Positions 1-64,000 of a stretch of DNA of 64,000 nucleotides are shown in pieces (positions within the stretch are counted from its first letter, which is position 1; each line of letters begins with the position of its first letter). Source of the stretch: a phage; sequence record PQ724393.1, one strand, 5' to 3'. Under the pieces are notes generated by a model that ran no database searches, had not been told where the DNA came from, and saw only the letters and a program-made list of their open reading frames with translations. The position numbers and the translations under genes were made by a program.

Positions 1-811
1 GCGAGCCCATAGGGAACTTAATATAAACTACATCATGGCGAGTACGCATCCATGTGCCTTTAATATAAGCCGAATCCAATGGATAAACAATACCACCATA
101 AACGGCATAAAGTCCTGAACGTTCAAAATCTCTGTAACCGGTATCAGTTACAGCATAGTAGTCTTCGAATTCAGGGAAATAATCAACTTCGGCCCCATCA
201 ACATCACCGAGTCCAATGAACGGTCGCATGATATAACGAACTTCAGTTTCAAACTTACGGAAATCTTCTTCATCAACAGGAACCGTGATTTCTATACCGG
301 TTTTGTCACCTGGATTCATAGGTTCAACGAAAGTAGGTTTAATCTGAGGTCCATCACCATCCATATAAGCTACATAACCGCGAACTTCACCATTATGCCA
401 CGAGGTAATATTAAACGTTTCGGTATAACTGAACGGAGATTTTGAACCAAGGCCAAAGCCACCGATGAAATCGTTAGAAGCTGTTTTGGATGATGCGAAA
501 TAAGAGTTATACAAACCTGTTTCGTTTTCATCACCACGAATTTGGAAATCACTCATGCCTGGCCCGAAGTCACGGCATACAAAACGAGGGTCCAGTTTAC
601 CAGGAACCTGTACTTTCCAACGTTCTTTATTACCATTCAGAATATGAGCATCAATCATATTGGTAATTAGTTCACGAACTACAGCACGCACCTTATTACT
701 ATAAAGGTCTGATGAAAGAATTTTAAAGACCTTAGGCGAGGCCTGGATAGTAAAGCCTGTGGACTTAGCGCCATTACCAATGATTTGTTCTTTTTCGGTT
801 TCAATAATCAT
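1..811 (-). CDS. rIIA: rIIA protein, N-terminal part (gene continues beyond window start)
   Basis: Own translation from ATG at 811..809: [60 protein letters not shown]... closely matches recalled T4 rIIA N-terminus; frame open to window edge. Confidence 0.8.
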
Positions 812-818
812 ATTTTTC

Positions 819-1022
819 TCAATTCAGGTTACGTTTAAAAAGGTCTGCTACTTCAAGGAGCTCGTCCTTAGTAGCGATGTCGTTGAGTATTTTATATCTG
901 ATTTCTTTAAAGCGTTCTTTAAAATCCTCAGCTGCATTGATATCAAAAAATCGTTGGATTAACCGGAATTCTTTATGGACGGCTTTATCGAACAAATCAA
1001 TATTCACTTTAAAGTTTGTCAT
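819..1022 (-). CDS. small protein, rIIA.1-like by position
   Basis: 67-aa ORF; SD GAGGTAG 7 nt upstream of ATG; sits between rIIA and gene 39 region. Confidence 0.5.
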
Positions 1023-1332
1023 TTTTAACTACCTCATGTTGAACATATTCTCTGGTAGAACCGAGTTCAGCCAGAATTCTTCTCATAGAACCCATTGTAC
1101 TTTTGTGCTCTCTGTGGCGATACAATATCTCCAGAACCTTTTCCTGGACAACAGGAGAGAGCGCCTGGTTATCTTTAATCTTTAAGGCAATAGATTTTAC
1201 AGCCTTAAGATATTCTAGCCCCTTACCGCTTGTAATCACTACTCCTTCATCTTTACAGTTACGAATAGCGGTTTCCATAAAGGATAAAGCCAGGTTGTCA
1301 GTGTTCACTATACTGTTATCTTGCATAATCAT
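1009..1332 (-). CDS. hypothetical protein (107 aa)
   Basis: Track ORF 1009..1359 starts at GTG inside promoter; in-frame ATG at 1332 has SD GAGGTGA. Confidence 0.5.
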   Translation of the reverse strand: MIMQDNSIVNTDNLALSFMETAIRNCKDEGVVITSGKGLEYLKAVKSIALKIKDNQALSPVVQEKVLEILYRHREHKSTMGSMRRILAELGSTREYVQHEVVKNDKL

Positions 1333-1345
1333 ATTCTCACCTCTA

Positions 1346-1379
1346 GATAATCCTATCACAGTTTTGTTATGTTGTAAAC
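1346..1379 (-). promoter_or_regulatory. putative early sigma70-type promoter
   Basis: Coding strand GTTTAC -35, ~17-nt spacer, weak -10 (TAGGAT); upstream of ORF 1009..1332. Confidence 0.4.
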
Positions 1380-1380
1380 C

Positions 1381-1403
1381 CCGAAAAGGGCCTTGCGGCC
1401 CTT
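1381..1403 (-). terminator. rho-independent terminator
   Basis: Minus strand GGGCCGCAAGGCCC stem-loop followed by T-run. Confidence 0.6.
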
Positions 1404-1405
1404 AA

Positions 1406-1558
1406 TTATTCAATTTTGTAGACTTGTCCTCGAACTTGATAAAATTCGCCTTCCCAGGTTTCTACCATAATGGTCACATACTCTGCGAACAAAGGTCTCT
1501 TCTCGGCCCAGAGATATCCAAATTCACCGGTGGCTAGCGTTATCCAGTACTTTCTCAT
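1406..1558 (-). CDS. hypothetical small protein (50 aa)
   Basis: Internal ATG of track ORF 1406..1693 preceded by AGGAGA; longer form overlaps gene 39 end; followed by hairpin terminator. Confidence 0.35.
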   Translation of the reverse strand: MRKYWITLATGEFGYLWAEKRPLFAEYVTIMVETWEGEFYQVRGQVYKIE

Positions 1559-1601
1559 AAAGTCTCCTAATTGTATGGCACTCATGTACCATACATATTT
1601 A

Positions 1602-3419
1602 TTACGACATCCAGGCCTTACGGAGTTGAGGGTCGTTCCCGAGGAGCATTTCGAACTGTTCTTTCCAATCTTCAGGCAATTGAACCACATCAAATTTAGG
1701 GTCTTGAATCATTCGACGGTATTCAGCCTTCTCAAGAGAACCTAAACCTTTAATATATCGAATAGAATGTTTTGGTAGAGAGTCCTTGGCTTTGGTATAA
1801 CTAGGAACATCATAAAACCATTCCTGTTCTTTACCAATCTGAGCAATAATCACCGGAGTTTTACAGAATCGTACTCGGCCTTGTTCGAATAATTCAGGCC
1901 ATTGGCTAAAGAAGGCTAGCAATGACGGATAAATCGAGCCTGTACCATCCACATCGGCATCAGTCATAATAGCGATATTACGATAGTTAGTTTTATCTGC
2001 AGGTTCGCCAATAACCAGTCCAGTGATTGCACAGATATCAAACAATTCTTTGTTCTTCATGATATCAACTGCAGGCATACCCCAGGTATTCATAACCTTA
2101 CCACGCAATGGATAACCGCCTTGAAGGTCTTTATTACGTACTTCAATGAAAGGACCCATTGCTGAATCACCTTCAGTCAAGAACAGAGTTGTATCGGCAT
2201 CTTTACCATACATATTGGCTTTAATATGCTTATGGACCTTAGCTTTCAAAGCTTTCTTAGCGGCTTTTGTTTCTGCTGCTTTTTCGGCTGCTAATTTACG
2301 TGCTAAAGCAGCTTCGACGATAGGCATAATCAACCCATCGACCTTAAGAATCATCGATGCAATTTTCTTAGCATCAATTTGGATATGGCTACGAATCTCG
2401 CCAAACGGGGAGGTCAAACGCTCTTTAGTCTGGGAATCAAAACGCATATTACTCATATCACGAATGAACATTACCATCGTAAGGCATTCTTTAACACGAG
2501 CCTTAGTTACTTCAATTCCACGATATTTCTTTTTAATACCAGGCAGAAGGTGCTCACAAATGTCATCGAATACACATTCAACGTGGTGGCCACCATTCTT
2601 GGTATGGATATTATTTACATACGTCAGTTGACGGAACCCATCCGGAGAAGGAGTAAATGCCATCGAAACATTATCAGTTTCTTGGATTACAAAGTCATCA
2701 CCAAATTGCTTAGCATACTTTTTAAAGTTGCCATCTACTTTTTTACCATTAAAAGTAAATTGAATATCAGGATAAATTACGGCCAGTGTTTGAAGACGGT
2801 CTAATGTAATATCCAGATAAATTTGGGTCAGGCTATTTTCTTCGAAATGGTTAAAGTCTGGGGTGAATATAACCGAAGTACCCTTACCTTTAGATTTCTT
2901 AGTAGTCCAACCTTTGTTTTCCATTCCGTTAGAACAGTTAACAGTAATCTCATTCTCGCCATCAGAGGTGATGCCTGTGAACAAAACAGAGAAGATATTA
3001 GTTAAACTACTACCGACACCATTCATGCCACCTGTCTTACGCTCTGAGTCATCTCCAAAGTTACCACCGGCCTTTGGAATAGTCCATGCAGCTACAGGAC
3101 CCGGAATTTGTTCGCCATTTTGGTCAGTAACCATTGCTTGTGGAATACCACGGCCATTATCGGAAACTGAAACCTGATTATTCTTAATTCGGACATCAAT
3201 TTTGTTTGCGAATTTAAAATTAGTACGAATAGCTTCATCGACAGAGTTATCAATGATTTCGTCAATTAATTTAACCAGTCCAGGAACATAGTTCACCTGG
3301 GTAAAATTACCAAACAGGAATCGACCGTGAGCTTCATTAGCACTTGAGCCAATATACATCCCACTACGTTTTTTGATATGTTCAATGTCGGACAGTACTT
3401 TAATTTCATTCTTAATCAT
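1602..3419 (-). CDS. 39: DNA topoisomerase II large (ATPase) subunit, gp39, single 605-aa ORF
   Basis: 605 aa; GHKL/GyrB-like N-terminus MIKNEIKVLSDIEHIKKRSGMYIGS; T4 gp39 position after rIIA; length equals unsplit 39+60 form. Confidence 0.95.
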   Translation of the reverse strand: MIKNEIKVLSDIEHIKKRSGMYIGSSANEAHGRFLFGNFTQVNYVPGLVKLIDEIIDNSVDEAIRTNFKFANKIDVRIKNNQVSVSDNGRGIPQAMVTDQNGEQIPGPVAAWTIPKAGGNFGDDSERKTGGMNGVGSSLTNIFSVLFTGITSDGENEITVNCSNGMENKGWTTKKSKGKGTSVIFTPDFNHFEENSLTQIYLDITLDRLQTLAVIYPDIQFTFNGKKVDGNFKKYAKQFGDDFVIQETDNVSMAFTPSPDGFRQLTYVNNIHTKNGGHHVECVFDDICEHLLPGIKKKYRGIEVTKARVKECLTMVMFIRDMSNMRFDSQTKERLTSPFGEIRSHIQIDAKKIASMILKVDGLIMPIVEAALARKLAAEKAAETKAAKKALKAKVHKHIKANMYGKDADTTLFLTEGDSAMGPFIEVRNKDLQGGYPLRGKVMNTWGMPAVDIMKNKELFDICAITGLVIGEPADKTNYRNIAIMTDADVDGTGSIYPSLLAFFSQWPELFEQGRVRFCKTPVIIAQIGKEQEWFYDVPSYTKAKDSLPKHSIRYIKGLGSLEKAEYRRMIQDPKFDVVQLPEDWKEQFEMLLGNDPQLRKAWMS

Positions 3420-3443
3420 GTTATTTCCTCATGTAGTAGGAGA

Positions 3444-3470
3444 ATATTATCCCATTTCACTTAAAGCATA
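3444..3470 (-). promoter_or_regulatory. putative MotA-box middle promoter upstream of gene 39
   Basis: Coding strand TATGCTTTA (MotA-box-like) then ~12 nt then TAATAT. Confidence 0.35.
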
Positions 3471-3488
3471 AAAGGGCCGAAGCCCTTA
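3471..3488 (-). terminator. putative rho-independent terminator
   Basis: AAGGGCTTCGGCCCTT hairpin (UUCG loop) then TTTAT; overlaps lipoprotein stop. Confidence 0.5.
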
Positions 3489-3746
3489 ATCAAATCGAAT
3501 GGTCGACTTTTTAAAGAATAACCCAGAACAAACTGTTCCTTCAACCCTTTTACCTGTCGGCCCTACAGCAATAAAGCCTGTACGCTGGAAATCATCTTCA
3601 GAACAGCCGAATAAGTTGTATCCTGTGATTTGGATTTGTTCGTAGCCATTTGCATCCAATACACGGGTAGCATTATCGGCATCAGTACAACCAACCAACG
3701 AAACTGCTAGTACAAGAGCCGCAATAGAACGATTAACATATTTCAT
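3486..3746 (-). CDS. putative lipoprotein (86 aa)
   Basis: N-terminal signal peptide with lipobox LVGC; terminator hairpin overlaps stop. Confidence 0.6.
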   Translation of the reverse strand: MKYVNRSIAALVLAVSLVGCTDADNATRVLDANGYEQIQITGYNLFGCSEDDFQRTGFIAVGPTGKRVEGTVCSGLFFKKSTIRFD

Positions 3747-3752
3747 AATTTC

Positions 3753-3929
3753 TCACTTAGTTAGCAGGTCATAGAACCCGCCGTTAACATGTTTAGGAGC
3801 TGAAACTAACCGAACAGCCAGCCGATGGCAATCAGGGCAAACATCATTATCTCTTTCAGAGATTTTCTTGATTTTTTCGTATTCTTTTGCACAGTCTTCG
3901 GATTGGCATTTGTAATCATAAAGTGGCAT
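3753..3929 (-). CDS. FmdB-family zinc-ribbon protein (58 aa)
   Basis: Not in ORF track (<60 aa). Own translation MPLYDYKCQSEDCAKEYEKIKKISERDNDVCPDCHRLAVRL...; MPxYxYxC...CPxC signature; SD AAGGAA. Confidence 0.5.
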   Translation of the reverse strand: MPLYDYKCQSEDCAKEYEKIKKISERDNDVCPDCHRLAVRLVSAPKHVNGGFYDLLTK

Positions 3930-3930
3930 A

Positions 3931-4317
3931 TTATTCCTTAAAGTGGGCTTTCAACATCTGGTAAACGGTCCAGGCTTCAGAATTATTGGAGATAGTGATT
4001 TTGGTCAAAGGGAAATCACTTGGTTCATATGGGGCTACATCTTCAGACTGGTCTTCGTCTTCACTGTCAACTTCAACCATTTCTGTAAAGAATTTACGCT
4101 CACTCGCGTATATAACCATATCTTTATTATCACCGTAAACCAGGTCGAAGTTGATTATGCATCCATTTGAAATTTTAACCGGAGAAAAACCTTCACCTTC
4201 AATAATAACATCGGCTACAATATTATTGATATCTCTACGACGGAATTCAGCTTCTGCCGCGTCATCTTTAAAATAGTACCATTTACCTTTTTCAAATTCG
4301 AGTTCTTGATTAAGCAT
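3931..4317 (-). CDS. hypothetical protein (128 aa)
   Basis: Track ORF trimmed to ATG 4317, which overlaps upstream stop (ATGCTTAA arrangement). Confidence 0.5.
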   Translation of the reverse strand: MLNQELEFEKGKWYYFKDDAAEAEFRRRDINNIVADVIIEGEGFSPVKISNGCIINFDLVYGDNKDMVIYASERKFFTEMVEVDSEDEDQSEDVAPYEPSDFPLTKITISNNSEAWTVYQMLKAHFKE

Positions 4318-4531
4318 TGTAAGTTTCCTTCCAGAAGTCGGTGCCTTCAGCAGTGATTTCACGGAACACTGCGTAGATAGGATTTTTATCACCTTGATTT
4401 TCATATACATAAACCGACGATAAATGAGAAAACGTATCAGAATGTTCCTTTTGAACCACGATTAAATCAGGGTTGAACAAAACATCTTCAAATTCTTCAC
4501 GAGTCGAGTTTGCAGTGATTTTAGTAGTCAT
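4310..4531 (-). CDS. hypothetical protein (73 aa)
   Basis: In-frame ATG 4531 preceded by AAGGAGA; track ATG 4549 lies in the SD. Confidence 0.5.
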   Translation of the reverse strand: MTTKITANSTREEFEDVLFNPDLIVVQKEHSDTFSHLSSVYVYENQGDKNPIYAVFREITAEGTDFWKETYNA

Positions 4532-4692
4532 TTTAAATCTCCTTAACAAGCTTTAATTAAAAGATACAGACAGATAACGATAACTGCAATCATAATATAA
4601 GGTGCAAACATTTTTATTCTCCATTTCACTCATTTGTTTTGATAGGGTAATCTTATCACTACCCTACCGTATTGTATACTGTTTTTTAAACT

Positions 4693-5259
4693 TTATGCAC
4701 GGTGAATGTTAGCATATTCAACAATAAAGCTTTCAGGAACAACCTTAAAGGTTCCAAGGAACACGATGTTATAGAGCTTAACGCCACCTTCAACCCACTG
4801 GTCTGTGATGTAACCAGACATGCTACTGGTTTCGTAAGTACCAAAAGGTTCGTCAACATATTTGAACGGTTTAGGAGTATTAAAACACACTCCTCGACCT
4901 AATTTCCATTTGAAATCAACGCCTACATGAGATTGGTCAATAGTTTCAACGTCTTGAGCTACTACGCCACGGATATCATTGCTTTCACATACATACCCAT
5001 CATGAGATTCAACTTCTTCAACTACAGGAGCGATGTATCCGGTAAATTCAGTCGATTCCAGGAATTTAGCGCGCACATAGCCGAATTGGGTTTCAGTCTG
5101 GCGATTTTTAGGAATGATACGAACTTTTACTTCATAATTTTCTTCACTGACACCTTCTTTAAGTTGGATGCTAACAACTTCAACTAAACTGCCCGCAGCT
5201 TTTGAACGAGACTTTTTGGATACACGAACGATACTGCCGATATCGGAAATAGTAATCAT
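4693..5259 (-). CDS. hypothetical protein (188 aa), tandem paralog A
   Basis: C-terminal ~35 aa (YITDQWVEGGVKLYNIVFLGTFKVVP) similar to adjacent ORF 5333..5884; own promoter upstream. Confidence 0.6.
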   Translation of the reverse strand: MITISDIGSIVRVSKKSRSKAAGSLVEVVSIQLKEGVSEENYEVKVRIIPKNRQTETQFGYVRAKFLESTEFTGYIAPVVEEVESHDGYVCESNDIRGVVAQDVETIDQSHVGVDFKWKLGRGVCFNTPKPFKYVDEPFGTYETSSMSGYITDQWVEGGVKLYNIVFLGTFKVVPESFIVEYANIHRA

Positions 5260-5301
5260 AATTTTTCTCTCTTGGTTAAAGGTTTATTCTCCATGAGAGC
5301 C

Positions 5302-5330
5302 ATTATAACATGGCCCTCGATAAAGTAAAC
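5302..5330 (-). promoter_or_regulatory. early promoter (GTTTAC-17-TATAAT)
   Basis: Perfect -35/-10 with 17-nt spacer upstream of ORF 4693..5259. Confidence 0.6.
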
Positions 5331-5332
5331 TA

Positions 5333-5884
5333 TTAATTCAATACGTTAACCACTGCACTACGAGGTACTACACTAAAATCACCAGCATGGACAACGTTCA
5401 GGAGTTCAACACCATCTTCAATCCACTGGTCTGTTACCCAACCGCAGATAGGGTTATCAAAAGGACGACGGATAGCCACAGCAGCACACAGAAGGTCGGT
5501 AGGGTCTTGTTCGACTTCGACTTCACGGAAAAGCCCAAATTCAGCTTCATAGACTAGGATTTTCTCTACTTTGTTATTATCTAACCGGCGGCCATGTATT
5601 ACGTAAGATTTAGTAAACCAGTCACTTTTGGCGAATTCTTCAACAATAAATTCGCCTTCGCCAAAAACATCAGTCAGAGTTTTATAACCGGAAATCAAGG
5701 CCTTAGTTTTAATTTCAGGTTCAACCAGTTTGTAGGTTTTGCCGATTTCGATAGTCTGAGTAGTCATAGCGGTTTCCTTAATTTCCAGTGGTTTAACAGG
5801 GCATACATAAGTGCTTAAAACATCAAAATCAATCAGTTTAGCTGCCGGATTCGGGGTGTATTTAGGGTTGTAATTAAATTTCAT
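5333..5884 (-). CDS. hypothetical protein (183 aa), tandem paralog B
   Basis: C-terminus WVTDQWIEDGVELLNVVHAGDFSVVP; ATGA overlap with upstream ORF. Confidence 0.6.
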   Translation of the reverse strand: MKFNYNPKYTPNPAAKLIDFDVLSTYVCPVKPLEIKETAMTTQTIEIGKTYKLVEPEIKTKALISGYKTLTDVFGEGEFIVEEFAKSDWFTKSYVIHGRRLDNNKVEKILVYEAEFGLFREVEVEQDPTDLLCAAVAIRRPFDNPICGWVTDQWIEDGVELLNVVHAGDFSVVPRSAVVNVLN

Positions 5885-6390
5885 AATTTTCTCATTTCAA
5901 TAAAATCTACGAGTTCGGCATAGGATTTGCGGAACATTACTTGGCGGCCACCAATGACAACCTCATCTTCAGGTATTTCGTAAACAGCAAGGTAGAATCC
6001 TTTAGAAGATAATTCTTCGCGCTCTTCACGAGTGAACCAGCGCATCATATCATACTCACTGGCAAAAGCAAAATGGTAGAGGTTAACAAACCAGCCTGGA
6101 ATATAATCGTCGCAGCCTTCATAATCAGGCCGTTTCCACTTAGTTCTAATGGTTTTATTAGAATTTTCTACCAGCAACGTATCTTGACTTGGTAGTGGGA
6201 TATTTTTATTAATGCTATGATGATGTCTAAAAATAGGTCTGTCTAAACCTACTTCTAATAACCAGCCTTCACTCCACGAGTCTGTTGTACTTCTATACGG
6301 GGTCATTTGAGTACAGAGGTCTCGTCGTATTGTGATAGCGTTTCCATCATCTAAGATACTGAACGATGACTCAACTCGATAAATTTTCAT
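5881..6390 (-). CDS. hypothetical protein (169 aa), MotB-position
   Basis: ORF with SD GAGGAG and conserved early promoter upstream; size and position like T4 motB but identity not verified. Confidence 0.55.
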   Translation of the reverse strand: MKIYRVESSFSILDDGNAITIRRDLCTQMTPYRSTTDSWSEGWLLEVGLDRPIFRHHHSINKNIPLPSQDTLLVENSNKTIRTKWKRPDYEGCDDYIPGWFVNLYHFAFASEYDMMRWFTREEREELSSKGFYLAVYEIPEDEVVIGGRQVMFRKSYAELVDFIEMRKL

Positions 6391-6416
6391 TTTGTTCTCC
6401 TCATGTTGATAGGGTT

Positions 6417-6445
6417 ATAGTATCATGCCATGAGGAGAAGTAAAC
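6417..6445 (-). promoter_or_regulatory. conserved early promoter
   Basis: Coding strand GTTTAC-17-TGATACTAT; arms CTCCTCATG/CATGAGGAG flank the -10 and include the SD. Confidence 0.6.
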
Positions 6446-6449
6446 ACTT

Positions 6450-7124
6450 TTATCGATTTTTTACACTTAATGGGTCTGGATTCTCAGGAACATCTTCCAG
6501 GTTTAAAGCATATCGTTGGGCATATTTAAGCATCAAGATATCCTTAGCACAGTCATGGATAGAGTCATGAGCAACAAAGCCATTCAAGGTTCCGTTAGGC
6601 AGAGGGCACATGCTCAATCCGCGCGTTAGTGAGTACGCTTCAACGGCCGTACGGATATCGCGTTGGTTCCAGAATTTAACCGGTTCTAATTTACTGGTAT
6701 CAATTTCATTCTCAGGAACACCTTCAGAACGATAAGCATCGCGAATAAGGTCGACTAAGATAGGAAAGTCAAATGACATTCCACGACACCACATCTGTGA
6801 TTTCCACTGGTCTACATCATTTTTACGGCAATATTCTAAGAAGTTGCCGATGCCGATAGAAGTGCTCACATCCATTTCGGACGGCGCCAGGTTTTTACGT
6901 GCTTCGGGCCCTTGTTCTTTCCACCACTGTAAAGTGCTTTTAGAAAACAGTCGTTTATCACGTTGAGAAGCTAGGTCAAATTTAATACGAAGGCCTCGTT
7001 GAGTAAGCTCTTCAAACGTTTCTACTACCTCTGGATTTGGGTCGTAAGCAATTACGGCTAGGTCAATAACCGCCGCATTTTGGGTAGTGGCAAAGGTTTC
7101 GAAGTCAATAATTACATCTTTCAT
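6450..7124 (-). CDS. dexA: exonuclease A (DEDDh 3'-5' exonuclease)
   Basis: 224 aa; VIDLAVIAYDPNPEVVETF and FVAHDSIHDCAKDILMLKYA match recalled T4 DexA. Confidence 0.8.
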   Translation of the reverse strand: MKDVIIDFETFATTQNAAVIDLAVIAYDPNPEVVETFEELTQRGLRIKFDLASQRDKRLFSKSTLQWWKEQGPEARKNLAPSEMDVSTSIGIGNFLEYCRKNDVDQWKSQMWCRGMSFDFPILVDLIRDAYRSEGVPENEIDTSKLEPVKFWNQRDIRTAVEAYSLTRGLSMCPLPNGTLNGFVAHDSIHDCAKDILMLKYAQRYALNLEDVPENPDPLSVKNR

Positions 7125-7360
7125 TTAACGTACCTCATAAGGTCACGGATTTGACCAACGGTGTAGTCTTCAATATAAACTGAAGAGATATTGTCGTCCA
7201 TTAGACGCTGTATTGCGATAAAATCACTTTCAATCTCTTTAAGAGAATGCAAGACCTTATGAGCCTTGCCACGGATATTTGTATCGTCTTGGTTGACCTT
7301 AATAATATATTCTGTTTCAAATTTCAACTTATAAAATTGGTCTTTAGTTACTTTAATCAT
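7121..7360 (-). CDS. hypothetical protein (79 aa)
   Basis: In-frame ATG 7360 with SD GAGGA overlapping dda stop; track start extends into dda. Confidence 0.5.
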   Translation of the reverse strand: MIKVTKDQFYKLKFETEYIIKVNQDDTNIRGKAHKVLHSLKEIESDFIAIQRLMDDNISSVYIEDYTVGQIRDLMRYVK

Positions 7361-7367
7361 ATTTTCC

Positions 7368-8699
7368 TCAAACATAGTAGGCATCAGTACGAGCACGAGT
7401 AATACTAACATAAGCTAGCTGTGAAGCTAAATTCGCATCAGCCATGTGCATACATGGGGTATAGATGAAACTGTTCCGGACAGTAAGACCCTGTGATTTA
7501 TGGACGGTACTCACCGGAAGAGCCCGAACCTTAGTGAACATTCGCTTGGCTTTCCAGAAATCAGCCCACTTAGGTTTCTTACCTGTTCCACGCATAGCTT
7601 TGTACTCTGTAGCAACCTTAGCCAAGAAATAATGGAACTTCTCAACTGAAGCCTCATCGATAACCTTTAAATGCTCTACATAGTACTCGTCGTCTTCATC
7701 AACAGATTCTACTTGTAGGTCCCAGTAATTAATCATTTGACGAGTGCCTACGTCCTTAGCAGACAAGAACAATGAGGTATGATTCACATCCAGAATACGA
7801 ACCATTTGCCCGTTATTAAAAATGGTTTCAGAGAATTTCTTACCGTCGTATTCGAGCTCCTTCATAAAAGGCTCTTGCATCACGAGGATTTCACCCTTGA
7901 TATAAGGTGCATCAGTTTCATAAAGCTTTTTACGAATAATGCTATTCAGCTTTTCAACCGATTTATTTGTATAAGCAAACATCCTATTTTCAAATAAGGC
8001 ATCCGCGTCTTTTACGATGGAAAAATAATTCATCATAAAATCTTTTAAAGCCGTTTGAGATTTAAAACCATGGACCCCGTGACCTTCGAATATACAATCT
8101 CGGAACCATCCACCATTACGGATTTCAGTAGCAACCTCAATGATAGGGGCATTACTACGCATTACTTCAGTAAGGTGCAGCTGTTTAATTTTAGGATGAG
8201 TAAAGAACGGAGATAACTGCGGACTACCATCACTTCCAGGTTCTACCGGTTGTAGCTGAGCTCTGTCGCCAATCCCTAATACAGTGCACCATGGTGGCAC
8301 GGAGGATTCAATAATCTTAAACAGCTTACCGTCAATCATCGAGCCTTCATCAACAACTAACACATTGCATTTGCTCAAGTCAGGAGCTTCGCGTTGTTCA
8401 AAGATATCCTGGTCCTCGTATGTAGTAGGGTTAATCTTTAAGATTCGGTGGATTGTTGATGCTTCTTGGCCTGCGAGTTTCGACAATACCTTCTTGGCCG
8501 CATGTGTAGGGGCGGTCAAAATAACTCCGAGTTCACCGTTCTTGACTAAGTGGTCAAGGATAAATTTAGTAAGGGTCGTTTTACCTGTACCCGCAGGACC
8601 ATTCAATGTAATCCATTCGCCCTTACGTCGTTTAATAGCTTCAATGATTTCTTTAAAGGCCGTCCGTTGCCCAATATTCAAGTCTTCAAATGTAATCAT
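7368..8699 (-). CDS. dda: Dda DNA helicase (SF1)
   Basis: 443 aa; Walker A NGPAGTGKTT; N-terminus similar to recalled T4 Dda. Confidence 0.92.
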   Translation of the reverse strand: MITFEDLNIGQRTAFKEIIEAIKRRKGEWITLNGPAGTGKTTLTKFILDHLVKNGELGVILTAPTHAAKKVLSKLAGQEASTIHRILKINPTTYEDQDIFEQREAPDLSKCNVLVVDEGSMIDGKLFKIIESSVPPWCTVLGIGDRAQLQPVEPGSDGSPQLSPFFTHPKIKQLHLTEVMRSNAPIIEVATEIRNGGWFRDCIFEGHGVHGFKSQTALKDFMMNYFSIVKDADALFENRMFAYTNKSVEKLNSIIRKKLYETDAPYIKGEILVMQEPFMKELEYDGKKFSETIFNNGQMVRILDVNHTSLFLSAKDVGTRQMINYWDLQVESVDEDDEYYVEHLKVIDEASVEKFHYFLAKVATEYKAMRGTGKKPKWADFWKAKRMFTKVRALPVSTVHKSQGLTVRNSFIYTPCMHMADANLASQLAYVSITRARTDAYYV

Positions 8700-8995
8700 G
8701 CCAATTTTACTCGCTTAACATATAAAGTGTCTAAAATCAATTTTAATTCTCGGGCCCGTTCTTTGGTAGGAAAAACTGTTTTAGTTTCCCACTTATCAAA
8801 CCACCATTTTCTTGGCGTGCACACTGTTTCAAGGCGTCCAAGCCGAAGATATCTTTTTGTTGAGATTTCATAAGCCTCTAAAGCAGTGTCGGCTCCAATC
8901 TTTGACGAATACAAAGTCACTTCACCGGCATCTTCTAATGGAATTTCATACCCGTCTTTGTCCTTGTGAACTAATACATATGCATAGTACATCAC
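8696..8995 (-). CDS. hypothetical protein (99 aa)
   Basis: ORF coupled to dda by overlapping start/stop. Confidence 0.55.
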   Translation of the reverse strand: MMYYAYVLVHKDKDGYEIPLEDAGEVTLYSSKIGADTALEAYEISTKRYLRLGRLETVCTPRKWWFDKWETKTVFPTKERARELKLILDTLYVKRVKLA

Positions 8996-8996
8996 G

Positions 8997-17559: not shown

Positions 17560-18997
17560 AAAATTTGATAGATGCTGCTAAATCGTCTAAATCGCTTCTA
17601 TTAACACGCGACTGGCGATTGACCTCGGCTTGACGATTCATCTCACCTGTAGCCTCACGAACGGTGTTCACTGGGCCTGGGTTAGAATCATCTTCAACTT
17701 CGTACCAACGTTGATTTCCTTTCTTAACACCAATCTTAAATTTGTTGTAGTAGCTCTTATCGCCATAACGAGATTTAAGCTGCTTAACCATCTGCATACC
17801 CATCTGAGCAAACTCTTCTGTCTCGACCACGCCTAACATGAAGTCTGCAGTATGTGCAATACCAAAGGATTCAGCGATATCAGCCATATCGATTTCGGCT
17901 GCAACGTTCGCGCCACGAGTAGTCTGGGCCGCGGTCCACAGCAATAATTTCTTCTCTACTGCAAGGCCACGTAGTTCTTCGGCAACCATCTTAATCAATC
18001 CGTAACTGTTTTCAGAGAAAACTTTCGTACGAGACGATGCACAGATAGCCAAGTAGTCAACGATAACAACCTGAGGGACAAAGTTTTGTTTGAGCTTGTA
18101 TTCGTTTAATAATGCACGGAAGGTATCAGCATTAGCACCACCAGTAGGATACTGTTTAATCTTTAAACGACCTAAAGTAGCAGTTGAACGCCATTTATCC
18201 ATCTTAGCTTTATATTCGGGCCACGAGACATGACCATCATCGATATCATCCAGTGATACGTCCAGAAGGTTGGCATCAATACGCTTAGCACATACTTCCT
18301 CTGCCATCTCCATGGAGATATAAAGAACATCGTAACCGGATTGAAGGTAATCAGCAGCCAATGAACAAAGACCAAGAGACTTACCTACGTTTGTTCCTGC
18401 CAACAATACGTTTTCAGTACCAAACTCGGCACCGCCCTTGGTAATCTTATTCAGAATATTAAGTCGGAATGGAACTTTACGTGCTTTATCGGAATAACTT
18501 TTGAATCGTTCTTCATAGTCATCCATCCAGTCATGACCTAATTCAGAATCGAAACAAATCGATAATGCATCACGCATGATATCTGGAATAGCACCGATAC
18601 CTGGAAGTTTTCTATTTTGTTGCTCAACCGGAAGGTCGGCATTAGTTTGGATTTCAATGATTTTTGAAGTTGCATTATACATCGCTGCTTTCTGAACGTA
18701 TTTCTCCGTCTCTTTAACCAACCATTCTTGGTCTTCAGGTCCGGCATTCAGCGAACTTAAAAGCTCTTTAGCGCCTTGGTGTTCAACTTCCGAAAGCGTA
18801 CTGTTATCTAATGCAATGCTCAGCGCGTTCTTAGAAGGCACTGCATTATATTCATTGACATGTTTTTTAATTTCTTTGAAAAGGGTCTTTGCAGGACCCT
18901 GGTCAAAATAAGAATCATTCATATAAGGCCAGACCTTAGTGAAATAATCACTATTGCCTAGCAGTTGAGCCAAAATAGTTTCTACCACTTCCACCAC
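17558..18997 (-). CDS. 41: replicative DNA helicase gp41 (DnaB-like)
   Basis: 479 aa; N-terminus and Walker motifs match recalled T4 gp41. Confidence 0.93.
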   Translation of the reverse strand: MVEVVETILAQLLGNSDYFTKVWPYMNDSYFDQGPAKTLFKEIKKHVNEYNAVPSKNALSIALDNSTLSEVEHQGAKELLSSLNAGPEDQEWLVKETEKYVQKAAMYNATSKIIEIQTNADLPVEQQNRKLPGIGAIPDIMRDALSICFDSELGHDWMDDYEERFKSYSDKARKVPFRLNILNKITKGGAEFGTENVLLAGTNVGKSLGLCSLAADYLQSGYDVLYISMEMAEEVCAKRIDANLLDVSLDDIDDGHVSWPEYKAKMDKWRSTATLGRLKIKQYPTGGANADTFRALLNEYKLKQNFVPQVVIVDYLAICASSRTKVFSENSYGLIKMVAEELRGLAVEKKLLLWTAAQTTRGANVAAEIDMADIAESFGIAHTADFMLGVVETEEFAQMGMQMVKQLKSRYGDKSYYNKFKIGVKKGNQRWYEVEDDSNPGPVNTVREATGEMNRQAEVNRQSRVNRSDLDDLAASIKF

Positions 18998-19311
18998 CTC
19001 TTAGATTTAATTTTATCCAGTTCTTCTTGTATTTGCATTGTAACACATTTTTCTACATGAAGCGCTAGCTCTTCTTTTCGGTCTTCGGAAGGTGTTCCGA
19101 AATCAACCGACACTTTTCCATCTTTCTCAATAACAATATTCATCACATAAACGATGTGAGCAGTGCCATCGGGTAAAGTAAGCATAATTTCCTGCTTAAC
19201 CGAACCCATTGACTTACGGATTATATCTAATGATTTCTCATAATAACGAGGGTCACTAGGACCCTCTTCGGTATCTTTAACAAAATTATCTAAATCAGAT
19301 AAATCAGTCAT
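18982..19311 (-). CDS. 40: gp40-like protein (head vertex assembly chaperone position)
   Basis: 109 aa between uvsX and 41 as in T4. Confidence 0.6.
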   Translation of the reverse strand: MTDLSDLDNFVKDTEEGPSDPRYYEKSLDIIRKSMGSVKQEIMLTLPDGTAHIVYVMNIVIEKDGKVSVDFGTPSEDRKEELALHVEKCVTMQIQEELDKIKSKRWWKW

Positions 19312-20485
19312 GGTCGCTCACAAAATTCATATTTTCTAAATCGTTTTCTATATCAGCGGCGCTTTGGGTATTTCCACCTAATTTAACAGCAACGTTCTTA
19401 GAGACACGAGAGTTAATAAGGTCGTTCACCGCATCGTCAACTTCTTTAATAGAATTAATTGCACCGAGCTTATACTTATTCTCGATTGCTTCACGGAACG
19501 GAGCATGTTTAAACAGCGGTCCCCAGAACTCGACACAATCGGTAGCTTTAGCACGCCATGATTTTTCTTCTTGAACCATTTCACCTGTGGTTTCGTCAAG
19601 GAATGCACGATTATACCAACCAGCTTTAGGTTTCACAACAAAGCCAATATCAGTAGCCATTTCAAGCAATCCACTGAATGGGTCGATACCACCTTCAAAG
19701 TTCACAGTAATTGGGAACGTTGATTTCTCTTTAACAGTACGAGATTTTTCGGCCTTCAGGGTGAAGTCATAACCAGTGAGCTCGGTGCCATCTTTAACCT
19801 GACGTTTAGAGATAAAGAATACGGTAGAAGCAGAGTACAGAATACCGGTACCGCCACCCATAATCTCTTTAGGATACATTCCACCAATTTCCATAGCCGT
19901 ATGGTTAATTGCTACACAAGGGATATCCTTGATGGTCAGATAAGGTGTTACGATACGGAACAGAGATTTCAGTGACTTAGCACGGGTCATATCACCTACA
20001 ACTTTCTCGTTCAAAGCATCTTCGGTTTCTTTCTTAGAAGCGGTGTTACCGATGGAGTCGATAAAGATAATAACCTTTTCACCACGAGTAATTTCTTCTA
20101 ATTGGTTGGTCATGTCAACCTTCAGTTGTTCAACTGACTGGATTGGCGTATGAACCACACGTTCCAGGTCAACACCCATTGAACGGAAATAAGATTCTGA
20201 AGCACCGAACTCAGAGTCATAGAACAAGCAAATTGCGTCTGGATATTTCTTCATATATGCCGCAACCATAGTTAATCCAAACAACGTTTTAAAGTGTTTA
20301 GACGGCGCAGCAAAGATTGTCAAACCTGATTGTAAGCCTGCATTCAACGCACCACCCAATGCAATATTAAGCATAGGAATACGAGTAGGAACTTCGTCAC
20401 GACCATTAAACAATTTAGATTTGGTCAGGTCGGCAGTCATTTTAGAAGTAGAAGCTTTAATCAAACGGGATTTTAAATCAGACAT
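19304..20485 (-). CDS. uvsX: UvsX RecA-like recombinase
   Basis: 393 aa; MSDLKSRLIKASTSK N-terminus and RecA core match recalled T4 UvsX. Confidence 0.93.
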   Translation of the reverse strand: MSDLKSRLIKASTSKMTADLTKSKLFNGRDEVPTRIPMLNIALGGALNAGLQSGLTIFAAPSKHFKTLFGLTMVAAYMKKYPDAICLFYDSEFGASESYFRSMGVDLERVVHTPIQSVEQLKVDMTNQLEEITRGEKVIIFIDSIGNTASKKETEDALNEKVVGDMTRAKSLKSLFRIVTPYLTIKDIPCVAINHTAMEIGGMYPKEIMGGGTGILYSASTVFFISKRQVKDGTELTGYDFTLKAEKSRTVKEKSTFPITVNFEGGIDPFSGLLEMATDIGFVVKPKAGWYNRAFLDETTGEMVQEEKSWRAKATDCVEFWGPLFKHAPFREAIENKYKLGAINSIKEVDDAVNDLINSRVSKNVAVKLGGNTQSAADIENDLENMNFVSDHD

Positions 20486-20537
20486 TATATTTTTCCATAG
20501 GCATCATTATATTTTACTCACGTTTTAAGATAGGGTA

Positions 20538-20546
20538 ATTATATCA
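20538..20546 (-). promoter_or_regulatory. putative extended -10 promoter upstream of uvsX
   Basis: Coding strand TGATATAAT about 50 nt upstream of uvsX ATG; no clear -35. Confidence 0.3.
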
Positions 20547-20562
20547 CTTCACATTTACAGCG

Positions 20563-21456
20563 TTAAAGGACCACGTCCTCATAACTTGGCATTTCGTGCC
20601 CAGAATGGATATGGGCACCGAAATAAATGAATTCAGCCAGACCAGGATGGAATACTAAACCTGGGTTCTCATGATAAATGATATGCGGTCTTGATTTCAG
20701 AATCTGATAATACTCAACCTTACTCGGTTTGAATTTAACAATCTCTACATCAGGACGATAGTCTTCACGCTTAAATGAATCATTAGGGTTGGTGATATAA
20801 AGACGAGCACCTTCAGCCGCAGCTTGGTCTACAACTCTTTCGAATTGATAGCACTTATCCGAAATACGGAATGGATGGAAAATACCATCAATTTTAATAG
20901 GCGCTAGACCTTCAGAGTAACGCTCAATTACTGCAGGATTAATTACCTTTTGGTCTACAAAAATCTTATCAGAGGATGCACCTCGTGACACCAGGACGTC
21001 TTTCTGGCATTGATTCAGGACTGTAGTATAAAGTGAACGTTCAACTGAAGCCACATCAATATCAATGAACTCGTCGATATAATAACGAGGAACTTCAGGG
21101 TCCATTGTGATATTAAAGTTGAATTGTACAGTATGAGCACCATCATAACCTGTGATATCGGTTACCAGTCCTGAGCAATCATAGTATTCGATTAGTGAAT
21201 CGACTACAAACTCATTTTCAGACCAGAAATGTTTACGGGTTTCATAAGCATTTTCTTTATACCAAAGTGGTACGAAATTCAGTTCTGGGAATAATTCAAT
21301 GCATTCTTTGATATCGCTCGAATTTCTAGGATAAGCCAGATAATCACCTGGACGAGCACGATTTAAATGGAGTTGAAAATTGCCGTCCTTAAGGACGGCA
21401 TATTCACCTGTTTCGTAACTACGCATACTGAAAATAGGAACGATAAACAAACTCAT
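20563..21456 (-). CDS. hypothetical protein (297 aa) in beta-glucosyltransferase slot
   Basis: No similarity to recalled T4 beta-gt; ATGA-coupled to gene 42 stop. Confidence 0.6.
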   Translation of the reverse strand: MSLFIVPIFSMRSYETGEYAVLKDGNFQLHLNRARPGDYLAYPRNSSDIKECIELFPELNFVPLWYKENAYETRKHFWSENEFVVDSLIEYYDCSGLVTDITGYDGAHTVQFNFNITMDPEVPRYYIDEFIDIDVASVERSLYTTVLNQCQKDVLVSRGASSDKIFVDQKVINPAVIERYSEGLAPIKIDGIFHPFRISDKCYQFERVVDQAAAEGARLYITNPNDSFKREDYRPDVEIVKFKPSKVEYYQILKSRPHIIYHENPGLVFHPGLAEFIYFGAHIHSGHEMPSYEDVVL

Positions 21457-22151
21457 TTCAGGAAACCTCGGACGTAGTCAAAATCACGTTCAAACACGTG
21501 TGCACTTACCATGGTGTGGGAATACGTACCTAAACCAACACCACACTGTTCAGCAATAAATGCCATCAGTTTACCCTGCAGATAGAAATCCAGCTGCATA
21601 ACAACAGCGCAGTTTTGTGAACGCATATGGGTGTGTGCATACAAACGCCCGTCACGAATATAATACGTTACCGAATCGGTGCAAGGGTATTCTAAGGATT
21701 CGTCAGAATCAAGGAGGGCTTGGTCTTGTTCTTGGAGAATCTGGAACACAACTCTTCGCGAGTTGGCCTTTTCTTTAAGCTCTTTAAGTAGGGCTGGGAG
21801 TTGGGCCGCAATTCGAGGTCCATAGAAAGTGTTGAAGTTTGCAGGCAATACGTCACTTTTCGGCTTATCAATGAACTTAGCAACATTAGGGTATTCCTTA
21901 AATGCTTCGGCAGCGTCAGTACCACCAGAAATCATAAATTTCCAAAAGGATTCGGCATATTCATAACTGATACGATTGATACGTGGGTCGGTGAATTTAT
22001 AGGTGCTGACATCCAGTACTTCTATAGAAGCAGAACCAATTTCATAACAACGTCCGATACGAGAATCAACTGCAAACTGTGGAGCTTCCAGGATTTCTTC
22101 GTTCATTTGTTTAAATGCATTTTCAAAACTAACAGCGGTAATGTGTTTCAT
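21453..22151 (-). CDS. 42: dCMP hydroxymethylase-like enzyme (thymidylate synthase fold), gp42 position
   Basis: 232 aa; EYPCTDSVTYYIRD...HMRSQN resembles T4 gp42 FMCTNTVQYLIRD...MRSND; divergent. Confidence 0.7.
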   Translation of the reverse strand: MKHITAVSFENAFKQMNEEILEAPQFAVDSRIGRCYEIGSASIEVLDVSTYKFTDPRINRISYEYAESFWKFMISGGTDAAEAFKEYPNVAKFIDKPKSDVLPANFNTFYGPRIAAQLPALLKELKEKANSRRVVFQILQEQDQALLDSDESLEYPCTDSVTYYIRDGRLYAHTHMRSQNCAVVMQLDFYLQGKLMAFIAEQCGVGLGTYSHTMVSAHVFERDFDYVRGFLK

Positions 22152-22684
22152 TTATTCACCTTATTTTCAATATATTCGTTCAGACGTTTTAATTCTACCA
22201 TATCAACATTAAGCAAATTATTATGGCCGTCATGATTTAAGATTTTAAACACGTTTTCAAAACATGTTTCGTATTGCTGGATAGTTAGGTTGAACTCATC
22301 TTTGGTTAATTTAATAAGGTCATCTTCGAAGTCTTCGTCTAATGGGTTGCGAGTTAAAATAACTTCGATAACGTTAAATTCAGATTTAAACCCTTTCCAA
22401 TCTTCCAGTTCTACATAAGGGTCCATTTCACCACGAAGGAATCCCGAGTAAACAATATTACTAGGATACCCACGGTCTAAGATGTAGACAAAATTAGGGT
22501 CTAAAAACTTATACAGAGTTTCAACTAAAGCCTTGTCATTATCAGTCCCTAATGAAATGCATTTGCCATTAATCTTTTTAGGGAAATCAATAAGACGATA
22601 TTTCTTATCAGATAAAAGTGATTCAATTAAAGTAGACTTCCCGGAATTATCCGGGCCGTCGATAACAATGATTTTTGGTTTCAC
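22148..22684 (-). CDS. P-loop kinase (thymidylate/dNMP-kinase-like)
   Basis: 178 aa; Walker A IIVIDGPDNSGKST, DRGY motif; GTG start overlapping upstream stop. Confidence 0.6.
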   Translation of the reverse strand: MKPKIIVIDGPDNSGKSTLIESLLSDKKYRLIDFPKKINGKCISLGTDNDKALVETLYKFLDPNFVYILDRGYPSNIVYSGFLRGEMDPYVELEDWKGFKSEFNVIEVILTRNPLDEDFEDDLIKLTKDEFNLTIQQYETCFENVFKILNHDGHNNLLNVDMVELKRLNEYIENKVNK

Positions 22685-23064
22685 GGATGATATGCCTTAT
22701 AACTATCAAGAGTTCCTTCACGAACCAATTCTTTAAAGTGGTCTGGACGGATTGCTCGGTCATCGATGATAAAAGTATAACTCGGCTTGTGTGTAAGCAA
22801 ATTGTGATATTTCAATCCAATTTTTTCAAGGTTCTTAACCAATGCAGGAACTACTTCAACCAAGATTCGACCTGGGCCACATGAAGTCATGCCACGGGCA
22901 GTGAATAATGTAATCTCGTACCCTTCATCATAAAGCTTATTAATCATGGACACCATTTCGGTGTCCGGTTTAAAGTTCTCATAATCACGGTCATGGTTCC
23001 AAATCGTGATTGTGTTATCGATATCAAAACATAAATGTGGCTTATTTTCTACTCGATGCGACAT
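22681..23064 (-). CDS. HAD-superfamily phosphatase
   Basis: 127 aa; motif I CFDIDNTIT (DxDxT); start reset to ATG 23064 (TAATG overlap). Confidence 0.6.
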   Translation of the reverse strand: MSHRVENKPHLCFDIDNTITIWNHDRDYENFKPDTEMVSMINKLYDEGYEITLFTARGMTSCGPGRILVEVVPALVKNLEKIGLKYHNLLTHKPSYTFIIDDRAIRPDHFKELVREGTLDSYKAYHP

Positions 23065-24737
23065 TAAATTTTCTTCCATTGTTTGTGGAGTTCAGTAGAA
23101 CCTGTAGGTTTATATTTTACACCAGTTTCCTGGTCAAGCAAAACCCACTTATCAGGACAACGAGTAATAATTTGAGCCGTGATAGGGTCACGAACTTCAT
23201 CGACAAATTCACCAGTAATAAGCTTACGCTTACGAGGATGCCGCTTCAGCAGCACACTCAGTTGGTACAAACCGTTATAATAAGCACCCAGAGCTTTCAG
23301 AGGGTTATTCTTAAAGTAACCTGCCAGAGCCATCCAAATAACAGCAATCCAGAGCTTGTGCTTAAATGTGCACATAGGAATATCGTCTAAAGGCATAACC
23401 TTTTCAATATCAACGAATACACGAGTTCCATTACGAGTTAATCCACCCCATAGAGGGTCTGAGTTAAATTTGTCATAGCCATCGATAGAATAAAGCACCT
23501 TAGCTTCATCATAAATCGCAGGGCCTTTAGAACTATTACCGAAATAACCACGTGGGTCGATGATTTTAATATCACCTTCGTCCGACAGCATAATATTACT
23601 GTAGTGCGGGTCGCCATGAATAAGTTGGTACGGCTCTTTATGTTCAGACAGAATTTCTAGTGCGTGGCGGAGAAGTTTTTCAGGGTCGCCTACTTTGAAA
23701 TCGTTAACATGGGTAATGCCTTGTGGAGCAAAGCCTTCAATCAATCCAGCAATAGAAGCATTACGAATAAGGACCTTGTCCAATACTTCTTTCTTAACAT
23801 CAGAATACCATTGCTCATCGGACGGATTATCGATAGTTCCACCAAATGAACGTAATGCACTAATGACCTTATAAACCATGAGGACTTTAGTTTCTTTAGA
23901 CATAAACCGGTAGGCATCTGCCATGGTGCGACCAAAGATACGTTCCATTTTAATGAATTCGCCTGGAGCAAAGTCTACAATGCTCGGAACAAATTCAGAA
24001 TCAATAGAATTATACCAATTGATTTCTTTAGATTGGATTTCTTTACCTAATTCGTTGGTAGGTACTTTAATAGCCAGATTCTCAGTGAACTCTAATTTAT
24101 TAAATTCACGGTTAATTTCAGAATCTTCATGGGCCCTAGCCAGTTTCAATTTGTCACCGACATCAACCACAAAGTCCAGCTTACGTTCAGTCAAATGGAC
24201 CATCGAATCCAGGTTGTCTGCAAGGTCTTCGCCATAATTAGAACGGTCGAAACCTGTCCAATTAGCCACCTGATACAAACCAACCACACCACCGCCAGTA
24301 CCAATTTCACGCAAGTACGGTTCTTCAAATGTAAAACGACAGTCGGTCCCATAGGTATAACAGTAGTCGTTATCCCACTCAACTTTATGACCTTCAGGAA
24401 TAATATCACACCAGTTAAACAAGACATTATGCCCGATGATATCTTCGGCAATGCAATCGATAGCATGAGCTGAACCGTTGGCCACATCTACGTTACGAAT
24501 AGTGAATTTAGGCTTATCACTGGTAATCATGTTAATGGATTTAATGTAACCCTTAACGAGGTCATTAAATTTGCTGTGAATAACCAGAATAATTTCATCT
24601 GATTGGTTACTATACAAATCATACAAATGTTTTAGTACTGTATGCTGTTTGTAGTTAACCAATACCTTCGGGATTTCGTTAGTAATTGGATACAACCGTG
24701 AGCCAAGACCCGCGCCTAAAATAACAACCTTTTTCAT
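23064..24737 (-). CDS. bifunctional sugar-1-phosphate nucleotidyltransferase / kinase
   Basis: 557 aa; N-terminus VVILGAGLGSRLYPIT (GxGxRL of RmlA/GlmU-type); C-terminus LIHGDPHYSNIMLSDEGDIKIIDPRGYF (HGD..N...D APH/choline-kinase-like); SD GAGGAA before ATG 24737. Confidence 0.7.
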   Translation of the reverse strand: MKKVVILGAGLGSRLYPITNEIPKVLVNYKQHTVLKHLYDLYSNQSDEIILVIHSKFNDLVKGYIKSINMITSDKPKFTIRNVDVANGSAHAIDCIAEDIIGHNVLFNWCDIIPEGHKVEWDNDYCYTYGTDCRFTFEEPYLREIGTGGGVVGLYQVANWTGFDRSNYGEDLADNLDSMVHLTERKLDFVVDVGDKLKLARAHEDSEINREFNKLEFTENLAIKVPTNELGKEIQSKEINWYNSIDSEFVPSIVDFAPGEFIKMERIFGRTMADAYRFMSKETKVLMVYKVISALRSFGGTIDNPSDEQWYSDVKKEVLDKVLIRNASIAGLIEGFAPQGITHVNDFKVGDPEKLLRHALEILSEHKEPYQLIHGDPHYSNIMLSDEGDIKIIDPRGYFGNSSKGPAIYDEAKVLYSIDGYDKFNSDPLWGGLTRNGTRVFVDIEKVMPLDDIPMCTFKHKLWIAVIWMALAGYFKNNPLKALGAYYNGLYQLSVLLKRHPRKRKLITGEFVDEVRDPITAQIITRCPDKWVLLDQETGVKYKPTGSTELHKQWKKI

Positions 24738-24797
24738 TATCTGTTCCTCAAGTGAATGTAGGTACATTATACACTATTTTTAATAAATTGGTATTGC

Positions 24798-25298
24798 TTA
24801 AATCTTATCTTTACCGATTTCAATACACCGTTCTATTGCCGCCGGTACTTTGGTCTTGAGCTTATTGATTTGTTTCTTATAATCACGGGCTTTATCGAAG
24901 CTCTCGGTTTCGAGCATTTCGTAATAACGAGCCTCGTGGATGGAAATCTGTAGATTGATATGGTTTACGCACATCGCATACAGTTTCTGCTTTTTGTACA
25001 AATCATCTTGACGCTTCATTTCTGCCTGGTGTTTGGCTAGTACCGCTTCACGCTTAGACTCTTGTTCACGTTGGAATTCGATTTCCCTTTGAGCATATTT
25101 TGCACAGTTATTACCGCATTGATTATTAGCTCGGGTATACACAAGCCCAGAACCAGCACGGAATTTCATTTCACCGTCATATTGTTTCTGTTCAGCTGCG
25201 ATACGAGCTTTACCAACTTCATCAGCCGAAACTGCATCGCCATATTGGACCGCGCAACCTGATAGGAGCATACTCATTGCGATAATTAACTTTTTCAT
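24798..25298 (-). CDS. putative lipoprotein (166 aa)
   Basis: Signal peptide with lipobox LLSGC; SD AAGGGAA. Confidence 0.6.
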   Translation of the reverse strand: MKKLIIAMSMLLSGCAVQYGDAVSADEVGKARIAAEQKQYDGEMKFRAGSGLVYTRANNQCGNNCAKYAQREIEFQREQESKREAVLAKHQAEMKRQDDLYKKQKLYAMCVNHINLQISIHEARYYEMLETESFDKARDYKKQINKLKTKVPAAIERCIEIGKDKI

Positions 25299-25307
25299 GG
25301 AATTCCC

Positions 25308-25544
25308 TTACTGTTTAACAATAATGATTTGTGCATTTGATTTACGTTCAGCGACGATGGCCCAGATTAAAGCCACTACCCAACCAATCATCGTCCAACC
25401 CAACAGGAGGTTTAGGAAGAAAATTCCGACATTACTACGAGTGCCTCGCAGAAGAGCCAGAATCCATGGTAAAAAGTAACCGATGAACATAATAACCAGA
25501 GAACCGAATCCTAAAACACCAGCACTAACGATTAAAGCTTCCAT
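25308..25544 (-). CDS. two-TM membrane protein, Imm-like (superinfection immunity position)
   Basis: 78 aa, two hydrophobic helices; immediately before gene 43 as T4 imm; promoter and SD GAGGAAA. Confidence 0.55.
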   Translation of the reverse strand: MEALIVSAGVLGFGSLVIMFIGYFLPWILALLRGTRSNVGIFFLNLLLGWTMIGWVVALIWAIVAERKSNAQIIIVKQ

Positions 25545-25574
25545 TGTAATTTCCTCATGTAGTTGATAGGAAGG

Positions 25575-25604
25575 ATACTACCACGTTCCTTGTGGTATGT
25601 AAAC
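25575..25604 (-). promoter_or_regulatory. early promoter upstream of imm-like gene
   Basis: GTTTAC-18-TAGTAT. Confidence 0.5.
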
Positions 25605-25606
25605 AC

Positions 25607-28318
25607 TTAAAAGTCGAACATATCAAATAATGTTGCTTTTTTCTCGTAGTCGATTTTAGCAGACTCAGTAAAACCAGTCAGAGGCTTGATAAAGGTCTTT
25701 TGGAACAGTACGTTGTAGTCCATCCAACGGAGGACTTGGTCACGAATCTGAATCGGAAGTTCAATACCTGACGGCCATGCCATACAAGCTTCACCGAACG
25801 GGTTGCCTTCTTTAAGCGGCAGTACATATACCTTTTCACCATCAACGATACGAGGCATAGTCAAATCACCTGCAGAAGCACGCATGTAAGCTAAGCAACC
25901 TTTGATGTGGTACGGGCATTTAGAACCAGGGAATCCGCCTTCATTATATTTCTCGATGTTGTTAGCACTGGATACTGCTGCAATGCTTACATAGTTGAGT
26001 TCGTTAAATTCCTTATTAAACTGTTTGAAATATTCTTGCAAAGATGCCTCACCTTCCTGAAGCATACGACGGATACATTCCTTCAGAGCTTTCTGAACTG
26101 CTTTAGGTGTACTTGATTTCTGAGTTTCGAGGCCCATGATTTTCAAGTGTGGTTCGGCATAACGAGTACCTTCCATGTCCCAAACGTTCAGTGCATAACG
26201 TTTCTTACCTGTCCAGAATCCACCAAGACCTTTAGAACCAAGTGGAGGACCTGCGATAGCTTCTCGGTCCATGAACATCAAGTGCTGTTTGTTGTTCATG
26301 TACTCGCACATCTCACGGAAGCCTGCATCAATAGCCGGTTCCATACGTTCACGTGCAAATTTATCTAAGAAGTCAACCCAGTGGTTAGTATCACGGAATT
26401 TGTCTTCGCCTACTTTATTGATGATTGCATCAGCCTTAACATAAATGGAGTCAGTATCACCATAGAGCACGAACTTCTGGTTTTCAGTCTTGCACACACC
26501 ATTCAGGTATTCGTTAACCTTACGTTCAATCCATTGGAGGGCCATTTGACCAAACAGTGTGATTGCAGTTGCGTTCCTGAGGTCGTAATAACGGAACCAT
26601 ACGTTACCAAGTGCACCATAAAGGGAGTTGATAAGCAACTTACGGTTAATCTGAGCAGTCATACCTGCAACTTCGGTACGTTCAGCTCTGAACAACATTT
26701 CTCTTAAAGAAGGTGCTGACAGCGTTTTAATCTTGGCTTTGATTTCGTCAGAGAAGTCAAAACGATAATCGATATCCAGTGGACTATCAGCCGAGAGATT
26801 AGGATTTTCTAATGCTTCTTTAATTAACTCACCATTACGTTGAGCTGCAAGCATATAACCTTTATGTTCTTTACGTTGTAAGAACACCTTAGTGATTTCT
26901 GTAGGAATAACACCATCGCGGTCTTTATAGTACATCATGCCGTTAGGAGAGCAACTGTAGACGTCGCTAGGACGCGGAGCTGTTCCGGCAATATATTCAT
27001 GTATCGGTGCGTTAGCGAATGTCCCTGCGATGGTCTCTGGGCTTATATTCACTTGTCGAATGATACTCGGGTACAGAGATGTAAGGTCGAAACTCATTAC
27101 ATATTTGTAAGCGTTAGGAATCGGTTCCTTAACGAAAGCACCAGGATAAGGTTGAACCACGTGTGAACGAGCTTGTGGAATTACCTTGCCTTGTTCTTTA
27201 AGGCTATTAAAGATAATAGCGTCCCAAGTCTTAATTGGACTAAACACCGACTGAATCTGCATCTTGGCATAATAACCCATGTCCAAACTCAGAAGAATGA
27301 ACTGACGCTTCATATCAATCTGCACTACACGATATACGTCGATAATGTTATAGGAAATATATCGTTGGTGGTTCGTCTCACGTAACTTAGAGATTGGACC
27401 ATCATATTTCAACTTACCCACTTTCAATTCATATTCAGAAACATAATCCAGAGAATAAGAAGGCTGGTTGGTGAAGCTGAATTTTTTATAGAGGTCGATA
27501 TAATCCAGAACAGAGATACCGAACAATGTAATGATTTCACGAGCACCGTACATGTTCTCAATAACTTTAACACGAGTTTTACGATGTGGGCTTAATCGCT
27601 TAGCAGTGTTCTCACCGAACAGATTTTTCAGACGGTTATAAACGTACGGTACGTCAAACGACTCAACGTTCCATCCAGTCAAAATCACAGGAGTTTTCTG
27701 TTGCCAGAAATTCAAGTACTCAAGCATCATTTCTTCTTCAGAATTAAACGGAAGATAAACGATTTTGTCAATGATTTCCTGTGGAACTTCGTCACCACCT
27801 TCGTCTTGGAGTTTCTCAGCGATTTTAATCGACCACTCTTCAACAGTACCATAAGGCGAAACTAAAAGGTCGAATACATAGAATTTATCGTCAATCGAGT
27901 CGTAGTGGGTAATGGCATCGATAGGATGTTTAGCCTGAGCTGGTTCAGGGAATCCATCAGGAGATGTTACCTCGATGTCGAAGTTAGCAATACGAATCTT
28001 AGAAGAATCATATTTGATTTCTTTACGATAGGTATCAGACAAATAGGCTAATTTATAGTCGTCCATACCCAGGGCTTCGAGACCCATATCATCCATACGT
28101 TTCATCCATTGGGATGCATCACGCATAGAATCGAATTCTTTCTTAACACAACCCTTACCATAGATATCAATGTATTTTACGGCTTGCTCTGGGTTAGCAT
28201 GCATAAACATTGTGGGCTTGTATGGAACTTCACGACTACGTTCGTTACCATTTTTATCGATGTAACGTTCGAGAATATTATCACCGATTTGTTCGACTGT
28301 CAAATAGAATTCTTGCAT
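25607..28318 (-). CDS. 43: DNA polymerase gp43 (family B, with 3'-5' exonuclease)
   Basis: Start reset to MQEFYLTVEQ... (ATG 28318, SD AAAGGA); exo motif FDIEV; YGDTDS polymerase motif; strong similarity to recalled RB69/T4 gp43. Confidence 0.95.
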   Translation of the reverse strand: MQEFYLTVEQIGDNILERYIDKNGNERSREVPYKPTMFMHANPEQAVKYIDIYGKGCVKKEFDSMRDASQWMKRMDDMGLEALGMDDYKLAYLSDTYRKEIKYDSSKIRIANFDIEVTSPDGFPEPAQAKHPIDAITHYDSIDDKFYVFDLLVSPYGTVEEWSIKIAEKLQDEGGDEVPQEIIDKIVYLPFNSEEEMMLEYLNFWQQKTPVILTGWNVESFDVPYVYNRLKNLFGENTAKRLSPHRKTRVKVIENMYGAREIITLFGISVLDYIDLYKKFSFTNQPSYSLDYVSEYELKVGKLKYDGPISKLRETNHQRYISYNIIDVYRVVQIDMKRQFILLSLDMGYYAKMQIQSVFSPIKTWDAIIFNSLKEQGKVIPQARSHVVQPYPGAFVKEPIPNAYKYVMSFDLTSLYPSIIRQVNISPETIAGTFANAPIHEYIAGTAPRPSDVYSCSPNGMMYYKDRDGVIPTEITKVFLQRKEHKGYMLAAQRNGELIKEALENPNLSADSPLDIDYRFDFSDEIKAKIKTLSAPSLREMLFRAERTEVAGMTAQINRKLLINSLYGALGNVWFRYYDLRNATAITLFGQMALQWIERKVNEYLNGVCKTENQKFVLYGDTDSIYVKADAIINKVGEDKFRDTNHWVDFLDKFARERMEPAIDAGFREMCEYMNNKQHLMFMDREAIAGPPLGSKGLGGFWTGKKRYALNVWDMEGTRYAEPHLKIMGLETQKSSTPKAVQKALKECIRRMLQEGEASLQEYFKQFNKEFNELNYVSIAAVSSANNIEKYNEGGFPGSKCPYHIKGCLAYMRASAGDLTMPRIVDGEKVYVLPLKEGNPFGEACMAWPSGIELPIQIRDQVLRWMDYNVLFQKTFIKPLTGFTESAKIDYEKKATLFDMFDF

Positions 28319-28378
28319 TTCATTTCCTTTATAGACGAGTGATTGTCTTTTGTTTGTTGATGAATCATTATACTCCAA

Positions 28379-28399
28379 AAAGGGACCGAAGTCCCTTTG
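28379..28399 (-). terminator. hairpin/terminator upstream of gene 43
   Basis: GGGAC-TTCG-GTCCC followed by TTTTTGG; may also serve in gp43 translational control. Confidence 0.55.
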
Positions 28400-28400
28400 C

Positions 28401-28616
28401 TTAAATTTCTATTGTTTGACGTTTAATGGTTGAATTACCATCTTCGTCTTTAGTTTTAATCATAGCCTGGAAGACTTTCTGACCTGGATGTAGCAACTTA
28501 TGGAGTTCTTTTTGAAATTCTAGTTGGAGCTCTTCGGAAAGGTCAAAAACAGTTTGAGTTGGTGAAAGTCCGTATACCTCTTTAAGACGTTCACACGTTT
28601 CAATTTCAAGAATCAT
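28401..28616 (-). CDS. hypothetical protein (72 aa)
   Basis: In-frame ATG 28616 directly after regA stop; track form overlaps regA. Confidence 0.45.
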   Translation of the reverse strand: MILEIETCERLKEVYGLSPTQTVFDLSEELQLEFQKELHKLLHPGQKVFQAMIKTKDEDGNSTIKRQTIEI

Positions 28617-28617
28617 A

Positions 28618-28980
28618 TTAATTACCAATGCTATACTTAGACAGTAGTTCCCAGTCATTTTTCTGTTTAAAGGAAATGACACGGAAATTATTAGTGATTT
28701 CGAACAGCTCAGAGTCGTCTACGATATCAATAAGTCCCCAATCCTTAAGAAGCTGGGCGATAGAATCGCGGCGTTGGTAGTCTTCACCATCGATATCTAC
28801 CTGGCGACCGTCCATACGCAACATCTCTTTAAAGTGGACAATATAATACCGTCCTTGCTTTTGCAAAATGTGGCAGGATTGATATAGTTTCTTTTCTTTA
28901 TTATTGGCGATACCCATACGAGTCAGGGTCTCTTTCACTTTTAGGAAGTCTTCAGGTTGCTTCAGAGTAATTTCAATCAT
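28618..28980 (-). CDS. regA: RegA translational repressor
   Basis: 120 aa; MIEITLKQPEDFLKVKETLTRMGIANNK...NNFRVISFKQK near-identical to recalled T4 RegA. Confidence 0.9.
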   Translation of the reverse strand: MIEITLKQPEDFLKVKETLTRMGIANNKEKKLYQSCHILQKQGRYYIVHFKEMLRMDGRQVDIDGEDYQRRDSIAQLLKDWGLIDIVDDSELFEITNNFRVISFKQKNDWELLSKYSIGN

Positions 28981-28986
28981 TTTAAT

Positions 28987-29559
28987 TTACCATTCCAATG
29001 CTTTCTTTTTCAAGTCTTTTTGTTCTTTCACATTTTTGGTCACGGATTTCAAGAACTCGTCCGTAACCAACCCTTTCATCTTCTTAAGCATTGCCGGAAG
29101 ATGGCCTTTAATTTTATAAGTCTCGAGATAACGATAAGCGTCATCATTATTAATTGAATGGTATTTCATCAATAAACGAGTAATAAAAACTACACTAACT
29201 TCATCATCATGGGCCTTAGCCCATTTACCAAATCTCTTACCCTTAGGAACAGCATGTAAAAGATAGTTGAAGTGACTTTGGTCGTCAAGTTTAAGACAGT
29301 TAACCATCGCGGCTTGCATAATGCAATCTACGTGTTGGCTCAAACTATTATCTAGCCAAAATTGATTATAGTTTTCTGATTGGGCCAAGTTACGTTGTTT
29401 TTTACCGTATGTGATATCGTTCATAATGGCAAACAATTCGTTTTCAGCCTTTTCTTTAAATGAATCGGCTAAGGCTTGAATAGCAGCGTCGTTACGTTGT
29501 TTCCAAGCAACTTCATGTTCATTCAGTTCAACGTCATCATCAAAAAGACTTATAGCCAT
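28987..29559 (-). CDS. 62: clamp-loader subunit gp62
   Basis: 190 aa; C-terminus GLVTDEFLKSVTKNVKEQKDLKKKALEW matches recalled T4 gp62. Confidence 0.85.
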   Translation of the reverse strand: MAISLFDDDVELNEHEVAWKQRNDAAIQALADSFKEKAENELFAIMNDITYGKKQRNLAQSENYNQFWLDNSLSQHVDCIMQAAMVNCLKLDDQSHFNYLLHAVPKGKRFGKWAKAHDDEVSVVFITRLLMKYHSINNDDAYRYLETYKIKGHLPAMLKKMKGLVTDEFLKSVTKNVKEQKDLKKKALEW

Positions 29560-30509
29560 TGGAGCTCCAGAGCAAGTTGGATAAACAGATAAGTCAGGTG
29601 AATTTCTGGGTTAGCCGCAATACCATGGTATTGGTTATTTTCACCGACGATTTCATACATTCTAACAATGCTTGGCCCGGGCAATTTACCATAGAGTTCG
29701 TTAGCCAATGTCATAATAAAGTTGGCATAATCATTGACATGACGTGGAGCTAATGCACGGAGTTCTTTAAAGTTTTTATCTTTCAGTGCGGCCACTACTT
29801 CATCAATAGGCGAATTGGTATTCATTACAATACTCAAAATGCCTGTATCGATTTTACCACTTGAGGAATAACGGTCTAGTTGGTTAATTGTTTTACGGAA
29901 GTCAGGGAAGTTTTGTTTAACTAAAGCAGCAATAACTTTAAGGTCTTCGACTTCGATATTTTCGTTTTTACAAATTGCTACTGCACGATGAATCATTTCT
30001 TTCATCATGGCAGTTTGGTCAGCTGGAGTGGCTTCACCAAATTTAATTACACGGCAACGAGATTGAAGTGGACCGATAATACCATCAATATTGTTTGCTG
30101 TAATAATTACAGAACAGTTTGAGGAATAGGCCTCTAAGAATGAACGAAGGTGGCGTTGAGCTTCAGCAACACCAGCACGGTCGAATTCGTCAATAACAAT
30201 TACCTTACGTTTACCTTCGATAGATTTAGAAGATGCAAAACGAGTAAGTTCGTTACGAACGAAATCAATACGGCAGTCAGAACCGTTAACAAACAACATG
30301 TCTGAATTTGTATCAGCACACAATGCTTTAGCTACGGTAGTTTTACCTGTGCCTGGTGAAGCAGAGACTAGGATAATGTTAGGGATTAGGCCCTTATTAA
30401 CAATTGCTTGGAGAGTTTCTTTATCATGAGCAGGCAGAATACACTCAGATAAAGTACCTGGACGATATTTCTGTTCGAACATGAATTCATTATTGTTTAC
30501 TGTAAGCAT
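29550..30509 (-). CDS. 44: clamp-loader ATPase gp44 (AAA+)
   Basis: 319 aa; Walker A SPGTGKTT; high similarity to recalled T4 gp44. Confidence 0.92.
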   Translation of the reverse strand: MLTVNNNEFMFEQKYRPGTLSECILPAHDKETLQAIVNKGLIPNIILVSASPGTGKTTVAKALCADTNSDMLFVNGSDCRIDFVRNELTRFASSKSIEGKRKVIVIDEFDRAGVAEAQRHLRSFLEAYSSNCSVIITANNIDGIIGPLQSRCRVIKFGEATPADQTAMMKEMIHRAVAICKNENIEVEDLKVIAALVKQNFPDFRKTINQLDRYSSSGKIDTGILSIVMNTNSPIDEVVAALKDKNFKELRALAPRHVNDYANFIMTLANELYGKLPGPSIVRMYEIVGENNQYHGIAANPEIHLTYLFIQLALELQWL

Positions 30510-30570
30510 ATTAATTTCCTCAGGTTTGTTTTTACATTATACTCCAAGGGAGGAATATCCTCCCTATGCT

Positions 30571-31269
30571 TTAGAACGAGTGGCTTGAGCCTGCTTCCAT
30601 GGCCAATACATAAGAAGCTTGTGAACCTTCAAACTTAGCTGCAAAACGAGCATCCTGACCTTCACCGCGGGCCCATAACAACACATGATAATCGGCTGGC
30701 ATCATTTTCATATTGGTTTTGTTAATGATGAACTTAAAGTCAGGACCATCATGGTCAGCTACTACCAAAGAATACAGTGGACGAGTTAATTCTTTATCGT
30801 CGACTTGTTTATAACCGTTGATAACAATTTTACCATCGTCTACAGTGATTGCAAATGTATCAATACTCAGACCAGAGGACACTCGCATCAGCTGCTGGTA
30901 ATCTTCGGCTTTAAGGTCGAAAATAACTTCAGCCACAGGGAACGGGATAGCTTTGCTTGGGAATGCGATTGTGCTTGGGTCAGCAATAGGCCACTTAATT
31001 GTTGAACGTTGGTCTTTAATAATTAATGTGGTTTGGTCTTCACTTACCGAAACTTCAGCACTTTCCGATACCAAAGACAGAATACTTAAGAAGCCATTCA
31101 AATCATAGATTGCTGCTTCGATATCGAAGGTGTCGCTTACAGTGGCTTCACCATAACTTGCACCGGTAACAGATCGGGTCAGAATGGTGTTACCCGGTTT
31201 AAGCATAATGCCTGGGTTAATACCGGAGAAGTTTTTAAGAATGTTCAGGGTTTCTTTAGAGAATTTCAT
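30571..31269 (-). CDS. 45: sliding clamp gp45
   Basis: 232 aa; similar along its length to recalled T4 gp45. Confidence 0.92.
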   Translation of the reverse strand: MKFSKETLNILKNFSGINPGIMLKPGNTILTRSVTGASYGEATVSDTFDIEAAIYDLNGFLSILSLVSESAEVSVSEDQTTLIIKDQRSTIKWPIADPSTIAFPSKAIPFPVAEVIFDLKAEDYQQLMRVSSGLSIDTFAITVDDGKIVINGYKQVDDKELTRPLYSLVVADHDGPDFKFIINKTNMKMMPADYHVLLWARGEGQDARFAAKFEGSQASYVLAMEAGSSHSF

Positions 31270-31293
31270 AATGTTTCCTTATCAAGTCAAAAA

Positions 31294-31707
31294 TTAAGCA
31301 ATAACGATCATTTGTTTACGGATTGATTCAGGCAGAGATTCAATATACTCTGGAATCTGGGAAGCAACAATAGCGCCGGCTTCAAGCAACTGCTCATCAG
31401 GGTCGACGCAATAATCATCTTCTAAACGTTCAGAACCGTCGCGGTCGATAACAAGTTTAGCACCTGCAGCCAGTGAATCATTATAATGGCGACGCATAAT
31501 TTCTACCCACTTATCAGATACGTCGTTATCAATAATACCGTAGAGCATGAACTTAGTTTCTTGTGGAAGAGACTGCAATCGACGTGCGGAGTTGGTATCA
31601 ATATTCAGTACCCATGATTTACGGATACGGTTCTGATTATGTGGGTTGGAGTCAGTACGAATGGTTTTAACTTGGATATCTTTAACAGTAATAGCGTTAG
31701 CAAACAT
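31294..31707 (-). CDS. rpbA: RpbA-like protein (position); start uncertain
   Basis: ORF between 45 and 46 as T4 rpbA; three candidate ATGs with weak SDs. Confidence 0.45.
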   Translation of the reverse strand: MFANAITVKDIQVKTIRTDSNPHNQNRIRKSWVLNIDTNSARRLQSLPQETKFMLYGIIDNDVSDKWVEIMRRHYNDSLAAGAKLVIDRDGSERLEDDYCVDPDEQLLEAGAIVASQIPEYIESLPESIRKQMIVIA

Positions 31708-31769
31708 AATATTTTCTCTCATTTGGTTGGTAGATGTATTATAAATCAATATTTTAAAGCACTTAACGT

Positions 31770-31961
31770 TTAATCAAAGTATTCATAAACGAACCAGGCA
31801 GGGTTCCTGTTCGACATGATTCTATCATACTCTGACTTAAAAGCATTTCGGAGATAATCTTCAGTAACAAGATGTTCGTCTCCAGAGAAGTTGTTAACTA
31901 AAACATACCGCTTTAGTTCAGGAACGGCCAACAAATGCTGGCCTGTTATAAAATCACTCAT
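31770..31961 (-). CDS. hypothetical protein (63 aa), 45.2 position
   Basis: Track ORF coupled to gene 46. Confidence 0.5.
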   Translation of the reverse strand: MSDFITGQHLLAVPELKRYVLVNNFSGDEHLVTEDYLRNAFKSEYDRIMSNRNPAWFVYEYFD

Positions 31962-33640
31962 TCTATCACCGTGAATCGTCCAACTTTCTTCATTTGAAGA
32001 TGTTGGCCATAAGCTTGTGGGTCGTGGTCCCTGTGGCTGATTATAAAAACATTACTGTCTTCAAGACTATTAAGAATACTTGCAATCGATTTAACAGCCT
32101 CAGCGTCAACTGCTCCGTCAAAAACTTCATCCAACACTAATGTACTGATGTGGACCCCACTGACTTTTTCAGCAATATCACGCCAGGTAAAAAGTAGTGC
32201 GATATCAATACGTGCTTTCTCACCCTGTGAAAATGAAGCATAACTAAAGTCTTCACGTCCACGTGATTTAATCGTCTCATTGAATTCTTCGTCTAGGGTA
32301 AAGACGTAGTCGGCTTCCATAATCTTCAAATAAGAATTTATCTGCTTATTAAAGATAGGAATGTATTTCTTAATAATGGAACCTTTAATACCGGTATCCT
32401 TCAACATTTCTGTTAGAATTCCACGATGATATTTTTCCATTACCAATGTGGATTTGGTAGAGACGATTTTATCAAGCTCCGCTTGAAGCGCGGCAATCTC
32501 TTCGGCATTACTTACGAACTCAGCAGCGGCTTGGTCGATTAATACTTTAACCTTTTTAGCTTTCTCTACGGCAGTAATGGCTTGTTGCTTATGAGTAGCT
32601 ATCTGGGATTTAATAGCCAGCGCTTTATTACGTTGCTCAGTTACTTGGTCTTTAATAAGTTTAAGCTCTTGGTATTGCTCATTAATCTTATCCAAAGATT
32701 TTTGAAGCTCAAAGTTTTTATCCTTAATTTTAGTAAGGATATTACCATGCTCTTCTAACCCTTGCATACACGTAGGACAATGGCCACCTGTTTCGTATAA
32801 CTTAACCACCTTTGTAAAGGTTGCCATATCATTTTTGATTGCAAATCCTTTATTACTCAGGTCACTCATGGAGTTGCTAGGGTCATCATCTACGATAACA
32901 TTGAGTAATTCATCAGTTAGTTTTTCTATATTGCCCTTCGCAGTCCTGGCTTCTTTAACGAGCTCATCATACATTAATTGCAGACGGGCAGCGTTCTCGC
33001 CGGATAATTTACGTTGACGTTCTTCGTTGTCATTATAAATTTTAATCTGTTGGGTAATAGAATCCTGTTTAACGTCTATTACCTGGATTTGGCTATTAGT
33101 CTCACGAATCAGAGATTTGTTCAACTTATCCATATCCGCTAATACAGAAACCTCTAAAAGGTCTTCCACCAGCTTTCGACGCGCTGGGGTTGACAAACCC
33201 ATGAAGGGGGTATACCCTGCCGTGCCAAGAACGACAATCTGTTTGAAGCTTGCATAGGACATTCCGATAAGCTGTTCAAATTCTGCTTGGAAGTCTTTAC
33301 TGCTGGCAGATTCATCAAGACGTTCACCGCCACAAGAGATTTCAAAAACGTTCGGTTTTTGCCCACGTTTGATGTAGTATTCTTTGCCATCATATTCCAT
33401 CCACAGTTCGACCAAAAGGTCTTTCTTGTTACTTGAATTAATCAACTGCCCTTTCTTAACATCGCGAAAAGGCTTACCGAACAGAGCAAATGTTACGGCT
33501 TCAAGGAACGTAGATTTCCCTGCACCATTTTTACCAGTGACTAAGGTCTTTTGGACCTTGTCGAGTTGGATTGTAATAGGCTGTTGGCCCACTGACATGA
33601 TATTTTTATACGTTACTTTCTTTAACTTAAAAGTCTTCAT
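31958..33640 (-). CDS. 46: recombination endonuclease subunit gp46 (Rad50/SbcC-like)
   Basis: 560 aa; Walker A TGKNGAGKST, coiled coil, C-terminal signature/Walker B LVLDE. Confidence 0.9.
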   Translation of the reverse strand: MKTFKLKKVTYKNIMSVGQQPITIQLDKVQKTLVTGKNGAGKSTFLEAVTFALFGKPFRDVKKGQLINSSNKKDLLVELWMEYDGKEYYIKRGQKPNVFEISCGGERLDESASSKDFQAEFEQLIGMSYASFKQIVVLGTAGYTPFMGLSTPARRKLVEDLLEVSVLADMDKLNKSLIRETNSQIQVIDVKQDSITQQIKIYNDNEERQRKLSGENAARLQLMYDELVKEARTAKGNIEKLTDELLNVIVDDDPSNSMSDLSNKGFAIKNDMATFTKVVKLYETGGHCPTCMQGLEEHGNILTKIKDKNFELQKSLDKINEQYQELKLIKDQVTEQRNKALAIKSQIATHKQQAITAVEKAKKVKVLIDQAAAEFVSNAEEIAALQAELDKIVSTKSTLVMEKYHRGILTEMLKDTGIKGSIIKKYIPIFNKQINSYLKIMEADYVFTLDEEFNETIKSRGREDFSYASFSQGEKARIDIALLFTWRDIAEKVSGVHISTLVLDEVFDGAVDAEAVKSIASILNSLEDSNVFIISHRDHDPQAYGQHLQMKKVGRFTVIE

Positions 33641-33861
33641 GTATTGTTCTCACGAATTGTTTGTTCAGCATATTCTAGCATTTCTTCGGAAGAAGCAAAC
33701 ACGTCGTCAAGTTCCATGGCCCATGAAACACCTTCAGAATATTCAGAAGTGACATACATAGTTCCGGTATACCAAGAACCATCCACGTCCCATTCTACAT
33801 TACCAAACCAGCCATCGCCAATATGAAAATCATGTTTATACATTTTCATCATTATAAGCAT
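33637..33861 (-). CDS. hypothetical protein (74 aa)
   Basis: Track ORF. Confidence 0.5.
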   Translation of the reverse strand: MLIMMKMYKHDFHIGDGWFGNVEWDVDGSWYTGTMYVTSEYSEGVSWAMELDDVFASSEEMLEYAEQTIRENNT

Positions 33862-34099
33862 CCTTGATGCATGATTCAGCCATATGAATTAATGTTTCTG
33901 GAGTATCATCTACCATTACATTAAAGCTAAATTCCACAGCCCAATCAGTGGCAACATAAACTTTAATAAGCTCGTTGGTATCACGAGTGCTCACGGCTTC
34001 AAACCAGAACTTAATAATACTCGTTTGTCCATCGTCATCAATAACTGTGCAGTCATGCTCCAGTTCAAGTCCTGATTTTTTGAATTCATCTAAAGTCAT
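33836..34099 (-). CDS. hypothetical protein (87 aa)
   Basis: Track ORF. Confidence 0.5.
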   Translation of the reverse strand: MTLDEFKKSGLELEHDCTVIDDDGQTSIIKFWFEAVSTRDTNELIKVYVATDWAVEFSFNVMVDDTPETLIHMAESCIKDAYNDENV

Positions 34100-35118
34100 C
34101 GTGTAACCTCATTATAAAGTTGTGCAGCCATAGTCTTAAGGGCTTTAACATCGTCTTCAGTGTGGCCATCAGGAAGGGCATCGATATAGTCATACATCAT
34201 ATCCAAGAGGGACTTGACTTCATCCTCCTCTTCAGAATCATCGATATCAACACTATTATCTACCTTAGACACAATACGTAAAGAATGGACGACCTTTTCA
34301 AGCTCTGATTCGAACTTAGTAAGGCCGTCATCAATTTTATCGACTATAACACGAACTGCGATATTTGTAAAATCTTTGTAATCGATAGTCGCGTTAGGAT
34401 AATGAATCTTACGATGCCAACAGGTTTCATTAATGATGAAATCCATTTTATGAGTTTCGGTATCGAAAATCCAGAAACCACGAGGGTCGTTCTCATCACC
34501 TGCAGTCAGGGTCCATGGAGTACCAATGTACTTAACGTTTGCTGCATCAGAAATAGTGTGGAAGTGGCCTGACCAAACTTGCTTATACTTTTTAAGGAAA
34601 TCAGGTTCTAAACCATGGGATTTCATTCCTTTATAGAAATAGAAACCATTTAATTCCCAATGCCCAATACAGAAATCTGCTGTGGTATTTTTGATATGGT
34701 CCATGATATCGGTCGTGTTTTCTTCACACATCCATGGAATCAAATCAATTTCGGTGCCATCAAAGTTAACCGTAGTAGGTTTTTCAATAACCTTGATATG
34801 GTCATATTTACCCAGAACTTCAGAAGCAGCATTAGGAGTCAAGGTATTTTTGTAGTGCATATCATGATTACCAACAACGGTATACATGGTAATGCCATTA
34901 GCTTTAAGCAAATCAGAGATTTCGCGAGCGAATTCCATGCACTTGTGAGTAATTGCTTTACGAACATCAAAGATATCACCGTATTGAATCCATACAGTAA
35001 TGCCATTTGCTTTAGAATAATCAATAGCGTCTTGGATACCTTGACGTTGGATATTTTGTACCCACACATCATCAGCCTTAACTCCAAGGTGCCAGTCACC
35101 TGTGTTTAATATTTTCAT
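34096..35118 (-). CDS. 47: recombination nuclease subunit gp47 (Mre11/SbcD-like)
   Basis: Start reset to MKILNTGDWHLG (ATG 35118; track start is TTG); phosphoesterase motifs GDWHLG, GNHD, GHFH. Confidence 0.92.
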   Translation of the reverse strand: MKILNTGDWHLGVKADDVWVQNIQRQGIQDAIDYSKANGITVWIQYGDIFDVRKAITHKCMEFAREISDLLKANGITMYTVVGNHDMHYKNTLTPNAASEVLGKYDHIKVIEKPTTVNFDGTEIDLIPWMCEENTTDIMDHIKNTTADFCIGHWELNGFYFYKGMKSHGLEPDFLKKYKQVWSGHFHTISDAANVKYIGTPWTLTAGDENDPRGFWIFDTETHKMDFIINETCWHRKIHYPNATIDYKDFTNIAVRVIVDKIDDGLTKFESELEKVVHSLRIVSKVDNSVDIDDSEEEDEVKSLLDMMYDYIDALPDGHTEDDVKALKTMAAQLYNEVTR

Positions 35119-35258
35119 AAGCCAAGCACCGTTATCGAAATACAAAATAAAATTATTGAAATGAACCCGTCAGAAGTGGAAAAGAATCCTATCCAACAAG
35201 CTCTTGTGAATGTGTAGAATGCCATGAATAACACGACATATCCTAAAAATAATTCCAT
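35115..35258 (-). CDS. small hydrophobic membrane protein (47 aa)
   Basis: Not in track; SD GAGGAGAA; own translation MELFLGYVVLFMAFYTFTRACWIGFF...; stop overlaps gp47 ATG. Confidence 0.4.
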   Translation of the reverse strand: MELFLGYVVLFMAFYTFTRACWIGFFSTSDGFISIILFCISITVLGL

Positions 35259-35300
35259 ATGTTCTCCTCAGTTGGTTCATTTTATCATCCCGAATATAAA

Positions 35301-35328
35301 GCAAAAAAGGAAGCCCTAGGCTTCCTTT
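35301..35328 (-). terminator. rho-independent terminator
   Basis: AGGAAGCC-TAGG-GCTTCCT followed by TTTTTTGC. Confidence 0.65.
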
Positions 35329-35489
35329 CCAATTAATACGCCATACAGAGGTTCGTGATTAGACCTGAACTTGATAGGCTTATAGGTAATAGTACCTTCA
35401 TTTTCTGCTTTAATACGAGCGGCTTCAAATTGAAGTATCATCTCATTTTTGTCAGATTTAATCTTATCAAAATCCATCGAATTCGTCAT
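35316..35489 (-). CDS. hypothetical small protein (57 aa)
   Basis: Not in track; SD AAGAGG; stop inside terminator hairpin. Confidence 0.3.
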   Translation of the reverse strand: MTNSMDFDKIKSDKNEMILQFEAARIKAENEGTITYKPIKFRSNHEPLYGVLIGKEA

Positions 35490-35547
35490 TCATATAACCT
35501 CTTAAACTTTTTCGTATTCGTCATTCATTAGCCTGCAGTCCATGTTA

Positions 35548-35748
35548 TCATCTCTGCCACCACTTCTTAAGTTGATGAGAATCTACCCAAACCTTGGCTA
35601 CGGGCTCAATCTGAAAAATACCATCAGAATATCGGCCCATCATTTTGTATTCGGTTTCGGACTGCTTAATACAGATATTACCGTATGAGCGAAGTCTAAA
35701 GGCGGCTCCAATAAGAAGCCGTTTAAAGGGTTTATTTACCAGAGCCAT
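35548..35748 (-). CDS. hypothetical protein (66 aa)
   Basis: Track ORF. Confidence 0.4.
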   Translation of the reverse strand: MALVNKPFKRLLIGAAFRLRSYGNICIKQSETEYKMMGRYSDGIFQIEPVAKVWVDSHQLKKWWQR

Positions 35749-36043
35749 TGACGATTTCCCAAATTTGTTTGCGGGTGGATTCCCACATCAATTGAACAAG
35801 TTCATCAGTAACAGGTTGACGGTAAATACCACGTAATTTAATTAAAGCGTACTTATATGCTTCAAAGTTGTTTTCAAGTACAGCGCCTTGGGCGTGGAGA
35901 TTTAAACGACGGATTTCACGAGCATTCTTCTTAAGAATCTTAGCCGCTTGAGAATTAGCTTCTTTAATATTGTGCTCTTCTAAACGTTGCTGGGCTTCTT
36001 CAATTTGCTCGTCAGTCAATTGAGAAATGTCATGGCTTTGCAT
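35732..36043 (-). CDS. hypothetical protein (103 aa)
   Basis: Track ORF. Confidence 0.5.
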   Translation of the reverse strand: MQSHDISQLTDEQIEEAQQRLEEHNIKEANSQAAKILKKNAREIRRLNLHAQGAVLENNFEAYKYALIKLRGIYRQPVTDELVQLMWESTRKQIWEIVNGSGK

Positions 36044-36044
36044 A

Positions 36045-36275
36045 TTAATCCTTTGGAGTCAATTCGATAGTGAAGTAGAAATTAGCGTTCTCAACATGAT
36101 AACGATAATCTACGTTATTATCAGGAGAAGTGAATTCAATATTCCTGACGTTAAGTGGGTCAATATCAATAGGAAGGCCTTTAACATCCCGTAATATCAA
36201 TTTAATAAAATAAGGGAGTGCTTCGAAGTCTTCCATTCCATCTAAAAGTGGAGTGATATTAATCTGATGTTCCAT
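36045..36275 (-). CDS. hypothetical protein; start uncertain (ATG 36275 or GTG 36311)
   Basis: Track ORF 36045..36311 overlaps gp55 end. Confidence 0.45.
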
Positions 36276-36816
36276 ATAAAAAATCCAGTTCGCCAACTTT
36301 AGGTTCGGCACTCTTATCAGACCCTGGTGCTTTAGTTAAAGAGGTTTCATACTGTGTCATTTTATCGTAGATATCTTGGATAAAGGTTTCATCTGCAATA
36401 CCTACCATATCGTCATCATTACTGTCATAGACATTATGGACGAAGTAGCTATATTTCTTTGCCATTTCTTTACGTTCTTTTTTGATACGCTGAACGAAGG
36501 CATTAAAACAAGCCATAGTGATATATGCATGTGGGTTGTCGTATTTTGTTTCGTCGAAGTTGTGAAGACCTTTAATCGAAGCTTCGATTCCATCAGCAAT
36601 CATTTCTTGCTTCCAGGATTGGGTATATCCGGAGAAGTTGAAACGCTTACTTAGTCCTTCAGCAATGAGCATAATAGCCAACCCTATAGTATCATTTTGT
36701 CTAATGATTTTATTAGGGTCGGTATTTTCTCTAAGCTCTGTTTTCCATTGGGTAATAGCTTTCAGAAGCTCCTTATTATTTACATAGTTATTTTTAGTCA
36801 GTTTAATTTCGGTCAT
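36259..36816 (-). CDS. 55: late-transcription sigma factor gp55
   Basis: 185 aa; [52 protein letters not shown] essentially matches recalled T4 gp55. Confidence 0.93.
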
Positions 36817-36842
36817 TGTTACCTCAGATAACTCAAATCATA

Positions 36843-36884
36843 GGTCTATTATATCATAGTATTTGAAGACCCGTTTAAAGCATC
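36843..36884 (-). promoter_or_regulatory. putative promoter region upstream of gene 55
   Basis: Coding strand GATGCTTTA (MotA-box-like), 14 nt, TACTAT, then TGATATAAT. Confidence 0.3.
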
Positions 36885-37146
36885 AACGGAGTAAGCAATA
36901 AGCCTGAAATACTGTTTCAAGAATTTTTTTGAACTCTTCGAAGGAAGGGGCTCCTTCAAATCCTTGGCTTTGAATATAAAGGCAGAATTGTTGGTAAAGG
37001 ACTAAATATTCGGATTGGTTGTATTTGGAAATATGAGACTTCCACACTTCAGAAGTCTCTCCGCAAATAAACTCAACATTCATATAGTTATCTATTAAGA
37101 AAAATCCTAAGCCTTCATAAGCTAATGTTATGGATACAGGCGTCAT
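36883..37146 (-). CDS. hypothetical protein (87 aa)
   Basis: Track ORF. Confidence 0.5.
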   Translation of the reverse strand: MTPVSITLAYEGLGFFLIDNYMNVEFICGETSEVWKSHISKYNQSEYLVLYQQFCLYIQSQGFEGAPSFEEFKKILETVFQAYCLLR

Positions 37147-37409
37147 TGTAGGAATCTGGCTCCTTCTAGTGCATCATCAAGATTATCAAACTCATCAACG
37201 TAATCAATACCGCCGACCTCATCTTTAGCGTATAGCCAGTACTGTTTAAATTCATATTCAATAATAAAGTGGTCACCCTCAATCTGGAGAACCCCATCAC
37301 TATTAAATTGAACTGTATAACCGGTAAAGCGGACATCATTCAAGAGTTCTTCTTTCATAGCAATCATTTCCAAGTTTTTATCGTAATTAGAGAGTTTTAT
37401 TTTAATCAT
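37143..37409 (-). CDS. hypothetical protein (88 aa)
   Basis: Track ORF. Confidence 0.5.
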   Translation of the reverse strand: MIKIKLSNYDKNLEMIAMKEELLNDVRFTGYTVQFNSDGVLQIEGDHFIIEYEFKQYWLYAKDEVGGIDYVDEFDNLDDALEGARFLQ

Positions 37410-37650
37410 TTAAATAATCCTCAAATTCATTTAATGTCATGCCTTCGTCCCAAGCTATTTTAGGATCGGGCATTTTCATATAAGTGGTCTTAGAGCTTAT
37501 AGGAAATATCCTGAAATCGCGATGACTTCCACTTAACATATTAGCCGCTTTTATAATAGTTTCACTATTATTCATCATAGGGGTACGTTGGAAACCGGCT
37601 AAAGCTTTAAGGACTATTATAACCGATACATCTTCAGGCAAATTACTCAT
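37402..37650 (-). CDS. hypothetical protein (82 aa)
   Basis: Track ORF. Confidence 0.5.
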   Translation of the reverse strand: MSNLPEDVSVIIVLKALAGFQRTPMMNNSETIIKAANMLSGSHRDFRIFPISSKTTYMKMPDPKIAWDEGMTLNEFEDYLND

Positions 37651-37976
37651 TTCGCAGCCTTAACAATTTTCAGGTCAACGAATTTTTTCTTACGTTGATT
37701 CTTCATACGACGGATGGTTTTGTCTGTGATTTCACCTGGCTGCCAAGCTTTAGATTCAACACCAAAGGCGGCCACATCAAACTCGTCGAGAATATATTGA
37801 ACCAGGATTTCACGAATACCGTTCTTACCAATTTTTTGGTCTTTAGAGTGCATGATTGGTAACAGTTCAGCAACCCATCGGTCAAGAACCTGAGGAGTTA
37901 CAAAGCCGGTTTTCATCAGTTCGTTAACTTTATCGAAAGCGAAAGAGTTCAGTACGTTTTTAATAGCTTGTGACAT
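37647..37976 (-). CDS. hypothetical protein (109 aa)
   Basis: Track ORF. Confidence 0.5.
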   Translation of the reverse strand: MSQAIKNVLNSFAFDKVNELMKTGFVTPQVLDRWVAELLPIMHSKDQKIGKNGIREILVQYILDEFDVAAFGVESKAWQPGEITDKTIRRMKNQRKKKFVDLKIVKAAK

Positions 37977-38044
37977 AATAATTTCCTCAGTTTAAAATTT
38001 ATAATCCATGGGACCATTATACTCTGGTCCCAAGAGTTTGTAAA

Positions 38045-38293
38045 CTATTTTTGTGCTAATGCACCTTTCCAACCTTCGTACATCGCCGCAGCCGATATTA
38101 ATATTGCTCCTGCGCATTTTGAATATTTGTTATTCCAAAACCAGTTTAGAAAAACTTCGTCATCAATACCTTGGGCTATCATATTTTCAAAGAATTGACG
38201 ACGAGCTTCAGCAACACGTTGTGATAATTTAGATTCAGGATTCATTTTAAATTTTCCAGTTACCGTTTTCATCAATAAATTTAATCCAGTCAT
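38045..38293 (-). CDS. hypothetical protein; start uncertain
   Basis: Track ORF; alternative ATG at 38245 lies just after upstream stop. Confidence 0.45.
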   Translation of the reverse strand: MTGLNLLMKTVTGKFKMNPESKLSQRVAEARRQFFENMIAQGIDDEVFLNWFWNNKYSKCAGAILISAAAMYEGWKGALAQK

Positions 38294-38378
38294 TTACTGA
38301 CCACGTGGTTGTATCGCCCTTTGGACTGACATTTAAAGTATACAACCCTTGCTTAAAAAGCATTCGTTTGATATTCAT
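38247..38378 (-). CDS. hypothetical small protein (43 aa)
   Basis: In-frame ATG 38378 with SD GAGGAAAA; longer track form overlaps neighbours. Confidence 0.35.
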   Translation of the reverse strand: MNIKRMLFKQGLYTLNVSPKGDTTTWSVNDWIKFIDENGNWKI

Positions 38379-38385
38379 ATTTTCC

Positions 38386-38679
38386 TCAGCTGTAACGATA
38401 ACATTCGTTTGATTTACGTTTTGCAACTTGATGAGAAGTATTGTAATCAGGTTCATCGTCGTTGTAAACATCTTTTTTCAGCTTTCTCACTTCTTTACGA
38501 AGTTGGCGATTCATTTCATTCTTAACTTCAGAATCAACACCACGCATACGTTTCCACTTGTCAGAACGGAAGATATTTTCCTCAACCAGTTCCTGACTTA
38601 CACCGTCGGGCGCTTTACGGCGTCCGGAATAATAAAAATCTTTTACAGACAATTCTTTACGGCGAATAGTTTTACCCAT
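38386..38679 (-). CDS. hypothetical basic protein (97 aa)
   Basis: Track ORF. Confidence 0.5.
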   Translation of the reverse strand: MGKTIRRKELSVKDFYYSGRRKAPDGVSQELVEENIFRSDKWKRMRGVDSEVKNEMNRQLRKEVRKLKKDVYNDDEPDYNTSHQVAKRKSNECYRYS

Positions 38680-38681
38680 AG

Positions 38682-38936
38682 TTACCTCAGCAGTTTGTAT
38701 CCAATAAGATGTTTAATGTATTGGACATCTTTGACATCCAAATCTAACTTAATATCTTTCAGGCGTTCGGCCAGAGTAAGAAATGTTACGCGTTTCCAAT
38801 TCTTAACAGGGCAACAATAAGTTTTCGGCCCGTTAGCGATTTCAATATTTTTATCTGTGACGGTGATAAAAATCAAACGTTCATCATCGAGATTAAGGGT
38901 GACGACACTTTTGGTTGAATGTAGTTTCAGGCTCAT
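38682..38936 (-). CDS. hypothetical protein (84 aa)
   Basis: Track ORF. Confidence 0.5.
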   Translation of the reverse strand: MSLKLHSTKSVVTLNLDDERLIFITVTDKNIEIANGPKTYCCPVKNWKRVTFLTLAERLKDIKLDLDVKDVQYIKHLIGYKLLR

Positions 38937-39115
38937 AATTTAATTTCCTTAGCTATCGAACAAAACAAACTACGGTCACATACCATCAATGGAATATTTC
39001 TATGGTCTAGTACACGATACCATACGTCTGAATCGCTAGCAGCAATTACACGAACCGCACGCCCATTTACCAAATAATACTGGTCGGCTTTAATTTCTTT
39101 ATCTTGGATAGTCAT
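38933..39115 (-). CDS. hypothetical protein (60 aa)
   Basis: Track ORF; conserved early promoter and SD GAGGAGA upstream. Confidence 0.5.
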   Translation of the reverse strand: MTIQDKEIKADQYYLVNGRAVRVIAASDSDVWYRVLDHRNIPLMVCDRSLFCSIAKEIKL

Positions 39116-39144
39116 AATGTTCTCCTCATGTGTTGATAGGATAG

Positions 39145-39173
39145 ACTATAACACGTGAGGAGAGGAAGTAAAC
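39145..39173 (-). promoter_or_regulatory. conserved early promoter
   Basis: GTTTAC-17-TATAGT; flanking arms CCTCACGTG/CACATGAGG. Confidence 0.55.
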
Positions 39174-39174
39174 A

Positions 39175-39492
39175 CTAATCTTCAATTAAATCTCGGTCAT
39201 AACCAAGTTCAATCAAAAGTGATTTGAAGGTAGGAATATTTTCTATTTTCTTATTATCGACAAATATGACAGGATAGCGTATCGCCAAGCTCTTGAAGCC
39301 TGCACGTTTGGCCAATGATACTATAAGAGGCTTGTCATATACTGCGCCTGACGGCGTCTGGTTAATCACAGGATAGAAAGTATGTGGGATAGAAAGGGAA
39401 TTTAGGAGCGATAGAACAGCAATGCACCCTGGACAGCGCATGACTGTCTCAGGGATACCATAAATCTCAATTTTAGTTAACTTTTGGTCCAC
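39175..39492 (-). CDS. thioredoxin-fold redoxin (CPGC motif), NrdH-like by position
   Basis: 105 aa; RCPGCIA CxxC motif near N-terminus. Confidence 0.5.
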   Translation of the reverse strand: MDQKLTKIEIYGIPETVMRCPGCIAVLSLLNSLSIPHTFYPVINQTPSGAVYDKPLIVSLAKRAGFKSLAIRYPVIFVDNKKIENIPTFKSLLIELGYDRDLIED

Positions 39493-39769
39493 AGGAAATA
39501 ACTCCTTGGTAGTCCCAAGTTTTTAGAACTTCGTCTTCATTAGTTCCGTATGGGACGTAAATCTGGATAAGGAACCCAGTATCATCAAAAGAGAAGTAGA
39601 CGGTAGGTTTAATACCGTGAATCTCTGACAGGGCATAGATGTCCTTGAGGTCGTCTTCCTTACCTTTAAAGAATTCAGGGTTCAGGTCACAGTCATGGAA
39701 GTACCAATCATCACCAAACTTGTCCCATGTGGTCCAATTCAAAGCTACATATTCTTCAAAACGTTTCAT
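39473..39769 (-). CDS. hypothetical protein (98 aa)
   Basis: Track ORF. Confidence 0.5.
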   Translation of the reverse strand: MKRFEEYVALNWTTWDKFGDDWYFHDCDLNPEFFKGKEDDLKDIYALSEIHGIKPTVYFSFDDTGFLIQIYVPYGTNEDEVLKTWDYQGVISCGPKVN

Positions 39770-39981
39770 TCTTTCACCTTCATCATTTTTGCTATAACAC
39801 TATGAACAGCCTGGATTCGTTTGTTGAACTCAGACCCTTCAAGACCTTTTTCAGTACTCAGCGCACCAATAATAACGAACAGCAATCCAAATGGGATGGC
39901 CAGGATTAAAAGGCACACGATAAACAGAACTAATGTAATATTGGCCAGGATATCAGAAACAGCATTACGAAATTTATTCAT
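39766..39981 (-). CDS. small membrane protein
   Basis: Hydrophobic core; start taken at in-frame ATG 39981 (alternative 39993). Confidence 0.45.
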   Translation of the reverse strand: MNKFRNAVSDILANITLVLFIVCLLILAIPFGLLFVIIGALSTEKGLEGSEFNKRIQAVHSVIAKMMKVKE

Positions 39982-40102
39982 TAAAGAACCCACATATTAG
40001 TTACAACAAATAACCATTGAGCAGGATACTCAACACCCATAATACGCACTGCATCGTTCAGAGATTCAGCTAGAGCATAGAATGTGTAGCCATAAAAATT
40101 AA

Positions 40103-40576
40103 TCATTTAAGCGATTTCCTCAGTTGTTTTTTAAATGAATCGACCATTTGTTTCTTTGTGTCAGATTCATTATAAGTCATTCCATGTGAAAGCATTTCAG
40201 CAATCATTTCTTCCTTACCTAATCTACTGAACTCTTTGGTTTTATCAGTTACAAAAGTAGGGTGAATAGGATTCTTGGAGCAATCATTCTCGAGGTACGC
40301 AACTAGATTTTTAAGACACTCGAGGTAGTCGTTGCCACGACCTTTAAGACCAGAGCGTACAAATTGGTGTCTGCTGCGTCCTTCCCAGGCGTTACAAAGA
40401 TTACAGAGCAACCCACGAACTCGTCCGGCTTGTAGCCCTTCTAAATCATGAGAGTGGTCTAAGTGGTTACTTTGAACATCCGTATTTAGATGTTGTTTAC
40501 ATACTAAACACAAGCCCTGTTGGTCTTTGTACATCTGTTCTTTTTGTTCTTTATAAAGCTTGCCAGTCAACAACAT
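40103..40576 (-). CDS. 49: endonuclease VII (Holliday junction resolvase) gp49
   Basis: 157 aa; MLLTGKLYKE...HLDHSHDL...RGLLCNLCNA...NESDTKKQ...FKKQLRKSLK matches recalled T4 endo VII. Confidence 0.92.
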   Translation of the reverse strand: MLLTGKLYKEQKEQMYKDQQGLCLVCKQHLNTDVQSNHLDHSHDLEGLQAGRVRGLLCNLCNAWEGRSRHQFVRSGLKGRGNDYLECLKNLVAYLENDCSKNPIHPTFVTDKTKEFSRLGKEEMIAEMLSHGMTYNESDTKKQMVDSFKKQLRKSLK

Positions 40577-40611
40577 AATAAACCCTTACCATTATTAGAT
40601 AAGGGTATTTA

Positions 40612-40845
40612 TTATTTTTCGAATGTACTATAAAACGAGCGATGTAATCGTTTAAATTGACGCATCATCTTTTTGGTAGGTCGAGTGGACAATCCTACAC
40701 ATGTAGCCATAAACTGGTCAACAGGACTTCCTTTGATAAGAAGTTTCCAGACCTTTGCGCCATTTAATTTTTCAGTATAAATCAGTTCAGTTTTCATAGT
40801 AAAACCCAAACTCCATATCGATGAAATCATTGTTTGAAGGTTCAT
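40612..40845 (-). CDS. small basic protein, PTKRQ-motif family; start uncertain
   Basis: C-terminal STRPTKKMMRQFKRLHRSF. Confidence 0.45.
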   Translation of the reverse strand: MNLQTMISSIWSLGFTMKTELIYTEKLNGAKVWKLLIKGSPVDQFMATCVGLSTRPTKKMMRQFKRLHRSFYSTFEK

Positions 40846-40919
40846 TATACTCTATTTCGGAATCGTTGTAAACAGGTTCCTCTGGCTCGGTAGTTTTCCA
40901 CCGAGCGACATACCATGGC

Positions 40920-41228
40920 TTAACGGTCACACCACCAACTACTTACTTCAAAATCGGGTTCACCGTGTTCCCAGTACCAAGGGCCGATTGGATGCCAATC
41001 GCCATGTTCATCTTCTTCAAATTCTTCAGATTCTAGCCCAACATATTGCCATTGGACTTCATAAGCAGTGCCACCGATTACAACAGTATTCTCGCCATAT
41101 GGGTTAGCCACAACAAAATCAATACCTTCTGCTTTAGCCAACCAAACCATATATTCGTATAGTTTATATTCTAGGTCGTCTTCAGTACCATCGCCTAGAA
41201 AAATGGTTTGTTCATTTAATCCAATCAT
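40920..41228 (-). CDS. hypothetical acidic, Trp-rich protein (102 aa)
   Basis: Track ORF. Confidence 0.5.
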   Translation of the reverse strand: MIGLNEQTIFLGDGTEDDLEYKLYEYMVWLAKAEGIDFVVANPYGENTVVIGGTAYEVQWQYVGLESEEFEEDEHGDWHPIGPWYWEHGEPDFEVSSWWCDR

Positions 41229-41386
41229 TTAAAGTTCCAGAATGAAGCCCCAACCAGAAATAAAGGCCAACAAATCATAGACGTCAGCCACCAACAAAAG
41301 TCACCGGAATCATCTAATTTAGCTAGAGTCTTAGCATAACCAATACCGATGATAAGATACAAAACGACCAACGATAATTCAATCAT
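41225..41386 (-). CDS. small membrane protein (53 aa)
   Basis: Not in track; ATGA overlaps with both neighbours; own translation MIELSLVVLYLIIGIGYAKTLAKLDD... Confidence 0.4.
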   Translation of the reverse strand: MIELSLVVLYLIIGIGYAKTLAKLDDSGDFCWWLTSMICWPLFLVGASFWNFK

Positions 41387-41646
41387 TTGAAGTATGCTCG
41401 CAGTTGGTCAAAGCCGCCAATAGAAGTTCCGTCCGGAGCAAATACCTGAGGCATAGTCAAACCTACCTGAGATTCACGTCCAAGAGCGGCCAGGAGTTCA
41501 GCAATCTTCTCATCATCAAATACACCTTTTTCAGGCATAACATTGATGAATTCATACGGTTGTTTTTTAACGTCAAGTAGACGTTTTGCATTATCACAGA
41601 AAACACAACGATGAATAGATGAATCATAACCATAAACTTTAAACAT
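41383..41646 (-). CDS. nrdC: thioredoxin NrdC
   Basis: 87 aa; MFKVYGYDSSIHRCVFCDNAKRLL...GLTMPQVFAPDG...FDQLRAYFK near-identical to recalled T4 NrdC. Confidence 0.88.
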   Translation of the reverse strand: MFKVYGYDSSIHRCVFCDNAKRLLDVKKQPYEFINVMPEKGVFDDEKIAELLAALGRESQVGLTMPQVFAPDGTSIGGFDQLRAYFK

Positions 41647-41647
41647 T

Positions 41648-41899
41648 TTAAATTCCTAATACTTGTTTGAATGCTTCAGAACGGTCAAGTTCTGTTCCAT
41701 ATTTTTCGAGATGTTCGTATTTTAAATCATACACATCAGATAGTATATTATTATACGAACGAGTTAAAGCAGATTTCAATACTGAATAACTGTCCGGAAA
41801 TTTACCATGCTCTTTATAATAAGCTAGAGTAAGTTCACGAACCGCCTTATCGGCGGCCTCTACATATTCTTTACGCTTTGCCATTTTCGTCTCGCTCAA
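41648..41899 (-). CDS. hypothetical protein (83 aa)
   Basis: Track ORF. Confidence 0.5.
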
Positions 41900-42092
41900 A
41901 TTTGTGCTTACAATGACGGCATTTATACTGAAGAGGGTTATGACGCCAATAAGTCAATTGGACCTGTTCAGTTCCACACATAGGACAGTTCGGAACGTTC
42001 TTAGAAGCTTTTTCACGACGTTCGACAATTTTAATAATGGCATTCCAATCAGGAATACTTTGGTCAATATCGTCAGCTAATTGGTATTTCAT
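41871..42092 (-). CDS. zinc-ribbon protein (73 aa)
   Basis: CPMCG...CRHCKHKF four-Cys motif. Confidence 0.5.
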
Positions 42093-43099
42093 TTCAACAG
42101 CTCCAGAGCTTGTTCAAGACGGTCTAAACGATTGGTAGACTCTTCCCAAAGTTTCTTGGCAGCGGTATATTGCCCGGTCAGTTTTTTGTTAATAGCCAGG
42201 GCATCTTTATATGCTTTTTCTAAGGCAACGACTTCCGGTAACTTGGATTTAGTAATTGGTGTAGGGGCCATGATAGGGCTGTTCAAGTCGTTAATCAAGT
42301 CTTCTAATGTAGCAGGCTCTTTATCAGTATTCACAATTTCCTCACATTTTTCTTGGTAAATTTCAGCGTCAGTTTTTGGAACAGGGCATTTGATTTCGCG
42401 AACTGTTACTAAGACTTCATATCCTTTCCAGCCTAAGTGGTGTTTAACTTCTTGGGTCTCATATTTCTCTACGGTATCCATCAGAGCTAAAGCTTGTTCG
42501 ATAGTATTCAAGGTATCGTAAGCAATATCTTGATACTTTACAACTTCCGCATCATCTTTAGGTTTCCTATTAGGTGACCAAATAACAGAAATAATAGCTT
42601 TTCCTTTATAACTATTTGTTTTAATCATGCAATTAGCCATCGGGTGAATAGTACGACAATCACCGGAAACTATAGTTTTAGAGGCCGCTTTGAGAATTAA
42701 TGCAGAGTTAGCCTTGAATTCGGTAACCCAACGTTGCGGAAATAAACTACTAGGGTCCATACCTTTAATTTTGATATAACCTTTTATGGTATCACCAAAC
42801 CATTTGTAGCTAACAACACGGTTGGAACCTGGATGTTTCTCTTTGCCAAACTCTGAAAGGATGTCCTTATTGACCAGTCGCGAAAGCAGTCGAGAACCTT
42901 TAAATGTTTTAATGATATCATGAATGCACAAACGGCCTGCAATCTTTTCGATTTCAGATTTAAAATACAGTGACAAATCTTCATCAATTTGGTCTACCCA
43001 TTTATTGATATTGGAAACTATCACCTCATACGGGGTTAATGGCGGTGTATTAGCAGTGATATACGTAGTAAAAGCATTGATGTATTCGGTACGGGTCAT
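42089..43099 (-). CDS. hypothetical protein (336 aa)
   Basis: Start reset to ATG 43099; GTTTAC-18-TATAAT promoter just upstream. Confidence 0.55.
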   Translation of the reverse strand: MTRTEYINAFTTYITANTPPLTPYEVIVSNINKWVDQIDEDLSLYFKSEIEKIAGRLCIHDIIKTFKGSRLLSRLVNKDILSEFGKEKHPGSNRVVSYKWFGDTIKGYIKIKGMDPSSLFPQRWVTEFKANSALILKAASKTIVSGDCRTIHPMANCMIKTNSYKGKAIISVIWSPNRKPKDDAEVVKYQDIAYDTLNTIEQALALMDTVEKYETQEVKHHLGWKGYEVLVTVREIKCPVPKTDAEIYQEKCEEIVNTDKEPATLEDLINDLNSPIMAPTPITKSKLPEVVALEKAYKDALAINKKLTGQYTAAKKLWEESTNRLDRLEQALELLK

Positions 43100-43127
43100 G
43101 ATATTCTCCTCAGTAGTTGATAAAAGG

Positions 43128-43157
43128 ATTATACTCCATCCGTCCTTGGATGTAAAC
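43128..43157 (-). promoter_or_regulatory. early promoter (GTTTAC-18-TATAAT)
   Basis: Upstream of ORF 42089..43099. Confidence 0.55.
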
Positions 43158-43158
43158 A

Positions 43159-44052
43159 TTATTTTAGAGCTAATAGTGCCGCGCGAAGCTTGTCACGTTG
43201 GGCTTCCATATTCTTGATGCTATTCAGAACGTCTTGAATACTCTTTTTCTCATCTTCAATCTGACCATTTAAACGGTGGATTGATTCCTGAATGCTATCT
43301 GCATAATAGGTCTCAATAGGTTTCATCGTAGGGTTAGTAACCACCAAAGAATTCTCGGGTTTAATTTTCCAATGATACGGTTCAGAATTGAATGGGCCTG
43401 GCACAGCGGTGGTTTTGAATTTGTCATAAGTAGCATACTGACCTACAGGCCCATATGACGCAGTGGAGATTCGACGTTCCATTTGTGGTTCCTTTTGTTG
43501 TGGTTGATAAGGGGCATAAGACAAAAGATATTCACGAGTTAGTTTAACATTAAAATACACTGCATCAGCCCGTCCAGAACAATCAGCATATTCATCTGTT
43601 GTAACCTTATATGATTCTACAGCCTTAATACGAGTCATTGCCTCTCTGAATAAGGTTTCGAATGCTTCACGAATGGCCTTATTGCCTTTTGAGGTAGGAC
43701 GGAAACGAACTTGAATACCGTCAGGCAGAATATTAATGACTAGGTTACGAGCCGTAAAATTAATATTCTTGATATTAACAGGAACCGTAGAAATACGTCC
43801 TGCAGTAGCCAAGAGGTCTTTGATATTAGCTCGTAATGTTGCACCGAACAGGTGGGCCGGGCAACGGCAATAATCGTTCAAAGAACTAATATAAGTCCCT
43901 TTACGTCCTACACCATAAGTATAATTACCATTACAAATATGACCAAAGTCTGCTAACCGGTCAATAGCGATACGACGAGTAGTGTCATGGTCGTATATAG
44001 AGTATTCTTTACGTGTTTTAATGTTCATATTAAAGTCCAAATAATTTTTCAT
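43159..44052 (-). CDS. hypothetical protein (297 aa)
   Basis: Track ORF; C-terminal coiled-coil-like region. Confidence 0.55.
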   Translation of the reverse strand: MKNYLDFNMNIKTRKEYSIYDHDTTRRIAIDRLADFGHICNGNYTYGVGRKGTYISSLNDYCRCPAHLFGATLRANIKDLLATAGRISTVPVNIKNINFTARNLVINILPDGIQVRFRPTSKGNKAIREAFETLFREAMTRIKAVESYKVTTDEYADCSGRADAVYFNVKLTREYLLSYAPYQPQQKEPQMERRISTASYGPVGQYATYDKFKTTAVPGPFNSEPYHWKIKPENSLVVTNPTMKPIETYYADSIQESIHRLNGQIEDEKKSIQDVLNSIKNMEAQRDKLRAALLALK

Positions 44053-44230
44053 AGAGTTTAGCTAAAGGCCAAGTCACAATAGAAACTATTCCAAATAAAG
44101 CAAGCACTGGCCAAATAAAGGTAGCGAATACTGCTTCGCCACCTGAGCTAATTTCCATATGTTTGCGGCCAATCAGAACAGTAATGAATCCTAATGCAAG
44201 GTACAGAAGAATAAAACCTGCGATTTCCAT
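44030..44230 (-). CDS. small membrane protein (66 aa)
   Basis: Two hydrophobic segments. Confidence 0.45.
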   Translation of the reverse strand: MEIAGFILLYLALGFITVLIGRKHMEISSGGEAVFATFIWPVLALFGIVSIVTWPLAKLYEKLFGL

Positions 44231-44232
44231 AA

Positions 44233-45078
44233 TTAATCCTTAAGAAGATTTAGGATATCGATATATTTCTGGCGTTCAGCCTTAGCTTTGGCATTCAGAC
44301 CAGAGAGTCGGAAAATCTCATCATCTTGTTGTTGAATTGTAACATTCAAGCAAGTAAGCAAATTGCTAAAATACTCGATTTGAGCTTGGTGTTTCTCATT
44401 GCTGCGCACCGGTACAGGTTCCGGTTTAGGAGCTTGTTCTGAAGGCTCTTCAGCCAGGTCTTTAATTTTATAAAGTTTAATACGCTGACCCACTCCAGTT
44501 TCGGCATCACCGAAACTAAGAACACCGTGCTGTTCTAATTCAGACAAGGCCAATCGGAGATGGAACTTCCAGTTGTCGTATTGACACCCACTGTAATGGG
44601 AAATAGTATACTCATTTTCATTTCTGGGGTGGTTAACAATACTAAAGATAATCCAATCACCTGAACCATTAGTCTTAAAGGTCATTTGTTTATCTTGACC
44701 TTTTGCAAGTCGAGCACCAAGAGCCAGTAGACGTCGTTGGTTGGCATGAAGGTCTTGAACAACTTCGTCAAATGACATCGCCGGGATTAAACGACCATAG
44801 AGGTCGTAGCCTTTGTTATAATTTTTAAGAATAATTTTGGCATTAGCACGAGACAACATACCTGTTTTACGAAGAGTTTTCATGACTCGGTCTTCTAACG
44901 TAAACGAACCTTTAGTCTTGTCAAAGATTTTAGTGAAGTCATCTTTAACAGTACAAACGTTGAACTTGTCCCACATCATATATAGAACCTTTTCAACTAC
45001 TTCTTTAGAACTCGGAATACGACCAAATTTAACAACTTTTTTAACTTCAGAACGAATTTGATTAATTGCCTGTGACAT
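44233..45078 (-). CDS. hypothetical protein (281 aa)
   Basis: Track ORF. Confidence 0.55.
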   Translation of the reverse strand: MSQAINQIRSEVKKVVKFGRIPSSKEVVEKVLYMMWDKFNVCTVKDDFTKIFDKTKGSFTLEDRVMKTLRKTGMLSRANAKIILKNYNKGYDLYGRLIPAMSFDEVVQDLHANQRRLLALGARLAKGQDKQMTFKTNGSGDWIIFSIVNHPRNENEYTISHYSGCQYDNWKFHLRLALSELEQHGVLSFGDAETGVGQRIKLYKIKDLAEEPSEQAPKPEPVPVRSNEKHQAQIEYFSNLLTCLNVTIQQQDDEIFRLSGLNAKAKAERQKYIDILNLLKD

Positions 45079-45141
45079 AATAATTTCCTCAGTAAGTAAT
45101 TAAGAACCTAGAACCATTATACCATCCTTGGTATAAAGCGT

Positions 45142-45666
45142 TTATGCGAGAACCGTCTTTAAACGCTCTTCAAATTTCTGAAGCAGAGCTTGGCGTTCAG
45201 CTCGTTGTGATTTGTACTGCTCGATACGACCTGAAGTGAGGGCGTACTGTTCGTTTACTGATTCCCGCATGAATTCAGGAATCTCTTTACAAGCTTTGAT
45301 TTCGTCAAACTTATCAATAACAGCTTGTTGTTCAGCAATCAGATTATCGAAATAAGCGATATCAGATTTAACGTTTGCCAGGTCGGATTCAGTAGGCATT
45401 AAACGTTTGTTACGTTCAGCTTGATAAGCTTGATTGGTTTCACGACTCCAGTGAAGAGTACGTTTTTTGTTAGTGTTTTTATAGAGCTCTACAATACCAA
45501 CTGAATCGATGACTGCAATCCAGTTCCAACGGCTTTTGTAAATCTCTCCTCCAGATACGGTAATCTCATTACCACAAGCAACATCGTTAAAGAACTTGCT
45601 TTGTTTTTCAGATTTGAAATTACCGTTGTTGAAATTAATCAGTGAAAAAATATCTTTAGCGTTCAT
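45142..45666 (-). CDS. hypothetical protein (174 aa)
   Basis: Conserved early promoter and SD upstream. Confidence 0.55.
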   Translation of the reverse strand: MNAKDIFSLINFNNGNFKSEKQSKFFNDVACGNEITVSGGEIYKSRWNWIAVIDSVGIVELYKNTNKKRTLHWSRETNQAYQAERNKRLMPTESDLANVKSDIAYFDNLIAEQQAVIDKFDEIKACKEIPEFMRESVNEQYALTSGRIEQYKSQRAERQALLQKFEERLKTVLA

Positions 45667-45692
45667 GATAACCTCCAGTAGTTGATAGGTCT

Positions 45693-45721
45693 ATAGTATC
45701 ATTTCTACTGGAGATGTAAAC
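45693..45721 (-). promoter_or_regulatory. conserved early promoter
   Basis: GTTTAC-17-TGATACTATAGACCTATCAAC; arms CTCCAGTAG/CTACTGGAG. Confidence 0.6.
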
Positions 45722-45723
45722 AA

Positions 45724-46065
45724 CTAATAAAAACTTTTTTCACCTGCTTGCCCACTAAACCATGCGGATTGAGTGTTCTCTTTCCGTTGGTGTTTAATAC
45801 GAATAAGGTATTCGTTCCTGATGGCGCAGAGTTCATCTCTGAAGTCGACTGCCAACTTAACCTGCTTACGGTCTAGATTTATTAAGGCCTGCGTCTTCGC
45901 GGCCAAGGCCAGTCTCTTGTAGTCTCCTTCTTCACAATCGGTTTTGTAAACCTTCTCGGCGAATTGGTGTTTAAATTCATTATCATAGTCTTCAATAGAC
46001 TGTTTCATGGCATTAGAGTATTTCAACTCTGCTTTTATAAGGTCATAACTAAATTGTTCGAACAT
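45724..46065 (-). CDS. hypothetical protein (113 aa)
   Basis: Track ORF. Confidence 0.5.
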   Translation of the reverse strand: MFEQFSYDLIKAELKYSNAMKQSIEDYDNEFKHQFAEKVYKTDCEEGDYKRLALAAKTQALINLDRKQVKLAVDFRDELCAIRNEYLIRIKHQRKENTQSAWFSGQAGEKSFY

Positions 46066-46075
46066 AATTTCACCT

Positions 46076-47056
46076 TTATTTCAGAAGTGTAACTTCAGCG
46101 ATTTCGCTCCAGTCATTTTTATCGGTGGCAATGAAGTCCGCCAGATAAAGAGCCGTACGTAATGATACGTTACGAAGACGAGATACATTGGCCTTCATCC
46201 AGGACAGTGCTTGATAAGTCTCAGCATCAGTCAGACCTCGATTTTGCAACATATCAGTGGAAAGGATAACGTCTTCAACACGAACCATAATCTCTTCGTT
46301 AGAGTGAACTCCGAGGTCTAAGTAAACTGAACGAGATACTAAAGCCTGGAGGTGTGGAGCAAGTTTAGTGCCACGTTCTAATTCACGGTCAATATCAACG
46401 TTGGTGATGAACACGATGGTGCCTTCATATTCGAATTCTTTATCGATATTTTTATCATCGAGGTAAGAACTTGAAGTGCTCCAGCACACCTTACGTTTTT
46501 CACCGGTATCCAATGCCGCTTTTAACAGGTTCAGGATATCCATATCAGAGAATACATCGACATCATCGATAAGAAGAACACTATTAGGGCCGCGGTTATT
46601 CCAAAGCTGCTCGTAAAGACCGATTCCACTAATCTTTCCGTTGATTGATTTATATTCGATAGTTTCATTTTCGTGGGCATTCTGTAATGCTTTATCCAAA
46701 GAATACGTTTTACCAATACCTGCGGCACCAGAGATGATAAGGGAACGAATTTTACCATCGATGATTCCGTTAGTCATCATGTTCATTACTTTAAAACGTT
46801 TGTTGATGCGATGCTTCATTTCTTCAGCGGATTCAGTAACCATTGCAGGAGCTTCAGCACCTTCCATTTCAACATCACATTTGAACACCCATATACCACG
46901 TTCAACACCATCAATCTGTACGAATACCTTACCATCACCGAGGTGAGCTTCGGATTCATGAATTTTGTTAGGGAACCAGGTTTTACCTGAACTCATGAAC
47001 GTACCAGAGATTTCATTACCGCGATAGATACCTTTGTTGATTTTGATAGTTAACAT
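46076..47056 (-). CDS. P-loop NTPase (Walker A/B), family unassigned
   Basis: Start reset to ATG 47056 (SD GGAGAA); Walker A ISGAAGIGKT, Walker B VLLIDDVD. Confidence 0.6.
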   Translation of the reverse strand: MLTIKINKGIYRGNEISGTFMSSGKTWFPNKIHESEAHLGDGKVFVQIDGVERGIWVFKCDVEMEGAEAPAMVTESAEEMKHRINKRFKVMNMMTNGIIDGKIRSLIISGAAGIGKTYSLDKALQNAHENETIEYKSINGKISGIGLYEQLWNNRGPNSVLLIDDVDVFSDMDILNLLKAALDTGEKRKVCWSTSSSYLDDKNIDKEFEYEGTIVFITNVDIDRELERGTKLAPHLQALVSRSVYLDLGVHSNEEIMVRVEDVILSTDMLQNRGLTDAETYQALSWMKANVSRLRNVSLRTALYLADFIATDKNDWSEIAEVTLLK

Positions 47057-47093
47057 TATATTCTCCGTTTCACTCAGTAGATTTGATAGGTCC

Positions 47094-47122
47094 ATAATAA
47101 CATGCTCTACGAGGTTGTAAAC
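47094..47122 (-). promoter_or_regulatory. putative early promoter
   Basis: GTTTAC-17-TATTAT upstream of P-loop NTPase gene. Confidence 0.45.
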
Positions 47123-47140
47123 ACTTTTTTGCACTAAACC

Positions 47141-47165
47141 CAAAAAAGGACCCCGAAGGGTCCTA
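47141..47165 (-). terminator. rho-independent terminator
   Basis: AGGACCC-TTCG-GGGTCCT followed by TTTTTTGGG. Confidence 0.7.
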
Positions 47166-47387
47166 AATTGCGCTCCAATAATTATGGAAGCGGATATTAT
47201 TGATAGCCCAGTTAATACAACGTCTTATCTGCTTAGTCGTAGGCTTGCATACGTACTTGAAATTGATTCTTCTACCGGTTTCTCTACAAACTACTTCAAG
47301 ATACCAACGACAGGTTTTATGAGGTCTTCCATATGACAGGAAAACCTTGATTTCTTCTTTAACGGTAATAAGAGTTGTGGTTGTCAA
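47163..47387 (-). CDS. small basic protein, PTKRQ-motif family
   Basis: CKPTTKQIRRCINW; stop inside terminator hairpin. Confidence 0.45.
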   Translation of the reverse strand: MTTTTLITVKEEIKVFLSYGRPHKTCRWYLEVVCRETGRRINFKYVCKPTTKQIRRCINWAINNIRFHNYWSAI

Positions 47388-48369
47388 GATACACCTCTTC
47401 GACGAACTTGTCCCAGAACTTCATGTCCACCTTCGCAGGCATACCGTTCTTAGCAGCCCAGATGGCATTGGTTTCGACTTCGTCTACAATAGCTTCAAGT
47501 TCGGCCTGCACATCTTTAAAAGCATGTAACCCCTGTTTGATTTCAAGGATAAATGGCGCAGTACGTAAAGGGTATTGAAGGTCACCAGTTTGATAGATTT
47601 CCTTCAACTGGTATCCGGCCCTATAAGCATGACTCAGAGCTTTCCAGTCAATACCTTCATTGGCTTCTGCCTTACGAGCACGTTCACCATATTCGGCGTC
47701 AAGCTTATTCAGAGATTGCTTGAGCTCGATTAATGACAAAGTAGTCTGATATTTACGTCCGAGAACAGTATAGAACGTTTGTGGGCCTGTTTTCTCATGG
47801 TTATGGAATACCCATTCACAGAATTCGTTTTCAGGGAGCCGATGTTTGATATCTTCTACCTTAGTGCGACGAAGACGGTCCGGAATTCCTTCTTGATAAT
47901 CAACCCATTGTTCAGGAATCTGGTTGACTATTGCCAATACACCACGCAGAGCAGCCAGTCGAGAACCTTTAACACCATATTTGGAAGCTTGCTTGCGGAC
48001 ATACCCTAAATAGGCTTTCATGTTGGTTGTATAGAACCGTGAACGGTTGTCTTGGATAAATTTCCATACGTCAGGTAAATCGGATTTGACAACCAGGTCA
48101 GCCGGTGTGTGAATCATGTCCAGGGCAACGGTTTCGCCATCGGCTGCCAGTTTAAAGAAATATTTCAGACTATAAAGTTCATGGTCAACATCATCTTTTG
48201 TATTTTTGGTAGCCGTGTTATTCGTGTTCAGGTTTGTATGGTTCATAGCCGTACCTAACAGAATATCACGCGGATGTGGAACAAAGATTTCTTTAAAATC
48301 GATATCAGATTCCGGAGTACTTGTTCCATAAAGGTGGGAGCCAAAATATCCCTTCATAACTGTTCTCAT
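47359..48369 (-). CDS. nucleotidyltransferase-fold protein (Pol-beta superfamily)
   Basis: 336 aa; N-terminal FGSHLYGTSTPESDIDF (GS-x9-13-DxD signature). Confidence 0.6.
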   Translation of the reverse strand: MRTVMKGYFGSHLYGTSTPESDIDFKEIFVPHPRDILLGTAMNHTNLNTNNTATKNTKDDVDHELYSLKYFFKLAADGETVALDMIHTPADLVVKSDLPDVWKFIQDNRSRFYTTNMKAYLGYVRKQASKYGVKGSRLAALRGVLAIVNQIPEQWVDYQEGIPDRLRRTKVEDIKHRLPENEFCEWVFHNHEKTGPQTFYTVLGRKYQTTLSLIELKQSLNKLDAEYGERARKAEANEGIDWKALSHAYRAGYQLKEIYQTGDLQYPLRTAPFILEIKQGLHAFKDVQAELEAIVDEVETNAIWAAKNGMPAKVDMKFWDKFVEEVYLDNHNSYYR

Positions 48370-49133
48370 TATTCACCTCTTTCATAGTCTTCAATAAATT
48401 GCATAATTAAACGTTGATAGTTGGATTTGGGATATCCTAATTTACTAATATAGGTTCCGAAAGCTCCACGCTTAGGCCTATTTAATTTAACCCATAAAGA
48501 ATAAAGCAAATCATAATCTTGCCAATGTTTCCCTATTCTTTGCTTTGCTTTAGAAGCATCAGATTGCCTCTTTTTAGTCTCTGGATTATTTAGAGATTTC
48601 TTAACAGCATTCGAATGCCTTTCTCTAACATCAGGGCGTTTAAATGCTTCTTTAATAGCTTTAGAAATTTTCTCTTTAACTTCAGGACGGTTTTGAGCTT
48701 CTATTTGAGCCGCCGACATTTTATCTTTTATTTCTGGTAGACTCATAGTTATAGAACGTTTATTTCTATATTCTTCAGTCTTCCATATTTCTTTCATCGT
48801 ATTTGAGTGAATTTCTGAAAATTTTTCTCTAACTAATTGATACCCTCTAGAAGTTAGTTTAAGATTTCTTCCTAAAGAATCCTCGCCAAAGTTATAAAAT
48901 GACCACCAGGCATAAATTAATCCTGAAGAATCAGAATGAATTCTAGCTAGAAGCCAGTGTGCTATAAAATGTTCTCTAGCTGTCAACAGAACCAAATTAT
49001 TAGGTTCATCACTCCCGCCAATACATGACGGGATTATATGATGGGACTCTGTATAAAAATTTAATTTGGATTTGTCTAATCCTCTAAGTTTACCTCTTTG
49101 GATTAGACTATCATAAAGCTTGGTATAATTCAT
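48369..49133 (-). CDS. HNH homing endonuclease (Mob-like)
   Basis: HNH core ESHHIIPSCIGGSDEPNNLVLLTAREHFIAH; repetitive basic C-terminus; no SD before ATG 49133. Confidence 0.7.
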   Translation of the reverse strand: MNYTKLYDSLIQRGKLRGLDKSKLNFYTESHHIIPSCIGGSDEPNNLVLLTAREHFIAHWLLARIHSDSSGLIYAWWSFYNFGEDSLGRNLKLTSRGYQLVREKFSEIHSNTMKEIWKTEEYRNKRSITMSLPEIKDKMSAAQIEAQNRPEVKEKISKAIKEAFKRPDVRERHSNAVKKSLNNPETKKRQSDASKAKQRIGKHWQDYDLLYSLWVKLNRPKRGAFGTYISKLGYPKSNYQRLIMQFIEDYERGE

Positions 49134-49591
49134 TATGGATTTGTTTTGTCCTCGAAGTGGATTACAGGACACATCTTAGATTTACGAGCTTTAATGTATT
49201 GAATAACGATATTTTCTTTAGTTTCTCGGCCTTCACGCTCAGCTTGAATACGTTGCCATTCCTTTTCTTCTCTACGGGCATCATACCATGCGTGTAAATT
49301 CATCGCACCAAATGCCAAACCGATGGATAGTGCAATAATAAGAGCTATTACAATCAACCCTAAAACAAACCCTAGACTCAACAGAACAGGAGTACTTAAT
49401 ACAAAGAAATGCTCTAATACACCAGCTCCTGCAACAGTTAATCCAAAAAGCGTACTACCTGCAACAACAGCACAAGCAAAACAAGCCCAAATCATTTTCC
49501 AGAAATATGCACATAAAGAGTGTGGTCGAGAATGGCTGTCATAAAAACGGTCGTGTAATTTAACGTGCCAAGAGTTTGAATTGATAATCAT
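49133..49591 (-). CDS. membrane protein (152 aa)
   Basis: SD AAGGAAA; long hydrophobic segments then basic tail. Confidence 0.55.
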   Translation of the reverse strand: MIINSNSWHVKLHDRFYDSHSRPHSLCAYFWKMIWACFACAVVAGSTLFGLTVAGAGVLEHFFVLSTPVLLSLGFVLGLIVIALIIALSIGLAFGAMNLHAWYDARREEKEWQRIQAEREGRETKENIVIQYIKARKSKMCPVIHFEDKTNP

Positions 49592-49601
49592 AATATTTTC
49601 C

Positions 49602-50162
49602 TTAAGAGTTCATAGTTGGGATAACAGAGTTCAGATAAGAGACTAAAGCCTTAAGCTCGTCCTTAGTAAATACCACTTCATTTTCACCGTCATGTCTTTG
49701 GACAATGGACAACAAATCACGACCCTGATGTTGATACACGGATAATTCGGTATCATAATCCAGTTCTTCTTCATCACCTTCAAATGTTTCACTAGAACGA
49801 ATTACAGCATCTTGTCCAGGGACTTTCCATTCAACTTCTGGCTTGCATTCTTCCTGGAAGAGTTTGAAAATACATTTAAAGAAATTACTAGAATCGCTAA
49901 TGCTTAGGCATTCCGTATCAGTTTCGATATTAAACCCGTTGTCATGGTTATAAATCTGGGCCCACATATCATCATTAATATCAAATACACCTCTAAAACT
50001 ACCATTAAGATATTCGTGTTTGTCCAAAACCTTTAAATCGTAAAGTGGTTTGATATCTTGGATAGTCAGTACGATTTTATCGTCTTCTTGTGAAAGCACA
50101 ATTGCATTATCAACTACTTCAGCGGTCAGGTCACCAAACAGCCCAGATGTTTCAATAATCAT
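49602..50162 (-). CDS. hypothetical acidic protein (186 aa)
   Basis: Track ORF. Confidence 0.5.
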   Translation of the reverse strand: MIIETSGLFGDLTAEVVDNAIVLSQEDDKIVLTIQDIKPLYDLKVLDKHEYLNGSFRGVFDINDDMWAQIYNHDNGFNIETDTECLSISDSSNFFKCIFKLFQEECKPEVEWKVPGQDAVIRSSETFEGDEEELDYDTELSVYQHQGRDLLSIVQRHDGENEVVFTKDELKALVSYLNSVIPTMNS

Positions 50163-50172
50163 TTTCCGTTCC

Positions 50173-50355
50173 TCATTTCACATTTTGTTTAATAAAATTT
50201 AACAACTCTTTAAGAGCTTCATCTTCTTCTTTAGAAAGCCTGCTGCATTCACTAGCTGGGTAATCATTGCAAAACGCAGTTTCAAATCTAGCAACTGTAC
50301 CTGCATAGGCCTCGATAAGCTCTTCAAGCTTTAAATGCTTTTCTTCGGTTTTCAT
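50173..50355 (-). CDS. small acidic protein (60 aa)
   Basis: Resembles other ~60-aa acidic ORFs at 50676, 52822, 53016. Confidence 0.45.
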   Translation of the reverse strand: MKTEEKHLKLEELIEAYAGTVARFETAFCNDYPASECSRLSKEEDEALKELLNFIKQNVK

Positions 50356-50358
50356 AAA

Positions 50359-50556
50359 TCACCGGTTATGTTTTAAAATACTATAAAGCTCTTCGACCTG
50401 GCTCGCATTCAGACAAATCATATCATTTTCTTGTTGGAGCGTAATTCCACCTTTTTCTTCCCAATCTTTAACAAAGATGTCATCGTCAGATTCTTCAACA
50501 TCTGCCAAGAGGACAATAATACCGTCTTCAGAATTACCACTTGGGTCGTATAACAT
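50359..50556 (-). CDS. hypothetical acidic protein (65 aa)
   Basis: Start reset to ATG 50556 with SD GAGGAAA. Confidence 0.45.
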   Translation of the reverse strand: MLYDPSGNSEDGIIVLLADVEESDDDIFVKDWEEKGGITLQQENDMICLNASQVEELYSILKHNR

Positions 50557-50675
50557 TACAGTTTCCTCGCTAACCATGAAAAGAATAAACCAATTAAAAC
50601 AGGCCCTATAAGCATTGTTAACCAAGCCCAGGGTTCTAAGTAATAAATCATCTCATACTCCTGTGCCATCAGCCA

Positions 50676-50858
50676 TTATGCTTTCAACTCATTAAGATAC
50701 TCAACCAATGCAGCTTTAGAATTAGCCAAATCTCGTTTACACTGCTCTATTCCGGAATATGAATAGCCTTCACAATATTCAACGGCCAGGTCATTGGATG
50801 CGTTTTCAATGTGCTGGGCGAGTTTAAGGATTTGTTCAATCTGTTCAGTAGTTAACAT
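50676..50858 (-). CDS. small acidic protein (60 aa)
   Basis: Track ORF; paralog family. Confidence 0.45.
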   Translation of the reverse strand: MLTTEQIEQILKLAQHIENASNDLAVEYCEGYSYSGIEQCKRDLANSKAALVEYLNELKA

Positions 50859-50862
50859 AATA

Positions 50863-51099
50863 TCACCAGTATTTGTTGATAGTAGAAATTAATTCTTGGG
50901 CTTGGGTGGTTTTCAGTTTACATCCACAACCCTTTAATGTGTCTTTAAGGAGCCACGGTTCCTTGAGCTCGTCTTTTTCTAGGCGAATTCTATATCCTCG
51001 ATAATCGGCAAAGATACTTCGGTCGTCGAATATCTTAATCTCAAGGATACGACCGTTGATTTCATATTCTAATGAAACCGTAGTACTTGTAAGTTTCAC
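50863..51099 (-). CDS. hypothetical protein (78 aa), GTG start
   Basis: SD GAGGAGAA before GTG; conserved promoter upstream. Confidence 0.5.
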   Translation of the reverse strand: MKLTSTTVSLEYEINGRILEIKIFDDRSIFADYRGYRIRLEKDELKEPWLLKDTLKGCGCKLKTTQAQELISTINKYW

Positions 51100-51127
51100 A
51101 CCGTTCTCCTCATTAGTTGATAGGTCT

Positions 51128-51156
51128 ATAGTATCACGTTCCTAGAGGATGTAAAT
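51128..51156 (-). promoter_or_regulatory. conserved early promoter (variant -35 ATTTAC)
   Basis: ATTTAC-17-TGATACTATAGACCTATCAAC. Confidence 0.55.
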
Positions 51157-51162
51157 ACCTAA

Positions 51163-51193
51163 ACGAAAAAAAGGTCCCACCGAAGTGAGACCT
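51163..51193 (-). terminator. rho-independent terminator
   Basis: AGGTCTCAC-TTCG-GTGGGACCT followed by TTTTTTTCG. Confidence 0.65.
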
Positions 51194-51197
51194 TTGA

Positions 51198-51581
51198 TTA
51201 TTCTAACGTTAACAAATATTTAGTCTGGTAAAAGACCCCAGTGATATCGTCCAAAGTCGACTGGATGGCCTTAGGAAGGGTATCATAGATTTTATCAGAT
51301 GCTTTAAGAAGCTCGTCAAGGAAATCTACAGGGTCCTTAGGCAAGTCTGAAGCAGACGGTAATGATGCTTTATATTCTTTGCCACTGAATCCAAGATATT
51401 GCTCACTAAATTGGTCCAGCGGTCCTTGAACTTCTACATAATAGAAGTCATACGCTTTGTGTCTTGCATAGCTTTTGGTTTCTAAATGGGCTGACTTAAA
51501 ATAGGCTAAAGAAACCAGTAGCCAACCAATATAAGAATCCACTTCAGACCCTCGACCGGGTACGAAATCATTGAACTTCAT
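51198..51581 (-). CDS. hypothetical protein (127 aa)
   Basis: Track ORF; terminator downstream. Confidence 0.5.
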   Translation of the reverse strand: MKFNDFVPGRGSEVDSYIGWLLVSLAYFKSAHLETKSYARHKAYDFYYVEVQGPLDQFSEQYLGFSGKEYKASLPSASDLPKDPVDFLDELLKASDKIYDTLPKAIQSTLDDITGVFYQTKYLLTLE

Positions 51582-51861
51582 CTTCCACCTTCATTAGTTT
51601 TGCATAACGCTCTCCGATGGCACGACCCTCAATTGAGCACGCTTCTATAGTCCGACAACTTGATATCTTCCAAGAAGCCGTAACATAGGCCCAATAGTCT
51701 TCGGAGGCCTTTATGCTAGGTCTACTCATTTGCGCATAAACAGGCATCGCACTACTAGCAAATGCATCCATCAATTTATCGTGAGTATTATTTGCTAGTG
51801 AAACTGTAGGGCTTAAACATCCCGCCATAAGGATACAAGCCGCTGTACGGAAAATATCCAT
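51568..51861 (-). CDS. putative secreted/lipoprotein (97 aa)
   Basis: Signal peptide with LMAGC lipobox-like motif. Confidence 0.5.
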   Translation of the reverse strand: MDIFRTAACILMAGCLSPTVSLANNTHDKLMDAFASSAMPVYAQMSRPSIKASEDYWAYVTASWKISSCRTIEACSIEGRAIGERYAKLMKVEDEVQ

Positions 51862-51953
51862 ACAAAAGTCCTTTGTTGTTTTATACTATTTGCCTTTCGG
51901 CCTTAACCGATAGCGATTACCAAAAGCTAAAGCTCTACGGTTAGTATTATTAT

Positions 51954-52232
51954 TTATAGCTTTTTAAGCTTACGACAATAAGAATAGAACACGTCGTTAA
52001 AATTATGCTCAACCCAATTCCTCTGTATAGGCGAGGTAATGGAAAGCATATAATGGGCTTTAATTAAATCCATCCCATTTTTATTAGGACATTCTTTATT
52101 ATTAGCATTATACGTCGCCGCTACAACCTCTATCTCTCTTTTGTAAGCCACATCATCCATGATAGGCGAAAGAACAATATAAGAAATAGCCACAGCGAAC
52201 GCTAGAATTAAAATCTTTGAATTTAGGTCCAT
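51954..52232 (-). CDS. small membrane protein (92 aa)
   Basis: N-terminal TM helix. Confidence 0.5.
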   Translation of the reverse strand: MDLNSKILILAFAVAISYIVLSPIMDDVAYKREIEVVAATYNANNKECPNKNGMDLIKAHYMLSITSPIQRNWVEHNFNDVFYSYCRKLKKL

Positions 52233-52239
52233 AGTACCC

Positions 52240-52812
52240 TCAACTCGTTATTTCTATCCAGTGCTTCCTGCACAATGACACGTAAGAATCGTTGCCACCT
52301 ATAGAAACTTGGGCTCCGTCCTTAATTGCGACACCATCTTGGACCCTAGCAGTCATAGTAGCTTTACGGCCGCAATGGCACACACCTTTGTACTCAACGA
52401 GCTTATCTGCTGTAGCGAGTAATTCAGCAGAGCCAGGAAACAGTTTACCCTGAAAATCAGTTCTTAGTCCATAACACATAACTGGAACATTATAATTGTC
52501 TACTATCTTCGCCAGTTGTTTTATCTGTGCAGGTTCTAAGAACTGTGCTTCATCCACAAATACGCAGTGGATATCTTTTTGAGATTCAGCCCAACGATAG
52601 AACTCGTATAGGTCCATATCCGGAGTCACTGCATTAGCCTCTTGACTAATCCCTATACGAGACGAAATGGTATGGCTTGATTCTCTATTGTCTATCGCAG
52701 GCTTTAAAAGGAGTACGCCCATACCACGTTCTTTGTAGTTATGAGCTGCCGTTAGCAATGAAGCTGTCTTACCTGAGTTCATTGCCGCATAGTGAAACAT
52801 CAAACTTGCCAT
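52240..52812 (-). CDS. tk: thymidine kinase
   Basis: 190 aa; MASLMFHYAAMNSGKTASLL...VFVDEAQF...CHCG matches recalled T4 Tk. Confidence 0.9.
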   Translation of the reverse strand: MASLMFHYAAMNSGKTASLLTAAHNYKERGMGVLLLKPAIDNRESSHTISSRIGISQEANAVTPDMDLYEFYRWAESQKDIHCVFVDEAQFLEPAQIKQLAKIVDNYNVPVMCYGLRTDFQGKLFPGSAELLATADKLVEYKGVCHCGRKATMTARVQDGVAIKDGAQVSIGGNDSYVSLCRKHWIEITS

Positions 52813-52821
52813 ATCACCTTC

Positions 52822-53007
52822 TTATTCTGTAATACTTTCCAGATAATTTTCTAAATCGTCTGAAGCCTTATTAAGGGCTTCTAGCGCTTTATAATAGTCT
52901 TCACGGGAGTAATATTCTGTATGAAGTTCTTCGTCGTATTCGCTTTTAGCATCAACAACAGTTTCAATCATATCCAGAATTTTATTTTTCTGTTCTTTAG
53001 TAATCAT
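52822..53007 (-). CDS. small acidic protein (61 aa)
   Basis: Paralog of 53016..53201. Confidence 0.45.
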   Translation of the reverse strand: MITKEQKNKILDMIETVVDAKSEYDEELHTEYYSREDYYKALEALNKASDDLENYLESITE

Positions 53008-53015
53008 AATATACC

Positions 53016-53201
53016 CTAAAGCGTATTCACATAAGCAATTAATTCGTTTTCTTTCTCATCAAATCTATTAGCAAATTCTTCCAGACGTTCGGCATCTATC
53101 GGGCCGTATTCATCGTAAAAAGCGTTTGCTTCGGTATGTTCATCCAAAAGCTCATGAATAAGCTCAAACAATCTACTTTTCTGACTAATACTTAAACTCA
53201 T
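53016..53201 (-). CDS. small acidic protein (61 aa)
   Basis: Paralog of 52822..53007. Confidence 0.45.
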   Translation of the reverse strand: MSLSISQKSRLFELIHELLDEHTEANAFYDEYGPIDAERLEEFANRFDEKENELIAYVNTL

Positions 53202-53404
53202 TTAGGTTCACCATATCGCACAAATTTAGGATGTTCGCAATAACCGGAATGAAAACCTTCACCCTTATGATTAGAACATCCTTTATTAGAACAGTACCAC
53301 CAGTAATCATATTCGCAATTCATTTCATCATTGCATAAAGCTGCGATTACCGGCCATTCACATTTTTCACATTTAGCCGTTTTAAGAATTCTAGCTTGGC
53401 TCAT
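53198..53404 (-). CDS. cysteine-rich small protein (68 aa)
   Basis: Start reset to ATG 53404 (ATGA overlap); multiple Cys pairs. Confidence 0.45.
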   Translation of the reverse strand: MSQARILKTAKCEKCEWPVIAALCNDEMNCEYDYWWYCSNKGCSNHKGEGFHSGYCEHPKFVRYGEPK

Positions 53405-53613
53405 AACCATTGCACCTTTAAGCAATATTCTTCTACATGCTGTTTACGTTTATTTTTATCTATAAAAGTATATTCAACATATTCACCGATATACCATTTA
53501 TCAGTGTTGTGTTGACTTTTTATAGGGCATTTAGTTACTCGGGTTTCGGTCCAGCGCCGAATAATTTCAGCTTTATTTTTAGGGTCAAACGGATGCGGGT
53601 AATGTGCTTTCAT
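53401..53613 (-). CDS. hypothetical protein (70 aa)
   Basis: Track ORF; SD GGTGGA. Confidence 0.45.
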   Translation of the reverse strand: MKAHYPHPFDPKNKAEIIRRWTETRVTKCPIKSQHNTDKWYIGEYVEYTFIDKNKRKQHVEEYCLKVQWL

Positions 53614-54064
53614 AATCCACCACTATTAAATCAATATCAGGGGTAAACATGTCGATTAATTTAGAAACCTTTTCCCAATCACCGCCAGCAATACCACAAC
53701 CGATGCGAGGAATATAAATTCTTGGTTTAAACAAAAGGGTTTCTGCTTGTAGATTTAATTCTATCATACAGTTTACTAAAGCACCGTAATCAAGATTAGG
53801 GCCGGGTTCGTATTGGGTGTATAAATTATAGCACATTGCAAATCCATTAGGCTTATGTTTAAAAACAATAGACATATCGCCTAATTTATCACGAGAACCG
53901 TATTCAGTAGTGGTCTTATCAATTTCTAAGATTTTAGGATAGGCTCTTGCTAATTGACCGGCCACGCCTGAACCCATAGTATGAAAACAGTTGCACCCAT
54001 GTGCAATAATATTACCTTGGAGAAACAGGGCGACGATATCGCCCTTAATATAATCAATAATCAT
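53585..54064 (-). CDS. macro-domain protein (ADP-ribose binding/hydrolase fold)
   Basis: 159 aa; NIIAHGCNCFHTMGSGVAGQL and PRIGCGIAGGDW match macro-domain signatures. Confidence 0.65.
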   Translation of the reverse strand: MIIDYIKGDIVALFLQGNIIAHGCNCFHTMGSGVAGQLARAYPKILEIDKTTTEYGSRDKLGDMSIVFKHKPNGFAMCYNLYTQYEPGPNLDYGALVNCMIELNLQAETLLFKPRIYIPRIGCGIAGGDWEKVSKLIDMFTPDIDLIVVDYESTLPASV

Positions 54065-54417
54065 TTAGAGTTTAATCCTCGGTTGTAGGAGTCAACGAGT
54101 CTGTCTACCATAGACGCGCACATTTCTTTGTACTTTTTATCAGACGGAACACATTCAGTAACGTTTAGACGTTGCTCGTATCTTTTAGAAAGAGTTTTCT
54201 CTTTCATTCGGCGATGCTCGACGTCGTTCTGTCCATCTTTAAAAGCAGCTGTTATTTTTGAACTGAATTCAATAACGCATTCAGTATTACTCGGATGACA
54301 ATAATCTTTTGCTGTACGGGTGGCATACTCAACAATTGAATTATTTGTATCATCAACTTGTGACGCTAATACTCCCGGAGCAATCAACATAAGCGCTATA
54401 GTCATCTGCTTAATCAT
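54061..54417 (-). CDS. secreted cysteine-containing protein (118 aa)
   Basis: N-terminal signal peptide (cleavage near LAS-Q). Confidence 0.5.
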   Translation of the reverse strand: MIKQMTIALMLIAPGVLASQVDDTNNSIVEYATRTAKDYCHPSNTECVIEFSSKITAAFKDGQNDVEHRRMKEKTLSKRYEQRLNVTECVPSDKKYKEMCASMVDRLVDSYNRGLNSK

Positions 54418-54957
54418 TTAATACACCGCCTCAAACATCTTTTTAGATTTTAGATAATTGGCCTTTTCTAGAACTTCAGAAGCATATTTACTGCCTGCTT
54501 TGACGTCCCAGCCCGCATTATAAGAAGCAATCGCTTTTCTCAGGTCACCTTTGTGAACATCAATCCAATAAGACAGTTCAATGTAGGCCCAAGAGGCACT
54601 GTTCTGTCGTTTTTGGACCATACGAATTATTTCTTTGTCTGACATCTTCCAACCTACCTGTTGAACACGACTTCTTAACGTAGGCAAGTAATTTTGGAAC
54701 ATGCCATAAGCATGGTGCTTATCTTTATTTAAACCCTGATTAATTCCGGCGGATGATTCCTGCCATAGTAATCCGGCCATGATATATCCTAATCCTTTTT
54801 GATTAGGGTTTTCTTTGAACTTTCCCGACTTTTGGTATTGTTCACCGAAAGCATACGCATAATGCAAATTGTCGAGTTGCTCACTGTTGAAAGTAGGCTC
54901 TACGCTATAGGCAGACATACTAACTGTCAATAGTAAAGTGGCTAATACTTTTTTCAT
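54418..54957 (-). CDS. secreted lytic-transglycosylase-like protein (SLT domain)
   Basis: Signal peptide; LWQESS catalytic-Glu motif, AYGMFQ, SYNAG. Confidence 0.55.
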   Translation of the reverse strand: MKKVLATLLLTVSMSAYSVEPTFNSEQLDNLHYAYAFGEQYQKSGKFKENPNQKGLGYIMAGLLWQESSAGINQGLNKDKHHAYGMFQNYLPTLRSRVQQVGWKMSDKEIIRMVQKRQNSASWAYIELSYWIDVHKGDLRKAIASYNAGWDVKAGSKYASEVLEKANYLKSKKMFEAVY

Positions 54958-54969
54958 GAGACCTCATTA

Positions 54970-55428
54970 TTAAAGATAGATTACTTTCGTGCTGGTTTTA
55001 CCTTCTAAACGTTTAGAGTTAACAAATGCCATACGACATTTTAATGAATATCCTTTATCAGGATGTTTACGATCTACGGTCATACCCAACCATAAGGTTT
55101 TATCAGTAATCTCGAGACGCAGCGGACGATACACTTTACCTGGGACAATTTCAGATTCTATGTCAGGAAGAGGCTCCTGGATTAAAAATTCATGGATTTC
55201 TTTAACATGGTTATGGAGTTGCTTGAATAAAGCAAAAACGTATTTTTCGTCAATTTCACGTTGGATAGCACGGTCCAACAAGTGATTAGAGTACTTAATA
55301 AAGAAAGCTGGGACCCCGCTCTTGATGGCGGCTTTTTTGATGGACGCGTTAAGTTCACGAAATTCGGTTTCGAACTGACGACGTAATTTGTTGCGGCGGA
55401 TGAATACTTCTGAATTAATTTCTGACAT
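54970..55428 (-). CDS. regB: RegB endoribonuclease
   Basis: Start reset to MSEINSEVFIRRNKLRR...; 153 aa; strong similarity to recalled T4 RegB; promoter and SD AGGAGA upstream. Confidence 0.8.
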   Translation of the reverse strand: MSEINSEVFIRRNKLRRQFETEFRELNASIKKAAIKSGVPAFFIKYSNHLLDRAIQREIDEKYVFALFKQLHNHVKEIHEFLIQEPLPDIESEIVPGKVYRPLRLEITDKTLWLGMTVDRKHPDKGYSLKCRMAFVNSKRLEGKTSTKVIYL

Positions 55429-55456
55429 TTTGTAATCTCCTGTAGTTGATAGGTCT

Positions 55457-55485
55457 ATAGTATCATGTCTACAGGAGATGTAAAC
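55457..55485 (-). promoter_or_regulatory. conserved early promoter upstream of regB
   Basis: GTTTAC-17-TGATACTATAGACCTATCAAC; arms CTCCTGTAG/CTACAGGAG. Confidence 0.65.
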
Positions 55486-55490
55486 TGCTT

Positions 55491-55769
55491 TTAGTATTTT
55501 TCCTCGGGTTGGAAAACAGAACGACAGGCCCACATGGATGCTTCTTTCAAGCGTTCGATTGCCGTACGAATCTGGGTAATGCGTTCATGAGCCTGGTCTA
55601 GTTCTTGTTCAGAAACCTCTTCGGCATCTAAGTTCATATAATAGGTAACATGTTCTTCTTCTAATGCTTTAAAGATTAAGCCTAATCGAACTTCAGCATC
55701 TTTAATGGCATTCACTTTACTGATTTTATCGTCGGTATGTGACTTGTAACCTTTGATATCTTCAATCAT
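55491..55769 (-). CDS. hypothetical protein (92 aa)
   Basis: Track ORF. Confidence 0.5.
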   Translation of the reverse strand: MIEDIKGYKSHTDDKISKVNAIKDAEVRLGLIFKALEEEHVTYYMNLDAEEVSEQELDQAHERITQIRTAIERLKEASMWACRSVFQPEEKY

Positions 55770-55984
55770 TTCACTTCCTCATCAGATGCAATATCATATT
55801 CTACAAAACGAAGGCCATCGTATCCACCACTAACAGAGATATACGTAGTCGGGTAAACAATTTCTTTACCATTCCATTGACCGCCGTCCCAACATTCCAT
55901 AAAGCCTTGTTCGCCCTGTTCGTGGAACCAGTCAACAAACATCTTCAGAGCTTCATCAGAGCCTTCAATTGTCAATTTAGACAT
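55766..55984 (-). CDS. hypothetical protein (72 aa)
   Basis: Track ORF. Confidence 0.5.
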   Translation of the reverse strand: MSKLTIEGSDEALKMFVDWFHEQGEQGFMECWDGGQWNGKEIVYPTTYISVSGGYDGLRFVEYDIASDEEVK

Positions 55985-56273
55985 ATTTTTTCCAGTCAGA
56001 AATCATATGAATCTCTTGGTCATACGTCAAGAGACTGCGAGTAATAATACCCTTGCACGGCCCAGAGATGAACTCGAGAGTGAAGTAAGGAACCTGTTTC
56101 ATTAATCGGATGCTTGGGGCATGGCATCTAAAACGAGAGCCCTTAAAGGGCCCTGACATGAATACATATTCTAATGGATAGAAATAAGCATATTCGAAAT
56201 TTGCAGTAAGGTCCTCTCTTCGAACCTTACGTGAGAAATAACAGAACTCAAAAAGTTCTTCATCAGTCATCAT
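55977..56273 (-). CDS. hypothetical protein (98 aa)
   Basis: Track ORF. Confidence 0.5.
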   Translation of the reverse strand: MMTDEELFEFCYFSRKVRREDLTANFEYAYFYPLEYVFMSGPFKGSRFRCHAPSIRLMKQVPYFTLEFISGPCKGIITRSLLTYDQEIHMISDWKKYV

Positions 56274-56797
56274 TGCATTCCTATCACAAAGAACAGCGGC
56301 AGAGGTTTAGAACCCTGGCACATAAATTTGTTAATCATTACCTGGTAAGCTTCATAGAACTTATCCATCGATGGAAGGCGCATTGGCTCTTCGATAATAA
56401 TCAATAATCGAGTAACTGATAGACCACGATACTTATGGAAGTTATCTTCGTCTAAAAATGATCGCACGGTATCATATACAATAAACCCAGGACCTTCTAC
56501 TTGAAGATGTGGATGAGCCTTAGAAACCCTTTTTATTACATTACAGATTTCGCGTGACCGGTGCGAAGAACTCGACATAACAATCACATCATTACCCTTG
56601 GAAACCCAATCAGCTGCGAACTGGGCAAGGGCACTTGTTTTACCTGTTTGGCGTCCGCCGTCAAGTCGAAGAGTACCAAACTCTTGCATTCTTGAAGTAG
56701 GTTCGTACCAGGTGTATTGGTTTGAGTCTAATCGTTCAATGGCGCGTTCAGCGAAGGCGTGCATTAAGGTTAGATAAATGGGAGTTAAAAATTTCAT
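56270..56797 (-). CDS. P-loop NTPase-like protein (175 aa)
   Basis: Walker A GGRQTGKTSA; Walker B-like LLIIIEEP. Confidence 0.5.
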   Translation of the reverse strand: MKFLTPIYLTLMHAFAERAIERLDSNQYTWYEPTSRMQEFGTLRLDGGRQTGKTSALAQFAADWVSKGNDVIVMSSSSHRSREICNVIKRVSKAHPHLQVEGPGFIVYDTVRSFLDEDNFHKYRGLSVTRLLIIIEEPMRLPSMDKFYEAYQVMINKFMCQGSKPLPLFFVIGMQ

Positions 56798-56946
56798 AGT
56801 GGTCTCTTAGTTGTGGGGCCATTCCTTGGCACATAATTCATCCCTTTCTGCATTTACCCATTACCGCACTTGGGCTCGACCTTATTACAGGTTGGTGGGA
56901 GTCCCTCACGGAATTGTGAGGTCCAGGTTGCTCCCATTTTTAAAGA

Positions 56947-57306
56947 TTAAAGATGGTCGAGTGCCGGATTATGAGGCTTTTCTGCTTTAGCAGTATTTTT
57001 GTGCCAATCCGATTTAGAAACACGAATTGCATCCGCACCGTAAGAGCTCTTAAGGAGGCCCTTTTTATTGTAAACACTTATAGAAGTAAGGGTGTCACCA
57101 TTCCAAGTAGCATGGACGAAGTTGGATTTAGATTTAAGTTCTTTAGCCAGGCTCTGGTTGGTAGCCATAGAAGCAAAGTCTTTACCTGTAACTTTAAAAA
57201 CTTCAGATGGGTTCAGCCCTTCTTTAGCCTTAGCCAATTGTTCAGGAGACATAGCTTCGTTAATGCGCTGAGTAGATTCAGTAATAAATTGTTGGTAAGT
57301 TTTCAT
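56947..57306 (-). CDS. ipII: internal head protein, IpII-like
   Basis: N-terminal MKTYQQFITE matches T4 capsid-targeting sequence (MKTYQEFIAE); 119 aa. Confidence 0.6.
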   Translation of the reverse strand: MKTYQQFITESTQRINEAMSPEQLAKAKEGLNPSEVFKVTGKDFASMATNQSLAKELKSKSNFVHATWNGDTLTSISVYNKKGLLKSSYGADAIRVSKSDWHKNTAKAEKPHNPALDHL

Positions 57307-57320
57307 ATTATTCCTTAAGT

Positions 57321-57350
57321 TGATAGAAGTATTCTACCACGGATTTAATT
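57321..57350 (-). promoter_or_regulatory. putative promoter upstream of ipII-like gene
   Basis: ATTTAC-18-TAGAAT. Confidence 0.45.
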
Positions 57351-57765
57351 AAGCGTAAATAGCCTTGCCATAGTGTTTGTACCAGGTAGGACGTTGTGCA
57401 ATTTTTTCATCCAAACGGGTTTGTGAAATAGCGATAGAAGCTTCGTGAGGAGCATAATCACCACGGAATTCCTGAGGAATATCACTAATGTCCTGGACCG
57501 TAGTATCTTTGATATTAAAGCCACGTTTTAAACATTCGGCTATAAGCTCGATTTGACGCTTACGTAAAAATTCAAGCTTATCGTAAAAGAATGTAACATG
57601 GCCTGCGCCAAGGATAAAAGTAGGACTGATTTTGAAATCACGGACACGTTTACCATTAGCAACATGCTTACGAACTGCACCGAAAACACGTGGTAATTCA
57701 CGATATTCAGCCATTAAGTGTTGGTCAGCCAATTCAGATACTAAGGTAAGGTTGATACGAGTCAT
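57349..57765 (-). CDS. denV: endonuclease V (pyrimidine-dimer DNA glycosylase)
   Basis: 138 aa; [67 protein letters not shown]... nearly identical to recalled T4 DenV. Confidence 0.95.
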
Positions 57766-57792
57766 TTTTAATCTCCTGTAGTTGATAGGTCT

Positions 57793-57821
57793 ATAGTATC
57801 ATGTCTACAGGAGATGTAAAC
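57793..57821 (-). promoter_or_regulatory. conserved early promoter upstream of denV
   Basis: Same 41-nt block as 55457 promoter. Confidence 0.65.
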
Positions 57822-57845
57822 AACTTTTATCAAGTATCGGCTTTA

Positions 57846-58442
57846 TTAATTACCACGGGCTGCATTAGCAACGGCGTAAGCGTACTGAACATTAGCGTCT
57901 TTAAACGTACCTTTAGAGGTATCTATTTCTGCCTTAAAGCCACCTTTAGCCATAACATCAGCAAATTCTTTACGGAAAGCCATTGCATCAAGACCTTTCC
58001 ATGATGATTTGTGCTTGGCAAATTCAAGACCGGCGAAGTTGACAGCCTTAGCCAATTTATTATCAATAGTCCATTTACCTGCTTTAGGTACAACTACCGG
58101 GCCTTTTTGTTTAGAGAACAGTTTTAAATTCCAGCGACGAAGGTCGCCGTCAGCTTTAACAAAAGCTGCGTCCAAGTTACTAGCAACAACATCCTGAATA
58201 TGGCCAAATTTAAGCCCATCAGCTTCAATATTTAGGTCGTTACGCCAGCGAAGTCCTTCCCAGGCGAAAGCTTTAAAGTCAGAAGCTTTTGTAGCTAAAT
58301 ACCGTTCAATAGGAGCTGTTTTAGCGTCAAAACCATTTCCTGGGTTGTCAACGCCATTTCCTCGGTAGGTCCACTCATCTTTATTAATGCCTTGGACCTT
58401 TCCTACAGAAGCTTCGGCGATAAATTCTTTATACGTTTTCAT
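57846..58442 (-). CDS. ipIII: internal head protein, IpIII-like
   Basis: 198 aa; N-terminal MKTYKEFIAEA capsid-targeting sequence. Confidence 0.65.
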   Translation of the reverse strand: MKTYKEFIAEASVGKVQGINKDEWTYRGNGVDNPGNGFDAKTAPIERYLATKASDFKAFAWEGLRWRNDLNIEADGLKFGHIQDVVASNLDAAFVKADGDLRRWNLKLFSKQKGPVVVPKAGKWTIDNKLAKAVNFAGLEFAKHKSSWKGLDAMAFRKEFADVMAKGGFKAEIDTSKGTFKDANVQYAYAVANAARGN

Positions 58443-58495
58443 ACGGGTTCCTTAAAGGTAAATATTTTAATTAGTCTGTTCAATTAACTGTAGAT

Positions 58496-58524
58496 ATACT
58501 ATCACAATTCTAGGAGATGTAAAC
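58496..58524 (-). promoter_or_regulatory. early promoter upstream of ipIII-like gene
   Basis: GTTTAC-17-TGATAGTAT. Confidence 0.5.
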
Positions 58525-58529
58525 TGCTT

Positions 58530-59018
58530 TTATCTATAAGCGGCCCAAGTACCTGTTTTAAATGTTGAAATCACGCGCTTAGCACGGTTAGGGGTTTGCT
58601 TGTACCAACGAGATTGAGCCAGGTTAACTGCCGCATCGTTCCAACGTTTCTGTTGGAGCATACGTAAAGAGTTAGTGAACCCTGCTACACCTGCTTCACC
58701 CATTTGGAAGACCATGTTAATTAAAGCACAACGACGAACTTCATCGAGCACATCATAAACAGGTTTCAATTTAGGATTACGCAGAATAGCTCTACGAGCA
58801 TTATCAACCGACCGGTTAAAGAGTTGTTCTGCTTCAGCCATAGTAATACGACCATTACAAACTCGACCCATAAGCTTATCAAGTTCAGCGCGGGCAACAT
58901 CTTTAGATGGGTTCTTGGTAACTAACTGGCCAATACCAATAGTCCAATAACCTTCAGTGTCTTTATAAAGATTTAAATCAAGACCTTCGTCTTGACGTAA
59001 CATATCAAAAATATCCAT
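58530..59018 (-). CDS. e: lysozyme (endolysin) e
   Basis: 162 aa; [51 protein letters not shown] match recalled T4 lysozyme; SD AGGAGG. Confidence 0.95.
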
Positions 59019-59020
59019 AA

Positions 59021-59048
59021 TACCTCCTGAGTATAGGAGGTATTTATA
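59021..59048 (-). promoter_or_regulatory. gene e late promoter (TATAAATA) plus RBS-sequestering hairpin
   Basis: Coding strand GATATAAATA then ACCTCCT-ATACTC-AGGAGGT, where the second arm is the SD of e. Confidence 0.6.
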
Positions 59049-59498
59049 TCAAAAGAGCGAATCTAAAACCTTAAACATCGACGGGCCCATGACATATTTC
59101 CATTGTGGACGTTTAATCAAGGCAAAAGCATCGAATTCAGGAATCGTACGACCATCAGGGAACGTATGGTAAGCTGTACATTTGCAATTCTTGAACTGCT
59201 CGTGTTCCACAGGCACTGTATATAAGAACAGATGTAGATTCTTATTGCTTGAATATTTGAACTCACCTAGGTCTTTCAGGAATGCAGGATCGTATGCCGT
59301 GAATCCAATCTCTTCTTCGGTTTCACGCATTGCGGCTTGAATAGGCTCTTCGCCTGGTTCTACATGACCTTTAGGAATGTCCCATTTATGACGCATGTTC
59401 TCTGGATTACGAGAGCCTGTTACACGACCCATAACTAGTTCTTTATCAACGGTCATGAACAAAATACCGGCAGATAGTTCTTTAACTTTCTTACTCAT
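59049..59498 (-). CDS. nudE: Nudix hydrolase NudE (e.1)
   Basis: Start reset to ATG 59498 (8-nt overlap with upstream stop); Nudix box GHVEPGEEPIQAAMRETEEEIG. Confidence 0.8.
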   Translation of the reverse strand: MSKKVKELSAGILFMTVDKELVMGRVTGSRNPENMRHKWDIPKGHVEPGEEPIQAAMRETEEEIGFTAYDPAFLKDLGEFKYSSNKNLHLFLYTVPVEHEQFKNCKCTAYHTFPDGRTIPEFDAFALIKRPQWKYVMGPSMFKVLDSLF

Positions 59499-59727
59499 CG
59501 TCTCGTTCCCACGATTGTTTAAAGATATCTTGCATAATAATTTGAAGTCTATTTTCTGATGATGGACTTTCACTATCAGACACTTGAAGCATATAGTCAC
59601 CAATAGGACAGAACATATCCATATCGCTTTCTAAGTCTTCTTTGATTTTCTCTTCTGACGTTCCGGTATCATAGGAATACAGATAAGAATCACATGACTC
59701 AGATTTAATATAAATTGCAATACTCAT
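59491..59727 (-). CDS. hypothetical acidic protein (78 aa)
   Basis: Track ORF. Confidence 0.45.
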   Translation of the reverse strand: MSIAIYIKSESCDSYLYSYDTGTSEEKIKEDLESDMDMFCPIGDYMLQVSDSESPSSENRLQIIMQDIFKQSWERDDE

Positions 59728-60317
59728 TTACGGCATTCCTTAATAAACTCATTTAAATTATGTTTGTTTTTACCTTCGTCGTAAAGACGTTGTTGACGAC
59801 GTAAACGCCATGGCATTTCAATAGCCAAGCACCAAATACTTAAAGCAGCGCCAGCTGTGAAAAGATTCATTAATCCGGCGCCAATAATAGTTCGTTCTAG
59901 CGCATCATTCCAGTTAGCATCGATTAAAAATGAACTCAACACTAACATTGGAAGTAAAGTAATAAAATACGCTACAACATATCGTCCGAACGTAAGCCAT
60001 TCAGTATCGATGAGCTTAGCCTTTCCATCTTGGAGACAAATATACTTATCGTCAGTGCGGGTGATTTTCTTTACCGGTTGCCAACCATTTACGATATAAC
60101 CCATTCTGAACTCCTCAATTAAAAGCTGTTTCATTTCGGCAGTACAACCTGACCAATCTATTGTACTGGCTGAAATTCCTTCATCACAGTCATCGATATT
60201 TCGCCAGGACTTTTTAATAATCATATGTTCACCACTTGGGATAATAATTCCAGCATTTTCCGACCGACGGATGAAGTTTGTATCAATACCCATACAACCA
60301 GGTTCATAAAGGGCCAT
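59724..60317 (-). CDS. membrane protein (197 aa)
   Basis: Two C-terminal TM helices. Confidence 0.5.
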   Translation of the reverse strand: MALYEPGCMGIDTNFIRRSENAGIIIPSGEHMIIKKSWRNIDDCDEGISASTIDWSGCTAEMKQLLIEEFRMGYIVNGWQPVKKITRTDDKYICLQDGKAKLIDTEWLTFGRYVVAYFITLLPMLVLSSFLIDANWNDALERTIIGAGLMNLFTAGAALSIWCLAIEMPWRLRRQQRLYDEGKNKHNLNEFIKECRK

Positions 60318-61003
60318 TACCAGCCCTCCATAGGAAATTCCAGATATACTTGAGCATTAACGCGGATTTCATTTGTAATCTTTTTAACACGGTCGGTATT
60401 ACGAGACACACGACCAAACCAGCGCCACCCGTTACTTACTGCACGAGAACCTGTATGCCATGTTTGCCAATCAAACTGGAGTAACGTGCGGTCAGGAGCA
60501 TCCCACTTGGTTAATTCATTGGACTCAATTTTTTCCAGAACTTCTTTATGCCACTGGCGATAGATAAGTTCGCCTTCAGGAATCTGACTGAACTGTGCAG
60601 TTCCGGTTGCAAAATGAGTAGGACACACATCAGCATTAACAAGACCAAGAATATGTTCAGAATGGTATCGAGGATTATCATAATCAGGTTGCCCTGCGGT
60701 AATAAAGTGTTGACCCACCGGAATATCTGGACGTGGTACATCATCATGGTGGAAGCCTGGAATTGCAGGGTACCAGCCGGGCATTAACATGTGTACACGG
60801 GAATCAAATACGCATTCAACGGCTTTCCACTCATCAGGGAGATTAGTAATAAAGCTACGAGTAATAGGACCACCATTTTGTGCAGCAAAATTCAAATCAC
60901 AGTTAAAGAACATAGGCTCGTTTTTAATATCATCATTAGAAATATGACCTGCAAAACCACCTACTGCACGAGCTTTAGAATTAAAAGTTTTTGGACCGTT
61001 CAT
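60317..61003 (-). CDS. putative Fe(II)/2-oxoglutarate-dependent oxygenase-like protein
   Basis: 228 aa; candidate HxD (GFHHDD) and distal His/Arg (WHTGSRAVSNGWRWFGRVS); SD GAGGAAAA. Confidence 0.5.
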   Translation of the reverse strand: MNGPKTFNSKARAVGGFAGHISNDDIKNEPMFFNCDLNFAAQNGGPITRSFITNLPDEWKAVECVFDSRVHMLMPGWYPAIPGFHHDDVPRPDIPVGQHFITAGQPDYDNPRYHSEHILGLVNADVCPTHFATGTAQFSQIPEGELIYRQWHKEVLEKIESNELTKWDAPDRTLLQFDWQTWHTGSRAVSNGWRWFGRVSRNTDRVKKITNEIRVNAQVYLEFPMEGW

Positions 61004-61017
61004 AATATTTTCCTCAC

Positions 61018-61230
61018 TTACTTTTTGTTGAAAAAGTACATTTTACCTTTAGGAGATAAGGATACACGAAGGGCGTTACCAATACCAACTGAACATTTAA
61101 CCAGGTCAGCAGATTTCAATTCACCAAATGCTTGACGAAGGTCTCCATCACGAGTGTTAACCATCAGGCATTTAGCACCAGCTGCACGAACTTCGTTTAA
61201 CATGTTGATTGCTTGGTTAGAAAGTTTCAT
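61018..61230 (-). CDS. hypothetical protein (70 aa)
   Basis: Start reset to ATG 61230 with SD GGAGAA; track start lies in promoter. Confidence 0.5.
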   Translation of the reverse strand: MKLSNQAINMLNEVRAAGAKCLMVNTRDGDLRQAFGELKSADLVKCSVGIGNALRVSLSPKGKMYFFNKK

Positions 61231-61267
61231 TTTATTCTCCATTTCACTCTGTTGTTTTGATAGGTCT

Positions 61268-61296
61268 ATAGTATCACACCTATAGACCTTGTACAC
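61268..61296 (-). promoter_or_regulatory. conserved early promoter (variant -35 GTGTAC)
   Basis: GTGTAC-17-TGATACTATAGACCTATCAAAAC; inverted repeat GGTCTATAG/CTATAGACC. Confidence 0.5.
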
Positions 61297-61308
61297 TGTT
61301 TTGTGCAA

Positions 61309-62268
61309 TTATTTTTCGAAAGGACGAATTAAATGATGGTTATCTTGGAAACGCTTGATGTAGTCGTTTTCACCTAAAGTCTTATACATATTCACTACAG
61401 CTTGGTAGTTTTCCCAGGCGTACTCGCGGAACCAACCTGAAGTGATTGAGGTACACACTTTCTCAAGAGCCATATAAAAACTTAATGATGGTGAAATATT
61501 GAAGTCATTAGGAACCTGTGAACGTTCTAGTGCCAGGACACAAGTTTCTTCATATACACCAGCCAGTTTAATAGCTTCGGGCAAAGCCTCGAACTTCTCA
61601 CGAGAGGTCATGACTTCAGAACCTTCCTTCATATAAAAGGTATATGCAGGGCGTCCAGCCAATGCTACTGCTTCATGAATAGAGTCATGGTCCAGCGTAT
61701 AAATGGTATCATTAAAGAACGATGATTTGTTTACGTCCAATTTAGGGTGAGAATAGCTCAACGTTTCTTTTTGACGTTGCAACATAATTTCCCGGAGTTC
61801 TTCGTTCAGGGTGATACCTTTATTACGAAGGTATTTGATGTGGGACATAGTTTTCAAGAAGAACGGATTATTCTTCAGGAAACGATGAGAGGTTTTGATA
61901 GCCAGACAGATATCAGGCGTTGCCCAATAGAAACCAGTAAGACGGTCCTTTTTAATATGATTTTCAGCATATTTCAGGAGACGATAACTTGAAGTGAAAT
62001 CTTCGTCTTGAAGCTCGCCAGTAATTTCTCGTACGTTAGTCAGAGCACGGACAATATAAGCTTCAAAATAGGTTTCTTTACCATTGTACATACATTTAAA
62101 GGCCTGGACATCAGGATTATCCACAGGAACATGAGCGCCGAACATCCGGGCTTTAAAGTGATTCCATGAGCCTTGGTCGGCAATGAAATCCCAATCAGAA
62201 TTTTCGATATGCTTACTTTCAATCAGACCAGCGTGGTGCAGTGCACGAGAACCAATAACTAGCATCAT
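61309..62268 (-). CDS. nucleotidyltransferase-fold protein (319 aa)
   Basis: N-terminal IGSRALHHAGLIESKHIENSDWDF fits hGSxAxG...SDxDh minimal NTase signature; SD GAGGAAAA. Confidence 0.5.
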   Translation of the reverse strand: MMLVIGSRALHHAGLIESKHIENSDWDFIADQGSWNHFKARMFGAHVPVDNPDVQAFKCMYNGKETYFEAYIVRALTNVREITGELQDEDFTSSYRLLKYAENHIKKDRLTGFYWATPDICLAIKTSHRFLKNNPFFLKTMSHIKYLRNKGITLNEELREIMLQRQKETLSYSHPKLDVNKSSFFNDTIYTLDHDSIHEAVALAGRPAYTFYMKEGSEVMTSREKFEALPEAIKLAGVYEETCVLALERSQVPNDFNISPSLSFYMALEKVCTSITSGWFREYAWENYQAVVNMYKTLGENDYIKRFQDNHHLIRPFEK

Positions 62269-62281
62269 AATATTTTCCTCA

Positions 62282-62449
62282 TTAATAAAGACGAGTTACT
62301 TCATATTTACCCAGTTCAGATTTTTTTGCTTCAATACGCGTTGCGGCTAGATTAGCAGCCTCTAGTGAAGAAAATTGGACCACTTGGGAAGTATTCTGCC
62401 TTACGCCACCTTGTGGGTGAGTAACAAAAACAATAAGAACATTATACAT
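62282..62449 (-). CDS. hypothetical small protein (55 aa)
   Basis: Not in track; SD GAGGAAAA; own translation MYNVLIVFVTHPQGGVRQNTSQVVQF... Confidence 0.4.
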   Translation of the reverse strand: MYNVLIVFVTHPQGGVRQNTSQVVQFSSLEAANLAATRIEAKKSELGKYEVTRLY

Positions 62450-62470
62450 AATATTTTCCTCAGAGTAAAC

Positions 62471-62710
62471 TTAAATTTCAGCAACGTAATCGTTATGCAA
62501 TTCCCACATATCATCAGAATTATTCTTAATGATAGGAATTATCTCATTAGAGATTTCTTCTGCATAAGGGTCATTGATACAGTGGGCATCTTCAAAACGA
62601 ACACCGTAATCAGACTTCTTATAGGCAAAGCCATAAATCTTTTTAAACTTGGCACGACTAATTCGTACCGGCTCATCAGACTTATCAGACAATGGAGAGT
62701 AATACCACAT
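62471..62710 (-). CDS. hypothetical protein (79 aa)
   Basis: Track ORF. Confidence 0.5.
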   Translation of the reverse strand: MWYYSPLSDKSDEPVRISRAKFKKIYGFAYKKSDYGVRFEDAHCINDPYAEEISNEIIPIIKNNSDDMWELHNDYVAEI

Positions 62711-62753
62711 ATGTTCTCCTCATGTTTGTGTAGGGTAATAGTAACATGATTTT

Positions 62754-64000: not shown

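Follow-up and report, generated by a model that had tools for sequence, protein, structure and literature searches.

A predicted arabinose-activating fusion enzyme in a five-gene cluster of a Dhakavirus

Gene content of the locus

The DNA analysed here (hereafter, the window) is a stretch of 64,000 nucleotides from the phage record PQ724393.1, and it derives from a Dhakavirus, a JS98/JS10-like T-even phage. A cluster of five genes lies between those of DNA polymerase (gp43)/imm and uvsX, where RB69 and HY126 have theirs as well. The first of these encodes a fusion protein, and it is followed by the genes of an HAD phosphatase, a thymidylate-kinase-like (TMK-like) kinase, a thymidylate-synthase homolog, and a glycosyltransferase. 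All five are on one strand and translationally coupled, with overlaps of 4 to 16 nt. Each has an ortholog in the RB69/HY126 cytosine-arabinosylation cluster, with full-length identities to the HY126 counterparts of 43, 63, 38, 80, and 66%, respectively. Scanning positions 20400–25700 for promoters and terminators returned 17 promoter-like sites against 15.7 expected, none of them convincingly driving the operon.

The fusion gene occupies positions 23064–24737 of the minus strand (557 aa plus stop codon), as indicated by its open reading frame, homology, phrog_4098, and an AlphaFold2 model. The frame itself extends from 23064 to 24767, minus strand, giving 567 aa from the earlier in-frame ATG. 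We assign the real start to the ATG at 24737, since a Shine-Dalgarno-like GAGGA read from the sequence (24745–24749, minus strand) lies 7 nt upstream of it, the homologs start with MKK, and JS10 is annotated likewise. The ATG at 24767 falls within a TATAAT-like hexamer and hence is not taken as the start. An earlier reading made from the letters alone (hereafter, the sequence-only reading) had placed the gene at the same coordinates, with exactly this start.

The HAD phosphatase gene of the AfhF type (22681–23079, minus strand) encodes 132 aa and carries the motif DxDxT as DIDNT. The last 16 nt of the fusion gene are shared with the beginning of this gene. The protein is 63% identical (E 1e-64) to the 128-aa protein encoded directly downstream of the HY126 fusion, and it matches the NCBIfam capsule-biosynthesis phosphatase TIGR01689 (E 6e-15) as well as HAD-IIIA. 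The sequence-only reading had included an adjacent HAD phosphatase in the same module, and the gene is indeed real. Its predicted role, taken from PMC13326640, is the 5-dephosphorylation of arabinofuranose-1,5-bisphosphate.

Next is the TMK-like P-loop kinase (22148–22684, minus strand; 178 aa), which shares a 4-nt overlap with each neighbour. This protein shares 38% identity with the ORF045c-type protein of HY126/RB69 (E 2e-35) and matches phrog_761, "thymidylate kinase" (E 5.5e-40), with weak TMK and CMK matches. Its resemblance to thymidylate and nucleotide kinases suggests that it is probably a nucleotide kinase and not a sugar kinase. The P-loop kinase gene that the sequence-only reading had placed in a metabolic module is real as well.

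The thymidylate-synthase homolog (21453–22151, minus strand; 232 aa) is a predicted 5-hydroxy-dCMP synthase. It matches Pfam Thymidylat_synt (E 3.6e-13) and is 80% identical over 231 aa to RB69 gp48, with the same identity to the HY126 counterpart. RB69 gp48 was shown by experiment to make 5hodCMP (PMC13326640). The D169N signature published for 5-hydroxy-dCMP synthases, read against E. coli ThyA, depends on the alignment: an ungapped register gives RSQN...D (D169N + N177D), while BLAST inserts a two-residue gap and aligns the region differently. Because sequence alone does not settle this register, the functional assignment rests on the identity to RB69 gp48. The last gene of the cluster (20563–21456, minus strand; 297 aa) encodes a putative DNA arabinosyltransferase 1, the only glycosyltransferase of the pathway that was found. 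It is 66% identical (E 9e-149) to a 299-aa protein of HY126 (equivalent to RB69 gp46:47) and matches phrog_3891 (E 9e-158). RB69 gp46:47 was proposed as the first arabinosyltransferase (PMC13326640). The sequence-only reading had linked the fusion gene neither to these two downstream genes nor to DNA hypermodification.

Domain architecture of the fusion protein

The fusion protein is composed of three parts. The N-terminal sugar-1-phosphate nucleotidyltransferase domain (24123–24737, minus strand; about residues 1-205) displays the motifs G8-x-G10-x-G12-x-R14-L15, P23-K24, D111, and VDVGD(192-195)xxK198. The APH/choline-kinase-like domain (23238–24122, minus strand; about residues 206-500) carries the ATP-binding lysine K224, E238, the catalytic loop H374-G375-D376-x4-N381, and the metal-binding aspartate in D394-P-R-G. 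The C-terminal tail (23067–23237, minus strand; about residues 501-557) consists of short beta strands, modelled by AlphaFold2 at residues 503-556 with a pLDDT of 82-92. This tail was found in T4-like homologs and is missing from distant ones, which span only 87-89% of the query.

The sequence-only reading had proposed, from their motifs, that a nucleotidyltransferase of the RmlA/GalU type and an APH-like kinase share one polypeptide, and had suggested domain searches, a structural model, and inspection of the catalytic residues as checks. The quoted motifs are present, and all three lines of evidence agree with this proposal. Numbered on the 567-aa frame, Pfam NTP_transferase (PF00483) matched residues 13-110 (E 3e-8; 34 bits, cutoff 21.2) and Pfam APH (PF01636) matched residues 356-427 (E 8e-6; 26.2 bits, cutoff 23.2). 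Meanwhile, phrog_4098 matched the whole fusion protein (E 6.5e-269). The AlphaFold2 model is confident (pLDDT 94.3) and supports folds of the RmlA and APH types.

The catalytic residues are intact. In an alignment of 60 homologs, with identities down to 30%, the invariant positions included G10, R14, L15, P23, K24, D111, D192, G194, D195, and K198 of the nucleotidyltransferase domain and K224, E238, G375, D376, N381, D394, P395, R396, and G397 of the kinase domain, while H374 was kept in at least 90% of the sequences. The first domain therefore has the GxGxRLxPxT...K signature, Rossmann-like fold, and metal-binding aspartates of its class, and the second has the N-lobe Lys/Glu pair, HGDxxxxN loop, and downstream metal-binding aspartate of the APH/choline-kinase class. 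Fold searches with the kinase domain matched only APH and choline-kinase folds, and neither Pfam nor fold searches of the fusion protein gave a match to GHMP kinases. A search of the PDB returned no deposited structure of AfhE or of a close homolog.

Relatives of the fusion protein and the published pathway

The alignment of the fusion protein with the HY126 protein XAN60479.1 covers 557 of 562 aa, at 43% identity (E 5e-144). This protein is encoded between the isomerase and HAD genes of HY126, and we infer from its position and architecture that it is AfhE. Identities to RB69 ORF053c/052c and Thanatos TH1_060 were 42% and 44%, respectively. The fusion protein resembles enzymes of the AfhE type (AfhE of Escherichia phage HY126, RB69 gp52:53/ORF53_52c, gp82 of Acinetobacter phage DLP3, and TH1_060 of Shewanella phage Thanatos) in length, in the order of nucleotidyltransferase, APH-like kinase, and short tail, and in full-length homology at 42-47% identity with all catalytic motifs in common. 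The loci are also alike in their position between DNA polymerase and uvsX, and in the presence of the HAD, thymidylate-synthase homolog, glycosyltransferase, and TMK-like kinase partners. They differ in that the Dhakavirus TMK-like kinase gene is located between the HAD and thymidylate-synthase homolog genes, and not beside uvsX.

The AfhE-type architecture was characterised biochemically in 2026 in HY126, work summarised second-hand in PMC13326640. According to this summary, the AfhE kinase phosphorylates D-arabinose-5-phosphate at C1 to yield the 1,5-bisphosphate, AfhF (HAD) strips the 5-phosphate from this compound, and the N-terminal domain of AfhE then makes UDP-arabinofuranose, which serves the glycosylation of 5-hydroxycytosine in phage DNA. 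The same source describes this two-domain architecture in RB69 gp52:53 and DLP3 gp82, and lists the Dhakaviruses, by comparative genomics only, among the genera with a syntenic cluster. The fusion is not novel, since the same architecture was pointed out in 2018 in a study of RB69, which named gp43 of the Dhakavirus IME08 as a full-length homolog and proposed the synthesis of UDP-arabinose (PMC6024577). IME08 is 94.4% identical at the nucleotide level to this region of the window. In Thanatos, TH1_060 is essential for phage propagation; the purified protein had no pyrophosphorylase activity on xylose-1-phosphate with any NTP, a result that says nothing on arabinose (PMC12838424). The literature searched yielded no enzyme assay or virion-DNA analysis for any Dhakavirus.

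Distant relatives point to the same pathway. The metagenomic proteins P0077 and P0091 combine HAD, SIS (isomerase), nucleotidyltransferase, and kinase domains in a single chain, the gene just upstream of a distant homolog on one 315-kb contig is a SIS gene, and the SIS and fusion genes are adjacent in cyanophage S-SRM01. This fusion and linkage of SIS and HAD can be read as independent support for an arabinose pathway.

Proposed pathway of sugar activation

We consider it likely that the gene is the Dhakavirus ortholog of AfhE, supplying an activated sugar for DNA hypermodification, with a product predicted to act as D-arabinose-5-phosphate 1-kinase and UDP-D-arabinofuranose pyrophosphorylase. 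KdsD and GutQ are host enzymes that make arabinose-5-phosphate for Kdo synthesis. The phage, in which no isomerase gene was found, would draw D-arabinose-5-phosphate from this host supply. By homology to the published biochemistry, the C-terminal kinase domain would use ATP to phosphorylate the sugar at C1, giving arabinofuranose-1,5-bisphosphate. The HAD phosphatase, encoded immediately downstream, would then remove the 5-phosphate to leave arabinofuranose-1-phosphate, which the N-terminal nucleotidyltransferase would combine with UTP into UDP-arabinofuranose and pyrophosphate. In parallel, the thymidylate-synthase homolog, 80% identical to a tested enzyme, would produce 5-hydroxy-dCMP, which would be phosphorylated and then replace dC in DNA. 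The cluster's single glycosyltransferase may place arabinose on the 5-hydroxyl in DNA, and with only one such enzyme, the likely product is mono-arabinosylated 5-hydroxycytosine. This modification would guard the genome from restriction and Cas nucleases. The order of the reactions follows the second-hand summary in PMC13326640, and the fusion protein shares no more than 43% identity with the characterised enzyme.

This pathway revises part of the sequence-only reading, in which a free sugar was converted to a sugar-1-phosphate and then to an NDP-sugar by the polypeptide itself. The overall job stands, but the pathway as summarised in PMC13326640 begins at D-arabinose-5-phosphate, and it places the HAD phosphatase between the two activities of the fusion, which therefore does not perform two consecutive steps on its own. 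Nor would the product be of the salvage type, as the orthologous pathway uses it to arabinosylate 5-hydroxycytosine in phage DNA.

The likeness to bifunctional fucokinase/GDP-fucose pyrophosphorylase (FKP), also suggested at that stage, is an analogy and not homology. Both systems join an anomeric sugar kinase and an NDP-sugar pyrophosphorylase in one polypeptide. However, FKP has a GHMP-type kinase, whereas that of the fusion is APH/protein-kinase-like, and FKP begins with the free sugar itself, so that no phosphatase is required. AmgK and MurU, the anomeric sugar kinase and MurNAc-1-phosphate uridylyltransferase of MurNAc recycling in Pseudomonas, are normally two proteins (about 16% identity); they start from a free amino sugar with no phosphatase step between them, and their product goes to peptidoglycan, not DNA. 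LicA and LicC of Streptococcus pneumoniae (choline kinase and CTP:phosphocholine cytidylyltransferase) use choline and CTP, are encoded by separate genes, and have no link to DNA modification.

A reduced cluster and the identity of the sugar

RB69, HY126, DLP3, and 92A1 encode an isomerase alongside the enzyme. For the RB69 arabinose-5-phosphate isomerase (SIS), and likewise for the U32-like ORF050c and second transferase gp3 of RB69, tblastn at E≤10 and E≤1 produced nothing above noise, either in the window or elsewhere in the JS10 genome. Chorismate mutase is the gene type found beside the U32-like gene in other clusters, and RB69 ORF049c, considered as a candidate for such an enzyme, had no Pfam match. 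The isomerase is also missing from the clusters of Klebsiella-type and Providencia-type relatives and of Thanatos, and is therefore an accessory and not a defining feature. By its gene content, the Dhakavirus cluster appears as a reduced form that has one transferase and lacks both a phage arabinose-5-phosphate isomerase and a U32-like gene, and this is its sole local peculiarity.

The absence of an isomerase homolog bears on which pentose is activated. The same architecture and role in DNA glycosylation could serve another sugar, with the kinase domain acting on a host pentose phosphate that is abundant, for example ribose-5-phosphate via ribose-1,5-bisphosphate and ribose-1-phosphate, with a non-arabinose sugar placed on 5-hydroxycytosine. 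The divergence of the fusion from the HY126 enzyme would fit this reading, as would the loop HGDP-H378-Y379-SN, which is fixed in the Dhakavirus/Klebsiella/Providencia clade where 24 other T4-like homologs have N-F. Nevertheless, only 11 clade-specific substitutions were found, mostly conservative, and distant homologs, too, vary at positions 378 and 379. The glycosyltransferase that must accept the donor is 66% identical to its HY126 counterpart, and the hosts of these phages are all known to produce arabinose-5-phosphate for Kdo through KdsD/GutQ. The Thanatos cluster also has no isomerase gene, and its DNA carries a pentose on hydroxy-cytosine (PMC12838424), which is read as mono-arabinose (PMC13326640). 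Hence, we regard another pentose as unlikely. There is a similarly small chance that this stripped-down five-gene pathway, with its divergent HGDPHYSN-loop enzyme, activates a non-arabinose host pentose phosphate and leads to an undescribed cytosine modification, such as ribofuranosyl- or other pentosyl-5-hydroxycytosine.

It is quite improbable that the HAD phosphatase acts first to yield free arabinose, or that the cell supplies the free sugar, with the fusion then performing two consecutive steps as in the AmgK/MurU or FKP salvage routes. This order appears in Table 1 of PMC13326640, where the RB69 and DLP3 proteins are said to act as "dephosphorylates Araf5p to Ara" and "phosphorylates Ara to Araf1p", and the proteins structurally nearest to the kinase domain act on unphosphorylated compounds, among them choline, glucosamine, maltose, and aminoglycosides. 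However, the table conflicts with the text of the same paper, which, in summarising HY126, describes AfhE as an arabinose-5-phosphate kinase yielding the 1,5-bisphosphate and AfhF as acting on that intermediate. In addition, the nearest named relatives of the HAD enzyme are bisphosphate and capsule phosphatases. Finally, although several phage records carry the labels "capsule biosynthesis protein", "GlmU", or "capsular polysaccharide", a role outside DNA, such as LicC/LicA-like phosphocholine activation or capsule/LPS modification of the host surface, is already disfavoured and highly implausible, given that, within the block of replication genes, the gene is translationally coupled to those of a thymidylate-synthase homolog that modifies cytosine and of a glycosyltransferase, that its orthologs act in an experimentally supported DNA arabinosylation pathway, that its product shares only 10-15% identity with LicC and LicA, and that distant relatives are linked or fused to arabinose-5-phosphate isomerase.

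Relevance for phage biology and annotation

With the arabinose pathway as the preferred reading, the fused enzyme is of an already described type, an ordinary member of a known pathway that introduces no new principle. The phage of the window carries known machinery in a reduced form that would depend on the host for arabinose-5-phosphate. Arabinosylated 5-hydroxycytosine shields the genomes of T4-like phages from restriction enzymes and CRISPR nucleases, and DNA arabinosylation has consequences for the engineering and sequencing of phages and for their selection as therapeutics. Dhakaviruses are often put forward for coliphage therapy. The practical value of these findings lies in annotation, as the GenBank/RefSeq labels "hypothetical", "phosphoheptose isomerase", "thymidylate kinase", "capsule biosynthesis protein", and "GlmU" on these genes could be corrected.

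Gene content and domain architecture

The window derives from a T4-like phage, and the fusion gene is surrounded, all on the minus strand, by genes for gp41 helicase, gp40, UvsX, DNA polymerase gp43, RegA, the clamp loader and the sliding clamp. The 5.1 kb around it displayed 96% identity to Dhakavirus genomes (JS10, JS98, fDHCT2, dhaeg and others). The fusion gene (24737-23064) heads a minus-strand run of five genes, neighbours overlapping by 4 to 16 nt. Next come genes for a 132-aa HAD-type protein with the motif DIDNT (23079-22681), a P-loop protein of 178 aa that resembles thymidylate kinases (22684-22148), a homolog of thymidylate synthase (232 aa; 22151-21453) and a 297-aa protein without a Pfam match (21456-20563). 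Downstream lies uvsX, and upstream lie imm and a predicted lipoprotein gene. Three of the five carry misleading public labels: the gene for the HAD phosphatase (22681-23079) is a 'phosphoheptose isomerase' in RefSeq and in phrog_1238, the P-loop gene (22148-22684) a 'thymidylate kinase', and the fusion (23064-24737) 'hypothetical', 'capsule biosynthesis protein', 'GlmU' or 'mannose-1-phosphate guanyltransferase'.

The fusion ORF spans 24767 to 23064 (minus strand). Its actual start codon is the ATG at 24737, exactly as the sequence-only reading had placed it, since GAGGA lies 7 nt upstream, the ATG at 24767 falls within a TATAAT-like hexamer, homologs begin MKK... and the JS10 annotation is identical. 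The 557-aa product and a 'hypothetical protein' of phage KIT01 share 99.8% identity. The two domains claimed for it are borne out by the Pfam search which that reading had proposed, with NTP_transferase (E 3e-8) and APH (E 8e-6) each above the curated cutoff. PHROG 4098, a family listed as 'unknown function', matches over the full length (E 6.5e-269).

We gathered 177 homologs and aligned 60, down to 30% identity. The catalytic residues on which the two-domain claim depended are in place throughout this alignment: both the nucleotidyltransferase signature (G10, R14, L15, P23, K24, D111, D192-x-G194-D195-xx-K198) and the kinase signature (K224, E238, G375-D376-x4-N381, D394-P-R-G) are invariant, and H374 is kept in at least 90% of the sequences. 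An AlphaFold2 model built from the alignment reached a pLDDT of 94.3 and a pTM of 0.90. The C-terminal tail of about 57 residues (501-557) was found only in T4-like homologs.

A probable Dhakavirus enzyme for cytosine arabinosylation

Phage proteins fusing a nucleotidyltransferase to an APH-like kinase are already described, functionally predicted and, in an ortholog, biochemically characterised. RB69 ORF053c and ORF052c form one gene of 561 aa that a sequencing error had broken in two (PMC6024577, 2018). That paper named full-length homologs, including gp43 of IME08 (94.4% nucleotide identity to the window region, among the Dhakavirus matches), noted a bacterial protein in which the enzyme is joined to a domain resembling SIS isomerases, and proposed a role in UDP-arabinose synthesis, as does Table 2 of PMC8056088. 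Phage Thanatos cannot propagate without its homolog TH1_060, which shares 44% identity with the window protein (PMC12838424).

In RB69 and Acinetobacter phage DLP3, cytosine is replaced by 5-hydroxycytosine bearing one to three arabinofuranoses, and RB69 gp48, a thymidylate-synthase homolog, makes 5-hydroxy-dCMP (PMC13326640, 2026). The same paper calls the genes of the gp43-uvsX interval the 'cytosine arabinosylation cluster', lists Dhakaviruses among the genera with a syntenic cluster, and equates RB69 gp52:53 and DLP3 gp82, each with an N-terminal nucleotidyltransferase and a C-terminal kinase, with AfhE of HY126.

We fetched the RB69 and HY126 loci and compared them with the window gene by gene. 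The fusion matched a 562-aa HY126 protein over its full length (43% identity, E 5e-144). The HY126 GenBank record carries no Afh names; the architecture of this protein and its location, flanked by the isomerase and HAD genes, suggest that it is AfhE. Identities to HY126 counterparts were 63% for the HAD protein, 66% for the 297-aa putative arabinosyltransferase 1, 38% for the thymidylate-kinase-like protein and 80% for the thymidylate-synthase homolog, which is equally close to RB69 gp48. No Dhakavirus DNA chemistry was found in the literature searched. The best explanation, which we consider probable, is that the fusion is a Dhakavirus ortholog of AfhE supplying activated sugar for DNA hypermodification.

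This purpose was missed by the sequence-only reading, whose observation is confirmed and whose interpretation is partly supported. Its order of kinase then pyrophosphorylase agrees with the summary of He et al. given in PMC13326640, where the order is kinase, phosphatase, pyrophosphorylase; its starting point, a free sugar, does not, as the substrate in that summary is a sugar 5-phosphate. It rightly counted the HAD enzyme in the module and omitted its step: according to the same summary, AfhF is a Mg-dependent HAD phosphatase that takes one phosphate off a bisphosphate intermediate, between the two activities of the fusion. Table 1 of PMC13326640 gives an alternative order, with the phosphatase first. 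The P-loop kinase is nucleotide-kinase-like and probably not a sugar kinase; the gp1-type dNMP kinase already phosphorylates 5-hydroxy-dCMP (PMC13326640). The likeness drawn to fucokinase/GDP-fucose pyrophosphorylase is analogy only, because the kinase of that enzyme differs in fold from the APH-like kinase.

In the thymidylate-synthase homolog (21453-22151), the published D169N (+ N177D) signature of 5-hydroxy-dCMP synthases fits residues ~176-190 (HMRSQNCAVVMQLDF) only in the ungapped E. coli ThyA register; BLAST against ThyA favours a 2-residue gap, which displaces D169N.

Source of arabinose-5-phosphate

The D-arabinose-5-phosphate isomerase gene (RB69 ORF055c) adjoins the fusion in RB69, HY126, DLP3 and 92A1, and has no homolog in the window or the rest of JS10. 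The fusion occurs in roughly 368 phage records versus 276 for the isomerase, which is also absent from the clusters of Klebsiella-type (80% identity) and Providencia-type (71%) relatives and of Thanatos. Since Thanatos DNA nevertheless carries a pentose on hydroxy-cytosine, the phage isomerase is dispensable. E. coli KdsD and GutQ make arabinose-5-phosphate for Kdo. With no SIS gene in the Dhakavirus lineage, these host enzymes would be the obvious source, or else the substrate differs.

HAD, SIS, nucleotidyltransferase and kinase occur in one chain in two metagenomic homologs, P0077 (922 aa) and P0091 (946 aa; L009 14-2854), whose kinase part lacks a Pfam match and was recognised by aligning the proteins with the query (89% of the query covered). 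In addition, a 220-aa SIS gene lies immediately upstream of a 32%-identical homolog (L010 7297-9665, from a 315-kb contig of GCA_013565635.1), and in cyanophage S-SRM01 (195190-197180) a SIS gene and a fusion homolog are adjacent. Such fused and linked genes connect the enzyme with an arabinose-5-phosphate isomerase and a phosphatase independently of the T4-like literature.

The metagenomic four-domain proteins are AT-rich, cover by their domains the whole route from ribulose-5-phosphate to NDP-arabinose, and are neighboured by sulfotransferase and metallophosphatase genes. UvrD helicase, gyrase/topoisomerase and Fapy-glycosylase genes surround the homolog on the 315-kb contig, which looks like a large virus within another organism's assembly.

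Predicted product and neighbouring genes

The second transferase (RB69 gp3) has no homolog in the window or the rest of JS10. Its RB69 place, between rIIA.1 and the topoisomerase gene, was checked at window 1-3419 and in JS10 (L008, 2436-3025), where there is just a 590-bp unannotated gap. A single transferase predicts mono-arabinosylated 5-hydroxycytosine as the Dhakavirus product. Fixed differences set the Dhakavirus-like clade apart from the consensus of 24 further T4-like homologs at only 11 positions, mostly conservatively, with two of them in the catalytic loop (H378, Y379); as a sign of changed substrate they would be weak at best.

Related clusters encode a Peptidase_U32-family protein (E about 1e-10). 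Two of these clusters also have a gene for chorismate mutase (CM_2), the enzyme that makes prephenate, next to the U32 gene or close downstream. The U32/chorismate mutase sites are L011 9785-10945; L012 9826-10992 and 11224-11610; L013 11428-12564 and 12561-12818; and RB69 L002 9120-10289. Neither the U32-like gene (RB69 ORF050c) nor chorismate mutase was found in the window or the rest of JS10. The U32 proteins TrhP and RlhA use prephenate to form ho5U in tRNA and ho5C in rRNA (PMC6599085, PMC5727448), which suggests that those phages may have a second way to 5-hydroxycytosine that needs no oxygen. PMC13326640 contains no mention of U32, prephenate or chorismate.

Between imm and the modification operon, at the spot held by the isomerase gene in RB69, the window encodes a protein of 166 aa that carries a lipoprotein signal (MKKLIIAMSMLLSGC; 24798-25298, minus strand). 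It belongs to phrog_1754, a family of unknown function, and is possibly a further protein of superinfection exclusion or of the envelope.

Follow-up and report, generated by a model that had tools for sequence, protein, structure and literature searches.

We find that the analysed stretch of phage DNA (the window; 64,000 nucleotides of sequence record PQ724393.1) is, as judged from its sequence, the early-gene arm, running from rIIA up to the e region, in a JS98-like Dhakavirus, a T4-type coliphage nearest to fDHCT2, and that three junctions of this arm lack genes all of which T4 carries: alpha-glucosyltransferase (a-gt), dam and nrdG-nrdD. These absences, pointed out in an initial annotation of the DNA, are real but are lineage differences already documented, and they are best explained, with a probability of about 90%, as independent cassette-level differences at junctions known to be plastic.

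The window matches fDHCT2 at 95.7-96.7% and JS98 at 91-94% nucleotide identity across its whole length, with a coverage of about 93-100% in these comparisons, and its gene order is that of JS98 gene by gene, with protein identities mostly of 89-99%. Gene order matches throughout in the Dhakavirus genomes JS98, fDHCT2, IME08, C6, WG01 and MX01 (91-96% nucleotide identity); JS98 is Dhakavirus JS98, and fDHCT2 is unclassified as to genus in its own record. JS98 and other Dhakavirus genomes share the empty a-gt and nrdG-nrdD slots of the window, and their uvsX-43 cassette proteins are 95-99% identical to its own. The window differs from JS98-type genomes in an additional HNH (mobB/mobC-like) ORF (48369-49172), an additional 82-aa ORF (37402-37650) and diverged alleles of gene 49 (75% identity to JS98) and of a-gt.5, which at 42% identity to the T4 copy but only 37% to that of JS98 is a mosaic allele. 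The 64 kb visible here belong to a genome of roughly 170 kb, of which the remaining ~105 kb were judged from these 91-96% identical relatives, and the relatives disagree with one another on dam.

Three junctions that lack T4 genes

Searches of the whole 64-kb window by tblastn with T4 a-gt, b-gt, Dam, NrdG and NrdD returned chance-level fragments throughout (best E = 0.027), and RB69 NrdD and NrdG and two more Dam types gave no match at E <= 1e-3; none of alpha-gt, beta-gt, dam, nrdD and nrdG was found within the window. The slot junctions fall precisely at gene boundaries by blastn: T4 homology stops at 35251 and starts again at 35295 at the a-gt slot, the dam slot is bounded by 13905 and 13925, and homology to RB69, T4 and the Gaprivervirus vB_EcoM_VR20 (VR20), of the sister genus, breaks off exactly at 39981 and restarts at 40106 at the nrdG-nrdD slot (Table 1).

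Table 1. Features at the three junctions and in the cassette between uvsX and gene 43
Feature	Position	Strand	Comparison
Gene 56, dCTPase/dUTPase	13341..13862	-	93% identity to RB69 gp56, 67% to T4; Pfam dUTPase_2
dam slot	13906..13924		19 bp, against 884 bp (dam) in T4; blastn breakpoints
66-aa membrane-protein ORF, opposite strand, in the 56-61 gap	13953..14153	+	65/66 residues as in MX01 ORF29
Gene 61, primase	14150..15178	-	99% identity to JS98, 61% to T4
Predicted first arabinosyltransferase, 297 aa, RB69 gp46:47 orthologue	20563..21456	-	63-70% identity to RB69 ORF046c + ORF047c
Thymidylate-synthase homologue, 232 aa, predicted 5-hydroxy-dCMP synthase	21453..22151	-	80% identity to RB69 gp48; Pfam Thymidylat_synt
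Nucleotide kinase, RB69 gp45-like	22148..22684	-	38% identity to RB69 gp45; phrog_761 thymidylate kinase
HAD-type phosphatase, RB69 gp51/AfhF-like, 132 aa	22681..23079	-	62% identity to RB69 gp51; phrog_1238
Bifunctional sugar kinase + nucleotidyltransferase, RB69 gp52:53/AfhE-like, 567 aa	23064..24767	-	41-44% identity to RB69 ORF052c/053c
Gene 47, SbcD-like recombination nuclease subunit	34096..35118	-	98% identity to JS98 gp47, 70% to T4 gp47
47.1, 47-aa membrane protein	35115..35258	-	82% identity to T4 47.1; phrog_6693, E = 1.7e-29
a-gt slot	35252..35294		43 bp, against 2123 bp (a-gt + mobB) in T4
Terminator-like hairpin + T run, end of a-gt.2	35304..35330	-	12-pair stem, then TTTTT; pattern match only
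a-gt.2 orthologue, 57 aa	35316..35489	-	56% identity to T4 a-gt.2; phrog_2140
a-gt.3 orthologue, 66 aa	35548..35748	-	45% identity to T4 a-gt.3; phrog_1648
a-gt.4 orthologue, 103 aa	35732..36043	-	43% identity to T4 a-gt.4; phrog_951
a-gt.5 orthologue, 75 aa	36045..36272	-	42% identity to T4 a-gt.5; phrog_1169
Gene 55, late sigma factor	36259..36816	-	97% identity to JS98, 79% to T4
nrdH glutaredoxin, kept	39175..39492	-	61% identity to T4 NrdH over 103 aa
55.8 orthologue, final gene before the nrdG-nrdD slot	39766..39981	-	42% identity to T4 55.8
41-codon ORF in place of nrdD + nrdG	39981..40106	-	124 bp, against 2399 bp in VR20
Gene 49, endonuclease VII	40103..40576	-	67% identity to T4, 75% to JS98

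Between gene 47, for which the ATG at 35118 gives a 340-aa product of JS98 length, and gene 55, the initial annotation had seen only small ORFs and no alpha-glucosyltransferase, and this holds: there are five small ORFs, and tblastn is negative. Each has its own T4 orthologue (42-82% identity) and its own PHROG family, on which ground we rejected a truncated glucosyltransferase among them; the profile comparison that had been proposed for truncated homologues thus identified none. The proposed synteny comparison, run with T4, RB69, VR20 and JS98, places a-gt in T4 and in none of the other three, and the 47.1/a-gt.2 junction without a-gt, which in the window includes a terminator-like hairpin, is common to the window, RB69, VR20 and JS98, with VR20 carrying the same series of small ORFs from 47.1 to 55.8 at about 80-93% DNA identity. 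The a-gt gene is confined to T-even phages (Petrov 2010, PMC2993671), and together with the homing endonuclease gene mobB it is an insertion peculiar to them; for this gene T4 is the exception, and to call it expected but absent makes T4 the norm.

The absence of a dam-like methyltransferase between genes 56 and 61 was likewise borne out. The two genes are separated by 287 bp without a methyltransferase, Dam queries from T4, MX01 and fDHCT2 found no match in the window by tblastn, and a Pfam scan that took in 27 mid-size window ORFs found no methyltransferase domain among them. The 66-aa ORF in this gap corresponds in length, position and a W-N...P...G...P-V motif to RB69 ORF029w and to an unannotated T4 ORF. 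Dam is an accessory cassette, and the 56-61 slot lacks it in RB69 and in nearly all Dhakaviruses, the exception being MX01, in which a three-way alignment of the window, JS98 and MX01 gives a slot of about 1.4 kb (ORF28 + dam). The MX01 gene is of T4/T2 type, lies in the canonical slot and is 75% identical to T4 Dam; the cassette is found at >=99% identity in MX01 only.

The interval from gene 55 to gene 49 (36816-40103) holds ORFs of <=109 aa only (55.1-55.8, nrdH and RB69-type small ORFs), confirming that nothing of nrdD or nrdG size is present there. T4, RB69 and VR20 all carry nrdG-nrdD at the 55.8-49 slot, where the window has instead a 41-codon ORF that shares a few bases with each neighbour, with gene 49 at its stop (ATGA) and with 55.8 at its start (TAATG), and is conserved in JS98 and Bp7; the contiguous 55.8-49 junction is common to 48 independent phage records. 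Retention in T4, RB69 and Gaprivervirus, taken with the exact 124-bp replacement in Dhakaviruses, indicates a derived loss: nrdG-nrdD is ancestral at this slot, and the 41-codon ORF is its exact replacement in the Dhakavirus lineage. That the loss can be polarised so cleanly is a modest but neat outcome of the comparison. We considered and rejected the 41-codon ORF as a fused NrdD/NrdG remnant, since neither its translation nor tblastn showed any resemblance, and a large ORF of fDHCT2 (687 aa) as a hidden NrdD, to which it is unrelated. With T4 and RB69 queries, tblastn found nrdG and nrdD neither in complete JS98 nor in fDHCT2 at positions outside 66001-124999 (the window-equivalent region), in agreement with the annotation tables. 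These absences, together with that in the window, support the earlier suggestion that anaerobic nucleotide metabolism is reduced. For its dNTPs the phage would depend on aerobic NrdAB, the genes for which lie outside the window (present in JS98, annotated in fDHCT2), and, without oxygen, on the NrdDG of its host.

A predicted reduced arabinosylation cassette between uvsX and gene 43

The absence of a-gt had also been taken to support a different DNA-modification strategy. Such a strategy is encoded, in a cassette at 20563-24767 between uvsX and gene 43; the empty slot itself is no proof of it, since a-gt is restricted to T-even phages and is also missing at the RB69, VR20 and JS98 junctions. 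The cassette contains orthologues of gp48, gp46:47, gp45, gp51 and gp52:53 of the RB69/DLP3/HY126 pathway (Lee et al., NAR 2026, PMC13326640), and the window also shares with RB69 the dCTPase gp56 and the site of the cassette. The ORF for the 297-aa putative transferase is intact and has no Pfam match; the function and GT-B fold of transferases of the RB69 gp46:47 and DLP3 gp79 type are as assigned in PMC13326640. The best match to T4 gp42 in the window (tblastn) is the thymidylate-synthase homologue, at 24.5% identity over 159 aa. This homologue retains the catalytic Cys, with Glu at -3 (the ThyA L143 position) and Asp where ThyA has N177, and its LEYPC motif and VMQLDFY Asp are the same as in RB69 gp48, as are the active-site substitutions; RB69 gp48 is an O2-dependent 5hodCMP synthase (PMC13326640). 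In the 567-aa ORF, Pfam places an NTP_transferase domain at residues 13-110 and an APH domain at residues 356-427.

RB69 has in addition gp55 (arabinose-5-P isomerase, gp83 in DLP3), gp50, gp49 and a second transferase, gp3, of the second/third arabinosyltransferase type that gives poly-arabinosylation; for these four, tblastn found no match in the window, JS98 or the examined parts of fDHCT2. Two ORFs at the corresponding positions were considered as substitutes and rejected: a 166-aa ORF (24798-25298) at the gp55 position, which adjoins imm, has no SIS domain and encodes a predicted lipoprotein, the lipoprotein signal MKKLIIAASMLLSGC with an invariant G-C beginning 11/11 homologues; and an ORF in the gp3 slot between rIIA.1 and 39 (1009-1359), which encodes a 116-aa DUF7367 protein. 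The cassette is thus, by orthology, a reduced version of the RB69 pathway, with the sugar and sugar number of its product predicted only. Lee et al. (NAR 2026, PMC13326640) describe the arabinosyl-5-hydroxycytosine enzyme activities for RB69, DLP3 and HY126, and Dhakaviruses are listed among the carriers of the gene cluster (PMC13326640); a search of the available literature found no report on the chemistry of Dhakavirus DNA. Arabinosyl-5-hydroxycytosine is therefore predicted for Dhakavirus by orthology and by one comparative-genomics statement.

In the proposed route, modelled by orthology on activities from RB69, DLP3 and HY126, gp56 would convert dCTP to dCMP, and the thymidylate-synthase homologue, with flavin and O2, would hydroxylate dCMP at C5 to 5-hydroxy-dCMP, which kinases would raise to the triphosphate for incorporation by the polymerase. 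The AfhE-like and AfhF-like enzymes would convert arabinose-5-phosphate to UDP-arabinose, from which the single 297-aa glycosyltransferase would place arabinose onto 5-hydroxycytosine in DNA. No phage arabinose-5-phosphate isomerase was found, and the substrate would thus presumably come from host KdsD/GutQ; likewise, no second transferase of the RB69 gp3 type was found, and a mono-arabosyl product is predicted. Given the missing isomerase, gp50 and gp3 and an AfhE-like enzyme only 41-44% identical to that of RB69, the sugar or linkage made by the reduced cassette might differ from that of RB69, a variant that we regard as unlikely. The T-even glucosyl-hydroxymethylcytosine system follows the same logic, from dCTPase through a thymidylate-synthase-family enzyme acting on dCMP to a post-replicative glycosyltransferase, and its main cassette also lies between uvsX and gene 43. 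It differs in using gp42 with a-gt, b-gt or ba-gt, whereas the window has neither a-gt nor b-gt; the window enzyme, only 25% identical to T4 gp42, is of the hydroxylase (gp48) type, and the sugar is glucose in T-evens as opposed to the arabinose predicted here. At these junctions RB69 resembles the window in being without a-gt and dam, but it keeps nrdG-nrdD.

Molecular O2 is the source of the oxygen that the gp48-type enzyme adds at C5 (PMC13326640), and as a consequence strict anoxia could block supply of the replacement cytosine while the dCTPase and anti-cytosine nucleases remain active. Loss of NrdDG in Dhakaviruses might then be coupled to base chemistry, making these phages effectively oxygen-dependent replicators of gut origin, in which selection would not favour making dNTPs anaerobically; we regard this coupling as unlikely.

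Alternative explanations

It is quite conceivable, at somewhat less than even odds, that the phage keeps GATC adenine methylation through a dam gene elsewhere in its genome, most likely between nrdB and nrdA, a region outside the window. Its closest relative, fDHCT2 (about 96% identity across the window), has there a 267-aa D12-class dam that is 31% identical to T4 Dam, which leaves the absence of dam from the whole phage genome unproven. Against this, copies of the fDHCT2-type gene above 90% identity occur in three records only, and in JS98 nrdB adjoins nrdA, with no dam by annotation or tblastn. What is established is absence from the 56-61 slot and from these 64 kb only; of the earlier claim, the part that concerns the slot stands and a genome-wide reading of it is insecure.

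Relocation of a-gt/b-gt or nrdD/nrdG within the genome is, by comparison, extremely improbable. Accessory cassettes do shuffle in T4-type genomes, and the visible part is little more than a third of this one, yet T4 and RB69 protein queries found no match anywhere in complete JS98 or, for fDHCT2, beyond the window-equivalent region; the single large unnamed candidate, the 687-aa ORF of fDHCT2, is unrelated to NrdD, and JS98-type phages are reported to be without a glucosyltransferase (Petrov 2010, PMC2993671). The glucosyltransferase queries in these tblastn searches, negative in the window as well, were T4 a-gt and b-gt; the T2/T6 beta-alpha-gt is reported only in T-evens and CC31 (Petrov 2010, PMC2993671). 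The chance that the small ORFs in the 47-55 or 55-49 intervals are decayed remnants of a-gt, nrdD or nrdG, left by recent pseudogenisation, is close to nil: they are short and some are named a-gt.N in JS98 annotations, but such labels reflect position only, the ORFs have full-length T4 orthologues of the same size although T4 also has a-gt and nrdD/G, each has its own PHROG family, no fragment of the three genes appears in either interval at E <= 10 (tblastn), and the 41-aa product resembles neither NrdD nor NrdG. That the DNA carries unglycosylated hydroxymethylcytosine or ordinary cytosine, with no sugar decoration, was an open possibility in 2010 and would fit both the lack of a T4-type transferase in the window and the former annotation of the JS98-type thymidylate-synthase homologue as gene 42 (PMC2993671). 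We now consider it very unlikely, as this homologue has 80% identity to the RB69 5hodCMP synthase, an enzyme characterised by experiment, against only 25% to T4 gp42, and has as its neighbours a glycosyltransferase orthologue and enzymes of sugar-nucleotide synthesis. Independent cassette-level differences remain the preferred reading of the three absences.

Prior record and annotation

The JS98 genome was reportedly published in 2007. That JS98 and RB69, and JS98-type phages generally, are without glucosyltransferases was stated already in 2010 (Petrov et al., PMC2993671), and the replacement chemistry was solved for RB69, DLP3 and HY126 in 2025-26, Dhakaviruses being named among the carriers of the cluster (PMC13326640). 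The absences accordingly carry little weight as a discovery, and their practical value lies in annotation. The window is best annotated as Dhakavirus DNA whose arabinosylation cassette, predicted as such from orthology, is a reduced one; its 'gene 42-like' ORF would be better named 5-hydroxy-dCMP synthase, and the absence of dam at the canonical slot should not be extended to the whole genome. The a-gt.N names are likewise positional, and the product of a-gt.2 is no transferase.

Placement of the window and the three absent genes

By megablast, the window falls among the JS98-like T4-type coliphages of the genus Dhakavirus, with Escherichia phage fDHCT2 the closest record (96.4% identity over 1-25000, 95.7% over 33000-41000 and 96.7% over 40001-64000), followed by JS98, C6, IME08, WG01, MX01 and others at 90-94%. 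G+C is ~39% throughout, almost all long ORFs lie on the minus strand, and with the T4-style JS98 annotation as a guide the sequence runs from inside rIIA to the region past e, in the order 39, dda, modA/B, soc, 56, 61, 41, uvsX, 43, 45, 46, 47, 55, 49, nrdC, tk, regB, denV and e. Inside a stretch that is otherwise 90-99% JS98-like there are mosaic spots at the a-gt.5 allele, gene 49 and an 82-aa ORF (see the table). An HNH ORF between nrdC.11 and the JS98 orf92 homologue shares 40% and 36% identity with the N-termini of T4 MobB and MobC, respectively; JS98 itself was reported to be without homing endonuclease genes.

The initial annotation held that alpha-glucosyltransferase (a-gt), dam and nrdD/nrdG are missing from their T4-conserved positions. 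We find that tblastn of all 64 kb with a-gt, b-gt, Dam, NrdG and both NrdD exons from the T4 record yields chance-level fragments only (best E = 0.027), that RB69 NrdD/NrdG and two further Dam proteins have no match in the window, and that no methyltransferase, glycosyltransferase, radical-SAM or glycyl-radical domain is detected by Pfam in 27 mid-size ORFs of the window. A comparison with T4, RB69, JS98, VR20 (Gaprivervirus, the sister genus) and the Dhakaviruses MX01 and Bp7 was used to polarise each absence; the three are separate phenomena, each with its own polarity. The observation is confirmed and its interpretation is partly supported; what it describes is an ordinary genus-level difference in gene content, whose elements were already published in 2007-2010 and 2026.

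The glucosyltransferase slot and the modification cassette

Between gene 47, which indeed starts with the ATG at 35118, and the end of gene 55 at 36259 there are only small ORFs, five in number and without an a-gt match, as claimed. Each matches its own T4 counterpart and its own PHROG family; the a-gt.N names denote position, and none is a transferase fragment. T4 homology reaches 35251 and restarts at 35295, a spacing of 43 bp compared to 2123 bp in T4, and pattern matching places a terminator-like hairpin in this gap. RB69, VR20 and JS98 likewise pass directly from 47(.1) to a-gt.2, while T4 alone in the comparison carries a-gt and the HNH endonuclease gene mobB at this junction. According to Petrov et al. 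(2010, PMC2993671), a-gt belongs to "T-even type phages only", and RB69 and JS98 are cited there as phages that have gene 42/56 homologues but lack glucosyltransferases. At this slot the exception is thus T4 and not the window.

In place of the T4 genes segA, b-gt and 42, between uvsX and imm/43, the window carries a cassette of predicted arabinosyl-5-hydroxycytosine genes, with proteins 97-99% identical to those of JS98 orf38-42 and related to RB69 proteins. The 232-aa thymidylate-synthase homologue and RB69 gp48 share the catalytic Cys context LEYPC and an Asp at the ThyA N177 position. RB69 and DLP3 DNA contains 5-hydroxycytosine that is mono- and poly-arabinosylated; gp48 converts dCMP to 5-hydroxy-dCMP, using a flavin cofactor and taking the oxygen from O2; the initial arabinosyltransferase is proposed to be gp46:47, and UDP-arabinose is proposed to be formed by gp51 and gp52:53 together with gp55; Dhakaviruses are among the groups named as having the cluster (Lee et al., NAR 2026, PMC13326640). 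Given the orthologues and the common active-site residues, the suggestion of a different DNA-modification strategy is correct, since one of an already described type is positively encoded in the window.

The cassette is not that of RB69 in full. The window, JS98 and the fDHCT2 parts examined gave no match to gp49, gp50, the arabinose-5-phosphate isomerase gp55 or the second transferase gp3. In the window a 116-aa DUF7367 ORF sits in the gp3 slot, and a 166-aa predicted lipoprotein beside imm in the gp55 slot. The lipoprotein has only 11 homologue clusters in a large protein database and, judging from its position, may serve in superinfection exclusion. In E. coli, KdsD/GutQ produce arabinose-5-phosphate; the host would supply this substrate, and the modification would probably amount to one arabinose per base.

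dam as an accessory gene

No methyltransferase lies between genes 56 and 61, as proposed; T4 homology breaks at 13905 and restarts at 13925, leaving 19 bp where T4 has 884 bp, and RB69 and JS98 likewise lack dam here. MX01 carries a two-gene cassette exactly in this slot, a 186-aa ORF and a Dam 75% identical to that of T4; the cassette occurs at ≥99% identity in MX01 alone, and at ~74% over its full length in T2-type phages. A different, D12-class methyltransferase lies outside the window-equivalent region in fDHCT2, between nrdB and nrdA, where T4 has the homing endonuclease gene mobE; only three phage records hold copies at >90% identity, and a few T4-like phages have copies at ~78%. In this group dam is therefore a mobile accessory gene. 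For the phage of the window, its absence is established for no more than the canonical slot and these 64 kb, and a genome-wide inference is unsafe, as the closest relative has dam elsewhere.

The MX01 186-aa ORF, which precedes dam, has a weak, sub-threshold match to DpnII endonuclease (E = 9e-4). DpnII cleaves GATC when unmethylated, and the two genes may form a GATC restriction-modification-like pair. Primase gene 61 is adjoined at its 3′ end by a 66-aa opposite-strand membrane-protein ORF, unannotated in the T4 RefSeq table and in JS98, whose length, position and W-N...P...G...P-V motif are kept in Dhakavirus, RB69 and T4.

Replacement at the nrdG-nrdD slot

T4, RB69 and VR20 carry nrdG and nrdD between 55.8 and 49. 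The window has no ORF of that size between 55 and 49, the largest being ≤109 aa (55.1-55.8, nrdH and a few RB69-type small ORFs), again as claimed. Homology to VR20, RB69 and T4 DNA ends exactly at the 55.8 start codon (39981) and restarts exactly at the gene 49 stop (40106), with a spacing of 124 bp compared to 2399 bp in VR20. These 124 bp form a 41-codon ORF that is translationally coupled at both ends, through ATGA at the stop of gene 49 and TAATG at the start of 55.8, where it overlaps its neighbours; it is unrelated to NrdD or NrdG, has no family match, and is kept in Bp7 and in JS98, where it is unannotated. The contiguous 55.8-49 junction occurs in 48 phage records, and ~800 others match the gene 49 half only. 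Annotation and tblastn reveal no nrdD or nrdG in whole JS98 or in fDHCT2 outside the window-equivalent region. The exchange is a derived, lineage-wide replacement in Dhakavirus, and the proposed reduction of anaerobic nucleotide metabolism is borne out in the window, in JS98 and in the searched fDHCT2 parts; nrdH and nrdC are retained, and nrdA/nrdB lie outside the window, as placed from JS98. With low probability, loss of nrdDG may go with the O2 need of the cytosine hydroxylase; RB69 retains both nrdDG and the hydroxylase, which argues against a strict link.

In Bp7, a 271-aa homing endonuclease occupies the gene 49 position after the 41-codon-ORF homologue, and the stretch examined has no annotated gene 49. 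RB69 and T4 NrdD and NrdG look near-identical by eye, far above the 60-80% of neighbouring genes, which hints that the cassette was exchanged recently or is under very strong constraint.

Features of the window and of related phages (L-numbers are locus handles; positions without a genome name are in the window)
Feature	Position	Strand	Remarks
Gene 56	13341-13862
66-aa ORF	13953-14153	+	T4 L002 7739-7939 (+); RB69 L007 16061-16258 (+), ORF029w
Gene 61	14150-15178
Modification cassette	20563-24767
297-aa protein	in cassette		63-70% to RB69 ORF046c + 047c
232-aa thymidylate-synthase homologue	in cassette		80% to RB69 gp48, 25% to T4 gp42
178-aa kinase	in cassette		38% to RB69 gp45
132-aa HAD-type phosphatase	in cassette		62% to RB69 gp51
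567-aa protein	in cassette		nucleotidyltransferase + APH-kinase domains; 41-44% to RB69 gp52:53
166-aa predicted lipoprotein (MKKLIIAASMLLSGC...)	24798-25298	-	between cassette and imm
47.1	47-55	-	82% to T4
a-gt.2	47-55	-	56% to T4
a-gt.3	47-55	-	45% to T4
a-gt.4	47-55	-	43% to T4
a-gt.5	36045-36272	-	42% to T4, 37% to JS98
82-aa ORF	37402-37650	-	phrog_5589; counterpart absent in JS98, RB69, T4
41-codon ORF	39981-40106	-	former nrdD-nrdG slot
Gene 49	40103-40576	-	75% to JS98
HNH ORF	48369-49172	-	probable start 49133
186-aa ORF + dam	MX01 L009 2935-4274	+
D12-class dam	fDHCT2 L008 32451-33254	-	267 aa; 31% to T4 Dam
Homing endonuclease	Bp7 L013 4092-5029
nrdD-nrdG	RB69 L007 44977-47261		compared with T4 L002

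Follow-up and report, generated by a model that had tools for sequence, protein, structure and literature searches.

Upstream of an nrdC.8-like gene in a T4-like phage, the stretch between the −35 and −10 elements of a promoter is complementary to the Shine-Dalgarno (SD) sequence of the gene behind it. Does this pairing act as a switch that would hide the SD on transcripts running in from upstream and leave it free on RNA started at the promoter itself, as a first-pass annotation of the sequence had proposed? The window that we analysed, a 64,000-nucleotide stretch of PQ724393.1, belongs to a T4-like Dhakavirus (JS98-group), with 91–97% identity to such coliphages and a G+C content of 39%. Its minus strand carries 126 of the 141 heuristic ORF calls, and because the genes sit on this strand, the promoter/SD repeats are to be read as the reverse complement.

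Inverted repeats enclose the −10 element of five early promoters

The nrdC.8-like gene (174 aa, 45142–45666, minus strand, ATG at 45664–45666), which is orthologous to T4 nrdC.8, is preceded by a complete cassette whose limits are the G of GTTTAC and the ATG (45664..45721, minus strand). From 45721 to 45664 the minus strand reads GTTTACATCTCCAGTAGAAATGATACTATAGACCTATCAACTACTGGAGGTTATCATG, in which TTTACA, a 16-nt spacer and TG-n-TACTAT are followed by the highly conserved AGACCTATCAAC, a GGAG SD and the ATG. The −35 hexamer TTTACA lies at 45715..45720 (TTTACA-16-TACTAT, with TG before the −10), and the 5′ arm AUCUCCAGUAG, the anti-SD, occupies 45705..45715 within the promoter spacer. The extended −10 TGATACTAT follows at 45693..45701, and the 3′ arm CUACUGGAGGU, which includes the SD GGAG, at 45671..45681, all on the minus strand. 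The usual 7-nt spacing puts the predicted transcription start near 45686, in the hairpin loop. The repeat itself (45673–45681/45705–45713) comprises 9 nt with 100% complementarity, or 11 bp with one G·U pair allowed.

An inverted-repeat computation found five early promoters in the window with repeats of about 9–16 nt that enclose the −10, all of them on the minus strand. The regB cassette (55426..55485; CDS 54970–55428, PF10715 RegB 6.6e-69) has its 5′ arm AUCUCCUGUAG at 55469–55479, its −10 at 55457–55462 and its 3′ arm with the SD, CUACAGGAGAU, at 55435–55445, the two arms (55435–55445/55469–55479) matching over 11 nt at 100%. The denV cassette (57763..57821; CDS 57349–57765) has the corresponding parts at 57805–57815, 57793–57798 and 57771–57781; here an outer extension joins the −35 region to the A-rich spacer and the AUG. 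The denV repeat (57766–57781/57805–57820) comprises 16 nt at 88% with a perfect core of 11 nt. Since the cassette copies at 55464 and 57800 are identical, they represent one event.

Upstream of a motB.2-like gene (cassette 6388..6445; CDS 5881–6390; T4 orthologue motB.2), the 5′ arm UUCUCCUCAUG at 6429–6439, the −10 at 6417–6422 and the 3′ arm with the SD, CAUGAGGAGAA, at 6395–6405 lie within a repeat of 16 nt at 88% (6390–6405/6429–6444). The fifth cassette precedes a 60-aa ORF (39113..39173; CDS 38933–39115), with 5′ arm UCUCCUCACGUGUU at 39150–39163, −10 at 39145–39150 and 3′ arm with the SD, AACACAUGAGGAGA, at 39121–39134 (repeat 39121–39134/39150–39163, 14 nt, 93%, one C·A mismatch). A weaker relative (11124..11179, minus strand, −12.0 kcal/mol) precedes a ModA/ModB-like ADP-ribosylase gene (CDS 10554–11126); in it a spacer ACCUCC and a discriminator GACCUC are each complementary to the SD GGAGGUC.

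All five sites share one geometry. In minus-strand sense each reads GTTTAC(A/T)-N16-TGnTAnnnT, a sigma70-type early promoter, with a 5′ arm that takes up the −35/−10 spacer from the last base of the −35 hexamer onward, a 3′ arm that covers the GGAG SD, and a loop that holds the −10 and the predicted transcription start. With a start 7 nt past the −10, and hence within the loop, RNA begun at the promoter would lack the 5′ arm. The annotation had placed the five repeats at these positions or within a few bases of them, and its description of the arms as the sequence upstream of the −10 against the SD region is borne out at every site. At 39121–39160 the repeat is likewise present, although the 9-mers named there as arms carry one C·A mismatch.

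The 22-nt promoter core occurs in nine copies in the window against 0.01 expected, and an SD and ATG follow each copy. With a 5′ UTR of just about 22 nt, any stem enclosing the −10 is almost forced onto the SD region. A search of the whole window against curated Rfam RNA families gave no match at gathering score.

Read-through RNAs are predicted to bury the Shine-Dalgarno

The upstream ORFs end 8–30 nt before the 5′ arms with no terminator between, and RNA that reads through into these cistrons should therefore exist. In 140-nt read-through RNAs, the SD of all five sites was paired in an 11-bp stem in both the MFE and the centroid folds. The conserved core contributed an inner 5-bp stem (UGAUA/UAUCA), and at three sites the −35 region also paired, in an outer extension, with the A-rich spacer and the AUG. 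These folds had z-scores of −1.9 to −6.1, SD pairing probabilities of 0.87–1.0 and local hairpin energies of −18.3 to −21.1 kcal/mol (−23.1 for T4 regB). The hairpin loops are long, at 23 nt, or 9 nt after the inner stem forms. Promoter-started RNAs, in contrast, gave a ΔG of −1.4 to −5 kcal/mol and positive z-scores, which is less structure than in the shuffles. The predicted folds are thus those that the switch supposes, with the SD paired on read-through RNA and the promoter-started RNA unstructured.

A documented case provides a yardstick. With the same scoring the T4 gene e hairpin reaches −13.3 kcal/mol and is thus less stable than the five hairpins; in T4 it is reported to lower the synthesis of lysozyme from long transcripts about 100-fold (PMC3014915). 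Two of the documented sequestration examples, genes e and 49, are present in the window. When the 141 ORFs were ranked by how far their SD is paired in a read-through context, the five sites came top, beside gene 49 (endonuclease VII, 40103–40576), which has a late-promoter-like AATAAATA within its SD hairpin. Gene e (lysozyme, 58530–59018) has the late-promoter hairpin TATAAATACCUCC…GGAGGUAUU and a ranking score of only 0.55.

The arms change together and stay complementary

To compare promoters without reference to the repeats, they were picked by a regular expression blind to the arms. In the window, the duplex between a promoter (−35 to −1) and its own SD reached −14 kcal/mol or better in 5 of 16 cases, against 5% of cross-pairings (permutation P=0.0004). 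The promoter set as a whole comprised 189 unique instances from the window and 150 related viral loci, and across it the spacer:SD duplex energy fell into two modes, one of them set apart at −16 to −23 kcal/mol.

Covariation was assessed on 41 distinct instances in the same register, also chosen blind to the arms. In this alignment 8 of the 11 outer pairs vary on both sides, double-change cells number 48 against 21.8 ± 3.2 after shuffling (0/500 shuffles), and the covariation score is 0.222 compared with 0.128 for shuffled arms and no more than 0.107 when the register is slid. Being near-invariant, the inner 5-bp stem is uninformative here. A scan with the constant GTTTACNTCTCC-N8-TGNTA as its only anchor revealed many more arm variants, of up to 14 bp, among them UUCUCCUCUAGUUG/CAACUAGAGGAGAA, UUCUCCAGUAGUUG/CAACUACUGGAGAA and UUCUCCUCUGGUU/AACCAGAGGAGAA; clearly different arm pairs number at least eight. 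Among 36 unique arm pairs, for which the constant TCTCC was the sole selection criterion, the bases beside CUCC match those beside the cassette's own GGAG to a degree that 0 of 20,000 permutations reached, although this and the other shuffle and permutation statistics overstate independence, since the copies are related and many of the loci orthologous. The proposal that the arms differ by locus yet remain complementary accordingly held up, and so did their complementarity when set against shuffled controls.

Mismatches of the transition type offer a further view of the helix. Under symmetric scoring, G·U exceeds A·C by 16 to 3 in the SD helices (p=0.002), an excess to which arm composition and the constraint on the SD itself are expected to contribute. 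It fits a helix formed by the sense-strand RNA, and we take it as suggestive only. An earlier count of 38 to 3 came from a helix finder that rewards G·U, which made it biased, and it was replaced by the symmetric scoring. The 41-sequence alignment alone gives 4 to 1, too few events. A palindromic protein operator was also considered and rejected, the half-sites not being conserved and 8 of the 11 pairs varying on both sides.

Pairing persists in T4 under different arm sequences

In T4, 8 of 22 early promoters form a duplex of −14 kcal/mol or better with their own SD, compared with 7.6% of cross-pairs (P<0.0002). The eight are those of alc, ndd.4, alt.-3, nrdC.8, regB, denV, motB.2 and modB. 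T4 denV has the same cassette as in the window (AUCUCCUGUAG/CUACAGGAGA). The regB arms, by contrast, differ, being AUCUCCUGUAG/CUACAGGAGAU in the window, UUUUCCUCUUGAC/GUUAAGAGGAGAA in T4 and UUCUCCUCUAGUUG/CAACUAGAGGAGAA in L075; the T4 regB stem UUUUCCUCUUGAC/GUUAAGAGGAGAA comprises 13 bp with two G·U pairs. For nrdC.8 and motB.2, too, pairing is kept between T4 and the window with different arm sequences. Across two genera, pairing is thereby kept for four orthologues (regB, denV, nrdC.8 and motB.2), with different arms in three of the four.

The position of the anti-SD can also move. In some denV orthologues it lies in the discriminator, not in the spacer (GUCCUCC/GGAGGAC in L021, GUUCUC/GAGAAC in L139), and in T4 modB the stem pairs the −10/discriminator with the SD. 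In all of these comparisons the constant feature is an SD whose partner lies upstream of the transcription start.

These observations bear on the possibility that the repeats act as DNA, or are a neutral by-product: a recombination signal, a cruciform, or the outcome of quasi-palindrome templated correction, in which case the RNA fold would be irrelevant. T4 is well known for templated mutation at quasi-palindromes, and this counts for such an origin. So do recombinant or broken cassettes, namely L047, which combines the 5′ arm CUCCAUUAG with the 3′ arm CUACUGGAG, L075, in which the 5′ half is swapped, and the cassette at 58496–58524 of the window, in which the 3′ arm is truncated. Recombination at such cassettes and a possible stem-binding protein have both been proposed for related elements (PMC2839356; PMC4122927). 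A protein-binding site, however, needs conserved arms, and here the arms vary while staying complementary. A DNA-level role also leaves unexplained why the 3′ arm is the SD, why the anti-SD shifts to the discriminator in some denV orthologues and why G·U is favoured over A·C on the sense strand. We consider it very unlikely.

Strong stems occur where canonical terminators are missing

Canonical terminators, with a GC-rich stem, often a UUCG loop, and a T-run, lie directly upstream of some promoters in the window (51170–51195, 47147–47164, 17542–17559 and 13042–13061), and another canonical terminator is at 3472–3487. Terminator scans of the window listed 30 sites, none of them at the five cassettes, and no U-run follows the hairpin at any of the five (tails AUUAAAAAUG, AUUACAAAAUG, GUUAUCAUG, ACAAAAUG and ACAUUAUG). 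For want of a U-run, the five hairpins were rejected as intrinsic terminators.

Upstream terminators were then called across the 189 instances by a fold-based detector, a strong stem being defined as −14 kcal/mol or better. Strong stems occur at 33 of 138 promoters without an upstream terminator and at 0 of 51 with one (Fisher 1.6e-5), an association that rests on a stem-strength threshold set after the bimodal distribution was seen. Collapsed by gene family and state, the figures become 14/74 versus 0/23 (p=0.036). With a loose criterion (SD pairing probability of at least 0.8), occlusion is equally common with and without a terminator (p=0.5). The pairing probability saturates, with a background mean of about 0.55 and 5-bp stems already above 0.8, and duplex energy was used instead for this reason. 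A single gene illustrates the pattern: the gene whose product starts with MKTIDCKA… is preceded by a terminator and shows just a 5-bp match both in the window and in five other phages, whereas in L118 the terminator is missing and the stem measures 14 bp. Strong stems confined to promoters that lack a terminator fit a device that neutralises read-through. Their avoidance of terminator-preceded promoters is left unexplained if the repeats act at the DNA level.

The same distribution can be read in another way. According to the published interpretation of comparable elements, the stem-loop is itself a terminator or attenuator that stops upstream transcription, so that insulation occurs at RNA synthesis. 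The mutual exclusion of strong stems and canonical terminators looks as if the two were substitutes, and an RB49/phi1 stem-loop placed between promoter and lacZ lowered expression as much as rrnB T1 did (PMC2839356). That stem, however, is of the GGGG…CCCC type, unlike the five, and a lacZ read-out cannot separate termination from a translation block or Rho polarity. The five hairpins lack a U-run in a window that has canonical terminators elsewhere, their loops are long (23 nt; 9 nt with the inner stem), and their 3′ arm is always the SD. Termination by these stems therefore seems unlikely to us.

A second class of stems spares the Shine-Dalgarno

A further group of promoters, class 2, carries stems in which the spacer pairs with the −10/discriminator and the SD is left free, for example at 61256–61296 and 16530–16571. 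Variants include GGUCUAU/AUAGACC, GGGCUAU/AUAGCCC, AGGCUAU/AUAGCCU and GGUAGGACU/AGUCCUACC. In the own-versus-cross test, class-2 stems of at least 7 bp occur in 17 of 157 cases compared with 1.6% of cross-pairs (P<0.0002), and an upstream terminator is missing in 16 of the 17. The class-2 structure showed no covariation on the alignment of 41 instances, which excludes the 30-nt promoters that carry it.

Because class 2 spares the SD and is nonetheless non-random, SD occlusion cannot be the sole reason for promoter-embedded stems, and some other selective force therefore acts on promoter-embedded hairpins. Class-2 stems, from which the SD is excluded, could act as terminators or attenuators do. 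The switch that the first-pass annotation proposed is favoured by the geometry, the folds, the covariation, the orthologues and the lack of strong stems behind canonical terminators; support for it is partial, given that class-2 stems leave the SD free and that the terminator association is lost under the loose criterion.

Class 2 also touches on RNA decay. Here a paired GGAG would spare long polycistronic RNAs the cuts that RegB makes at internal SDs while promoter-proximal RNAs remain RegB-sensitive, or the hairpin, once the RNA is cut, would serve as a 3′ stabiliser of the upstream cistron. Class-2 stems, located just upstream of the SD, would then come to lie at the 3′ terminus of the upstream fragment. 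The GGAG of early SDs, that of regB itself among them, is a target of RegB, RNA secondary structure protects against it, and some early and most middle RNAs that carry GGAG are resistant (PMC3014915). GGAG is present in all five 3′ arms, and regB itself has the hairpin in both the window and T4. Such protection is, however, largely a complementary consequence of the same fold, and since a paired SD is untranslatable anyway, protection from RegB and silencing are inseparable by sequence analysis. As the explanation of the stems in its own right, we regard RNA decay as quite improbable.

Relation to known systems

The elements resemble the promoter-early stem-loops (PeSL) of T4-type phages (Arbiol et al. 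2010, PMC2839356; Comeau et al. 2014, PMC4122927), whose published function is that of a terminator/attenuator and a modular recombination linker, with no mention of translation in either paper; the same papers mention PeSL-like sequences for JS98. Like PeSL, they recur between genes, and each combines a strong sigma70-like promoter with an AT-rich stretch upstream of it and, at the 3′ end, an SD and start codon. The stem-loop overlaps or adjoins the promoter, stems that lie between −35 and −10 or overlap the −10 being described subclasses. PeSL are also associated with indels or recombination in variable regions, and the hybrid and broken cassettes seen here may reflect recombination of this kind. 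They differ in that the RB49/phi1 stems are of the Gn…Cn type and the T4/PST stems are drawn upstream of the promoter, and, compared with PeSL as published, in that the 3′ arm here is the SD itself, with no U-tract.

The proposed mechanism also has precedents. The T4 genes e, soc, 49 and I-TevI cannot be translated from long transcripts, where their SD is sequestered, and an inner late promoter gives an open RNA (Uzan & Miller 2010, PMC3014915); that review lists no early-promoter example. As in those genes, the SD and/or AUG is predicted here to lie in a helix on upstream-started transcripts, and the promoter is placed so that its transcript, from the predicted start, would lack the 5′ strand of the helix. 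Unlike in those genes, the promoter is of the sigma70-type early class and not the late TATAAATA, late-type boxes occurring in the window only at e and 49. Moreover, the 5′ arm lies inside the promoter spacer, and the element is a repeated, shuffled cassette. The proposed logic is reversed as well: translation would not be held back until late times but confined to the immediate-early phase and insulated from early or middle read-through.

A second comparison concerns translational coupling. In polycistronic operons and in RNA phages (MS2 coat-replicase), a downstream SD is masked by local or long-range pairing and opened by ribosomes of the upstream cistron. The predicted masking of a downstream SD within a polycistronic RNA is similar; the 5′ arm, in contrast, lies 8–30 nt past the upstream stop, and the open SD would come from a second transcription start.

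The elements are therefore PeSL-type cassettes, and the proposed mechanism is a known T4 principle employed with an early promoter. The annotation had missed both the published identity of the elements and the fact that the principle was already documented for e, soc, 49 and I-TevI. An earlier description of SD occlusion at early promoters was not found in the full-text literature, older subscription titles aside.

Discussion

We propose, on the evidence of sequence and predicted structure, that PeSL-type early-promoter cassettes probably double as translational insulators. The computations support this sequestration in part; from them we infer the transcription start positions, read-through, a block of the 30S subunit and the temporal consequence. 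The anti-SD arm (…CUCC…) would sit in the spacer, upstream of the start, and the SD arm roughly between +6 and +16 of the RNA that the promoter itself starts. RNA from an upstream promoter would contain both arms, and their pairing would yield a hairpin of −18 to −21 kcal/mol in which the GGAG is buried, together with the AUG at three of the five sites. On read-through RNA the cistron would then be silent, with its paired GGAG shielded from RegB cleavage. RNA from the cistron's own promoter would lack the 5′ arm, so that the SD would be open, translated, and then exposed to RegB.

Expression of regB, denV, and the nrdC.8-like and motB.2-like genes, and in T4 of alc and modB, would in this way be tied to the short period in which their own early promoter fires. 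Two qualifications concern the ribosome. Speculatively, an untranslated cistron might provoke Rho polarity, in which case the stem would mimic an attenuator in reporters. Ribosomes that terminate upstream might also partly open the stem, and the outcome would then be translational coupling and not a block.

Extended to the family, these cassettes may amount to a genome-wide translational insulation code of T4-type phages, in which about a third of early promoters, those of T4 regB, alc, modB, denV, motB.2 and nrdC.8 among them, contain an anti-SD within the promoter and the genes behind them are translated only from their own immediate-early transcript. We regard this wider claim as plausible, if somewhat short of probable. 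If true, control of the lysozyme type would apply to about a third of early promoters and not just to a handful of genes with late promoters, and this would help to explain how each gene keeps its own expression window in dense, read-through-prone early regions. Combined with RegB cleavage of open GGAG, the code would let dosage-sensitive proteins appear in a sharp pulse that limits itself, and would explain the brief early pulse of the RegB nuclease, Alc and ModB.

It would also mean that many PeSL stems are translational and not transcriptional devices, and that mobile promoter cassettes are plug-and-play, with expression independent of where they land. The anti-SD in a promoter spacer would be a compact part for the insulation of synthetic operons. 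As the stems are also found in T4 regB, denV, alc and modB, the proposal is directly testable in the best-developed phage genetics.

Late-promoter hairpins in the window

Two genes with late-promoter-like boxes carry hairpins of the kind documented in T4, where the Shine–Dalgarno (SD) sequence is sequestered on long transcripts. The first lies at 40577-40618 (minus strand), 5' of the endonuclease VII gene 49 (CDS 40103-40576), with a late-promoter-like AATAAATA box inside the hairpin and both SD and AUG predicted to be buried (-15.5 kcal/mol); the arrangement documented for T4 gene 49 is kept in this phage. At the lysozyme gene e (CDS 58530-59018), the hairpin at 59019-59045 (minus strand) comprises TATAAATA followed by ACCUCC, which is predicted to pair with GGAGGU at -14.1 kcal/mol, and corresponds to the classic read-through silencing hairpin of T4 e. 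Across the whole 64 kb window, there was no match to an Rfam family at its gathering score.

Variation among early cassettes

In the early cassettes, the 5' arm lies in the -35/-10 spacer of a sigma70-type promoter and the 3' arm covers a GGAG SD. At 11124-11179 (minus strand), the promoter that serves a ModA/ModB-like ADP-ribosylase gene has two separate anti-SD copies, ACCUCC in the spacer and GACCUC in the discriminator, both complementary to GGAGGUC and both upstream of the predicted start. A degenerate cassette (58442-58524, minus strand) precedes an internal-virion-protein gene; its promoter and 5' arm AUCUCCUAGA are intact, while the 3' arm ends after AUCUACAG and gives way to unrelated sequence, which looks, at the sequence level, like a recombination scar within the cassette. 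Directly 5' of the regB cassette lies an Acb2/Tad1-hairpin-domain protein gene (55491-55769, minus strand; PF24729, 8.6e-15), whose product belongs to the vs.4-like anti-CBASS sponge family.

Other early promoters directly follow canonical terminators, forming terminator-promoter pairs on the minus strand (terminators at 51170-51195, 47147-47164, 17542-17559, 13042-13061, 3472-3487 and about 1385-1410). These terminators have GC-rich stems and mostly UUCG or similar tetraloops, followed by a T-run, and the promoters paired with them are without strong SD stems.

We also observed a second class of promoter-embedded stem, in which the spacer pairs with the -10/discriminator (e.g., AGGUCUAUAG/CUAUAGACCU) and the SD stays free. 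Such stems occur in the window at 61256-61296, 16530-16571 and 5300-5330 (all minus strand), and also in the related viral loci L001, L008, L012, L018 and L055; their arms differ in sequence from locus to locus, with complementarity kept. Stems of at least 7 bp were found at 17 of 157 promoters, against 1.6% of cross-pairs, in which arms of different promoters were paired as a chance control.

Predicted SD duplexes in T4

In T4 itself (NC_000866), the promoter is predicted to form a duplex with the SD at alc (ATG at 136275), alt.-3 (123032), ndd.4 (166749) and modB (13130), with energies from -15 to -25 kcal/mol and with one cassette common to alc and alt.-3. For ndd.4, the SD/hairpin geometry suggests that translation truly begins at an ATG five codons into the annotated gene. 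All four genes are absent from earlier lists of sequestered T4 translation initiation regions.

Follow-up and report, generated by a model that had tools for sequence, protein, structure and literature searches.

Several macrodomain proteins are known to act on the DNA mark made by DarT toxins. The SCO6735 protein of Streptomyces coelicolor outpaces both DarG and TARG1 in cleaving DarT-made thymidine-linked ADP-ribose (T-ADPr) DNA, and it relieves DarT toxicity; TARG1 likewise cleaves T-ADPr DNA (PMC9411070). A water-activated, lysine-independent mechanism has been proposed for SCO6735, whose Q85A and Q85E variants are inactive, and a mobile loop ~5 residues longer than that of TARG1/DarG is held to be characteristic of the SCO6735/BT1257 subclass (PMC9411070). 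Among phage proteins, gp104 of PhiKZ, a single-domain macrodomain named AdfM, strips DarT2-made ADP-ribose from TNTC DNA in vitro and rescues DarT2 toxicity, and its activity is reduced by the N23A exchange (PMC13309987). In T4, phages without adfA and adfN are still DarTG2-resistant (PMC11825919), and a further anti-DarTG2 factor is therefore expected. According to a November 2025 preprint, a screen of a T4 transposon library on a DarTG2 host yielded tk.4 as the single significant HIDEN-SEQ hit, and a clean T4 tk.4 knockout becomes DarTG2-sensitive; the gene was renamed adfM, and enzymatic removal of ADP-ribose from DNA was proposed (10.1101/2025.11.20.689424). The DarTG2 evidence for T4 tk.4 is genetic and stems from this preprint.

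The window, a stretch of 64,000 nucleotides of phage DNA (PQ724393.1), carries a counterpart of this gene on its minus strand (Table 1). Its segment 52000-56000 is ~95.6% identical to JS98-like T4-type phages (Dhakavirus, Straboviridae) by megablast, which places the window among the JS98-like members of Dhakavirus. Minus-strand genes closely surround tk.4 within the tk-regB block, where tk and regB bracket it as the earlier note had placed it; the coordinates and length that this note gave for the 159-aa ORF are exact. The TGA stop of vs overlaps the ATG of tk.4 (ATGA), which suggests that the two genes are co-transcribed and translationally coupled, and the start of tk.3 overlaps the 3' end of tk.4 by 29 nt.

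Table 1. Coordinates of tk.4, its functional motifs, its neighbours, and the ADP-ribosyltransferase genes in the window
Feature	Position	Strand	Basis
modA-like ADP-ribosyltransferase gene	9885-10499	-	PHROG 832 'RNA polymerase ADP-ribosylase', E 1e-44; JS98 annotation
modB-like ADP-ribosyltransferase gene	10554-11126	-	PHROG 832, E 6e-37; JS98 annotation
tk	52240-52812	-	
Tk.1 ortholog, 61-aa acidic helical ORF	52822-53007	-	
Small Cys/His-rich ORF	53198-53425	-	
tk.3, 70-aa ORF, downstream neighbour of tk.4	53401..53613	-	
tk.4/adfM ortholog, 159-aa single-domain macrodomain protein, ATG start	53585..54064 (stop included)	-	ORF list
Residues 119-130 PRIGCGIAGGDW, second Gly-rich diphosphate-binding loop of the tk.4 product	53675..53710	-	translation
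Candidate MotA-box-like middle-promoter motif	53783-53758	-	
Gln84 codon of tk.4	53813..53815	-	HMM and MAFFT alignments
Residues 22-38 HGCNCFHTMGSGVAGQL, strand beta-2 and first Gly-rich substrate/phosphate-binding loop	53951..54001	-	translation
vs (valyl-tRNA synthetase modifier), upstream neighbour of tk.4	54061..54417	-	
vs.1	54418-54957	-	
regB	54970-55428	-	probable start ATG at 55428
Candidate early promoter, sigma-70-like	55484-55457	-	

A scan of 52000-56500 for sigma-70 promoters and terminators returned 12 sites versus 13.8 expected from shuffled sequence. Directly upstream of the probable regB start lies a sigma-70-like site (TTTACA-16-TACTAT, extended TG), a candidate early promoter for regB-vs.1-vs-tk.4 from a scan that as a whole performed no better than chance. 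On the coding strand inside tk.4, a candidate MotA-box-like motif (TGCTTTA-N13-TAGAAT) might serve transcription from tk.3 to tk; over the whole window, the minus (coding) strand has 28 motifs of this kind and the plus strand 14. JS98 harbors, at 22069-26243 (~1.5 kb lower in the window), the RB69-like genes orf047c-orf052c between uvsX and gene 43, with an annotated thymidylate kinase and phosphoheptose isomerase, at a place where T4 has other genes; we take this cluster to be, possibly, an RB69-type DNA hypermodification (sugar-hmC) cassette. The products Vs (MIKQMTIALMLIAPGVLAS...) and Vs.1 (MKKVLATLLLTVSMSAYS...) show hydrophobic N-termini reminiscent of signal peptides, which in the case of Vs would be unexpected for a modifier of a cytoplasmic synthetase. 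In the HIDEN-SEQ preprint, vs is described as conditionally important in minimal medium (10.1101/2025.11.20.689424).

The window protein aligns with T4 Tk.4 (NP_049723) over 155/155 residues with zero gaps and 56% identity. The two proteins thus differ in 44% of residues, furthermore in length (155 aa in T4 and 159 aa in the window, where a 4-aa C-terminal extension is present) and in the second Gly-rich loop (GAGIGKGNW in T4, GCGIAGGDW in the window); they are alike in belonging to PHROG 335 (E 1e-70 for the window protein) and in carrying His22, Asn25, Gln84, and the Gly-rich loops. The gene order tk.3-tk.4-vs-vs.1-regB is common to T4, JS98, and the window, the longer orders being tk, tk.2, orf102, tk.3, tk.4, vs, vs.1, regB in the JS98 RefSeq record and tk, tk.1, tk.2, tk.3, tk.4, vs, vs.1 in T4. 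The tk.4 region of the window is ~95% identical to its JS98 counterpart, which RefSeq labels 'phosphatase; Tk.4; contains A1pp phosphatase motif', and some GenBank records label the tk.4 ortholog 'macro domain protein'. On the strength of full-length similarity and synteny, the ORF is assigned as the syntenic ortholog of T4 tk.4 and a member of the T4 Tk.4/AdfM orthologous group. Both the macrodomain gene, annotated in reference genomes, and the anti-DarTG2 role given to the T4 ortholog are hence already known; the long-annotated tk.4 identity had been missed in the earlier note.

The gene is present in a single copy per phage genome. Its product yields 782 homologs at E<=1e-5 and tblastn matches in 2772 phage records; homologs occur in many phage groups, e.g. 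Felixounavirus and Pakpunavirus. Tk.4 goes unnamed in the Aravind survey, and phage macrodomains are absent from the set tested in a JACS 2026 paper on hydrolase specificity. Two further small ORFs of the region can be placed by orthology. The Tk.1 ortholog is 40% identical to T4 Tk.1 and lies in a ~194 bp segment missing from JS98, where tk adjoins tk.2 directly; on this comparison, the segment is a small indel polymorphism in the Dhakavirus tk region. The Cys/His-rich ORF (CEKCEW...CNDEMNCEYDYWWYCSNKGCSNHKGEGFHSGYCEH) is the ortholog of JS98 orf102 and RB32 ORF111c, and its product looks like a zinc-binding protein.

The macro-domain motifs HGCNCFHTMGSGVAGQL and PRIGCGIAGGDW, on which the product had been assigned to the macro family, stand in the translation, and the assignment is borne out by a Pfam Macro match (PF01661) that scores 33.4 bits where the gathering threshold is 22 (E 5e-8) and extends over positions 2-117 of the 118-position profile. 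Both Gly-rich phosphate-binding loops are present and conserved on alignment of 78 Tk.4 homologs, which reach down to 38% identity. The best sequence matches in the PDB are BT1257 (2FG1/2AFC), Poa1p, SCO6735 (5E3B), the macrodomain of M. tuberculosis DarG (5M3I), and TARG1. A profile of the 78-sequence family scores BT1257 at 74 bits, TARG1 at 65, SCO6735 at 61, Poa1p at 59, Mtb DarG at 51, and Taq DarG at 45, while the coronavirus and alphavirus macrodomains reach ~20 bits. An AlphaFold2 model built on the same alignment gives a confident macro fold (pLDDT 94.7, pTM 0.89), with a three-layer alpha/beta architecture and two Gly-rich loops lining the ADP-ribose cleft; its top Foldseek match is TARG1 (E 4.5e-10, TM 0.73-0.82). 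The nearest structural and sequence neighbours are thereby members of the ALC1/TARG1-like class, taken here as TARG1, DarG, SCO6735/BT1257, and Poa1p, and stand apart from the MacroD, viral, and PARG classes. Since the profile scores and the model with its Foldseek matches agree, the window protein is classified, as judged from sequence and predicted structure, as a stand-alone single-domain ALC1/TARG1-like macrodomain.

The active site sets the Tk.4 family apart from DarG, TARG1, and PhiKZ AdfM. Invariant in the 78 homologs are His22, Gly23, Asn25, Cys26, Gly33, and Ala35 of the first Gly-rich loop as well as P119, G122, G124, and W130 of the second, and Q84 is kept in 78/78. Gln84 of the window protein and its T4 Tk.4 equivalent occupy the position of the catalytic lysine (K84 of TARG1, K80 in the FPTK motif of Taq DarG, K78 of PhiKZ gp104). 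One MAFFT run placed a gap at this position, and another MAFFT run and the HMM alignment gave Gln84; every alignment made was devoid of a lysine in the loop NLYTQYEPGPN of the window protein. Human TARG1/OARD1 shares the HxC..MGxG and PRIGCG motifs with the window protein, whereas its catalytic dyad Lys84/Asp125 is replaced by Gln84/Ala126, the latter residue being aligned with Asp125 in the HMM alignment to TARG1 PRIGCGLDRLQW. His22, Asn25, and Gln84 align with H24, N27, and Q85 of SCO6735, and Asn25 aligns with N23 of PhiKZ AdfM. The Tk.4 family is thus predicted to use an SCO6735-type His22/Asn25/Gln84 site and not the DarG/TARG1 lysine. This Gln-type active site may be the sole point that goes beyond the existing literature.

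With the SCO6735/BT1257 subclass, the window protein has in common a Gln at the DarG/TARG1 lysine position and the His and Asn of the HxCN motif. Strict membership in this subclass is ruled out, as the window protein does not have the defining mobile loop, which is 5-6 residues longer in SCO6735 and BT1257; relative to the Tk.4 family profile, these two have 6 extra residues after the Gln. Moreover, K34 and K89 of SCO6735, which are implicated in activity, correspond to Ser32 and a gap, the pI is 5.1 versus 9.7 for SCO6735, and BT1257 of Bacteroides thetaiotaomicron is 28% identical to the window protein. A homolog from Pelagimonas phthalicica (41% identity) is encoded on the chromosome as a stand-alone gene (L004, 5001-5459) in a housekeeping setting, next to genes for peptidase M23, a tryptophan halogenase-like protein, and peptidase U32; among these neighbours there is neither a DarT nor another toxin gene, and the homolog resembles SCO6735 rather than an antitoxin.

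The best PADLOC and NCBIfam matches of the window protein are DarG models, in each case only to the N-terminal macro portion (positions 2-144 of 329 in the PADLOC model; positions 1-142 of 338 in the DarG equivalog NF048014, with 28.1 bits where at least 250 are required). The DarG macrodomains of M. tuberculosis (5M3I) and T. aquaticus (5M31) are 21-23% identical to the window protein, and the genes beside tk.4 are vs and tk.3, with no DarT gene among them. A DarG antitoxin is ruled out by the missing lysine, the missing second domain, the missing DarT neighbour, and the score far below the cut-off.

PhiKZ gp104, with N23 matching N25, is likewise a single-domain phage macrodomain with the same counter-defence role and name. 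It is a genuine DarG-type protein (E 9e-25 to Mtb DarG, FPTK lysine present), in contrast to the Gln-type window protein, and the two are 24% identical; by this comparison, the two phage AdfM proteins, Tk.4 and gp104, are of different lineages within the same macrodomain class. They also differ in their setting, gp104 of this chimallivirus being imported into the phage nucleus, a compartment that T4-like phages do not possess.

Taken together, the window protein is most probably the Dhakavirus AdfM (anti-DarT factor, macrodomain), a T-ADPr DNA hydrolase directed against DarTG2. The suggestion in the earlier note that the protein could counter host ADP-ribose-based defence agrees with the published genetics of T4 tk.4/adfM on the DarTG2 host. 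We infer the same activity for the 56%-identical ortholog as for T4 Tk.4, and a catalysis based on Gln. In the proposed sequence of events, the protein would be made along with the other products of the pre-replicative tk-vs-regB block. Host DarT2 would attach ADP-ribose to the second T of TNTC motifs in single-stranded phage DNA, and the window protein would take up the DNA-linked ADP-ribose in the cleft formed by its Gly-rich loops. There, the distal ribose and a water molecule would be held in place by His22, Asn25, and Gln84, with the glutamine orienting the substrate or transition state for attack by the activated water; the N-glycosidic bond between ribose and thymine would be hydrolysed, and replicable DNA would be restored, whereby the abortive DarTG2 defence would be neutralised.

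Several features speak against the AdfM assignment. The identity to T4 Tk.4 is modest, the catalytic lysine of DarG/TARG1 and the Asp of TARG1 are missing, and so are the long mobile loop and K34/K89 of SCO6735. Furthermore, an acidic protein does not offer an obvious DNA-binding surface; a similarly low pI (5.05) is nevertheless seen in PhiKZ AdfM, for which DNA ADP-ribose hydrolysis is proven.

Among the alternatives, it is unlikely that the tk.4 product works on soluble derivatives, as a Poa1p-like ADP-ribose-1''-phosphate phosphatase or an O-acetyl-ADP-ribose deacetylase, with RNA-repair by-products or immune signals as conceivable targets. The database label 'phosphatase / A1pp motif' points to such an activity, but it goes back to the generic name of the A1pp domain and has no assay as its source. 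With the O-acetyl-ADP-ribose deacetylase model of NCBIfam, the protein reaches 17 bits where 291 are required, and in T4 the genetic phenotype is that resistance to a DNA-ADP-ribosylating toxin is lost. Promiscuity is common among ALC1-like macrodomains, and a phosphatase or deacetylase side activity may be compatible in vitro with T-ADPr hydrolysis.

Still less probable is a role in reversing or tuning the ADP-ribosylation carried out by the phage itself (Alt, ModA, ModB, and RNAylation by ModB), which the earlier note had considered next to host defence. The two ModA/ModB-like genes on which the idea was built do exist in the same window and both match PHROG 832; a Pfam search of the two ORFs returned zero matches, and they were confirmed with PHROGs. 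The tuning of their activity finds no support, given that they lie ~43 kb from tk.4, which is situated inside the conserved tk-vs block, and that the fold class of the tk.4 product is not the arginine-specific one. Alt, ModA, and ModB attach ADP-ribose to arginine. The known substrates of the TARG1/DarG/SCO6735 class are ADP-ribose linked to thymidine in DNA or to Glu/Asp in proteins (PMC9411070); Arg-specific macrodomains are described as a separate MavL-type group (PMC10951314). Macro, NADAR, and ART domains do co-occur in large phages (PMC9503650), but the occurrence of Tk.4 homologs in groups such as Felixounavirus and Pakpunavirus may speak against such a role, and the phenotype reported for the T4 tk.4 knockout, the sole one known, is specific to DarTG2.

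Equally improbable is a non-catalytic neutralisation of DarTG2, in which the protein binds and inhibits DarT2, shields ADP-ribosylated DNA, or serves as an ADP-ribose reader. The absence of the DarG/TARG1 lysine would fit such a role, as would the observation that SCO6735, DarG, and TARG1 remain inhibitors of DarT in vitro when their catalysis is abolished, SCO6735 most strongly (PMC9411070). The invariance of His22, Asn25, and Gln84 across the 78 homologs, residues needed for catalysis by SCO6735, favours an enzyme instead. Likewise, the architecture of the window protein would not predict direct toxin inhibition, as it has no DarT-binding C-terminal domain (159 aa versus 338 positions in the DarG model). 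That tk.4 counters RNA-ADP-ribosylating defences such as CmdTAC can practically be dismissed: some macrodomains reverse nucleic-acid ADP-ribosylation and CmdTAC targets T-even phages, but wild-type T4, which bears tk.4, is strongly restricted by CmdTAC, with escape mapping to alt.-3 and not to tk.4.

Returning to AdfM as a T-ADPr hydrolase, it is possible, and only slightly less probable than its contrary, that Tk.4-type AdfM constitutes a third, phage-expanded ALC1-like lineage (Gln-type, short-looped, acidic) that removes T-ADPr by a lysine-independent, water-activated route and does not descend from a captured DarG. A substrate range extending to other host ADP-ribosyl marks is a further possibility.

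The name AdfM now spans two distinct macrodomain lineages, and neither this naming nor the description as a 'DarG homolog' in the available text of the preprint conveys the Gln-type active site. Since Tk.4-type AdfM is devoid of the DarG/TARG1 lysine and carries the His/Asn/Gln site of SCO6735, inhibitor design and mechanistic inference based on DarG would not transfer directly to it. A DarTG2 counter-defence gene carried by a JS98-like phage would help to predict which DarTG2-bearing strains therapeutic T4-like phages can infect. If the third lineage holds true, T4 Tk.4 and PhiKZ gp104 would represent convergent recruitments against the same defence.

Follow-up and report, generated by a model that had tools for sequence, protein, structure and literature searches.

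An intergenic element upstream of vs.8 in T4-like phages very probably encodes a conserved structured RNA shared with unrelated phage groups

We report that the gap between an internal-protein-like (ip-like) gene and vs.8 in a T4-like phage very probably harbors a genuine, conserved structured RNA. The nested hairpin noticed in an initial annotation of this DNA forms the 5' end of a conserved RNA that extends well beyond it, and the three-helix core that lies just 3' of that hairpin (56852-56899) is the most conserved part of the element. Judged against Rfam and the literature that could be searched, the element is a new RNA family.

Results

Locus and composition

The window, a 64,000-nucleotide stretch of sequence record PQ724393.1, comes from a T4-like phage whose related records are of the Dhakavirus/JS10 type; overall it matches Escherichia phage fDHCT2 best (98% identity over 14 kb). 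The minus strand is the coding strand of every gene in the region (Table 1). Open reading frames inside the gap reach only 27-28 aa, and their frame is not conserved, in agreement with the first description of the segment as about 150 nt of noncoding DNA. That description had also called the gap unusually structured and GC-rich. Its GC content is 0.46, compared to 0.35-0.49 across the surrounding 3 kb, and its folding stability relative to dinucleotide shuffles gives z-scores of +0.54 (minus strand) and -1.30 (plus strand). Thus, composition and stability alone are not remarkable and the gap is merely mildly GC-rich; it is the comparative evidence presented below that upholds the structured part of the claim.

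A motif scan of the window detected no late-promoter, MotA-box or promoter-like sites inside or adjoining the gap, and zero terminator-like sites were called on either strand between 56200 and 57900. No tRNA genes were predicted in the window by ARAGORN. The nearest candidate start for a transcript crossing the element is the promoter-like site that precedes the ip-like gene, so that the element would here lie within a polycistronic message.

Table 1. Coordinates of the RNA element, its parts and the neighboring features in the window
Feature	Position	Strand	Remarks
ipIII-like gene	58442-57846	-	
denV	57765-57349	-	
Promoter-like site TTTACG-17-TAGAAT, upstream of ip-like gene	57331..57359	-	consensus match only
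Internal-protein-like ORF, upstream of element	56947..57306	-	119 aa, N-terminus MKTYQQF...
Whole intergenic segment with RNA element	56798..56946	-	149 nt, ip-like stop 56947 to vs.8 start 56797
P1 domain	56897..56935	-	compensatory changes in A-type relatives
P1 basal stem GGGAG / CUCCC	56935-56931 / 56901-56897	-	
P1 5' internal loop CAACCUGGA	56930-56922	-	
Proposed pseudoknot 5' strand, CUG within P1 internal loop	56924..56926	-	homology with B-type
P1c distal hairpin CCUCAC / loop AAUUCC / GUGAGG	56921-56916 / 56909-56904	-	
Three-helix core, covariance-model match	56852..56899	-	R1 67.4 bits, E 3e-24
P2 ACC / GGU	56896-56894 / 56858-56856	-	covaries
Bulged A in core	56893	-	
P3 ACCU / loop GUAAUA / AGGU	56892-56889 / 56882-56879	-	AU51/GC3
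J3/4 CGA	56878-56876	-	
P4 GCC / loop CAAGUGC / GGU	56875-56873 / 56865-56863	-	sequence invariant
J4/2 AAUG	56862-56859	-	
Proposed pseudoknot 3' strand, CAG in tail 5 nt after P2'	56848..56850	-	homology with B-type
T4-like-specific 3' extension	56818..56843	-	GYGCCANGGAAYGGCCC conserved in A- and B-type
GGA of 3' extension	56843-56841	-	
Predicted hairpin of 3' extension, GCC / AAGGAAU / GGC	56830-56828 / 56820-56818	-	invariant
vs.8 homologue, downstream of element	56270..56797	-	175 aa, P-loop GKT motif, PHROG 1488

Conservation and distribution

A 171-nt query over the gap matched 971 of 50,697 phage records, most of them T4-like phages of Escherichia, Shigella, Klebsiella, Yersinia, Salmonella, Citrobacter and Enterobacter. 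In T4-type records the matching block lies wholly between the stop codon of the upstream gene and the start codon of vs.8, and blastn fails to align the sequence on either side of this conserved island. Of the 48 nt of the core, 46 are identical in the window and T4, whereas vs.8 shares 38.8% protein identity (60% at the nucleotide level) and denV 92% nucleotide identity. A stretch of approximately 45 nt, CCAACCUGUAAUAAGGUCGAGCCCAAGUGCGGUAAUGGG, is 90-97% identical in unrelated phages, namely Vequintavirus (rV5-like), a Phapecoctavirus-like phage, Edwardsiella phage PEi20 and the 44-kb Escherichia phage EcoPhCCP1. Further members, among them Pseudomonas putida phage pf16 (Chakrabartyvirus) and several environmental contigs, came from pattern scans of IMG/VR and of JGI/ENA metagenomes. 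The core is present in virulent phages of Enterobacterales and Pseudomonas that belong to at least five groups with no other relationship to one another.

A host origin of the element was considered and rejected, as the element patterns had no match in bacterial and archaeal genomes sampled at one per species (185,579 species) and blastn found none in 5,426 complete E. coli genomes. Two pattern matches (L079 and L080) were discarded as chance because the core covariance model, R1, gives them no score.

Structure of the three-helix core

R1 has a single match in the window, with the next best hit at 7 bits. In the core, P2 (3-4 bp across members) encloses the hairpins P3 and P4. Helices were set by hand, since RNAalifold run on a MAFFT alignment missed most of them, and were then tested by pair counts using 54 distinct core sequences aligned by the covariance model. 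The 43 distinct cores of the first set form a gap-free alignment. The innermost pair of P2 (6-48) is C-G in 31 sequences, G-C in nine, U-A in nine, A-U in four and G-U in one, leaving none of the 54 unpaired; the next pair is C-G in 43 and G-C in 10. In P3, an A-U to G-C switch occurs in three of the 54. The covariation score of the core is 0.232, compared to 0.076 in shuffled alignments (0 of 500 reach the observed value) and 0.013-0.071 when partner columns are slid. P4 is invariant throughout the main subfamily, and the one source of variation that suggests this helix is a diverged second copy at locus L090, where by eye a GAGAC-CGC-GUCUC hairpin stands in its place. The core varies hardly at all in its loops and joining strands, and the element has about 20 near-invariant unpaired nucleotides, although several invariant core positions were fixed by the search patterns used to collect members.

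The core alignment contains 67 G-U cells, including an invariant G-U that closes P4, all of which would be A-C mismatches on the plus strand. Together with co-orientation with genes and tRNAs, this identifies the minus strand as the functional strand. What a generic test for structured non-coding RNA looks for was found here, namely compensatory helices, G-U pairs on one strand and no conserved reading frame.

The 5' hairpin domain and the pseudoknot

The nested double stem is present on the minus strand as it was first written out, GGGAG-CAACCUGGA-CCUCAC-AAUUCC-GUGAGG-GA-CUCCC, and is followed on its 3' side by GGUCGAGCCC and then GGCCCC. Two versions of this hairpin occur among T4-like phages. 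The short A-type, in which GGGAG/CUCCC encloses CCUCAC/GUGAGG, is that of the window and T4, and the longer B-type, with an additional conserved internal segment, is that of the JS10, Klebsiella, Salmonella S16 and Edwardsiella types. Compensatory changes in the A-type convert the basal stem to GGGAA/UUCCC and P1c to CCUCAU/AUGAGG or CCUUAU/AUAAGG. Pair 10-40 is A-U in seven sequences and G-C in three, pair 23-34 is C-G in nine and U-A in one, and pair 25-32 is U-A in five, C-G in two and U-G in two. Over the 10 distinct A-type sequences, 99.3% of cells are paired, compared to 31-49% when the partner column is slid. In 19 B-type elements, the basal stem of P1 and a two-pair helix, P1b, covary, with pair 29-65 being C-G in 10, A-U in eight and G-C in one.

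The same 19 B-type elements display a pseudoknot, in which four covarying pairs join the 5' internal loop of P1 to the tail, 6-8 nt beyond P2. Pair 26-122 is C-G in 12, A-U in three, U-A in three and G-C in one, and pair 27-121 is G-C in 13 and C-G in four. The A-type counterpart consists of three base pairs (CUG/CAG) that show no variation; the pseudoknot in this window is therefore inferred by homology. Equivalent loop/tail pairings, which differ considerably in sequence, were also recognized by eye in pf16 (CUGAA/UUCAG), L084 (CUGAA/UUCGG), EcoPhCCP1 and contigs like it (CUCCGG/CCGGAG in EcoPhCCP1), the Phapecoctavirus-like phages (CGGA/UCCG), L076 (CGGUU/AGCCG), L086 (AACCA/UGGUU) and L089 (AGCCAA/UUGGUU). 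An alternative tail helix in the Phapecoctavirus-like copies (CUAACCU/AGGUUAG) was rejected, being lost where P2 covaries. Alignment across related phages, which the initial annotation had proposed as a check, thus revealed compensatory changes in P1, P1c, P2, P3 and the pseudoknot, and its suggestion of a small or structured RNA is borne out by this covariation, by conservation across phage families and throughout approximately 970 phage records, and by homologues in tRNA arrays.

Two further suggestions fared poorly. A cleavage site for RegB was proposed, and the sole GGAG of the segment (56934) would provide one; it lies within the 5' strand of P1, however, and is GGGAAC in T4 and in most relatives (7 of the 10 A-type sequences). 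The other was an intrinsic terminator on the plus strand, where ATTTTTAAAG comes after the P1 complement. This T-run is the A-rich spacer after the ip stop codon, is not conserved (in T4 it is absent, the plus strand reading ...UUCCCUUAUGCAU), and belongs to a region in which no terminator was called on either strand. With the strand evidence favoring the minus strand as well, we regard both proposals as extremely improbable.

Relationship to vs.8 and the annotation of T4

The gene vs.8 follows the element, in the same orientation, in each of the 44 T4-like loci, and in 38 of these the distance from the end of the core to vs.8 is 62-104 nt. The upstream gene varies, being denV or one of assorted ip genes. 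At locus L015, an ip gene is located between the element and vs.8. The vs.8 protein was found in T4-like phages alone, and neither Pfam nor PHROGs assigned a function to it or to the Vequintavirus neighbor of the element.

The RefSeq annotation of T4 vs.8 (NP_049732) describes a protein of 219 aa that starts 26 nt after denV and reads through the element, and the window has a 27-aa ATG ORF (56854-56937). It could accordingly be argued that the segment is protein-coding, either as an N-terminal extension of vs.8 in the T4 style or as this small ORF. In the window, however, the T4 frame meets a TGA within the element, which refutes the coding reading for this phage. Among 13 distinct T4-like sequences the T4 frame is open across the core in two, and the true vs.8 start lies 62, 63, 64, 70 or 71 nt from the core, such that frame is not kept. 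The core also occurs within tRNA arrays, and its substitutions are helix-compensatory. A coding function is scarcely credible given these data. As the T4 frame is not conserved, the N-terminal extension of T4 vs.8 is best read as an annotation artifact, and the 27-aa ORF of the window is best read as a chance occurrence.

Genomic context in other phages

Outside the T4-like phages, a co-oriented tRNA gene lies within 1.2 kb of the element in 26 of 43 loci and a tRNA gene in the opposite orientation in none; several of the loci that have no nearby tRNA are short or cut by a contig end. At L076 the element has a tRNA on one side and a sub-threshold tRNA-like sequence on the other, and at L084 a tRNA array precedes it, the tenth tRNA (tRNA-Ser) being separated from the element by 46 nt, and a terminator follows. 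Other copies are flanked by terminators. In pf16 it has the stop codon of a CDS on one side and an annotated Rho-independent terminator on the other, the order in EcoPhCCP1 and 44-kb contigs like it is endolysin gene, element and terminator, and in the EcoPhCCP1-like contig L067 the element sits between two terminators. In Vequintavirus, a promoter-like site (TTGACA-17-TAAAAT, recognized by eye) lies between the element and the next ORF. Long hairpins bracket the Phapecoctavirus-like copies, and the 3' arms of these hairpins form a direct repeat 190-215 nt apart. A tandem, diverged second copy is present in PEi20, L089 and L091. Across lineages, the element therefore behaves as a self-contained RNA module without a constant protein-coding neighbor.

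This distribution raises the question of whether the conserved entity might be DNA, such as a recombination or cassette boundary, a homing-endonuclease target or a mobile cassette resembling the PeSLs discussed below. The element borders a variable block of ip genes, the direct repeat brackets the Phapecoctavirus-like copies, and a near-identical core in unrelated phages suggests horizontal transfer. A recombination anchor, however, requires sequence identity rather than covariation, while compensatory changes here maintain the helices, including the pseudoknot, and G-U pairs are confined to one strand. The element also keeps strictly to one orientation with respect to transcription and has no promoter. 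We consider a DNA-level function very improbable as the main explanation; given the covariation, it survives just as an added role in cassette mobility.

The constant position upstream of vs.8 in 44 of 44 T4-like loci makes a leader function in these phages a live alternative. According to this hypothesis, the element is the 5' UTR of vs.8 in T4-likes and controls its translation or mRNA stability, which may occur through a protein (e.g., one that binds the GGA-containing 3' hairpin) or a small ligand. The persistence of vs.8 downstream despite a varying upstream gene, the T4-like-specific conservation of the 3' extension, and an aptamer-like architecture of junction and pseudoknot with invariant unpaired nucleotides all favor it. 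On the other hand, a constant 5' UTR position holds within the T4-likes and fails across lineages, as the core is also found in phage groups that have no vs.8, where there is no constant downstream gene and where the element lies within tRNA arrays or in 3' UTRs, directly ahead of terminators that do not overlap the fold. The Vequintavirus promoter-like site separates the element from the next gene, and in L015 the ip gene intervenes before vs.8. By eye, neither the Shine-Dalgarno sequence nor the start codon of vs.8 was seen to be masked by a conserved pairing, and no alternative pairing with a terminator or ribosome-binding site was seen in the T4-like, pf16, L084 and L086 elements. On balance, we judge the leader hypothesis to be unlikely.

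Comparison with known RNAs

The Rfam covariance-model scan that had been recommended for this segment returned no family match. Using cmscan with Rfam 15 and permissive filters, the element of the window had no match at E ≤ 10, and at E ≤ 1 none was obtained within the element of T4, Vequintavirus, PsgM04F or nine further loci, which together make 12 related loci of seven lineages. Outside the element, these scans of related loci gave tRNAs and chance matches only, and in no locus scanned did a match of the Rfam tRNA clan overlap the element. Full-text literature searches for the exact core sequence and for vs.8 returned nothing, and general searches on phage non-coding RNAs gave no description of the element. 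Fremin et al. (2023) predicted 8,495 structured RNA candidates from IMG/VR (PMC10690425), the same collection in which this element was found; the main text of that study mentions no such motif, although the catalog itself may list it uncharacterized.

The closest precedents in T4 itself are rnaC and rnaD (species 1 and 2), phage non-tRNA RNAs that lie in a tRNA array and are co-transcribed with tRNAs, a niche that is also that of the non-T4 copies of the element. They differ in having no sequence or structural relation to it. R1 has no match in the rnaC/rnaD region of T4 (67.4-75.5 kb, locus L049), the rnaC and rnaD sequences lack the core, and the T4 element is located approximately 6 kb from rnaC and rnaD, at 64.8-64.9 kb (NC_000866, about 64,790-64,935, minus strand), within the annotated vs.8 ORF. 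ROOL and GOLLD are orphan structured RNAs of phages and prophages, often next to tRNA genes, and resemble the element in these respects. They are, however, several hundred nt long, multimeric and found in other hosts, whereas this element spans approximately 90-170 nt and has no Rfam match to either. A publication on the structures of ROOL and GOLLD is available (PMC12286853).

T4-type phages carry PeSL (promoter-early stem-loop) cassettes, reportedly described by Arbiol and colleagues in 2010. As with the element, these stem-loops are non-coding and conserved, and they occupy the plastic early regions of T4-type genomes. PeSLs combine a terminator-like hairpin with an early promoter, whereas the window element has neither; no promoter-like site was found in 56798-56946. 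The element is, moreover, multi-helix and covarying, and is common to non-T4 phages.

Short helices, a junction and a pseudoknot are likewise features of small ribozymes (twister, pistol, hatchet and hammerhead) and of pseudoknotted riboswitch aptamers, in which conservation also resides mostly in unpaired nucleotides, and the ribozymes share scattered phage contexts with the element. No covariance model of those classes matches it, however, and inspection pointed to no cleavage site, ligand or expression platform. The element could nonetheless be a small ribozyme that cleaves itself and founds a new class, or else some other RNA-processing module with a defined cleavage site in polycistronic or pre-tRNA transcripts. 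It is a compact pseudoknotted junction of approximately 50-100 nt with about 20 near-invariant unpaired nucleotides, and its placement in tRNA arrays fits a processing role. Its scattered, non-gene-specific phage contexts with occasional tandem copies match the distribution that is typical of twister, pistol, hatchet and hammerhead RNAs. Against this proposal, no Rfam ribozyme model matches at E 1-10 in the window and 12 related loci, a cleavage site is not inferable from the sequence, and RNase P and RNase E already process tRNA arrays. We find the ribozyme explanation distinctly unlikely, less so than the DNA-level one and more so than a vs.8 leader.

Two possible cases of molecular mimicry were also examined. 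A report on T5 states that its tRNA-Tyr counters retron Ec78 (10.1101/2023.03.15.532788). P3, with its loop (CUGUAAA), was considered as a mimic of the tRNA-Tyr anticodon loop and rejected, because the loop comprises 6 rather than 7 nt and GUA is not invariant under a relaxed pattern (GUG, AUA and GCA occur). We also considered GCGGUAAU and GUGCGGUAA, which we take to be words shared with the 530 loop of 16S rRNA or with RNase P RNA. About one shared 8-mer with 16S rRNA is expected by chance, and this resemblance was dropped since the shared words are near chance level.

Discussion

Our preferred reading is that the element acts as an RNA in its own right and not as a switch for a single gene. 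Across lineages it has no fixed gene partner and can have tRNAs or terminators on its flanks, and its conservation is concentrated in unpaired junction and loop nucleotides that a pseudoknot keeps in place. Transcription in this phage would produce the element as part of the early ip-like/vs.8 message, for which the promoter-like site at 57359-57331 is a possible start, and in other phages tRNA-processing nucleases would free it from tRNA precursors. The rigid pseudoknotted junction would then present its invariant nucleotides to a conserved partner. The presence of the element in tRNA islands suggests a tie to tRNA or translation metabolism or to tRNA-targeting defense nucleases. Candidate partners may therefore be sought among host or phage proteins or RNAs tied to tRNA or translation metabolism; alternatively, the partner may be a tRNA- or RNA-directed defense nuclease for which the element serves as a decoy. 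An autonomous, partner-binding RNA is in our opinion plausible, if somewhat short of probable, and the identity of the partner is pure inference.

To our knowledge, the stable RNAs of T4 seen in classic labeling studies were tRNAs and species 1 and 2 only, which argues against an abundant, stable element RNA in T4. A bolder proposal is that the element belongs to an undescribed class of phage "tRNA-island RNA" with a pseudoknotted three-helix core, which unrelated virulent phages of Gammaproteobacteria, T4 among them, have kept and exchanged, and which functions as a decoy or inhibitor of a host immunity factor directed at tRNA or RNA, or as a new class of self-cleaving ribozyme. We consider this doubtful, if a little less so than a vs.8 leader.

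Conclusions

In T4, the most thoroughly studied of phages, the element has been read as part of the vs.8 protein, and in many relatives it is unannotated. The maintenance of a near base-for-base core across T4-like, rV5-like, Phapecoctavirus-like, pf16 and ~44-kb Escherichia phages, together with its occurrence in tRNA arrays, points to a shared need that is met by RNA. The annotation of T4 vs.8 would be corrected and databases would gain an RNA family. The element would also offer a compact, genetically tractable object in T4 for addressing the role of non-tRNA RNAs in phage tRNA islands, a question that dates from T4 species 1 and 2. Were its partner a defense nuclease, or the RNA itself catalytic, the finding would be of considerably greater interest.

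Genomic context of the element

The element and vs.8, the gene directly downstream of it, remain linked across relatives, and the upstream gene differs, being denV or one of various internal-protein genes. The order is ipIII-like, denV, ip-like, element and vs.8 in the window (56270-58442), and ipIII, ipII, denV, element and vs.8 in T4. The N-terminus of the annotated T4 vs.8 protein appears to be over-long by about 40 codons. The homologous start in T4, ATGAGAACAUUUUUAAC, yields a 179-aa protein, in line with the window (175 aa) and with RB69-type records; the RNA element falls within the N-terminal extension of the annotated T4 gene.

Features within and around the element (L-numbers are loci with related sequences, with coordinates counted within each locus; A2 is the alignment holding the B-type T4-like elements)
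Feature	Location	Strand	Description
T4 RefSeq vs.8	NC_000866 64253-64912 (L004 3254-3913)		NP_049732, 219 aa
GGA motifs	window 56841-56843 and 56823-56825	minus	two, 18 nt apart; T4-like 3' extension of element
B-type P1 segment	A2 columns 31-63; e.g. L005 4170-4205		additional, nearly invariant; T4-like elements
Second diverged cores	L030 1607-1652 (PEi20); L091 9135-9180; L089 916-962; L090 after 274-321		
Direct repeat	L034 10518 and 10715; also L036, L041, L043, L073		TGC(T/C)(C/A)T(T/A)(T/A)(T/C)CGTTGTG on both sides of element
Promoter-like site	L002 2130-2165 (Vequintavirus A51.2)		sigma-70, near-consensus, TTGACA-17-TAAAAT; between element and next ORF

Lineage-specific additions

Among T4-likes, the GGA-containing segment of the 3' extension is kept as GYGCCANGGAAYGGCCC, and the second GGA sits in the loop of a GCC-AAGGAAU-GGC hairpin. 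This arrangement resembles paired CsrA-binding sites. The 5' hairpin domain (P1) of B-type elements, the longer version, carries the segment CUCUCCUCAUGAAC...GUCCUCUGAGUGA(A/U)G, which is rich in pyrimidines and anti-Shine-Dalgarno-like; the A-type of the window is without it. Some phages have a diverged second core in tandem, about 60-110 nt 3' of the first, and in the L090 copy the helices are retained and the sequence mostly is not.

In the Phapecoctavirus-like loci and 46-70-kb contigs, direct repeats bracket the element at a spacing of about 190-215 nt. Both belong to long hairpins, with CACAACAGGTAAGAGCA(C/T)TG as the 5' arm and the repeat itself as the 3' arm. Within the repeat, TGCTCTTT may correspond to the start of the rrn boxA antitermination motif. 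In Vequintavirus A51.2, the next ORF after the element is PHROG 3330, with a very basic N-terminus.

The tRNA region of 'Pseudomonas phage PsgM04F' (OR584014) shares 82-85% identity with Phapecoctavirus records of Escherichia and Acinetobacter. Because the Phapecoctavirus relatives match this query only from nt 185 on and are without the element at that site, the element is a variable cassette in the PsgM04F/Phapecoctavirus group.
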